Assembly: GCA_016700135.1 (NCBI GenBank)
Contig: CP065004.1
Coordinates: forward strand, 1,320,001 to 1,352,000
DNA from: Candidatus Saccharimonadota bacterium
Lineage (GTDB): Bacteria; Patescibacteriota; Microgenomatia; UBA1406; GWC2-37-13
Direction of reading: 5' to 3'
Length of the DNA: 32,000 nucleotides
The notes below the pieces were generated by a model. It did no database searches. It was not told where the DNA came from and was given only the letters and a program-made list of their open reading frames with translations. Of this stretch, positions 1-32,000 are shown in pieces. The position numbers were made by a program, and so were the translations under genes. Each line of letters begins with the position of its first letter. Position 1 is the first letter of the stretch.

Positions 1-1163
1 CTGTTTTCATGCAGTATAAAAAGATGGACAACGGGACATTTGCAGAACTTCCGAAAATGAATGTCGATTTCGGCGGAGGTCTGGAACGGCTACTTGCCGC
101 GGCAAATGATGACCCCGACATTTTCAAGACTGATGTTTTTTCATCGATAGTCAAAGGAGTCGAAAAAGCCACGGGAATTTCATACGGACAGGAAGAATTT
201 AAGCCTGCAATGAGAATTATCGCCGATCATCTGAAAACAGCTACATTTATCATCAAAGACGGCATTACACCATCCAACAAAGAACAGGGTTATATCCTTC
301 GTAGACTTCTTCGTCGGGCACTTGTGAAAGTGAGAGCCTTGAATAACGGATTTTCGATCGATTCCATATCCCCAATTATCGAAAAAGTACTTGAGACCTA
401 TGATGGAATTTATTTTGATATCAGTAAAGATAAAGAAACTATTATTCCCGTCATCACACAAGAGATAGTGAAGTTTCAGAAAACGCTTGAGAAGGGATTG
501 CGTGAAATCGAAAAACTGAAAGAGGTAAATGCTAAACAGGCGTTTGATCTTTATCAGTCCTATGGATTTCCGCTGGAAATCACGCAGGAAATTCTGGAAG
601 AACGCGGACAAAAGATTGACCGCAAAGCATGGAAGGAAGAAGTCCAAAAACATCGGGAAAAGTCACGGTCTTCAGCTCTGGATCGGTTCAAAGGCGGACT
701 CGCTGATCATTCGGAACAGACAGTCAGATATCATACGGCCACACATTTGATTCACCAGGCCCTTTTTGATATTTTAGGAGATTCTGTCCGACAGGAAGGC
801 TCAAATATCACCGCAGAACGTCTGAGATTTGATTTTTACAGTGTGAATGCACCGGCTGAAGATGCAAAACAGCAAATCGAAGAGATTGTAAACGGAAAAA
901 TCAAAGAAGCTCTTACTGTTCAGAAAGTCGTATTGCCGAAGACTGAAGCGGAAAAAGTCGGAGCTCGATCATTTTTTAAAGAAAAATATCCCGATCAGGT
1001 GAATGTATATTTTATCGGTGGTGACGCAGATCATATCAAAGATGCTTATTCCAAAGAGTTCTGCGGCGGTCCTCATGTGACAAATACAAGTGAGATCGGT
1101 CACATCACCATAGAAAAACTCAAAAAAATCGGAAGTAATATGTATCGTGTGTATGCAAAGTAG
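1..1163 (+). CDS. alaS: alanine--tRNA ligase, C-terminal part (5' end lies upstream of the window)
   Basis: The reading frame is open to the window edge. The product carries the AlaRS/AlaX editing-domain zinc motifs HTATHLIH and FCGGPHV and ends about 35 aa after the second motif. Confidence 0.9.
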   Translation, partial: VFMQYKKMDNGTFAELPKMNVDFGGGLERLLAAANDDPDIFKTDVFSSIVKGVEKATGISYGQEEFKPAMRIIADHLKTATFIIKDGITPSNKEQGYILRRLLRRALVKVRALNNGFSIDSISPIIEKVLETYDGIYFDISKDKETIIPVITQEIVKFQKTLEKGLREIEKLKEVNAKQAFDLYQSYGFPLEITQEILEERGQKIDRKAWKEEVQKHREKSRSSALDRFKGGLADHSEQTVRYHTATHLIHQALFDILGDSVRQEGSNITAERLRFDFYSVNAPAEDAKQQIEEIVNGKIKEALTVQKVVLPKTEAEKVGARSFFKEKYPDQVNVYFIGGDADHIKDAYSKEFCGGPHVTNTSEIGHITIEKLKKIGSNMYRVYAK

Positions 1164-1178
1164 CTTATAGACTGTAGA

Positions 1179-1590
1179 TGGTAGGTTGTAGAAAATAATG
1201 AATGATGTAATATTATGTTATGTCATCATATAAGGATCTTATTGTATGGAAAAAGTCGATCAATCTTGTTACAGAAATATACACTGTAACAGCTGCATTG
1301 CCTACTGAAGAAAAATTTGGCCTTGTATCACAGATGAGAAGAAGTGCAGTTTCCATACCTTCAAACATTGCTGAAGGTCGGCGCAGAAATTCGCAAAAAG
1401 AGTATAAACAATTTTTAGCAATTGCTTATGGTTCTGGCGCCGAACTTGAAACCCAAATAGAAATTGTTAAGCGCTTACCATTTGGTTCAACAATTGAGTT
1501 TCGTAATACAGATTTTTTGTTATTAGAAGTTATGAAAATGTTAAATGTTATGGTCAGTAGGCTCGACTAACTACAGCCTACAACCTACCA
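1179..1590. repeat. 13-bp perfect inverted repeat bracketing the four-helix-bundle ORF
   Basis: tggtaggttgtag (1179-1191) is the exact reverse complement of ctacaacctacca (1578-1590). The arms lie 16 nt after the alaS stop and 8 nt after the ORF stop. Extra ctgtag/ctacag words sit at 1172 and 1571. Confidence 0.6.
1220..1570 (+). CDS. four-helix-bundle protein (family formerly called 23S rRNA intervening-sequence protein)
   Basis: 116 aa. The N-terminal YKDLIVWKKS...L and central PSNIAEG(R) motifs are typical of this family as I know it. Confidence 0.85.
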   Translation: MSSYKDLIVWKKSINLVTEIYTVTAALPTEEKFGLVSQMRRSAVSIPSNIAEGRRRNSQKEYKQFLAIAYGSGAELETQIEIVKRLPFGSTIEFRNTDFLLLEVMKMLNVMVSRLD

Positions 1591-1594
1591 CCTA

Positions 1595-1939
1595 TTGCCT
1601 ATGAAAAAAAATCTCATATCTTTCGTTGACCTGATGAAAGTTGATATCAGAGTCGGTGAGGTTACGGAAGCAAAGAAGGTTGAGGAATCGAATAAGCTTA
1701 TTGAACTTACCGTCAACTTTGGGGAAGATTACGGAATCGCAACCATTTTTACAGGAATGCAGAAATGGTATACGCCGGAGGATTTTCAAGGAAAAAAATT
1801 CTTATTTGTAGCCAATCTTGAACCGAAAAAAATGATGGATCGTGAGTCACAAGGTATGATTCTTTCGGCTGTCAAAGACAACGAACCCGTCATTATTCCC
1901 GTCAGCCAGGATCTGGAAAACGGAACCGAAATCCTGTAA
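1595..1939 (+). CDS. stand-alone tRNA-binding OB-fold domain protein (CsaA/Trbp111-like, MetRS C-terminal-domain-like)
   Basis: 114 aa. FVDLMKVDIRVGEVTEAKKVEESNKLIELTVNFGED...ANLEPKKMMDRESQGMILSA matches the EMAP/Trbp111 tRNA-binding fold pattern. An alternative start is Met3 (1601). Confidence 0.85.
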   Translation: MPMKKNLISFVDLMKVDIRVGEVTEAKKVEESNKLIELTVNFGEDYGIATIFTGMQKWYTPEDFQGKKFLFVANLEPKKMMDRESQGMILSAVKDNEPVIIPVSQDLENGTEIL

Positions 1940-1943
1940 TCAT

Positions 1944-1964
1944 ACTTTCTTTTTTAAAGAAAGT
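1944..1964 (+). terminator. weak AT-rich hairpin after the tRNA-binding-domain gene
   Basis: actttcttt (1944-1952) pairs with aaagaaagt (1956-1964) around a ttt loop. There is no strong downstream T-tract. Confidence 0.3.
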
Positions 1965-2016
1965 CTTGTATGATGTTTTCATTCGTTAACTATCTATTAT
2001 TATTTTTTTACCAACA

Positions 2017-2889
2017 ATGGCAAGTAAAAAAGACGAAAAGTCAACAAAGTCCACCGCTGCGAAACATCCGATGGAACATAAGAATGACCAAAATCATTCA
2101 GATACTACCCCCGCGCAGGATCGCGCAATCGACTCAGTTATGAACCGCCTCAGTCAGCAATTCAATCTTTTGACTATTTTGATTGTTGCTCTCTTCCTTT
2201 TCCAGGCATATACCTTTTATCAGGTAAAGGATATTCAGAAAAACGGAACAGTTGCCGGAACCGGCGCTGCTCAGGAATCCCCTCTTTCAGAGGAAAAACT
2301 GATCTCATACGCTGAAGAACTTGATCTTGATAAAAATAAATTTATTCAGTGTCTTGATGCCGAGCAAACAGCATCAACCGTACGCGCTGATATGGATCAG
2401 GCTGCAAGTCTCTCAGTCCAGGGTACACCGGGCTTTTTCATCAACGGAAAATTCTTGGGCGGTGCATTCCCCTATGAGACTTTCAAAGAAATCATCGACA
2501 AGGAAATCGCCGGTGAACCGTCAAATGCCTGTACCGATTACTCGGAAGATCTGCAGCAGTTCTGTAGTGATCCTGAAACAGCAGCTTTTAAGCCGGAACC
2601 TGTCGAAGTTGCGGTCAATAATTCACCAATCATCGGTTCAAGAAATTCGAAAGTAATAATCGTCGAATTCTCTGACTTTGAGTGTCCGTTCTGTGCGCGA
2701 GCATACTCTACGGTCAAACAGATTCAGGCAGATTATCCGAATGATGTCGCTATCGCTTACAAACACTTACCTTTGACACAACTGCATCCGAATGCAGAAC
2801 GTGCAGCACAGGCATCCGTTTGTGCTCAGGAACAAGGAAAGTTCTGGGAGTATCATGACAAACTGTTTGAGTCTCAGGGAGCGCAATAA
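2017..2889 (+). CDS. membrane-anchored DsbA-family thiol:disulfide oxidoreductase with permuted half-domains
   Basis: One TM helix (LLTILIVALFLFQAYTFY). It is followed by the DsbA C-terminal-half motif (VQGTPGFFINGKFLGGAFPYETF), then by the N-terminal-half motif with the active site (VEFSDFECPFCARAY ... KHLPL ... QGKFWEYHDKLFESQ). Confidence 0.8.
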   Translation: MASKKDEKSTKSTAAKHPMEHKNDQNHSDTTPAQDRAIDSVMNRLSQQFNLLTILIVALFLFQAYTFYQVKDIQKNGTVAGTGAAQESPLSEEKLISYAEELDLDKNKFIQCLDAEQTASTVRADMDQAASLSVQGTPGFFINGKFLGGAFPYETFKEIIDKEIAGEPSNACTDYSEDLQQFCSDPETAAFKPEPVEVAVNNSPIIGSRNSKVIIVEFSDFECPFCARAYSTVKQIQADYPNDVAIAYKHLPLTQLHPNAERAAQASVCAQEQGKFWEYHDKLFESQGAQ

Positions 2890-2913
2890 TACTTAACGCA
2901 ATTTGATAGAAAA

Positions 2914-2938
2914 GGACGGGAAACCCCGTCCTTTTTTT
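2914..2938. terminator. rho-independent terminator shared by convergent genes
   Basis: ggacggg (2914-2920), loop aaac, cccgtcc (2925-2931), then T7 (2932-2938). An A-run lies on the other side, so it could work in both directions. Confidence 0.75.
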
Positions 2939-2946
2939 GTAGGTCA

Positions 2947-3927
2947 CTATTCCCGGAAGCTGTCATTTACTTGGAAGTTTGCAAAATCTAAATGCATATT
3001 AACCGGTGTTGCCCATGTACTGTCACTTCCTCCGAAGAATGTAGAGAAAAATACTCCACCAAACTCGAGGTTTTCTACTCCTCTATACCTCATTCCACGC
3101 TGATGTAAAACCTCTTGATCATTCATCCAAACCTGAATTCGCCCGTCGTCCTGGCCCGGTTCATTTAAGCGTACCTGTTGACGCATATCCAACCATTCTC
3201 CTTTGACGAAGCTCCAGTTACCCAAACCATAGTGGATTCCGTGATCAAACGAATGTCCTCCAATTTCCGGCGAATATACATATGCTGACCCACGCCCGTC
3301 CCTATTCCACATATATCTTGTTGAAAACCCATTAGTACCATCTGGAGGGCGTTGACCACTATATACTTCACCACCATAAAATCCCGGAAGTTTTCCTCCT
3401 TTTACAAATGAAAAACTCTGCGGAAACCTGACAGAATAGGTTAAATTAAGCCTCTCTTTATTTTTTCCATTGTGAAGGAAGAGCGACATTAAATTGACCG
3501 CCACCAACAGGTGCTCTTTCGTTTTTTGTAACTGTCTGGCTGGCTGAAGAACCGGCAGGGTACCGCACACGAAGCACATATGGTGAACCATTTTCATGCC
3601 ATTTAAACAGCTGAAGATTCTCCAGGCCAAACCACTTCTCTTCATCAACAAGCTCTCCGTCTAACCCGATTGCAGGCAGGACTTCATTCTGAAGTAACTG
3701 TTTATTGATTTATCCAAAGTCATAAAGGAGCTCCAGGTCAGAAACCTCAGGAGTTGTAGGCACCATAGTTTCAGTGGAAACCTGCTTTGGAGATGGGATA
3801 CCAGTTGGTGTGGCGGGCAATTCATCTCTACCACATGATGCCAATACAAGTGTACCCGCTGCCCATAGTAATAGCTGCCTTCTTGTATACGTTCGTTTTT
3901 TTCGGTATTTTTTATTAGTTCGCTCAT
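2947..3927 (-). pseudogene. disrupted Tat/lipoprotein with polysaccharide-lyase-like (PL14-type concanavalin-fold) domain
   Basis: The ATG at 3927 is followed by A6/A7 runs. In the -1 frame the sequence reads KKRTYTRRQLLLWAAGTLVLASCG, a twin-arginine motif plus lipobox. That frame hits an in-frame TAA (complement of 3710-3712), then continues as ...YVLRVRYPAGSSASQ...GGGQFNVALPSQ. It needs a second shift at an A6 run (complement of 3461-3466) to join the ORF 2947-3651 (LTYSVRFPQSFSFVKGGKLPGFYGG ... FFGGSDSTW). Confidence 0.65.
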
Positions 3928-3996
3928 GGCAGATAAATAACCTGTATATTGTATGCTCTACCGCAACAAGATCAAAGTAGATACAGTAATTGCTAC

Positions 3997-4040
3997 TTAT
4001 TTCTTACCTATTTCTTACATATTGCTTACTTTTATTCACT
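3997..4040. repeat. four degenerate tandem copies of an 11-bp unit (ttatttcttac / ctatttcttac / atattgcttac / ttttattcact)
   Basis: Read directly in the divergent intergenic region between the disrupted lipoprotein gene and the beta-helix remnant. Confidence 0.55.
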
Positions 4041-4234
4041 TATTATTGCCCTGTAGAAATGGTTCACTTAGTTACGCAATTAAATGAACTATTCCACGGA
4101 ATTGGCAAGGTGCTCCGACATTAGGTAACGGCAGACCGAAGAATAATACGTTTAGTACGAACGAAATCAACAGGAACTGGCAGTTCGGAATAAAGCTAAA
4201 AGAAGCGGATAACAATACATTTGACGGGAACCAA

Positions 4235-4681
4235 TTGATTGACAACTATAAATCCCTGACCGTATATTCCAACAATCCGACGGGAAACAGCTTTGTAAAC
4301 AACACGTTCTCAGGAAGCGGAGGGTATGCCATGAAACTTGATAACGCGACAAATACCGAGGTCACCGGAAACACATTCACAGCAAACAAGTATGCGCTTC
4401 AGGTTTTTGGCGGATCAAATCATACCATCAGCAAAAATCTGATTTCAGACAGCACCTATCAGGGTGTTCGGTTCGAGAATACAACGGGCAATGCCTTTGA
4501 CGGAAACACTGTTGAGGGAAATCCGACTGGACTTGCCTTACTGACATCAACCGGTAATGCGATCACGAATAACTCATTTAACAATAATCAGAACTACGGT
4601 ATTCATCTGGTAACTTCCCCGAACAATACCCTTTCCGGGAATACATTCTCAGGAAACGGGACAGATGTGTATGAACAGTAA
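4235..4681 (+). CDS. right-handed parallel beta-helix repeat protein (NosD-like), probably a 5'-truncated remnant
   Basis: About 22-aa repeats with the N-x-(F/I)-x-G-N pattern (NTFSGS, VTGNTFTAN, ISKNLISDS, NAFDGNTVEGN, NAITNNSFNNN, NTLSGNTFSGN). The same repeat frame is open back to 4088 (NNTFSTNEINRN...NNTFDGNQL) with no ATG/GTG. The only start is TTG at 4235. Confidence 0.55.
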   Translation: MIDNYKSLTVYSNNPTGNSFVNNTFSGSGGYAMKLDNATNTEVTGNTFTANKYALQVFGGSNHTISKNLISDSTYQGVRFENTTGNAFDGNTVEGNPTGLALLTSTGNAITNNSFNNNQNYGIHLVTSPNNTLSGNTFSGNGTDVYEQ

Positions 4682-4690
4682 ATAAGAATT

Positions 4691-4713
4691 GTGCCGGCTC
4701 TTTGAGCCGGCAC
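4691..4713. terminator. hairpin terminator between convergent genes
   Basis: gtgccggct (4691-4699), loop ctttg, agccggcac (4705-4713), then ttgttt. Confidence 0.75.
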
Positions 4714-4717
4714 TTGT

Positions 4718-5536
4718 TTAGACTATTTGTTTGAATAAGTAAAGAAGATTGACAACCATCTCCCCCGGCTTGCCGTCACCGATACGGGTTTCATCAATCA
4801 TGACAACCGGAGTGATTTCGTGACTGGAGTTTGTGATAAACGCTTCATCTAAATCAGCTAATTCTGACTTGTTGATAAAACGAAGTTCAACGGGAATGTT
4901 TTCGTTTTCCGCGATCTCTAAAATCACTTTTCTGGTTATTCCTTTCAAAATCCCTGTTTCTGCCGTGACAAGTTTGCCGTTTTTGACACCGAAGAAGTTA
5001 CTTCTGGTTGCCTCATAGATATTCCCTTCAGAATCGGTGTGAAGGATATCTACAGCTCCGGTTTGCTGAACTTTCTGTATTTCGACAATGCTTGCCGCAT
5101 AATTTGTCGATTTAATATCCGGAAGTTGCCTCATAAGAGATGAGGTGCATACCTTAATCCCCGTTTCATATAAAGATTGCGGCATCTCTTCACCTTTTGC
5201 AAAATAGACAAAAAATGTCTGATCCCGGGCAGGCATAAATCCGTCAGGACTTAGTCCTCCTGTTTGAATAAATTTAATATATGTATTGGCAAAACCATTC
5301 ATTTTAATCCCTTCGAGAATAATTCGCGTCATATCTTCTTTTGAGTACTTCGGTGTCATCCCCATCAGGCGTGCAGAGTTATAAAAACGATCAATATGAT
5401 CCTCCAGGCGAAAGGGTACCCCTTCATACGTACGAAGAAAATCAAATATTGCAAAACCGCGCAGAACCGCAATATCCTTAATGGAAATACTAGCTTGTGT
5501 ATCTTCAACCCATGTATCGTCAATAAAAAGTTTCAT
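4718..5536 (-). CDS. class IV aminotransferase (branched-chain / D-amino-acid aminotransferase family)
   Basis: 272 aa. It shows fold-type IV features (LRGFAIFDFLRTY, HIDRFYNSA, EATRSNFFGVKNGKLVT, GILKGITR). The specificity cannot be assigned by eye. Confidence 0.85.
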   Translation of the reverse strand: MKLFIDDTWVEDTQASISIKDIAVLRGFAIFDFLRTYEGVPFRLEDHIDRFYNSARLMGMTPKYSKEDMTRIILEGIKMNGFANTYIKFIQTGGLSPDGFMPARDQTFFVYFAKGEEMPQSLYETGIKVCTSSLMRQLPDIKSTNYAASIVEIQKVQQTGAVDILHTDSEGNIYEATRSNFFGVKNGKLVTAETGILKGITRKVILEIAENENIPVELRFINKSELADLDEAFITNSSHEITPVVMIDETRIGDGKPGEMVVNLLYLFKQIV

Positions 5537-5669
5537 ATGGAAAAAAAGTTATAACAATGATGTAGTCGTGATTTCCAGATATATCATGCTCAATTTCGTG
5601 ATTAACACTAAGTAAATTCTCGATGATCCAGTTTGTGTTACTTCGATAATCGTGAATAAAATGAACCAA

Positions 5670-6788
5670 TGAATAAGTTACGAAAGATATGGCACTCATA
5701 GGGAACTAACATCTATGAGTAAATGGGGAGGAGATCAGCTTCGAGTAATTAGGAGTTATGACTGGCAGTACAATAGAGATCTTATGAAAAAGATACGATC
5801 TCTATCAGACTACAATCAGTCAGATGTAGCACAAATCAGAAACGATGTTCTGACATTTGCAGAGAAGTACGGGATACAAGCTGCAGTTGATGCATATGGG
5901 ATATCACGAAGGACATTGTTTCGATGGAGGAAGAGACGGCGAGATTCAGAAGGGCAGTTGGATAGCCTGATACCAGAGACAACCAAGCCAAAGACACCCC
6001 GACGTATGGAGACTCACCCGAAGGTCATATCCTTTATCAAAGAGATTCGAGAACAATACTTTTGTTTGGGAAAGGAGAAGATCAAGCCCTTACTTGATGA
6101 GTATTGCCTACAGGAAGGAATTTCAACTATATCTGAGTCAACCATTGGAAAAGTGATCAAAAGACACAACCTGCAGCGCAAGACCTACCGGATCTATCAC
6201 AATCCAGCAAGTGGCTTTGCAAAACGGAAAGTAAAGTACCGACAGAAGGTCAAGCGGTCTCCCAAGGTGGAAGATACCGGATACATTGAGATTGATACCA
6301 TCACGAAGTTTGTACACGGAATCAAGCTGTATGTCTTCAATGCAGTGGACATCAAACTCAAATTCCAGTTCTCCTACGGATACTCAAAACTCAACAGCCG
6401 AAACGGTGCTGATTTTATGAGAAGACTGGAACTAGTATACCCAATACAAGATGGTATAAAAACCATACAAACAGATAACGGCCTCGAGTATCTGGGAAAC
6501 TTCCATGACTATCTGGAAGAAAACAATATCCCACACCTCTTTATCTACCCCAGATGTCCCAAGATCAATGCCTTTATTGAGCGAGCAAACAGAACACTCC
6601 AGGAAGAATTTATGAACCCCTACATCTATACCAAGTGGACCGGTATCGGATCATTCAATCGTCACCTTATTGAATACCTCGTCTGGTACAATACAAAGCG
6701 AGTTCACAAAAGCCTGAACAATATTTCACCTATGGATTACCTATTATCTATTTTACCTAAAGAGTGCCATATGTATGGAACTCATACA
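5670..6788 (+). mobile_element. IS element copy A (single rve/DDE transposase, IS481-like)
   Basis: The ends were defined by where identity with the inverted copy at 17713-18831 stops. The imperfect terminal inverted repeats are TGAATAAGTT..ATATGGCACTC and TGTATGAGTT..ATATGGCACTC. A 5-bp direct repeat ACCAA flanks it at 5665-5669 and 6789-6793. I checked nucleotide identity only at both ends; internal identity is inferred from the identical 358-aa translations. Confidence 0.9.
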
Positions 6789-6797
6789 ACCAATTGA
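5715..6797 (+). CDS. IS transposase (N-terminal HTH plus integrase-core DDE domain)
   Basis: 360 aa. It has the HTH segment ISRRTLFRWRKR and the rve core IEIDTI...FNAVD...IQTDNGLEY...ERANRTLQEE...YNTKRVHKSL. The stop codon lies 9 nt outside the IS end. Confidence 0.9.
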   Translation: MSKWGGDQLRVIRSYDWQYNRDLMKKIRSLSDYNQSDVAQIRNDVLTFAEKYGIQAAVDAYGISRRTLFRWRKRRRDSEGQLDSLIPETTKPKTPRRMETHPKVISFIKEIREQYFCLGKEKIKPLLDEYCLQEGISTISESTIGKVIKRHNLQRKTYRIYHNPASGFAKRKVKYRQKVKRSPKVEDTGYIEIDTITKFVHGIKLYVFNAVDIKLKFQFSYGYSKLNSRNGADFMRRLELVYPIQDGIKTIQTDNGLEYLGNFHDYLEENNIPHLFIYPRCPKINAFIERANRTLQEEFMNPYIYTKWTGIGSFNRHLIEYLVWYNTKRVHKSLNNISPMDYLLSILPKECHMYGTHTTN

Positions 6798-7178
6798 CAT
6801 AGGTGATACTCTGTAGTATACATATAACATGTGTATTTTAGGGACTTCTGCATGTCTTTAAAAAGTACACGAAAATAATTATTTTTCTAGCTTAAGACGA
6901 ATATCACTGTAAGCATGTGAGAGGTGTGTTGTGGGAAAAAGTACATTAACAACTTTCATGAACCAAATATTCCTTTGTTTCGCTCGGGGATGATTGCGGT
7001 GTATAGGAGTAACGAATAATCAGTACTTCTCTATTCCGCAATCATCATATCCCATGGTCTCAAACAGACCGGCGGACAAAGGGTAGATGATCAAATGAAA
7101 GGAGATTTCTTTACAACTGAATACCGTAAGTATGTCCGCTTTTCCTGTATCCAACTTTAGCAAGAGAGGATTACTCCA

Positions 7179-8516
7179 ATGCACGTTCGAACTACAAGTA
7201 GGTTCTGGATTCTGTCCCTCGTGACAGTGATCCTAATGAACCTCGTCCCGATGGGTGTCGTAAACGCAGCGCCGAACGCTGTTGCGATCACCGTCATGCC
7301 CGTCACAACTGCTCCGGAAGCTTTTACCATGGATGTCCAGCTGACCACGCCTCCGGCTGGTGGACTCGAATCGTTTAGGCTCGTGCTGGATATCCCGGCC
7401 GACCTGACGATCGTCGGTGTCACCAAAACCGGAACAGCCATGGATGGAGGGCTCATACAGCACTCCGTGAGTGGCAACCAACTCACCGTGGCCGGCGCAA
7501 TCGCCACACCGATCAACACTGCGAACGCTGTCATCGTCAAACTGCAGCTTGAAATCCTGCAGATCACCGATGATATCGAATACACAATCAGCGGTGTGGG
7601 TCGTGTGAACGAAGTGGATCTGCTGCCCGGCGCAGTCACCTCAGGTATCGCCAGGATCGAAATGGTCGATCTGACCGGTACTCTTACCAGTTGGGACGGC
7701 AAAGATGTCGCAGGAGCACATGTTACTCTCACCGGTGCAACGACCTCTTTGGACACAACCACGGATGCTTCCGGTACCTATGCACTACGTGTCGGTAAGG
7801 TAGAAAACCAGACGGAAAGTTTTGTCTGGGGTGAACCTATCGAAACCGATACGTACATCAGCGAGCAGGATGCTTCAGAAGCTTTGAAAACTGCAGTCGG
7901 AACGTCAAGTTGCCCCACGCAGGCCGGCGACATCACCGGGAACGGTGAAGTCACAGAGCAGGATGCAGCTAATTTCCTGCAGATTGCTCTTGATCCCGCA
8001 AGCTACACACCACAGGTGACCTTCGTACCCAATGACGTCTCTTTACCGAACTTTAGGACTGATAGGGTACAGGACAGCACTTCGTACATCCTCGGGGACT
8101 GTTCTGGGAATTACTCGTGGCTTTCGGGCGTCACCGGCGGTATGGTCATGAGCATCGCTGCTCCGACCGCCACTGTTGAGGGCGATACCATCACTCTGAA
8201 CTTTCCCGACGCTGAGTCCACGAAGTTCTATCTGGATGGTTTGCCTGAGGATTCCAAGCTCGAGGTCGCGATCTACGATCTGGCCCGCTCAGCTGAAGTA
8301 AACGCAATGGCCGCTACACGCGGCAATATTGTCGTTGTCGCCGCTGCCGAAGCAGGCTTCATCGTGGAAGTGAAAGTCATGTCCTCTAATCAACAACCCG
8401 TCGTCCTCAGTTTGCGCGGACGCACCAACGAGTCAGCGTATACTGAATGGGGTGTTGTGAACGTGACTCCTTCACAACGGTTGGAGTACGTGTTCCTTCC
8501 CGCAATGATGCGGTAA
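7179..8516 (+). CDS. secreted cohesin-like / CarboxypepD_reg-like / dockerin-like modular protein
   Basis: It has a signal peptide (RFWILSLVTVILMNLVPMGVVNAA) and a cohesin-like beta-sandwich segment (VAITVMPV...FTMDVQL...FRLVLDIP...LTVAGA). It also has a VDLTGTLTSWDGKDVAGAHVTLTG...TTDASGTYALRV module and an EF-hand-like dockerin loop (GDITGNGEVTEQDAANFLQ). GC content is much higher than in its neighbours. Confidence 0.65.
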   Translation: MHVRTTSRFWILSLVTVILMNLVPMGVVNAAPNAVAITVMPVTTAPEAFTMDVQLTTPPAGGLESFRLVLDIPADLTIVGVTKTGTAMDGGLIQHSVSGNQLTVAGAIATPINTANAVIVKLQLEILQITDDIEYTISGVGRVNEVDLLPGAVTSGIARIEMVDLTGTLTSWDGKDVAGAHVTLTGATTSLDTTTDASGTYALRVGKVENQTESFVWGEPIETDTYISEQDASEALKTAVGTSSCPTQAGDITGNGEVTEQDAANFLQIALDPASYTPQVTFVPNDVSLPNFRTDRVQDSTSYILGDCSGNYSWLSGVTGGMVMSIAAPTATVEGDTITLNFPDAESTKFYLDGLPEDSKLEVAIYDLARSAEVNAMAATRGNIVVVAAAEAGFIVEVKVMSSNQQPVVLSLRGRTNESAYTEWGVVNVTPSQRLEYVFLPAMMR

Positions 8517-8557
8517 GTTGCTCCGTATCATCGGTTCATGGTTAAGTTGATCTAGAG

Positions 8558-8587
8558 GTGGAGGCGGGCGTGTACGCCCGCCTCCAC
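8558..8587 (+). terminator. strong GC hairpin after the cohesin-like gene
   Basis: gtggaggcgggcg (8558-8570), loop tgta, cgcccgcctccac (8575-8587), followed by a T-rich tail (tgactttcttt). Confidence 0.8.
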
Positions 8588-8629
8588 TGACTTTCTTTAT
8601 AAAGCCCTTACATTTTATACCCTATAGCA

Positions 8630-8658
8630 TTGACGTGCGTATCATTATTGTGTATAGT
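8630..8658 (+). promoter_or_regulatory. near-consensus sigma70-type promoter
   Basis: TTGACG (8630-8635), a 17-nt spacer ending in TG, then TATAGT (8653-8658). It lies about 55 nt upstream of the GTG at 8716. Confidence 0.6.
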
Positions 8659-8715
8659 ATCACCAATCGTCCCTAAAGCATGGGAAGTACTCACCCCTCA
8701 ACAAAGGAGGTAATC

Positions 8716-8901
8716 GTGGCAAAGCGTGTACAGTGTACCCATCAAGGCTGTAAAAAATGGATGGTAGAAGACTACAGAGAATATGAAGGCAGAAAAGCTT
8801 GGACCAATAACAAGGTGTACACTCTGTATTTTATCTGTCCGGACGGCCACACAGATAATTGGAAGGAAGAGATCGTAGGAACGGCCAATGATCCGGACTG
8901 A
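8716..8901 (+). CDS. small Cys/His-rich protein (possible zinc ribbon), function unknown
   Basis: The GTG at 8716 is preceded by AAAGGAGGT with a 5-nt spacing. The product starts VAKRVQCTHQGCKKW...FICPDGHTDNW (C-x-H-x2-C ... C-x3-H). The ORF-track start at 8680 has no RBS. Confidence 0.5.
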   Translation: MAKRVQCTHQGCKKWMVEDYREYEGRKAWTNNKVYTLYFICPDGHTDNWKEEIVGTANDPD

Positions 8902-9176
8902 TAGATCGAACCTTCACATCGGTCTTGGGCTACTCGAAAGAGCGGCCCAAGACCACTATCCCTTCAATAACTTTTTCCAAATTTCCCATAAAAAAGACCC
9001 GGATAAACCGAGCCTTTTGCCTGTGACCCCGATGCACTTTGTTTCGAACTCTTTCTCCCTTGGATTCATAAATTAATGCTTGCATATCCTCAGCAAGAAG
9101 AGAAAAAAGAGAAACCTCAAAGTTTACCTCCAAGGTCTTTACCCACTTATTATATTAAAAAGATTAATTAACCCCT

Positions 9177-9629
9177 ATGTTTTTTAACAGGTCTAAATCA
9201 TATAAATCTGAGTTATTTAACGAAAAGACATTTTATGAGAAATTTTTGAAAGACTTGGAGTTAGCTAAGAAGGAAGTGGTAATTGAAAGCCCTTATATTA
9301 CTGCTAACAGAATGGAAACTTTCAACCACGTCTTTCAACGTATTTTAAATAAAAAAATTAAGATACATCTAATAACCCGAGATCCTGTTGAACATGATGA
9401 TGAGTACTTAAAACATCAGGCAGTAAACGAGATACTCAGATGTAAAGAGCTTGGTATGCAACTTACACTTCTTAATGGCTACCATCACCGCAAGTTAGCA
9501 TTTATAGATAGAAAAATTCTTTGGGAAGGAAGTCTAAATATCCTCTCCTACAATAAGAGTTTAGAAATTATGAGAAGGATAGAAGATGAATCTTCAGTAA
9601 GACAAATGCTCAGGTTTATCAAACTTTAA
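9177..9629 (+). CDS. single-HKD phospholipase D-family nuclease (Nuc-like)
   Basis: 150 aa with one HxK(x)4D motif and its downstream GS-N signature: YHHRKLAFIDRKILWEGSLNIL. The size matches the dimeric Nuc-type endonucleases. Confidence 0.8.
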   Translation: MFFNRSKSYKSELFNEKTFYEKFLKDLELAKKEVVIESPYITANRMETFNHVFQRILNKKIKIHLITRDPVEHDDEYLKHQAVNEILRCKELGMQLTLLNGYHHRKLAFIDRKILWEGSLNILSYNKSLEIMRRIEDESSVRQMLRFIKL

Positions 9630-9631
9630 TC

Positions 9632-9841
9632 TTAGCGATTCTCTAGTGGAAACTTCAATTTAATTTTTAACGCTTTAGCAATTGAATCTACAACATCTAC
9701 AGTAGGATTAACTTCTCCACGCTCAATACGAGCATAGTAATTTACATGAATATCCGCCTTCTCAGCTACTTGCGCCTGAGTCATATTGGCCTTTATTCGA
9801 GCATTTTTTAGTATTTTTGCTAGTTGTTCTTGTGAACCCAT
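9632..9841 (-). CDS. XRE-family helix-turn-helix transcriptional regulator
   Basis: 69 aa. LKNARIKANMTQAQVAEKADIHVNYYARIERGEVNPT is a classic Cro/CI HTH. Confidence 0.85.
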   Translation of the reverse strand: MGSQEQLAKILKNARIKANMTQAQVAEKADIHVNYYARIERGEVNPTVDVVDSIAKALKIKLKFPLENR

Positions 9842-9863
9842 ATTTTATTACCTCTCCTGGTAA

Positions 9864-9892
9864 TTATACAACCTTTCTGGATAGTTGTATAA
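9864..9892. promoter_or_regulatory. candidate operator: 9-bp inverted repeat in the XRE/deaminase divergent intergenic region
   Basis: ttatacaac (9864-9872), an 11-nt spacer, then gttgtataa (9884-9892). Confidence 0.5.
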
Positions 9893-9922
9893 AGAAACTT
9901 ATTTTCTGATAAAATAGAGAAA

Positions 9923-10648
9923 ATGAGCACAAAAACGTCTCCTACTAGCTTCATTTCTTGGGAAGAAATTAAACCATTTCTCGATATTGAGAAAAACAAA
10001 GATTTTCTTGAGAATATTGATTCTAAGACACTTCAATTAATATTAGATGAGAATAGTAAATCTCATGTAGTAGAGTCTGTTTTGAAGATGCTTAAAAAAA
10101 GAGAGCCCGAAAATGCTACTCAAGAATATGCAGAAGAACTTGCAGAACTTATGAAGAAAACAGCCCTAAATTTTTTAGAAGAAAAAGACAAGCAGTATTT
10201 AAAATTGGCAGTAGAGCAAGCAAGAAAATCTGTTGATAAGGGCGGCTTTCCTGCCGGTGCTATTGTTGTAAAAGATGGCAAAATTATCTCTGAAGGTATT
10301 AGTATTGGATACCTTATAAATGATCCTACGAGTCATGCTGAGACTGCATCAATGAGGGAGGCTTGCCAGAAACTAGAAACCTCTGATCTAACTGGATCCA
10401 CTTTATATGCATCTCTGCATCCTTGTCTTATGTGTTTTTCAGTAGCTAACTGGTCGGGTATTTCTAGGATTGTATATGGATGTCGTAAAACAGAAGATAT
10501 GGTACAGAAGCGATACTATGAAGGGGTTACAGATGTAAGCAAGGTTAATGAAGAAAATACCAGAAAAATTGAAATAGTTTGTATTCCAGACTATGAACTA
10601 GAAATGCTTGATTTAATTAAAGTTTGGGAAGATAAATTTTTAACCTAA
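9923..10648 (+). CDS. CDA-fold nucleoside/nucleotide deaminase (TadA/guanine-deaminase-like core) with an unassigned ~95-aa N-terminal extension
   Basis: The zinc motifs are SHAETASMREA and LHPCLMCFSV (H-A-E ... P-C-x-x-C). The N-terminal 95 aa has no motif I recognise. Confidence 0.8.
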   Translation: MSTKTSPTSFISWEEIKPFLDIEKNKDFLENIDSKTLQLILDENSKSHVVESVLKMLKKREPENATQEYAEELAELMKKTALNFLEEKDKQYLKLAVEQARKSVDKGGFPAGAIVVKDGKIISEGISIGYLINDPTSHAETASMREACQKLETSDLTGSTLYASLHPCLMCFSVANWSGISRIVYGCRKTEDMVQKRYYEGVTDVSKVNEENTRKIEIVCIPDYELEMLDLIKVWEDKFLT

Positions 10649-11088
10649 GGTAGTTTCTTTTCCAAAATTGCCTTACAAAAATCTCTATCTGAATCTGATA
10701 AGTAATCTAAGATATCCGGAACTTTGGACAAGTGATGTGGTTCTGATTTGGGAGCTTTCCAAAGTATTGCAACTCCCTTGTTAAAATCTGGTGTGAATCC
10801 ATAGCGATCAAAATCAACTTCATGCGGATCTTTAAAACCTCCCCAACGTAAAACATCTCTTCCAGCATAATAACTTTGTGTAGTGGTTGGGAGAGGATAT
10901 GCTGGAGTTGTTGCAAGTGAAGTCATAGCAGTACATATCCCTGAACCTAAAGTACATATATAGTCGGGTGGAGTGGTTATGTAACCTTTTTCAATGATAT
11001 CTTCAGTCAAAAACTTGTCCCAATCACTTGAGGTATCATTAATGAAATTAAGAGGTACTGTGCCGATTGCAGTAGCTTTGTTTACCAT
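10645..11088 (-). CDS. hypothetical protein, last gene of the T4SS-like operon (possible papain-like Cys/His peptidase)
   Basis: 147 aa. GSGICTAMTSL and a later EPHHLSKV faintly resemble the Cys and His boxes of C39/CHAP-like peptidases. This is a weak by-eye call only. Confidence 0.45.
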   Translation of the reverse strand: MVNKATAIGTVPLNFINDTSSDWDKFLTEDIIEKGYITTPPDYICTLGSGICTAMTSLATTPAYPLPTTTQSYYAGRDVLRWGGFKDPHEVDFDRYGFTPDFNKGVAILWKAPKSEPHHLSKVPDILDYLSDSDRDFCKAILEKKLP

Positions 11089-11099
11089 AAAAATAAGAA

Positions 11100-11894
11100 C
11101 TATTGAACAATATATAGATAGATTTTCTTTTTTTCTACTTGTTTAATTTTATCACCCATAATCTCATAATAAACCGCTTCCTCGCTCAACTCACCTTTAA
11201 AAGTAGCAAAGTAAGGATTTCCCTTCATTTCATAAATCAAACTCACAACACTTGGCACTTCCATCTTCTCTTCTCCTATAATCAAATAGTTTTTCTTGTT
11301 ATAAAGATCAATTTCTCCCATATAAACACGGTCCTTAATGACCGAAAAGTCTGTAACAAGATTCTGAGAAACGTAAATCTCTGTTTGTTTATTTGTAGCT
11401 GTATCTATGCTAACCAGCTTATTTTCTACAGTATTAGGATTAACTTTTGTCAGACACAAAACTTCCAGTTCATTTTTAATAAATCCTTTCTCGCAAAGTA
11501 CCCCTAGGTCTTTGTCATTTAAAAAAGTAGATTTGCCGTCATTTCGTAGTTTAAAACCATCAGCATAATCTAACAGTACTTCTTGAATGTCCTCCTTTGT
11601 TTTATCCGTCAGGTTATAAACATGGGTTATTTGCTCTGTTGGCTTAATAACAAACAAATACGGATAATGCACTGACACCCGATTCGGATACTGGGCAATG
11701 TTATATGTATCATCAAATGCATAGAGTGTGGAATTCTGAATATAAATTGAATTATTTTGTATTTCTGTTTCTAGTGAGGGTTGTTTCATAAAGTAATACC
11801 AGCCTGCCAGAAATATTCCCAGAGCAATTACTACTCCAAACTGCAGAAGCCTTCTTTGATTTGAATTTAACGGATTTAGCTGTATATCTTTCAT
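11100..11894 (-). CDS. membrane-anchored hypothetical protein in the T4SS-like operon
   Basis: 264 aa. It has one N-terminal TM helix (LLQFGVVIALGIFLAGWYYF) and is tightly packed with its neighbours (gaps of 2 nt and 11 nt). Confidence 0.55.
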   Translation of the reverse strand: MKDIQLNPLNSNQRRLLQFGVVIALGIFLAGWYYFMKQPSLETEIQNNSIYIQNSTLYAFDDTYNIAQYPNRVSVHYPYLFVIKPTEQITHVYNLTDKTKEDIQEVLLDYADGFKLRNDGKSTFLNDKDLGVLCEKGFIKNELEVLCLTKVNPNTVENKLVSIDTATNKQTEIYVSQNLVTDFSVIKDRVYMGEIDLYNKKNYLIIGEEKMEVPSVVSLIYEMKGNPYFATFKGELSEEAVYYEIMGDKIKQVEKKKIYLYIVQ

Positions 11895-11896
11895 AA

Positions 11897-12664
11897 TTAC
11901 TGTATATAGTTTAATGGATTTACTGCTTTCCAGGTATCACTATCTTTTGTATGGACTTCATAATGCACATGATCGCCTGTTGCAAAGCCGGTTCCTCCCA
12001 TAATCCCGATTGGTGTGCCTGCTGTTACTTTTCCTGATTCAACCAGCACAGTACTAAAGTGAATAAAGACTACTTTTATAGATTGATCGTCATTTGTAAT
12101 TTCTACTGTTTCACCGCCGTACTGATCTACATAATAATTAACCGTGCCATTGATAGTAGCAAACACTGCTACTTTGCCTGTTTCTTTAAACGTTTGACTG
12201 TTTTTGAAGTATTTTTCTGAAGGAATCAAATCAATCCCAATATGGTTCTTACCAAACTGCAGGTAATAATTGGGATCTAAAAAATAAGCTGTTACTTCTG
12301 AGTAACCGATATCTCCTCCGCCTAGTGGATTTTGTTTTGGTACAGCAGTTGAGATAAAGCTAGTGTCTGGAGGTATATTAAGCGTATTTTCAACAAAAAG
12401 TGATTTTATGCTTTCCATGAATCCATTACTAAGAAGCATTGGAGACATTAAAACGGTGCCGACAAGCATAATAAAAAAGAAGGCTAATATAATGAGTGAA
12501 GCTAAGAATCCGAGGATAGGTACTTTAATTTGCGAAACTACAACGCTAGGTAAGGGAAACGGCGCAAAGATATTTACAACAACTGTAATTAGCAAATCAA
12601 TTACAAATCCAATGGGATCGTTCTTTAACTGATTGAGTTTTTGCGCATAATTTAGAGCCTTCAT
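11897..12664 (-). CDS. M23/LytM-family metallopeptidase with N-terminal membrane segment (T4SS-associated cell-wall hydrolase)
   Basis: HIGIDL and GTGFATGDHVHYEVH (HxxxD ... HxH) motifs, plus hydrophobic N-terminal helices. Confidence 0.85.
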   Translation of the reverse strand: MKALNYAQKLNQLKNDPIGFVIDLLITVVVNIFAPFPLPSVVVSQIKVPILGFLASLIILAFFFIMLVGTVLMSPMLLSNGFMESIKSLFVENTLNIPPDTSFISTAVPKQNPLGGGDIGYSEVTAYFLDPNYYLQFGKNHIGIDLIPSEKYFKNSQTFKETGKVAVFATINGTVNYYVDQYGGETVEITNDDQSIKVVFIHFSTVLVESGKVTAGTPIGIMGGTGFATGDHVHYEVHTKDSDTWKAVNPLNYIQ

Positions 12665-12667
12665 AAC

Positions 12668-14776
12668 TTAATCGGTGAATACAAGCGGTTTTTCAAAGGG
12701 CAATACAGTAATATTCAGCCGTACGTGCTCACCTTCCCTAAACAGAATTACTTCTCCAATACTCAAATGTCCCATTTGTTTCTTCTCTTCATCTGTCATT
12801 GGGTAAATAGTTCCTATCTCTGATAAAGCGGCGTATGACTGCTTTAGCAGAATCTTTGTTTCTGAGTTGGTAATAATGGCTTTGCCGTAGTCGTTATGCA
12901 AAAAGTCTTCTACATCCTGAGTGATAGAAACCACACCTACATTTCTTTTTCTTGCCTGTTTTACCAGCTCTCGGTAAAACACAGCCACTTCCGGATCAAC
13001 TAACAGCTTGTGTGCTTCATCTATAAAAAGCATGCGCTTTTTATCGTTATTTTTATTCAGTAAATTCCAGATAAGAGAAGTTAAAAGATACATTGCTGGT
13101 TCTCTCTTTTCGTCTTTTCGCAAATTATGCAGATCAAGAACAATAATGTCGTTATCGAGTTCAAGTTTTCTGTCAGAGTTAAAAATTCCTCGCAGACTTC
13201 CTGTAGATAGAACGCTTAAATCTTTTTTCATTGGGTGATCTCCCAACAACTCAAGCATGTTTTCAAAGTTAGGAGTGCCGGAATCATAAAGCTTGATAAG
13301 TGTCTCATCGAGTAAAGCGCCGTCATAATGATCTGCAGGAATGAAAAATCTAAAGAAGGTTTTAAGTGTTGAGATATGGTCTAAAATATCATTCTCTCTA
13401 GAGCTATTTATGTAAAACGGATTAATGCCGTTGTCTCTTGAAAACTGAATTACCTCACCTCCAAGTTTTTTCGCTAAACCTACATACTCGCCTTCGGGAT
13501 CTATAGCCAGTATTTGAACTCCCCTCATATAGAGCCTGTTCATAAGTACTTTCGAAGTCACGCTTTTTCCAGAACCGGAAACTCCAAAAATATTGACGTT
13601 ATTGTTTCGTGAGGTAAATGGATCAATAAATACAAGGGATTCGTTGTAAGCATTTACTCCCATAAAAATCCCATCAGGATCATTTAGCTGTTTGGAAACA
13701 AACGGCATCAAATACGAAACAGCGGTAGACTGTAAAATTCTATTTTCCTGCAAGTGGTCTTGGGTAAAAGGAAGAAAGTTTTTAAAGGCTTGTTTGTGAC
13801 CAAAAGTATATTGATTAAAGGTTAAATCCATTGAGCCAGCAATAGTCTGAAGTTCTTTATGGTATGCTTTTAGCTCGTTTTCATCTTCTGCTTCCAACTG
13901 CAAATATAAAGCATACACAACTCCTTTTTCTTCCTCATGTACAAGTTCATCAATAAAGCTCATAACTTCACTTATGTTTTTGTCCAGCTGCTGATCTCGG
14001 ACTTTACCGCCTTTAACTCTTTCATTCTGCTGCATTTCCAGCACTGATAATCTTTGTCTTGCTTTCTTTAAGAGTTCAGCGCTGGAAGCAGGCTCAATAA
14101 ATACGCTGAGGGTAAATGGCAGTGGAGAAGTCAAAAGTCTAAAGAATATGTAGGGGCTTAAGTAAGCAGGAATATCAGCAAGATAATAATATCTTCGCAG
14201 TTTTTCACCAACTTCAATATGAGAACCATGCTCTTTTATATATTCGCTTTTGTAAAAACTGCTGTTTGTGCTATCAACTGTAATGCCGTTGCCATCCTTT
14301 TCTACATTAAAATGAAACCTTGCTCTATTGTTATTTAATACTTTTTCTCTATAATCATCCGATTCTTTTTTGTACTGGAATAGGTTTCTGGCGAATCGAA
14401 TATAATTACTGCTTTCTACTCTTCGAGGCTTTTTTACTGATGTAATTTCGTTTGATATGAATGGCGTTTTCCTAATTACCTCAGCCTGCTTATCGATTAT
14501 TTTCATTAAGCGCTTAACTTCCTCTTTGAGTGCTTGAGTTGCCGCATCTTTGGGGAGTTTTGATTCGCCATTGAAAAACTGCTTTTCGATTTTCTTTATA
14601 CCCTCAAGGCGTGTTTTAAGGTGCTTGTATTCTCGTTTTAGCTTGCGCAGTTCATCTTCCTGTTTTTCGCTGCTGTAGCGCAAATCAGATACTTGGTCTC
14701 TCAACTGAAAAGTGAGATTAAAGTTTTGAATGCTTTCTATCGTTTCTTGTATGGCGTTTTGTATTTTTTGTTTCAT
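12668..14776 (-). CDS. VirB4/TraC-like type IV secretion ATPase with N-terminal coiled-coil extension
   Basis: Walker A is FGVSGSGKSV and Walker B is MLFIDEAHKLL. The VirB4-type N-domain reads YYLADIPAYLSP...PFTLSVFIEP. The first ~140 aa are Lys/Glu-rich coiled coil. Confidence 0.85.
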   Translation of the reverse strand: MKQKIQNAIQETIESIQNFNLTFQLRDQVSDLRYSSEKQEDELRKLKREYKHLKTRLEGIKKIEKQFFNGESKLPKDAATQALKEEVKRLMKIIDKQAEVIRKTPFISNEITSVKKPRRVESSNYIRFARNLFQYKKESDDYREKVLNNNRARFHFNVEKDGNGITVDSTNSSFYKSEYIKEHGSHIEVGEKLRRYYYLADIPAYLSPYIFFRLLTSPLPFTLSVFIEPASSAELLKKARQRLSVLEMQQNERVKGGKVRDQQLDKNISEVMSFIDELVHEEEKGVVYALYLQLEAEDENELKAYHKELQTIAGSMDLTFNQYTFGHKQAFKNFLPFTQDHLQENRILQSTAVSYLMPFVSKQLNDPDGIFMGVNAYNESLVFIDPFTSRNNNVNIFGVSGSGKSVTSKVLMNRLYMRGVQILAIDPEGEYVGLAKKLGGEVIQFSRDNGINPFYINSSRENDILDHISTLKTFFRFFIPADHYDGALLDETLIKLYDSGTPNFENMLELLGDHPMKKDLSVLSTGSLRGIFNSDRKLELDNDIIVLDLHNLRKDEKREPAMYLLTSLIWNLLNKNNDKKRMLFIDEAHKLLVDPEVAVFYRELVKQARKRNVGVVSITQDVEDFLHNDYGKAIITNSETKILLKQSYAALSEIGTIYPMTDEEKKQMGHLSIGEVILFREGEHVRLNITVLPFEKPLVFTD

Positions 14777-15582
14777 CGCAGTATATTTTTCACAAAACTT
14801 GCTAATTCATTATTTTCGAGCGGTCTTATAGAAATTTGACAAAGAGATAGGTTAGCGGCAAAAGCACTGCTTATATCAAACAGCTTCTTAACTGCATTTT
14901 TCTTTGAGTCAACACTCTTAGGGTTACATGGAACAGCTATAACCGCATAGTGCTTAGTGATAAGAAAGTTATTGGTTTCTACCAGTTCAGTAAGGTTATC
15001 GATATATTCTTTAATCAATGGTTCTCTTTCTTGTGAGGCGTTATCGAAAAGCGAAAAGAAATGCCTTGAGTAGTCTTTACTCGAAGCCTGTTCTTTTTTA
15101 ACAATAAATTGAATCTGATTCGGCAGTGTATGAATAGCTTGTTTAAGTTTTACAAAAAAGTGTTCTCTGTCCTGATCATTTAACAGTGCGATATCAAATG
15201 GCTCAACTTCAAACACCTGCACTAGGCTGTTCTTTCGGATTATAAAATTATCCTGAATATCAAAATCTACAAAGTAAGGTTCAAGATTATGCGTTCGCAG
15301 TTCTTTTTTCTTTGTTTTAAAAGAGATAGCTCGAGGAACTACTTTATAAATAGGCTGATTATCTACTTTCTGTGTAATAAAGGCCACAAAAAATATTATT
15401 GAAACAAACAGTGATGATAAGTAGTACGACCAGCTGAAAAAATGCAGCAGGTAGAAAAACACTACATACAGCAGTCCGGCAATTATCAAGCTGCCGGAAA
15501 CCACAAGAGCAGTATCTGTAAAAAACAGACTTCTTAAAATGTGAGTTCTGATATCGTCTTTATATATCCTTACGCTTCTCAT
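14773..15582 (-). CDS. two-TM membrane protein (VirB3/PrgI-like position upstream of VirB4)
   Basis: 269 aa with two hydrophobic helices near the N-terminus. It shares a 4-nt ATGA-type overlap with the VirB4 gene. The assignment rests on position and topology only. Confidence 0.5.
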   Translation of the reverse strand: MRSVRIYKDDIRTHILRSLFFTDTALVVSGSLIIAGLLYVVFFYLLHFFSWSYYLSSLFVSIIFFVAFITQKVDNQPIYKVVPRAISFKTKKKELRTHNLEPYFVDFDIQDNFIIRKNSLVQVFEVEPFDIALLNDQDREHFFVKLKQAIHTLPNQIQFIVKKEQASSKDYSRHFFSLFDNASQEREPLIKEYIDNLTELVETNNFLITKHYAVIAVPCNPKSVDSKKNAVKKLFDISSAFAANLSLCQISIRPLENNELASFVKNILR

Positions 15583-17347
15583 AAGATTTTTTTGAATATA
15601 AACGTATTACTGAATCGCTTCCTAATTTAGCCTGCCGCTCAACTATCACCCCTTGAACATTCAAAGCCTGATTTCGTTTTTCAGATAAATCCAAAAAATG
15701 TTTTATCTTGTGCGGAGCGCTGGCTTTATTGATATAGGCAAAATCAATTTCCTTGCCTTTTTTCTTGGCTTCCTGCATTGCGTTAAAGTTGTGCGGATTA
15801 GGATTATGTTTATGAAAACTTGATAGATCTATAAACTGTTCATTTTTTAGTTCTACATGCTGAAGTTTCTCTTGGGGAACACCGTCCTGTACTGCTTCTG
15901 TTGCGGTTGGATAATAGGTAATTAAACCTGACCGCTTATTTTCGTGTTTGTAAGCGGAACCGGAAATAGAAACAATACCCTGCTTCTGATTTTCCTGCTC
16001 AACTGCAAAGCCCTTTTGTGATAGCCTTTCTGAAAAAGGAGCCGCTGGTACGGCAGTAATTACTCCTTTAGTCTTAGAACTCTTTTGAGGGATATATGTA
16101 TCAGTTCCTTTGGCTGAAAAATCATTACCCGTGGAACCGTTTGATAATTTCTGTCTCATAGGCAAAGCTTGGCGAATATTTCTTCCTAAAGCATTACTCA
16201 AGCTTCCACCTACTAGTCCTTTTCTGAAACTACCCGCACTAACACCTATTGGAGCGGCAATTGTTCTTGTAGAAACAGCGGCTAGCATGTTTCCAGACAT
16301 TGCTGTCCATACATCTCCAAAGATACGAGCCACCAGCATGTTTACTCCTCCTAGGAAGAATAAAAAGCCGGTATAGAAAAACAGCATCCCTACACTAGGT
16401 CCTTGAGCTTCTAAAATACTTTGAAAGATATCTGTGGCTATAGAAAATCCAAGTACAAATGCTGGCTGCTGGATCAGAAAGGTAAACCAGGTTTTAAAGA
16501 AGGTATGCAAAATACTTTGAGTTCTCTCTGCTAATGCAAAAGGAATAACGATTGGATAAATTACTCCCAGAAACAGCAAGGTAGCAAAGCGAATCACAAA
16601 CTGAAAGCCAATATATAGAAATCCGCAGAGTAAAAATAAAAAGGTGAGAGCAAATAAGAATATCTGAACAATAAACTTGCCAAGTGAACGGAAGATGCCG
16701 CTTTGCAGAGAAATATCAAAAGAAGGTATGCCAAACTTTTCTGAGCTTTGATTTTGCTCAATCTGCTCTCTCGACTTGTCGAAGTAATCATTTAAAAATC
16801 CTGTGAACTCTTGAGTTTCAGAAATTTTCTCTACAAGCAGATTGTTAAACTGCACGCTATAAGAAAGTACTGTCGGAACAGTGAGAAAAAGAGCGATAAC
16901 AATTACAAAGCGTACAGCAAAAGATTTTAGTTCGTGTGCGTTATCAGACCCCAGTTTTGCAATTGCGATAGCTGAAATAATGATTGCCAGTACAGGTATG
17001 GCTATTTGGTAAAAAATATTTCTGTACTTGGTGACCCCTGGAATAGTCGATTCATCTTTAAGAGTTATTTGTTCTGCGAGAGGATCGGGAGTATAAAAAA
17101 TAAATCCTCCTAAAAAGGAGTCAAAGCCGTCAATGAAATTTTTAAGAAGGGTGATGATTGTAGAAGGTTCATCTTGAACAGTGAATTCATTTGTCCATTG
17201 CACTTGCGGCTGAGTAGCCGGTTCAGGCGTTTCTTCTTGGGCATGAACTAATGATGTAGTAAAAAAGCATCCCAGTATGACTGCGCATACCAGCACCAAT
17301 CTTTTCATATCGCTGTTTGTATATGGGAGACTGGTTTTAGCTAGCAC
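15560..17347 (-). CDS. polytopic membrane protein, VirB6/TrbL-like T4SS channel component
   Basis: It has a signal peptide (MKRLVLVCAVILGCFFTTSLVHAQE if the ATG at 17308 is used; 17347 is a GTG). It has at least 6 predicted TM helices and a soluble C-terminal tail. Confidence 0.6.
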   Translation of the reverse strand: MLAKTSLPYTNSDMKRLVLVCAVILGCFFTTSLVHAQEETPEPATQPQVQWTNEFTVQDEPSTIITLLKNFIDGFDSFLGGFIFYTPDPLAEQITLKDESTIPGVTKYRNIFYQIAIPVLAIIISAIAIAKLGSDNAHELKSFAVRFVIVIALFLTVPTVLSYSVQFNNLLVEKISETQEFTGFLNDYFDKSREQIEQNQSSEKFGIPSFDISLQSGIFRSLGKFIVQIFLFALTFLFLLCGFLYIGFQFVIRFATLLFLGVIYPIVIPFALAERTQSILHTFFKTWFTFLIQQPAFVLGFSIATDIFQSILEAQGPSVGMLFFYTGFLFFLGGVNMLVARIFGDVWTAMSGNMLAAVSTRTIAAPIGVSAGSFRKGLVGGSLSNALGRNIRQALPMRQKLSNGSTGNDFSAKGTDTYIPQKSSKTKGVITAVPAAPFSERLSQKGFAVEQENQKQGIVSISGSAYKHENKRSGLITYYPTATEAVQDGVPQEKLQHVELKNEQFIDLSSFHKHNPNPHNFNAMQEAKKKGKEIDFAYINKASAPHKIKHFLDLSEKRNQALNVQGVIVERQAKLGSDSVIRLYSKKSYEKRKDI

Positions 17348-17621
17348 CGCCTACGAACTGCTTCAATATGCTCGCAATACTTGCCGAACCGAAAACCAAA
17401 AGTCCCCCTATCAAAATATTAAATATCCATCCCTTTAGTCGGGATTTTCTTTCGGTATCGTCTCCGCTTGCGATAAGTGCAATTCCTAACGCTGCGATAG
17501 AAAGAGCCATTACTGGAAGTGAGAAGTATTGGAGAGTTTTAACTACACCCCATAGAAGTGCATCAAGGTTAGCAAACTGGATCGGCGAGGCCGTATCATA
17601 ACCAGGTATTTCGTTGCCCAT
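17337..17621 (-). CDS. VirB2/TrbC-like T4SS pilin
   Basis: 94 aa. Two hydrophobic helices (LPVMALSIAALGIALIA and IFNILIGGLLVFGSASIASIL) are separated by a charged loop (SGDDTERKSRLKGW). It is the first gene of the operon. Confidence 0.6.
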   Translation of the reverse strand: MGNEIPGYDTASPIQFANLDALLWGVVKTLQYFSLPVMALSIAALGIALIASGDDTERKSRLKGWIFNILIGGLLVFGSASIASILKQFVGGAS

Positions 17622-17678
17622 AATTTGTTATATTTCTCAAGGGGCAGAACTTATAATTTTAAACTATAAACTGAGCGA

Positions 17679-17707
17679 ATTATAAACAGCAACAGAGGCA
17701 AAGTCAA
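17679..17707 (-). promoter_or_regulatory. consensus sigma70-type promoter of the T4SS-like operon
   Basis: On the minus strand: TTGACT (complement of 17702-17707), an exactly 17-nt spacer, then TATAAT (complement of 17679-17684). It lies about 55 nt upstream of the pilin ATG. Confidence 0.65.
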
Positions 17708-17709
17708 CA

Positions 17710-18786
17710 TTATGTATGAGTTCCATACATATGGCACTCTTTAGGTAAAATAGATAATAGGTAATCCATAGGTGAAATATTGTTCAGGCTTTTGTGAACT
17801 CGCTTTGTATTGTACCAGACGAGGTATTCAATAAGGTGACGATTGAATGATCCGATACCGGTCCACTTGGTATAGATGTAGGGGTTCATAAATTCTTCCT
17901 GGAGTGTTCTGTTTGCTCGCTCAATAAAGGCATTGATCTTGGGACATCTGGGGTAGATAAAGAGGTGTGGGATATTGTTTTCTTCCAGATAGTCATGGAA
18001 GTTTCCCAGATACTCGAGGCCGTTATCTGTTTGTATGGTTTTTATACCATCTTGTATTGGGTATACTAGTTCCAGTCTTCTCATAAAATCAGCACCGTTT
18101 CGGCTGTTGAGTTTTGAGTATCCGTAGGAGAACTGGAATTTGAGTTTGATGTCCACTGCATTGAAGACATACAGCTTGATTCCGTGTACAAACTTCGTGA
18201 TGGTATCAATCTCAATGTATCCGGTATCTTCCACCTTGGGAGACCGCTTGACCTTCTGTCGGTACTTTACTTTCCGTTTTGCAAAGCCACTTGCTGGATT
18301 GTGATAGATCCGGTAGGTCTTGCGCTGCAGGTTGTGTCTTTTGATCACTTTTCCAATGGTTGACTCAGATATAGTTGAAATTCCTTCCTGTAGGCAATAC
18401 TCATCAAGTAAGGGCTTGATCTTCTCCTTTCCCAAACAAAAGTATTGTTCTCGAATCTCTTTGATAAAGGATATGACCTTCGGGTGAGTCTCCATACGTC
18501 GGGGTGTCTTTGGCTTGGTTGTCTCTGGTATCAGGCTATCCAACTGCCCTTCTGAATCTCGCCGTCTCTTCCTCCATCGAAACAATGTCCTTCGTGATAT
18601 CCCATATGCATCAACTGCAGCTTGTATCCCGTACTTCTCTGCAAATGTCAGAACATCGTTTCTGATTTGTGCTACATCTGACTGATTGTAGTCTGATAGA
18701 GATCGTATCTTTTTCATAAGATCTCTATTGTACTGCCAGTCATAACTCCTAATTACTCGAAGCTGATCTCCTCCCCATTTACTCAT
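17710..18786 (-). CDS. IS transposase (identical to copy A over 358 aa)
   Basis: The translation is identical to that of 5715-6797 except for the last residues. Its stop codon TAA is supplied by the flanking target duplication. Confidence 0.9.
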   Translation of the reverse strand: MSKWGGDQLRVIRSYDWQYNRDLMKKIRSLSDYNQSDVAQIRNDVLTFAEKYGIQAAVDAYGISRRTLFRWRKRRRDSEGQLDSLIPETTKPKTPRRMETHPKVISFIKEIREQYFCLGKEKIKPLLDEYCLQEGISTISESTIGKVIKRHNLQRKTYRIYHNPASGFAKRKVKYRQKVKRSPKVEDTGYIEIDTITKFVHGIKLYVFNAVDIKLKFQFSYGYSKLNSRNGADFMRRLELVYPIQDGIKTIQTDNGLEYLGNFHDYLEENNIPHLFIYPRCPKINAFIERANRTLQEEFMNPYIYTKWTGIGSFNRHLIEYLVWYNTKRVHKSLNNISPMDYLLSILPKECHMYGTHT

Positions 18787-18831
18787 AGATGTTAGTTCCC
18801 TATGAGTGCCATATCTTTCGTAACTTATTCA
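17713..18831 (-). mobile_element. IS element copy B (inverted relative to copy A)
   Basis: It has the same ends as copy A and is flanked by the 5-bp direct repeat CATTA at 17708-17712 and 18832-18836. Confidence 0.9.
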
Positions 18832-18904
18832 CATTATTGCATAGGAGAGGGATTTTTGGATATAAAGGGCTGTTTATTAGGAAGATTTTTAATATAATAC
18901 AGCT

Positions 18905-21004
18905 GTGATAAAGTCAGATGCTCCAATTAAAACAAAAAATGATGATTTACTCGGTAGAACTAAATTTTCCGAGTCACTAGGGAAAGCACTTCTACAATGG
19001 AACAATGAAGAGGGTATAGTTATTGGTCTATATGGGAAATGGGGTTCGGGGAAAAGTTCAGCTATAAATCTTGCCACTGAATACATTGAAACTGAGACTA
19101 AAAAGAAAAAGTACAGGAAAAAAGACAAGCCAATTATCATTCGCTTCAACCCTTGGAACTTTACTGAGCAAAACCAGCTCATTACTATCTTCTTCTCTGA
19201 ATTGGCAAAAGCCATAAATTACTATGATAAAGGCGCTGACGCCAAGAAAGTAGGTCAAAAGCTTATAACTTACAGCAAATTTTTTACTGCCCTTTCCCTA
19301 GTTCCGGGACTTGACCCATACAGCAAAATAGTAGAAAAGGTCTTCAAGCAAGTAGGAAAAACTACGAAAGACTGGGGCGAATTACAGACTAAAAATCTGG
19401 AGCAGTACAAGGTGGAGCTCGACAAAGTAATTAAAAAGCTCGGCAGAAAAATAATCATTATTATTGACGATATTGATCGTCTTAATGAGAAGGAAATAAA
19501 GCAGATTTTTCAACTGGTAAAGCAGAACGCCAACTTCCCTAATACTATATATCTTCTGTCGCTTGACCAGGATAAGGCGTTGGAACAGATAGGAGAAAAA
19601 AATGAGTTCTTAGAGAAAATCATACAGGTGAATTTTCATATTCCGGCGGTAGAAGATTTACGTCTCCGTAAAATTCTATTTGAGGAGCTGGATGCAATCT
19701 TGAAGCCATTTCCTGAGGAATTCTGGGATGTCGAACGATGGGGTACAGTTTATCGCAACGGCTATAAGGACCTCTTTGACTCCGTTCGCAATGTGAAACG
19801 ATACATCAATAGTTTGCAGTTCAATATTAGCATCAATGCAGATGAAATAAATCCATTGGATTTCTTTGTAATTGAAGCTATACGAGTTTTTTTTCCAACA
19901 TTCTACGAAGAAATTGCCAGAAATAAGGAGCTGTTTGTTGGTCTCTTCTTCATGGATAACGAACGAGACCGAGAAGGACGGAAAAAGCAGTTTGAAAAAA
20001 TGTTTGAACTCGTGAAGGAAAAAGACAGACGGATTGTCAAGGACCTTATTTTTGAACTCTTCCCACAAGTTGAAGCAGTATACAGAAATCAAACAGAAAG
20101 AGAGCAGGACAACTGGTTCAAGGAGAAAAGGATTTGCTCTGAGAAAAGATTTGGCAACTACTTCTATCTCACGCTGGCAGAAGGTGAAATTTCACAACAG
20201 GAAATGAATGTTATCACAGAGGCAGCATCTAGTCCTAAAGAGCTTTCTAGGATTTTGGAGGGTTTACTAAAGGATGGGAGAATTCGTAGATGTTTGGAAC
20301 GCTTGCCAGAATTCATAGATGTTATTCCCAACGAATATGTGGAAAATTTTATTTTAGCTTTTTACAATGTCTCAGATAGAATTCCCAGAGAACGGAAAGG
20401 AGACTTAGATTTTGGTGTTGAGATAGAATTAGTACGACTTGGATATCACCTCCTTAAAAAACTTCCAGCGAATGAGCGTTATCAGGCCACAGAAAGAATT
20501 ATCAAACAGTCTGAGAGTATTGAAGCTCCTGTCCACTTCCTATCAATAGAAGAAGATGAACATAAAAAGGAAAAAGAAGATAAACTCCATACACCTGAGG
20601 AGTTACAAAAACTTATTACCTCATCTGTAGCAAAAATCAAAGAATTTGCTAAAAACAGAAAGCTCGATACATCTCCTGGTATTGCATATATCCTCTACCG
20701 GTGGAAACGTTGGGGAGATGAAGCAGAAGTGAAGACATATACTAACAAGCTAATAGAAACGCCCAAAGGTATAGCATCTTTTATCAAAGCTTTCTCGTCT
20801 CATATTATTGGAACTAGGGATAAAAAATTTCGAATCGGATTTAAGGAAATATCAGATTTTATTGATTTGTCTGTTCTCAAGGATTCAATTAATAATCTGA
20901 ATGAAGAAGAGAAAAAATCACTTGCTGAGGCAGAGCTTGAGTATGTGAATAGGTACATGAATGGTGTCGATGATGCTCTTCAAGGAAAAGTAGATGACTT
21001 TTAA
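18905..21004 (+). CDS. KAP-family P-loop NTPase
   Basis: The N-terminus reads DDLLGRTKFSESLGKAL, Walker A is GLYGKWGSGKSS and Walker B is IIIIIDDIDRL, followed by a long helical C-terminal region. The start is GTG. Confidence 0.85.
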   Translation: MIKSDAPIKTKNDDLLGRTKFSESLGKALLQWNNEEGIVIGLYGKWGSGKSSAINLATEYIETETKKKKYRKKDKPIIIRFNPWNFTEQNQLITIFFSELAKAINYYDKGADAKKVGQKLITYSKFFTALSLVPGLDPYSKIVEKVFKQVGKTTKDWGELQTKNLEQYKVELDKVIKKLGRKIIIIIDDIDRLNEKEIKQIFQLVKQNANFPNTIYLLSLDQDKALEQIGEKNEFLEKIIQVNFHIPAVEDLRLRKILFEELDAILKPFPEEFWDVERWGTVYRNGYKDLFDSVRNVKRYINSLQFNISINADEINPLDFFVIEAIRVFFPTFYEEIARNKELFVGLFFMDNERDREGRKKQFEKMFELVKEKDRRIVKDLIFELFPQVEAVYRNQTEREQDNWFKEKRICSEKRFGNYFYLTLAEGEISQQEMNVITEAASSPKELSRILEGLLKDGRIRRCLERLPEFIDVIPNEYVENFILAFYNVSDRIPRERKGDLDFGVEIELVRLGYHLLKKLPANERYQATERIIKQSESIEAPVHFLSIEEDEHKKEKEDKLHTPEELQKLITSSVAKIKEFAKNRKLDTSPGIAYILYRWKRWGDEAEVKTYTNKLIETPKGIASFIKAFSSHIIGTRDKKFRIGFKEISDFIDLSVLKDSINNLNEEEKKSLAEAELEYVNRYMNGVDDALQGKVDDF

Positions 21005-21181
21005 GCTGTTGAATTATTATATATTCCATTACATATCGTGACTTCTGATCATTTCAAACATATTTATTACTACTATTCTTTCATTTTTTGCTCTCTTGCT
21101 GTGCATGTGTCAAATATTTACTATAATATTCATATGTCTCTTTGCCGTGATCAATTATCAAAATACATATAGAATAAAAGC

Positions 21182-24109
21182 ATGAATAAATACCAACAAT
21201 TAATTACAACGCTAAATCGATTATTTCAAACAGATCAGGAAGACTTGGATTTTGGTATTTATCGCATAATGAATCAGAAAAGAGATGAAATAAACTCTTT
21301 TCTCGAGAGTGACTTAAAGAAAACTGTTACAGAAGGCCTTTCTCAACTTGAGGAAACCGATACAGAAGCGCTTGCTCAAGAATTGGAAAAAACTGTCCAT
21401 AGCTTAAAAGAAGCAGGTGTAGATCCAGATACGGCTCCAAAGGTAATAGAGCTTAAAAAACAGATTAACGCTTCAAATACAACAGTAGATGCAGAAAACG
21501 AAATATATTCTCACTTAGTAGACTTCTTTAGCAGATACTATCAAGAAGGTGATTTTATATCACAGCGAAGATATAAAGATGATGTTTATGCTATCCCTTA
21601 CCAAGGGGAAGAAGTAAAACTTTATTGGGCCAATCACGACCAATACTATATTAAGACTACTGAAAACTTCTCGAACTACTCTTTTAAGCTTGAAAATGGC
21701 AATACAGTAACTTTTAGACTAGTTGAGGCCTCTACTGAACAGAATAACAATAAGGCTTCTTCCAATGAGGAACGAAAATTTAAACTTGCTGAAGAAAACT
21801 TTATTAAAGAAATTGAAGATGAGCTCGTTATATATTTTGAGTATCTTCCAGTAGGTAAAAAACCTTCTCAAGATCAGTTAATTGATGAAGCTGTTGGAAA
21901 GTTGCTTGATAAAGTACCAGAAGATTTTAGAGAACTAACAAAGACAGTACCAACAAAAAAGAATCCAGACCGGACTGTGTTAAAGAAAAAGTTGAAGGAA
22001 TATACATCAAAAAATACGTTTGACTACTTTATACATAAAGATTTAAAAGGGTTTTTACAAAGAGAGTTAGATTTCTATATTAAGAACGAACTGCTGAACA
22101 TTGATGATCTAGACACAGTAGTTGAGCATAACAAAGATATTTATGCAAAAATAAAAGTTTTTAAGTCTATTTCCTCTAAAGTGATTGATTTTCTTGCACA
22201 AATCGAAAACTTTCAAAAAAAACTATGGGAAAAGAAAAAGTTTGTTACACAGTCAGATTATTTGATAACTCTAGACAATATAGATGAAAAACATTATGAA
22301 GAGATATCAAAGAATAAGGAACAAATCGAGCAATGGAAAGATTTAGGATTTATTTCTGATAAAGATTCTATCACTAGAAACTACTTGAAAGATCACCCTT
22401 TCCTAACTCTAGATACTCAGTTTTTCCCAGAACTTAAAGACGAGTTGCTGGCAAATATTGAAAACTTAGATGAAAAAACTAATGGTCTATTAATCAATAG
22501 TGAAAACTGGCAGGCTCTAAATCTAATTAAGCAAGTTTACGAAGCTGAAGTAAGTTTCATTTATATTGACCCACCGTATAACACAGATTCTACGCCCATC
22601 ATCTATAAAAACAACTATAGGCATAGCAGTTGGCTGAGCTTAATGAGAGATAGAGTTTATCTTTCAAAACCTCTACTAGGCTCTAATACTGCTATGTGTG
22701 TCACTATCGATGATAAAGAATACCCTCGGCTATTTCAGTTATTAGAACAAACCTTTGGTGAATCCGAAGTGTCCCCAGTTGTTATAGAGTACAACCATAG
22801 AGGAAGATCTAAAAATAACTTTGCTATTACTCACGAGTACGGCTTATGGGTTTTACCTGAAGGTAGAGCCACTATTACAAAACAAAAAGAACTTTCTTCT
22901 GGAGTACAAAGAAATCTAAGAAGAACAGGAACTGATTCAAGAAGAAGAGATTCCTGGAGTATGTTTTACGGTATAGAAGTTAACAAAGCAACTTTAGAAA
23001 TAGTTAATGTAACTGATCCACTACCTTTGGACGAAGAAGTTCCCGCTCATATTAATGAAGAAACAGTAATGGTATGGCCTATTGATGATAGTGGACAGGA
23101 AAGGCGTTGGTACTACGGTAGTGAGCGTGTAAGAAACGAAGCAAAAGAAGGGACTGTATGGGCTAAAGAAATAAATGGCTCTATTCAAATTCACTATAAA
23201 CAGCAACCAAAGCCAAAGAGCCGTAAGTCTGTTTGGACTGGGAAACATCTTGACGCTAGTACTTTTGGATCTGAGTTAATAAATGATTTTTTTACTAATC
23301 GAGTTTTTGACTTCCCTAAAAGTATATATGCTGTAAAACAGAGCATCGAAGCGGCTACTGATAGCAAGGAGGCCTTAATACTAGATTACTTTTCCGGTTC
23401 TGCTACAACAGCACATGCTGTCATAAAACTTAATAGAGAAGATCAGGGAAACAGGAAGTATATCTTAGTTGAAATGGGTAAGTATTTTGATACTGTCACT
23501 AAGCCAAGGGTGCAAAAAGTAATCTACTCAGACAATTGGAAAAATGGAAAACCACAAGACACAGACGGAGTTTCTCAAATTGTTAAATACATGAAGTTAG
23601 AATCTTATGAAGATACCCTAAACAATGTAGTTGTAAATAGAAGTAAAAAACAACAAAGCTTGCTTGATAGTAATAGTGAGCTAAAAGAAGATTACTTTTT
23701 ACACTACATGCTTGATGTAGAAACAAGAGATAGCCAATCTTTGCTTAATATAGATGAACTTTCAGATCCATTTAATTATTCTCTACTTTTAACAACTGAG
23801 AATGAACAAAGGAGACAATCGGTTGATGTGGCAGAAACATTTAATTATCTTATTGGTTTGCATGTAGGTAAAAGGTATAAAAAAGAAAATTGTTTAATCT
23901 ATGAAGGCAAACAGCACCAGTCAAATAAAAAAATAGCTATTATCTGGCGAAATACTAACGAAGTTGGGGATGAAGAGATCCAGAAGCTTGTTGAATCTTT
24001 CAGTAAAGAATGCGACATAATATATGTAAATGGTCAAACAGCTGTTAGTTCAAAAGACTGTGAAGTTCTTACTCTAGAACCTGAATTTAAGAAAAGAATG
24101 TTCAATTAG
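21182..24109 (+). CDS. Type III-like (beta-class) N6-adenine/N4-cytosine DNA methyltransferase with ~430-aa N-terminal extension
   Basis: Motif IV (FIYIDPPYNT, residues 459-468) precedes motif I (ILDYFSGSATTAHAV). The pre-motif LINSENWQALNLIK is typical of Mod proteins. Residues 1-430 are unassigned. Confidence 0.85.
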   Translation: MNKYQQLITTLNRLFQTDQEDLDFGIYRIMNQKRDEINSFLESDLKKTVTEGLSQLEETDTEALAQELEKTVHSLKEAGVDPDTAPKVIELKKQINASNTTVDAENEIYSHLVDFFSRYYQEGDFISQRRYKDDVYAIPYQGEEVKLYWANHDQYYIKTTENFSNYSFKLENGNTVTFRLVEASTEQNNNKASSNEERKFKLAEENFIKEIEDELVIYFEYLPVGKKPSQDQLIDEAVGKLLDKVPEDFRELTKTVPTKKNPDRTVLKKKLKEYTSKNTFDYFIHKDLKGFLQRELDFYIKNELLNIDDLDTVVEHNKDIYAKIKVFKSISSKVIDFLAQIENFQKKLWEKKKFVTQSDYLITLDNIDEKHYEEISKNKEQIEQWKDLGFISDKDSITRNYLKDHPFLTLDTQFFPELKDELLANIENLDEKTNGLLINSENWQALNLIKQVYEAEVSFIYIDPPYNTDSTPIIYKNNYRHSSWLSLMRDRVYLSKPLLGSNTAMCVTIDDKEYPRLFQLLEQTFGESEVSPVVIEYNHRGRSKNNFAITHEYGLWVLPEGRATITKQKELSSGVQRNLRRTGTDSRRRDSWSMFYGIEVNKATLEIVNVTDPLPLDEEVPAHINEETVMVWPIDDSGQERRWYYGSERVRNEAKEGTVWAKEINGSIQIHYKQQPKPKSRKSVWTGKHLDASTFGSELINDFFTNRVFDFPKSIYAVKQSIEAATDSKEALILDYFSGSATTAHAVIKLNREDQGNRKYILVEMGKYFDTVTKPRVQKVIYSDNWKNGKPQDTDGVSQIVKYMKLESYEDTLNNVVVNRSKKQQSLLDSNSELKEDYFLHYMLDVETRDSQSLLNIDELSDPFNYSLLLTTENEQRRQSVDVAETFNYLIGLHVGKRYKKENCLIYEGKQHQSNKKIAIIWRNTNEVGDEEIQKLVESFSKECDIIYVNGQTAVSSKDCEVLTLEPEFKKRMFN

Positions 24110-24111
24110 TT

Positions 24112-27100
24112 ATGGCAATAAAAGATATTAAGCTCTCAGAAAACCTTATTCTCAATCGCTATGTCTTATCACTTTTTAATGAAGAAAAGATTGAAGATCT
24201 AGCACAGTACTTAAAAGACTCGAGACTAGAGACTTATGATGAGAATAACCAATCTCGTTTCTTAAACGAAATCCTTCAAAGATATAACGACTTAACAGAA
24301 AACTTTGTTAGAGACTTAAGGAAGTACGACCACAATATCTATCTGCACACGAAAAAGATAAATGGAAAGAGAACCAAAGATATTAGTTGGAAGTATTTTC
24401 AGTACCTAGGGCTACTTTTTACAGAAATTATTTTAGATAAATACTTCTCAAATAAAAAGCAACTAATAGCTGAATTAAACGAATTTAGTCAAAAGCTCTA
24501 TCGACAAGATGAGACTAAATATGAAACATCGCCTTTTATAGAATCTGATTTTAATAAATTGGTTTTCTGGCAAGCAACTGGATCGGGAAAAACATTAATA
24601 CTTCATGTTAATTATTTACAATTCAGGCATTATTTAGAACAGTATAAAAAAGACAAAGAATATAATAAATTTATTCTTCTCACTCCTAACGAGGGACTAT
24701 CTTTACAGCACTTAAGAGAGTTGCAGGAATCTAATATTCCTGCTGAGATTTTTAATAAAGATTCTCAAGGAGGTTTGTTCTCAACTTCTAAAGATAAAGT
24801 TGAAATAATTGATATTCACAAACTTAAAAACAAGAGTGGAGATAAAACTGTTGCAGTCGATTCTTTTGGACAAAACAATATAGTATTTGTCGACGAAGGA
24901 CATAGAGGTTCTTCTGGTGAAGAGTGGCTCAAAATGAGAGATAAACTAACAGTGGAAGGGTTTTCTTTCGAATACTCTGCGACATTTGAACAAGCGATAA
25001 GCCCAAAGGATAAAAGGCTTTTCAATCTATATAGTCAAACTATTCTATTAGATTATTCCTATAAGCACTTTTATTTAGACGGATATGGTAAAGAATATCG
25101 AATATTGAATATTAGTAATAACAACTGGAGTGAAAGTAGATTTAGGTACCTTTTTGCTAGCCTACTCTCATACTACCAGCAACTAAAAATTTACGAGTCT
25201 AACAAGGAACAGCTAAAGCCATTTAATATAGAAAAACCTTTAATGATCTTTGTTGGAGGGAGCGTCAATGCTGTTCGGCAGGAGAATAAGGAAAATGTTT
25301 CTGATGTAATAGACATACTGCTTTATCTTAAAAATGTCCTCCAAGAAAAGTCTGCCAGTATTAAAGCAATAGAATCAATACTTAAAGAACAGACAGGTTT
25401 AGTCGATGATTCTGGTAAAGATGTTTTTACAGGTCAATTTAAATACCTGCAAAAATCGAATCTAAGTGCAGAAGAGATATATAGAGACTTACTTAAAAAG
25501 ATACTTCACAATAATAACCCTTCTGCACAATTTCAACTAGTTAACTTGAAATCAGTGGAGGGAGAAATTGGTGTAAGACTAGGATCAAATTCTCCTTACT
25601 TTGCCGTTATCAATGTGGGAGATGATAGAAAACTGCTTAAACTTTGTGAAGAAAATGGATTACAAACAGAGGAACAAGAATTTGCGGATTCTCTTTTTAA
25701 TACTATAAATACAAATAATTCAACAATTAATCTTCTTGTAGGATCAAAGAAATTTACAGAAGGATGGAATAGTTGGAGAGTAAGCTGCATAGGGCTGATG
25801 AATTTAGGAAGAACTGAAGGGTCAGAGATTATTCAACTGTTTGGTAGAGGTGTAAGGCTAAAAGGGTATGATTGGTCATTGAAGCGATCAGCAAGTTTAA
25901 AAAAGTCAGAACTAGATGTTGAAAAACCCGATTATCTAAGTGTTCTTGAGACGCTCAATATATTTGGTGTTCGTGCTGATTACATGTATGAATTTAAAGA
26001 ATATTTAGAGCAAGAGGGTATTCCAACTAAAGATCAGATTGTTGAAATTAGAATGCCAACTATAAAAAACTTTGGGTCGCTTAAGCATTTAAAGATGATT
26101 ACTTCTACTGCTCCACCTTTTAATGATCCCGTGATTCTAAGTGAACCTACTAAGCCTAGTCGGAAAATTGAACTTAATCTTTATGCAAAGCTTACTTCAA
26201 TATCTAGTCTAGATTCCACCTCTGCTTCAGTACAGAAAAATGAAATATCTCTAGATGAGCGCCTACTGGACTTTTTTGATTTTGATCAAATATTTTTTGA
26301 AGTTACGGGCTATAAAAATCAACAAGGTTGGAAAAATCTTGTTTTTTCCAAAGAACTATTAAAAGAATTTCTCAAGAATAGTGACTGGTACGAAATTTAT
26401 GCCCCACAAAATTTATTTAATTTATCGATGTTCAATGAGATTGAAACAATTCAGGATGAGATTATTATTCCCTTACTTAAAAAGTACATTAAGTCCGTAT
26501 ACAACTATTATGAATCGAAATACGAAACTAAGTACAGAGAATACTCTAGCTTGTCTGATGCTGATCCAAATATAATTGAAGAGTACTTGATTGAGATTGA
26601 TAAATCTGAAGAAGCTCTAATAAAAGATTTACAGGTATATGCAAAAGAAATCAAAAAACTTTCGGATGACTATGATAAATATGAAGATAAATTAAAGCTT
26701 CTTACTTTTAGCCGTCACTTATATCAACCACTGGTTTTTTCTGATCATAAATCCAGGCTTATTAAAGTTACACCTGTATCACTGAATCCTAGTGAACTAC
26801 AGTTTGTTGAAGAGTTTAGAGACTTTTATAGAGATAACAAAGAGCTATTTGATTCCACAGATGTTTACCTGTTACGAAATCAGTCTAAAGGTACTGGAAT
26901 TAGCTTTTTTGAAGCTAACAACTTTTATCCAGACTTTATTATGTGGCTAGTTAACGGTGAAAAGCAAAAAATTGTATTTATAGATCCTAAAGGAATAAGA
27001 GAAGTTGGAGGTATGTCAGATCCAAAGATTCAATTTTCTAATTCAATAAAAGGTATTGAAAAGGAACTTGCTAACGAAAAAATTGCACTTAATTCTTTCA

Positions 27101-27225
27101 TCCTCACTCCTACTTATCACGATAATACTTGGTGGGGAAACGATTATACTGAAGATCAATTTTTAGAAAACAATGTCATCTTTATGAAAGGTGAGTATTT
27201 CCAAAGGTTATTTTCTAAACTATAG
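24112..27225 (+). CDS. Type III restriction Res-like SF2 helicase with C-terminal PD-(D/E)xK nuclease motif
   Basis: The helicase motifs are FWQATGSGKTL, VFVDEGHRGSS, YSATF, KKFTEGWN and LFGRGVRL. The C-terminal motif is YPDFIMW...IVFIDPKG. The gene starts 2 nt after the methyltransferase stop. Confidence 0.85.
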   Translation: MAIKDIKLSENLILNRYVLSLFNEEKIEDLAQYLKDSRLETYDENNQSRFLNEILQRYNDLTENFVRDLRKYDHNIYLHTKKINGKRTKDISWKYFQYLGLLFTEIILDKYFSNKKQLIAELNEFSQKLYRQDETKYETSPFIESDFNKLVFWQATGSGKTLILHVNYLQFRHYLEQYKKDKEYNKFILLTPNEGLSLQHLRELQESNIPAEIFNKDSQGGLFSTSKDKVEIIDIHKLKNKSGDKTVAVDSFGQNNIVFVDEGHRGSSGEEWLKMRDKLTVEGFSFEYSATFEQAISPKDKRLFNLYSQTILLDYSYKHFYLDGYGKEYRILNISNNNWSESRFRYLFASLLSYYQQLKIYESNKEQLKPFNIEKPLMIFVGGSVNAVRQENKENVSDVIDILLYLKNVLQEKSASIKAIESILKEQTGLVDDSGKDVFTGQFKYLQKSNLSAEEIYRDLLKKILHNNNPSAQFQLVNLKSVEGEIGVRLGSNSPYFAVINVGDDRKLLKLCEENGLQTEEQEFADSLFNTINTNNSTINLLVGSKKFTEGWNSWRVSCIGLMNLGRTEGSEIIQLFGRGVRLKGYDWSLKRSASLKKSELDVEKPDYLSVLETLNIFGVRADYMYEFKEYLEQEGIPTKDQIVEIRMPTIKNFGSLKHLKMITSTAPPFNDPVILSEPTKPSRKIELNLYAKLTSISSLDSTSASVQKNEISLDERLLDFFDFDQIFFEVTGYKNQQGWKNLVFSKELLKEFLKNSDWYEIYAPQNLFNLSMFNEIETIQDEIIIPLLKKYIKSVYNYYESKYETKYREYSSLSDADPNIIEEYLIEIDKSEEALIKDLQVYAKEIKKLSDDYDKYEDKLKLLTFSRHLYQPLVFSDHKSRLIKVTPVSLNPSELQFVEEFRDFYRDNKELFDSTDVYLLRNQSKGTGISFFEANNFYPDFIMWLVNGEKQKIVFIDPKGIREVGGMSDPKIQFSNSIKGIEKELANEKIALNSFILTPTYHDNTWWGNDYTEDQFLENNVIFMKGEYFQRLFSKL

Positions 27226-27250
27226 ATGCCAAAGATTTAATATAAAGCTT

Positions 27251-29056
27251 ATGTACTTAAAAAGAATCTCTATAAAAAATTTTAGAGGCATTGATAGTCT
27301 CACGAACTTAGAGATTTCAAACTTAAATACCTTTGTTGGGAAAAACGATTCCGGGAAGTCTACAATATTACACGCACTAAATTGTTTCTTTGATATAAAA
27401 AAATTTAATACAAAAGATGTATTTAAGGGAAAACCAGGAAATGAATTAAGTAGCATTGAAATATCTTTCTTGCCTTCTATAGAAATTGATGATTTGGCTT
27501 TAGATAGTAATTCTTTACTTACAATTAGAAAAGAGTTTGAACTTGTAAATAACAAAATAAAATGCACCGAATACTATAGTTGTAATGACTTTACGGATGC
27601 AGCATATCAAAATTTGTGGAATAAGAAGGAAAGTGAATTAAATACAATAGTCTCAGATCTAGGAGAAACTCCAAACCGTTCAGGCAGGGGTAAAAAGAAT
27701 ATTCTAAGAATAGAGCAAATAAAATCTGTTCTTTCTGATAAATCTAGGACTGATACCAAGCATGAGCTTGGCGATTTTCTCAAGAATATTGAAAAGACAT
27801 ATGACTTATCTCTACCAAGATTTTCTATCTTTGATGCTGAGCAGGATTTAAGCATTGAAGCTACAAACTTTCAGTCTCAATTTCGACCCATAATAGCCTC
27901 ATTTTTCGATTCAGTTCAAGAAAAAACTTCTGAAATAGAATTGGGACTGGAAAAAGATCTTGCAACAGAGTTTGAGGAAATTAGAAAATACATGTCAAAA
28001 AATGTTTCAGGATTAAAAGGTTTAACACCTTCTACAGAGTTCGACTGGGTGAAATCTGTTAAAAAATTTGACCTCGATTTGGAATTTGAAGACCAAGAAT
28101 TTCAAGTATCAATATCGCATAAAGGGACAGGCTTTAAGCGTTTATTAATGGTTGCCTACTTTGAGTATTTGGCTAATAAACAAAGCATAGCAAATCAGTT
28201 ATTCGCGATCGAAGAACCCGAGACCTACCTACATCCATCTGCTCAAGAAGATCTTTTAAGTTCTATCATTAAGATTTCAGAAAAAACCCAATTTTTTATA
28301 ACAACACATTCGCCAGTGTTCGCAGGTGCTACTGATGGAGAGAATTCTATATTAGTCACCAAAGATAATAAAGGTCTTTCACACTATTCTAAAGGTGGTG
28401 AGGATATTATTGAGCAAATAATTCATGAACTTGGGATAAGACCCGATTTTAACCTGCTAAAGGGAACAAAGTATCTTATTTTTGTGGAGGGGAAAGACGA
28501 TATACATTTCCTAAGCTCATATGCTAATACAGTTTTAGGTAAAAGTCTTGAAGAAGATAGAATTCTATGTGTTATTGGAGGTGGAGGTTCTCTTAAAAAC
28601 TATGCTGATCTGGATCTATTTAGAAAACTGAAAGGTAACAACCTATACTCAGTATTAGTAGACGGGGATGATAAAAAAAATGGTAAGGAAAAATGGGCAG
28701 AAAGCATCAAATCAAAGTGTGAATGTGATGGCGCAGAATTCGTAAAACTTTCAAAGCGCGAAATAGAGAATTATTGTCATCCAAGCAGAATAAAGAAATG
28801 CTTAATTTCAATTATCAAGAAACGTGAAGGTGAAAACACACAGAATCCGCATATTTCCGCGATTGAAACTTGCAATTTAAACATAAAAGATGACACTGAT
28901 GTAGAAAAATATCTCAAAGAGAAAAAGCTATGTAATGAATTTAAATCTGGTGTAAATATTAGTGTTTTTAAGGAAATGACAAAAGAAGAATGGGAAGAGT
29001 GTGATAATAACAATGAGGTGAAAAACTTTATCGAAGGTATTTACAGTAGAATTTAA
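27251..29056 (+). CDS. OLD-family nuclease (ABC-type ATPase plus Toprim domain)
   Basis: The N-terminus reads MYLKRISIKNFRGI. The ATPase motifs are GKNDSGKSTILHAL, FAIEEPETYLHP and TTHSP. The Toprim motifs are LIFVEGKDDIHFL and VLVDGDD. I chose the ATG at 27251 rather than the ORF-track start at 27191, which overlaps the Res gene. Confidence 0.8.
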   Translation: MYLKRISIKNFRGIDSLTNLEISNLNTFVGKNDSGKSTILHALNCFFDIKKFNTKDVFKGKPGNELSSIEISFLPSIEIDDLALDSNSLLTIRKEFELVNNKIKCTEYYSCNDFTDAAYQNLWNKKESELNTIVSDLGETPNRSGRGKKNILRIEQIKSVLSDKSRTDTKHELGDFLKNIEKTYDLSLPRFSIFDAEQDLSIEATNFQSQFRPIIASFFDSVQEKTSEIELGLEKDLATEFEEIRKYMSKNVSGLKGLTPSTEFDWVKSVKKFDLDLEFEDQEFQVSISHKGTGFKRLLMVAYFEYLANKQSIANQLFAIEEPETYLHPSAQEDLLSSIIKISEKTQFFITTHSPVFAGATDGENSILVTKDNKGLSHYSKGGEDIIEQIIHELGIRPDFNLLKGTKYLIFVEGKDDIHFLSSYANTVLGKSLEEDRILCVIGGGGSLKNYADLDLFRKLKGNNLYSVLVDGDDKKNGKEKWAESIKSKCECDGAEFVKLSKREIENYCHPSRIKKCLISIIKKREGENTQNPHISAIETCNLNIKDDTDVEKYLKEKKLCNEFKSGVNISVFKEMTKEEWEECDNNNEVKNFIEGIYSRI

Positions 29057-29075
29057 AAACCACACATATGTTCAA

Positions 29076-30167
29076 ATGTTTCAATATTTAGAGGAAAAAC
29101 AATCATATATAAACCGCTATGACCTTCAAACAATAAAGGAATGCTTAAACCGGTATTTGGATATTCGTGATGGGATGGAAAAACATAGAGATGAGTTACT
29201 GGCTAAAGAGCCTAAGGTTGACTTTGATAAAGAAGTACACAAGATATGTAGTTATACAGTAAATGCCATTAAGATTGAACGTTTTCGAAGAAAAAAAGTA
29301 ACAATTGATGAATGGATAGAAGCAGACACAAGAAGACAAGATAAAATTGAAAACACACCTCCGCCTGAAAGTATATTCTGCGATAAGTGTAATTCTCCTA
29401 CAAAAGTTATTCATAAAACTCTTCACAATGCATATGAGGAAGAACCAAAAGTATTGTTTCTGTTTGAATGTATTAAGTGCAATAAACGTCAGGCATTTTA
29501 TGAAGATGGCTCACTTTGGGATTATGAAAAACCAAAATGTCCCGAGTGCAAAGCAGTATTAGAAAATAATTATGAAGACAAAGATGAAATCTTAACTGTC
29601 ACTACCTTCTGCTCTAAATGTTCATATAAAGAAGTAGATGTTACTGATTTTAAAAAGGATCGAATTAAAAGACACAAAGAAGAGGAAAAAGATAAGAAAC
29701 TTCTTGAAGAATATCGCACAGAGTTTTGTTATACAGAAGAGGAAGGAGCAAGGGCAGTTGCCAGCTTTGATGGACTAATAGCGTTAGCTAAAGAATTGAA
29801 AGAGCAGGAGAAGAAAGAGAACGATCCTGCTTATAAAAAAGCAAAAAAGCTGAAAAAACTTAAGCTAAATCAGCTAAAAGAATTAGTATCTAAAACTATT
29901 CAAAAAGAAGGGTATGCAGACTTGCAGTTTGATAAACCAGAAATGGACAGGTTTGTAATAGTCGCTTTTTCAGCAAGTGATACTAAAGATGACAGATCAG
30001 AGTATGACAGTGCTAATACTTTGAAGAAATCTCTTGTATCTGCATTAAAAGAAACAAATTGGAGACTGATGAGTGAAGGCATAAGCTATAGAATTGGCAT
30101 TGTTTCCGGCACATTTAAAGCCGATGAAAGTGAAGACGACCTAATGAAACTTTTTCATCAGGAGTAA
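29076..30167 (+). CDS. double zinc-ribbon / coiled-coil protein of unknown function
   Basis: 363 aa with two CxxC...CxxC pairs (CDKC...CIKC and CPEC...CSKC). These are followed by a Lys/Glu-rich helix and an unassigned ~90-aa C-terminal domain. It is the last gene of the Mod-Res-OLD operon. Confidence 0.55.
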   Translation: MFQYLEEKQSYINRYDLQTIKECLNRYLDIRDGMEKHRDELLAKEPKVDFDKEVHKICSYTVNAIKIERFRRKKVTIDEWIEADTRRQDKIENTPPPESIFCDKCNSPTKVIHKTLHNAYEEEPKVLFLFECIKCNKRQAFYEDGSLWDYEKPKCPECKAVLENNYEDKDEILTVTTFCSKCSYKEVDVTDFKKDRIKRHKEEEKDKKLLEEYRTEFCYTEEEGARAVASFDGLIALAKELKEQEKKENDPAYKKAKKLKKLKLNQLKELVSKTIQKEGYADLQFDKPEMDRFVIVAFSASDTKDDRSEYDSANTLKKSLVSALKETNWRLMSEGISYRIGIVSGTFKADESEDDLMKLFHQE

Positions 30168-30886
30168 TAGTAATCAACTAGTCCTTTAGCCAGTATTTCA
30201 TCAGAATTTATTGTTCTATCTCCTAAAGCTTCATAGTTTAGAGCAAGAGGTAATTCAGTACAGCCTAAAATTATTGATTCCGCTCCTTTTTCATACAACT
30301 CATTTAATATGGCAATGTATTTCTGTTTATTTTCACCATTTTGTTTACCTGCTATTACATCACGTATTAGCTGATCAATTGAGCTAAATTGTTCTTGTGT
30401 AGGTAATATAGTCGCTATACCTTTATCCGTGAGTTCCCTTTGGTACATTTCAGATTTAAGTAATACAGAGGTTCCTAGTAATCCTACTGCTTTCAATTTT
30501 CTACTACTGCATTCCTGAGCTACCAGGTTTAACATTGAAACAAATTTAACGGTTGTTTCTTTTTTTAGATCTTCCAAAAGAAGATGCACAGTGTTGCTAC
30601 CTATGCAAAGGACGGTAGCACCTGCATTCGTCAAAGATTTAGTAGTGTCAATAAGCATTTCTTTAGCTATGTTCATTTGCTTTTTATTTGATATAAAATC
30701 TGGGATTGGCACAGATTCAATAATAACTTGAGGAAAGTCATTATTATTCTTTGCTCCATACTTAGTTTGAGATAAATCTATTATCTTGTTGTATATGAAT
30801 GAAGTTGCTTGAGGTCCAACTCCTCCAATTATGCCAATTTTTTTGTTAGTACTTCTCATACTCCTTTTATTATTTAATAACTTCAA
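30158..30886 (-). CDS. aspartate/glutamate racemase-family protein
   Basis: IGIIGGVGPQATSFIY and ILGCTELPLAL motifs. The first catalytic-Cys box reads GSNTVH (Ser at the Cys position of CNTAH). Confidence 0.8.
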   Translation of the reverse strand: MKLLNNKRSMRSTNKKIGIIGGVGPQATSFIYNKIIDLSQTKYGAKNNNDFPQVIIESVPIPDFISNKKQMNIAKEMLIDTTKSLTNAGATVLCIGSNTVHLLLEDLKKETTVKFVSMLNLVAQECSSRKLKAVGLLGTSVLLKSEMYQRELTDKGIATILPTQEQFSSIDQLIRDVIAGKQNGENKQKYIAILNELYEKGAESIILGCTELPLALNYEALGDRTINSDEILAKGLVDYYYS

Positions 30887-31124
30887 AGCGTCCTTGCTTT
30901 ACTTCTCTAGCTCCTCTCGTGACTGTAGCAATACCCACTCCAAGTTCTTCAGCTATTGCTCGCTGAGATTTACCCCTTTTTAGCTGTTTAACGATTTCTA
31001 GACGAGTATCCACAACTTCAAGCTCTTGAGGAGTAAATAAACCAATTAAAAGTTCTTTTAGCTCCTCTTCTGTATTACAAGATTTAATAACCTTAATTAA
31101 GTTAGTAGTAAGTATTTTATTCAT
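30870..31124 (-). CDS. TrpR-family (TrpR/YerC/YecD-like) helix-turn-helix repressor
   Basis: 84 aa from the ATG at 31124. LFTPQELEVVDTRLEIVKQLKRGKSQRAIAEELGVGIATVTRG parallels E. coli TrpR [43 protein letters not shown] (recalled from memory). The ORF-track extension to 31310 runs through a structured non-coding region. Confidence 0.75.
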   Translation of the reverse strand: MNKILTTNLIKVIKSCNTEEELKELLIGLFTPQELEVVDTRLEIVKQLKRGKSQRAIAEELGVGIATVTRGAREVKQGRFEVIK

Positions 31125-31135
31125 AGTGTATTCAC

Positions 31136-31153
31136 GTACTAGTATAATAGTAC
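31136..31153. promoter_or_regulatory. trp-operator-like palindrome overlapping a -10-like element
   Basis: The site is GTACTAGTATAATAGTAC, and the arms extend to ACGTACT/AGTACGT (31134-31155). It lies 10-30 nt upstream of the TrpR-family gene start. Confidence 0.5.
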
Positions 31154-31187
31154 GTAGTATACCATACGTTTCCACCTTTGCAATACA

Positions 31188-31304
31188 AGGGGCCTTGCCC
31201 CTCATTTTGCAAGGGCTGCGCAAGTCACTCCTACGTCGTGACCCTTGCAAAATTTCACCCCGCTTTTTGAGATCCAGGTATGGGAAGCAGGCGGGCTGCT
31301 TCCC
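31188..31304. repeat. GC-rich block of three hairpins, including a 12-bp perfect inverted repeat
   Basis: Hairpin 1 is aggggc/gcccct (31188-31202). Hairpin 2 is attttgcaaggg (31204-31215) with cccttgcaaaat (31242-31253), and has an inner gtcac/gtgac stem. Hairpin 3 is gggaagcag (31282-31290) with ctgcttccc (31296-31304). Confidence 0.6.
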
Positions 31305-31344
31305 AACCAAAAATTATAAAATTACAAGCAGTCGCCGAGAAATT

Positions 31345-32000
31345 ATGAAACTTTCAGCGAAAGCACAACAAAGTCTTGATCGAGTAGTAGAAAAGTTTAA
31401 AACAGGAGATATATCTGCTATCTCAAAAATTGCAAGAATTCAACTTGATCCCAATGCTCCAGCTATAAAATGGAGCCTATCAAATAAAGTACTAAGTATC
31501 ATGCAAGCTGGAGAGCTTGACTGTAGAGGGTTTAGACAATGGGAAAATGTCGGAAGAAGAATAAAAAAAGGCAGCTCTGCCATATATATACTAAGGCCTG
31601 TCATAGTCAAAAATACAGTTGAAGACGAAAATGAGAAAGAAGAAATGCAGTGTATTGGGTTTGCTGCTGTTCCTGTATTCCCTGCTTCGTGCACAGAAGG
31701 AGAAAAAGACTTATTAGGATATCAGCCAAAAGAACTGCCAGAATTGGTCAAAGTCGCCGAGAAATTTAATATTTCTGTTCAATACTTACCCACTTTACCC
31801 GACAGGCTAGGAGATTGCAGTAAAGACGGGAATCAAATCAGATTAGGGACACATAGCCCCTCAGTATTCTTTCATGAGCTAGCACATGCCATTCATGCCC
31901 GAATTGAAGGAGAGCTAAAAGGAGGACAGACTGCCAACCAGGAAACAATAGCAGAATTTACAGCAGCTGTATTAATGGACGTGTATGGCTACCCGGATTA
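31345..32000 (+). CDS. ArdC-like protein (ssDNA-binding N-domain plus zincin HExxH metalloprotease domain), 3' end outside the window
   Basis: I translated it by hand from the ATG at 31345. The frame stays open for 218 codons to the window edge. It has CRGFRQWENVGRRIKKGSSAIYILRP (the ArdC_N/DUF1738-like W-x-x-x-G-x-x-(V/I)-x-K-G pattern) and FFHELAHAIH (HExxH). It is absent from the ORF track because no stop codon is reached. Confidence 0.65.
   Translation, partial: MKLSAKAQQSLDRVVEKFKTGDISAISKIARIQLDPNAPAIKWSLSNKVLSIMQAGELDCRGFRQWENVGRRIKKGSSAIYILRPVIVKNTVEDENEKEEMQCIGFAAVPVFPASCTEGEKDLLGYQPKELPELVKVAEKFNISVQYLPTLPDRLGDCSKDGNQIRLGTHSPSVFFHELAHAIHARIEGELKGGQTANQETIAEFTAAVLMDVYGYPD

Follow-up and report, generated by a model that had tools for sequence, protein, structure and literature searches.

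Does a run of four closely spaced genes in the genome of a candidate-phyla-radiation bacterium, Candidatus Saccharimonadota, encode one composite defence machine, or several units that merely lie head to tail? The window analysed here, a stretch of 32,000 nucleotides of contig CP065004.1, contains genes for a methyltransferase, a helicase-nuclease, an OLD-family nuclease and a zinc-ribbon protein (genes 1 to 4). A preliminary description made from the sequence had proposed that the four are hard-wired into a single system without a name.

All four genes lie on the plus strand, and direct reading of their stop and start codons gives gaps of 2, 25 and 19 nt, as first described. A scan of the region for promoters and terminators, judged against shuffled sequence, bore out the reported lack of hairpins, with no terminator-like hairpin in any of the three intergenic gaps, and likewise found no plus-strand promoter-like site within them. 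Across the region, promoter-like and terminator-like sites are at or below the counts expected from shuffling. The scan is consistent with one transcription unit and neither proves nor refutes an operon; genes 1 to 4 are probably co-transcribed. Tight spacing without a terminator-like site speaks in favour of an obligate four-gene machine, in which the methylase and the translocating nuclease would act together with the OLD nuclease and a zinc-ribbon adaptor.

An insertion sequence copy with an rve-family transposase (17713..18831, minus strand) forms the left boundary of the island. A second, identical copy lies inverted at 5670-6788, so that the two make 1119-nt arms with 100% complementarity; the ORFs in both match Pfam rve_3 and HTH_23. 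A KAP-family, PifA-like P-loop NTPase of 699 aa (18905..21004, plus strand; Pfam KAP_NTPase 6.8e-44, PADLOC PifA 7.2e-87) is encoded ahead of gene 1, in the same orientation and separated from it by 177 nt, and is a further defence-type gene of the island. The best reading of the region is a defence island in a mobile part of the genome that comprises this NTPase, a Type III-like pair, an OLD nuclease and gene 4.

At the level of sequence, genes 1 and 2 carry the defining features of a Type III Mod and Res. Gene 1 (21182..24109, plus strand; 975 aa) is a beta-class methyltransferase, as proposed: in its translation DPPY (IYIDPPYNT) precedes FSGSAT, it matches Pfam N6_N4_Mtase (5.8e-22) and the PADLOC model MTase_III (PDLC03646, 3.5e-237), and its top PDB matches are the Type III Mods 6k0w, 7dsu and 4zcf. 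Gene 2 (24112..27225, plus strand; 1037 aa) matches Pfam ResIII (9.3e-12), in addition to SWI2_SNF2 and DEAD, and PADLOC REase_III (PDLC03654, 5.8e-191). Its description as an SF2 helicase with a C-terminal PD-(D/E)xK motif also stands, given that the nuclease core YPDF...F(I/V)(D/E)P(K/H)G (here YPDF...FIDPKG) is common to six homologues from bacteria and one archaeon.

Type III restriction enzymes require two inversely oriented unmethylated sites for ATP-dependent cleavage, and their Mod subunit hemimethylates DNA. The window resembles EcoP15I and EcoP1I in having mod upstream of res (here with 2-nt spacing), in pairing a beta-class N6/N4 Mod with an SF2 ResIII core followed by PD-(D/E)xK, and in the very strong matches of both subunits to the REBASE-derived PADLOC models. 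However, both subunits are larger than usual; the Mod has 975 aa rather than about 640, with an N-terminal extension of about 400 aa. In a sequence-level search of all PDB chains (phmmer, E<=0.01) the Res matched nothing, EcoP15I Res included, and an OLD nuclease gene is attached downstream.

Gene 3 (27251..29056, plus strand) encodes 601 aa from its ATG, and the longest ORF begins upstream at a GTG at 27191. The ABC ATPase head and Toprim tail that had been assigned to it were recovered in profile matches and invariant residues. It matches Pfam AAA_15 (6e-41), PADLOC Old (6e-33, covering residues 1-460) and PADLOC AriA (7.7e-40, the full-length model aligning with the ATPase half; the fused AriAB model scores 7e-20), and the Old model spans more of the protein than the AriA model does. 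Its best PDB match is the Thermus scotoductus OLD (TsOLD, 6P74; 5.4e-12). The match to Pfam OLD-like_TOPRIM (PF20469) is weak (0.0029; 18.6 bits against a cutoff of 23.2 bits), and this domain is present in several close homologues. In an alignment of 16 homologues, the Walker A (GKNDSGKST), Walker B (IEEPE), signature (KGTGF) and H-loop (TTHSP) motifs are invariant, as are the Toprim catalytic residues E413-G and D471-G-D473. By these features gene 3 is a complete single-chain OLD nuclease. Membership in MADS, retron or Septu systems was rejected, as NCBIfam scores fell far under the cutoffs. Relatives were absent from IMG/VR, and a metagenome scan for gene 3 yielded only 10 loci, mostly short.

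Whether the OLD gene belongs with its restriction-modification (R-M) neighbours can be judged from a small sample of 13 genomic contexts of the gene 3 subfamily, namely the window and 12 others, whose close relatives are 62-74% identical to gene 3. Nine of them have an R-M operon immediately upstream in the same orientation. The OLD gene always comes after the R-M genes, overlapping them by 11 nt at one extreme and lying 25 nt away at the other, and its partners are of five different kinds, of which three are Type III lineages and two are Type II systems. Five loci (L106, L107, L109, L096 and L098) carry a Mod of 560-617 aa, a Res of 737 aa and then OLD, with 2 nt between Res and OLD in all except L096, where there are 12. 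Another Type III pair with a DUF2130 gene precedes OLD in L110, an HpaII-type Type II system with Vsr precedes it in L099 (11-nt overlap), and a HinfI-type Type II system does so in L116, 9 nt away. BLAST detects no similarity between the window's Res and the 737-aa Res, yet the OLD proteins behind them are of the same subfamily, with 70% identity. Among the five triads Res is 81-95%, OLD 71-94% and Mod 54-76% identical, which fits a cassette that moves between phyla while its Mod diverges. Since four of the five are nearly one cassette, the number of independent associations is about five. OLD genes of other lineages also come after R-M systems, as in L011 and L094, which are described below.

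Some adjacency must be expected by chance, since R-M systems are frequent in defence islands. It is conceivable, if rather unlikely, that the R-M pair, the OLD gene and gene 4 are three self-sufficient units brought together by co-transfer or by a preferred insertion site 3' of R-M operons. Class 1 OLD proteins can defend alone (P2 Old; Vibrio cholerae OLD, PMC12392090). An R-M neighbour is missing for three or four relatives of gene 3; L108, L111 and L117 encode an OLD of this subfamily with no R-M operon running in the same direction, and L097 possibly belongs with them. The four plasmid homologues of the window's Mod/Res family (36-42% identity) are pairs without an OLD gene, two of them with an SNF2-related or ATP-dependent helicase gene upstream. 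Short gaps are also common because candidate-phyla-radiation genomes are compact, the median upstream of gene 4 homologues being 5 nt irrespective of the neighbour. Against mere juxtaposition stand the five different R-M partners of a single OLD subfamily, the constant order, strand and spacing, and the persistence of the Mod-Res737-OLD triad intact across phyla. On plasmids, more distant relatives of OLD (25-29% identity) either stand alone or just have R-M systems somewhere nearby, and they are little informative.

With an R-M operon upstream in nine of 13 contexts and five kinds of partner, an R-M system with an attached OLD nuclease is a recurrent cassette. The proposed hard-wired system therefore stands in its gene 3 half: homologues of gene 3 do recur behind Type III or Type II R-M genes. 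Such a cassette is absent from the OLD classes set out in the publications consulted. A literature search gave no named Type III-plus-OLD system, in agreement with the preliminary description, and the sole related report is of an anecdotal Gabija-like pair beside the Type IIF system PluTI.

Among these classes, gene 3 resembles class 1 (P2 Old, the Thermus scotoductus and Vibrio cholerae OLDs) in having TsOLD as its top PDB match and in lacking a UvrD-like, reverse-transcriptase or separate Toprim partner. Class 1 is defined by standalone genes in variable neighbourhoods (PMC10568477, PMC12796447), whereas in most of its contexts the present subfamily is found at the 3' end of an R-M operon. 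Like GajA of Gabija (class 2), gene 3 is an OLD-family gene with a tightly linked gene downstream; unlike GajB, that gene is not a UvrD-like helicase and has no Pfam or PADLOC match of any kind, and GajA models match gene 3 weakly. Retron OLDs (class 3) differ in that no reverse-transcriptase ORF flanks gene 3 and the window has no Rfam match. PARIS (AriA/AriB, class 4) is similar in being an ABC-ATPase-linked nuclease associated with restriction systems, and its AriA model matches the ATPase half of gene 3, but it is a separate two-gene system outside R-M operons (the Toprim/DUF4435 partner AriB being separate from AriA or fused to it) and its effector cleaves tRNA. PrrC of the EcoprrI Type I locus is a precedent for an effector gene embedded within an R-M operon; unlike gene 3, it is an anticodon nuclease without a Toprim domain.

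Gene 4 (29076..30167, plus strand; 363 aa) is a different matter. The two zinc ribbons and the coiled coil ascribed to it are supported by four invariant CxxC pairs and by an AlphaFold2 model (pLDDT 90.6), in which an N-terminal helical region precedes the ribbons and a C-terminal alpha/beta domain follows the coiled coil. Neither Pfam, PADLOC, NCBIfam nor PHROGs yielded a match to the protein, and Foldseek searches of the model against the PDB and BFVD (E<=1e-3) were also empty; only the C-terminal domain showed a weak resemblance, to S24e/S6-like alpha/beta folds. Homologues numbered 143 and then 814 representative clusters, mostly from candidate-phyla-radiation genomes. The family is thus large, wholly unannotated and, according to the model, confidently folded. 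Gene 4 probably binds nucleic acid and may be a regulator, or a single-gene defence or counter-defence factor. An insertion sequence was rejected as an identity for gene 4, because the 19 nt after gene 3 and the 10-nt overlap of its 3' end with a convergent racemase gene leave no room for terminal repeats.

The neighbourhoods of gene 4 homologues contradict an obligate four-gene machine and largely refute it. Close Mod/Res homologues occur in only one of 93 homologue-encoding loci (L011), five and six genes away, and the hard-wired system thus fails in its gene 4 half. In L011, whose Res is 76% identical to gene 2, that orthologue is followed by a Gabija-like pair, another OLD lineage. Neighbours of gene 4 homologues are hypervariable and include Gabija, Hachiman, Shedu, CBASS parts, Type I R-M and trypsin, the adjoining gene family switching almost every time between loci; about 40% of the loci adjoin prophage terminase and repressor modules. 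Both flanks differ, with unrelated neighbours, even between copies that share 90-94% identity, for which reason a role as a fixed hotspot boundary gene was also discarded. In some loci the homologue is by itself, its neighbour being divergent or distant (for example, L007). None of the 12 other gene 3 contexts has a gene 4 homologue downstream, and a second instance of the four-gene block was not found among the loci examined. The functional order of KAP NTPase, R-M, OLD and gene 4 homologue is repeated in L094 with mostly different proteins, which lends the four-gene machine some support; we consider it highly improbable all the same.

L094 is also a reason to consider genes 3 and 4 as a two-gene module, an analogue of GajA/GajB that landed behind an R-M system. 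It encodes the nearest relative of gene 4 (P0001, 91% identical), 2 nt directly after an OLD-family gene, and hints at a link between the two; moreover, in L011, L056, L062 and L076 the gene 4 homologue is preceded, within a few genes, by an OLD-containing system. However, the two OLDs of the window and L094 are 27% identical, that of L094 coming after a Type I system, whereas the gene 4 sequences are about 93% identical in DNA, with homology that ends at the ORF ends. The majority of gene 4 homologues do not neighbour an OLD gene, and no gene 3 homologue examined elsewhere is followed by one of gene 4, so that we regard such a module as improbable. The gene 4 family adjoins many unrelated defence genes and is untied to Mod/Res or to OLD. 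We judge gene 4 to lie outside the R-M/OLD unit as an independent island gene, and infer that it belongs, as an autonomous gene, to the islands and prophages of candidate-phyla-radiation bacteria.

With moderate confidence, we favour a defence island composed of an R-M/OLD cassette, in which OLD serves as a restriction-coupled second layer, and an independent gene 4. In this scenario, Mod would methylate host sites and Mod-Res would cut incoming unmethylated DNA. The attached OLD would most likely form a second layer coupled to restriction, where blocked or overwhelmed restriction may be sensed by the ATPase head, upon which the Toprim domain would nick or degrade DNA. The analogy is with P2 Old, which depends on the RecBCD of its host, with PARIS, which is triggered by the anti-restriction protein Ocr, and with PrrC, which is triggered when its Type I enzyme is inhibited (for the guardian concept and R-M-linked toxins, see PMC12707154 and PMC3506569). 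In a less favoured variant, OLD would degrade the ends made by restriction.

A bolder reading, which we offer tentatively, is that the gene 3 subfamily could be a new R-M-attached OLD class that guards restriction of whatever type by sensing anti-restriction or restriction failure, and that the gene 4 family, which is characteristic of defence hotspots in the prophages and islands of candidate-phyla-radiation bacteria, could be a new factor, with a new fold, that acts as a single gene in defence, counter-defence or regulation.

The gene 4 family marks defence hotspots in the prophages and islands of candidate-phyla-radiation bacteria, whose immune systems and phages have hardly been studied. 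According to reviews, OLD nucleases outside Gabija, retrons and PARIS are lone genes with mostly unknown triggers. An OLD subfamily attached to five different restriction systems suggests the concrete, testable idea of OLD as a possible back-up for restriction, in the manner of PARIS and PrrC, with a trigger that could be sought among anti-restriction proteins.

The preliminary description of this region placed four consecutive ORFs on the plus strand. Translation of the window confirms them at 21182-24109 (gene 1), 24112-27225 (gene 2), 27251-29056 (gene 3) and 29076-30167 (gene 4), with start and stop codons read directly. Gene 1 ends in a TAG at 24109 and gene 2 opens with an ATG at 24112; the second junction has a TAG at 27225 and an ATG at 27251, and the third a TAA at 29056 and an ATG at 29076. 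The longest ORF of gene 3 opens at a GTG at 27191, and starting from the ATG gives a typical OLD N-terminus. A consensus scan of the three intergenic gaps found no terminator-like hairpins, as had been claimed, and no plus-strand promoter-like sites, and this absence is compatible with genes 1-4 being a single transcription unit. Across the gene 1-4 region as a whole, the promoter-like and terminator-like sites counted by consensus scan were no more numerous than in shuffles. The end of gene 4 (30167) shares a 10-nt overlap with a convergent Asp/Glu racemase gene, and the G+C content of the block is 0.31-0.35, versus 0.37-0.52 in the first 9 kb of the window.

The domain assignments proposed for the first three genes were borne out. 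Gene 1 was described as a beta-class methyltransferase, with DPPY first. DPPY does lie upstream of FSGSAT in protein order, the protein matches Pfam N6_N4_Mtase and the PADLOC Type III methyltransferase model (3.5e-237), and its top PDB matches are Type III Mod subunits, EcoP15I Mod among them. Gene 2, described as an SF2 helicase with a C-terminal PD-(D/E)xK motif, has a ResIII/SF2 helicase core (PADLOC Type III restriction enzyme model, 5.8e-191) and a C-terminal YPDF...FIDPKG that is kept in six homologues, from bacteria and one haloarchaeon. Gene 2 had no sequence-level match among all PDB chains, and it therefore belongs to a divergent lineage. For gene 3, the OLD architecture is supported by AAA_15 (6e-41) and by the PADLOC AriA and Old models, of which AriA (PARIS) is the best PADLOC match for the ATPase half. 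Its top PDB match is the Class 1 OLD of Thermus scotoductus, and the Walker A, Walker B, signature motif, H-loop, Toprim Glu and DxD are invariant in an alignment of 16 homologues.

The gene 3 subfamily has roughly 1000 members. We compared the window with 12 further contexts whose OLD proteins are 58-74% identical to gene 3. In nine of these 13 contexts, a small and partly redundant sample, an R-M operon lies directly upstream of the OLD gene on the same strand, and the R-M partners are of five different kinds. The other four contexts are L097, where the arrangement is ambiguous, and L108, L111 and L117: no R-M genes were found near the gene 3 relatives of L111 and L117, and the sole methyltransferase near that of L108 is a divergent Eco57I-type enzyme. 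Five of the loci (L096, L098, L106, L107 and L109), in hosts that include Spirochaetota and Komeilibacteria, share one gene order: N6_N4 methyltransferase (560-617 aa), ResIII protein (737 aa), OLD. The gap between Res and OLD is 12 nt in L096 and 2 nt in the other four. Within these triads identity is 81-95% for Res, 71-94% for OLD and 54-76% for Mod, the pattern expected of a mobile R-M cassette whose Mod is diverging. BLAST detects no similarity between the window Res and the 737-aa form, yet the attached OLDs belong to the same subfamily and are 70% identical. Elsewhere the OLD follows another Type III pair and a DUF2130 gene (L110, with a Res of 795 aa, 31% identical to the 737-aa Res), a C5 methyltransferase, HpaII-type endonuclease and Vsr, with an 11-nt overlap (L099), or a HinfI-type endonuclease and two methyltransferases, 9 nt on (L116). 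These gene orders support the interpretation of genes 1-3 as a recurrent R-M/OLD cassette.

At two loci the Type III/OLD cassette comes with a DUF2130 protein of about 420 aa, placed after the OLD in L107 (8755-10014) and between Res and OLD in L110 (5733-7004), and DUF2130 is also the upstream neighbor of one gene 4 homologue.

Attachment to R-M operons is also seen in other OLD lineages. In L011 a Gabija-like OLD and a UvrD-like gene stand behind an orthologue of the window Res (76% identity), and in L094 an OLD 27% identical to gene 3 comes after a Type I system. The plasmid data point the other way: in the four plasmids examined, homologues of the window Mod/Res family form pairs without an OLD, and distant OLD relatives on plasmids are standalone. 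Homologues of the long Mod/Res pair of the window, at 36-39% identity, occur on E. coli/Klebsiella IncF plasmids (L114) and in Priestia (L113). An SNF2-related or ATP-dependent helicase gene precedes Mod/Res in two of the four plasmids, perhaps as a three-gene version of this Type III-like family.

Gene 4 had no match in Pfam, PADLOC, NCBIfam or PHROGs, and its confident AlphaFold2 model (pLDDT 90.6) found nothing in the PDB or BFVD with Foldseek at E<=1e-3. The family itself is large, with 143 full-length homologues in a word-indexed search, 814 representative clusters in an exhaustive profile search, and 270 relatives in species-representative genomes, the best 80 of which are nearly all from Patescibacteria. 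Four CxxC pairs are invariant in its alignment, and a TNWRLMSEG...YRLG motif is conserved at the C-terminus. Longer variants carry a third zinc ribbon and a helix-turn-helix-like segment, and forms of about 697 aa have a further P-loop kinase-like domain.

For 93 loci with gene 4 homologues, ORFs were called by a simple script (genetic code 11) and searched with genes 1-3. Close Mod/Res homologues were found in L011 only, five and six genes away, and weak OLD-like matches in a few loci. In 72 of the 93 loci the upstream neighbor is co-directional with the gene 4 homologue (median gap 5 nt), but its family differs at almost every locus. Neighbors include GajB, SF1 helicases, SMODS, SAVED, Mrr, Schlafen, KAP NTPase, Type I R subunit, trypsin, HamA, SduA, AbiV-type HEPN and PADLOC candidate systems; the homologue of L035 has a complete Type I system on one side and a Hachiman system on the other, and that of L007 stands alone. 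Pairs of homologues at 90-94% identity have unrelated genes on both flanks. The closest relative of gene 4 (L094, 91% identical) also follows an OLD gene behind an R-M system, near a KAP NTPase; this hint that gene 4 belongs with OLD and R-M is suggestive only, because gene 4 neighbors turn over so often. DNA identity between the window and L094 (about 93%) is confined to the gene 4 ORF, and homology ends where the ORF ends.

About 36 of 94 gene 4 loci adjoin genes for large terminase, small terminase, ParB-methyltransferase, CI/LexA-like repressor and serine recombinase, and the usual prophage-type layout is packaging genes, then a divergent repressor, variable defense genes and the gene 4 homologue. 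Given the variable neighbors, the unrelated flanks and the prophage loci, gene 4 behaves as an autonomous and very common defense-hotspot gene in prophages and islands of the candidate phyla radiation. The unrelated flanks of closely similar homologues, and the single locus with close Mod/Res genes, argue against a role as a fourth subunit. Hence, of the proposed hard-wired four-gene system, with genes 3 and 4 recurring behind Mod/Res homologues, the part concerning genes 1-3 holds, with gene 3 relatives behind R-M operons in most contexts, but the part concerning gene 4 does not.

In putative Patescibacteria prophages (L004, L022, L057, L069, L070, L081 and about 30 others), gene 4 homologues mark a variable defense-cargo region, with TerL, TerS and ParB-methyltransferase on one strand and the CI/LexA-like repressor, defense genes and gene 4 homologue opposite. 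A 150-aa protein of the window (9177-9629), without Pfam-like or PHROG annotation, falls in a protein cluster (cluster 17) that is represented in eight other loci, each time two to three genes after the gene 4 homologue (gene 4, HTH, another gene, cluster 17). The window member is 20 kb from gene 4.

Elsewhere in the window, two inverted, 100% identical IS copies (5670-6788 and 17713-18831, 10.9 kb apart; rve-family transposase of 358-360 aa) enclose type IV secretion-like genes for TrbL/VirB6, a VirB4/TraG-like ATPase and an M23 peptidase. The right copy stops 73 nt short of the first gene of the defense island, a KAP-family P-loop NTPase (18905-21004; full-length PADLOC PifA match, 7.2e-87) that lies 177 nt upstream of gene 1 on the same strand. 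The R-M/OLD/gene 4 block of L094 is likewise flanked by a KAP NTPase. An ORF running past the window end (31126-32000) has weak ArdC-N (Pfam, 0.0064) and anti-restriction (phrog_7245, 1.4e-6) matches, and a putative anti-restriction gene beside a restriction island would be compatible with a conjugative element. At 7001-9000 the G+C content rises to 0.50-0.52, versus 0.31-0.44 elsewhere, over a 445-aa ORF with weak CarboxypepD_reg as its sole match; no rRNA, tRNA or Rfam match accounts for the rise.

Published OLD proteins are divided into standalone (class 1), Gabija (2), retron (3), PARIS (4) and archaeal Cran1 (5) classes (PMC10568477, PMC12392090, PMC12796447). The gene 3 subfamily is recurrently attached to R-M operons, and an R-M-attached class is missing from this scheme. 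In 2010 a Gabija-like pair was noted next to PluTI, a Type IIF system (PMC2875022). The literature searched holds no named system that joins Type III R-M to OLD, and an earlier description elsewhere is possible.

Genes 1 and 2 probably form a working Type III system: Mod would methylate host sites and Mod-Res, using ATP, would find and cut unmethylated DNA. Gene 3 may serve as a second layer coupled to restriction, which is the best-supported idea given the precedents of P2 Old, PARIS and PrrC. P2 Old, the archetype of the OLD family, needs host RecBCD, and P2 that carries old is lethal to recB and recC mutants (PMC12392090, PMC12796447). PARIS is triggered by the anti-restriction protein Ocr, and PrrC, inside a Type I locus, fires upon inhibition of that Type I enzyme (PMC12707154); R-M-linked toxin genes have been put forward as a general theme (PMC3506569). 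Alternatively, the adjacency may reflect co-transfer of two independent defenses, R-M and OLD, without functional coupling. That the OLD is found behind five unrelated R-M systems speaks for a cue shared by every partner, for example anti-restriction factors or DNA ends, and against contact with one specific protein.
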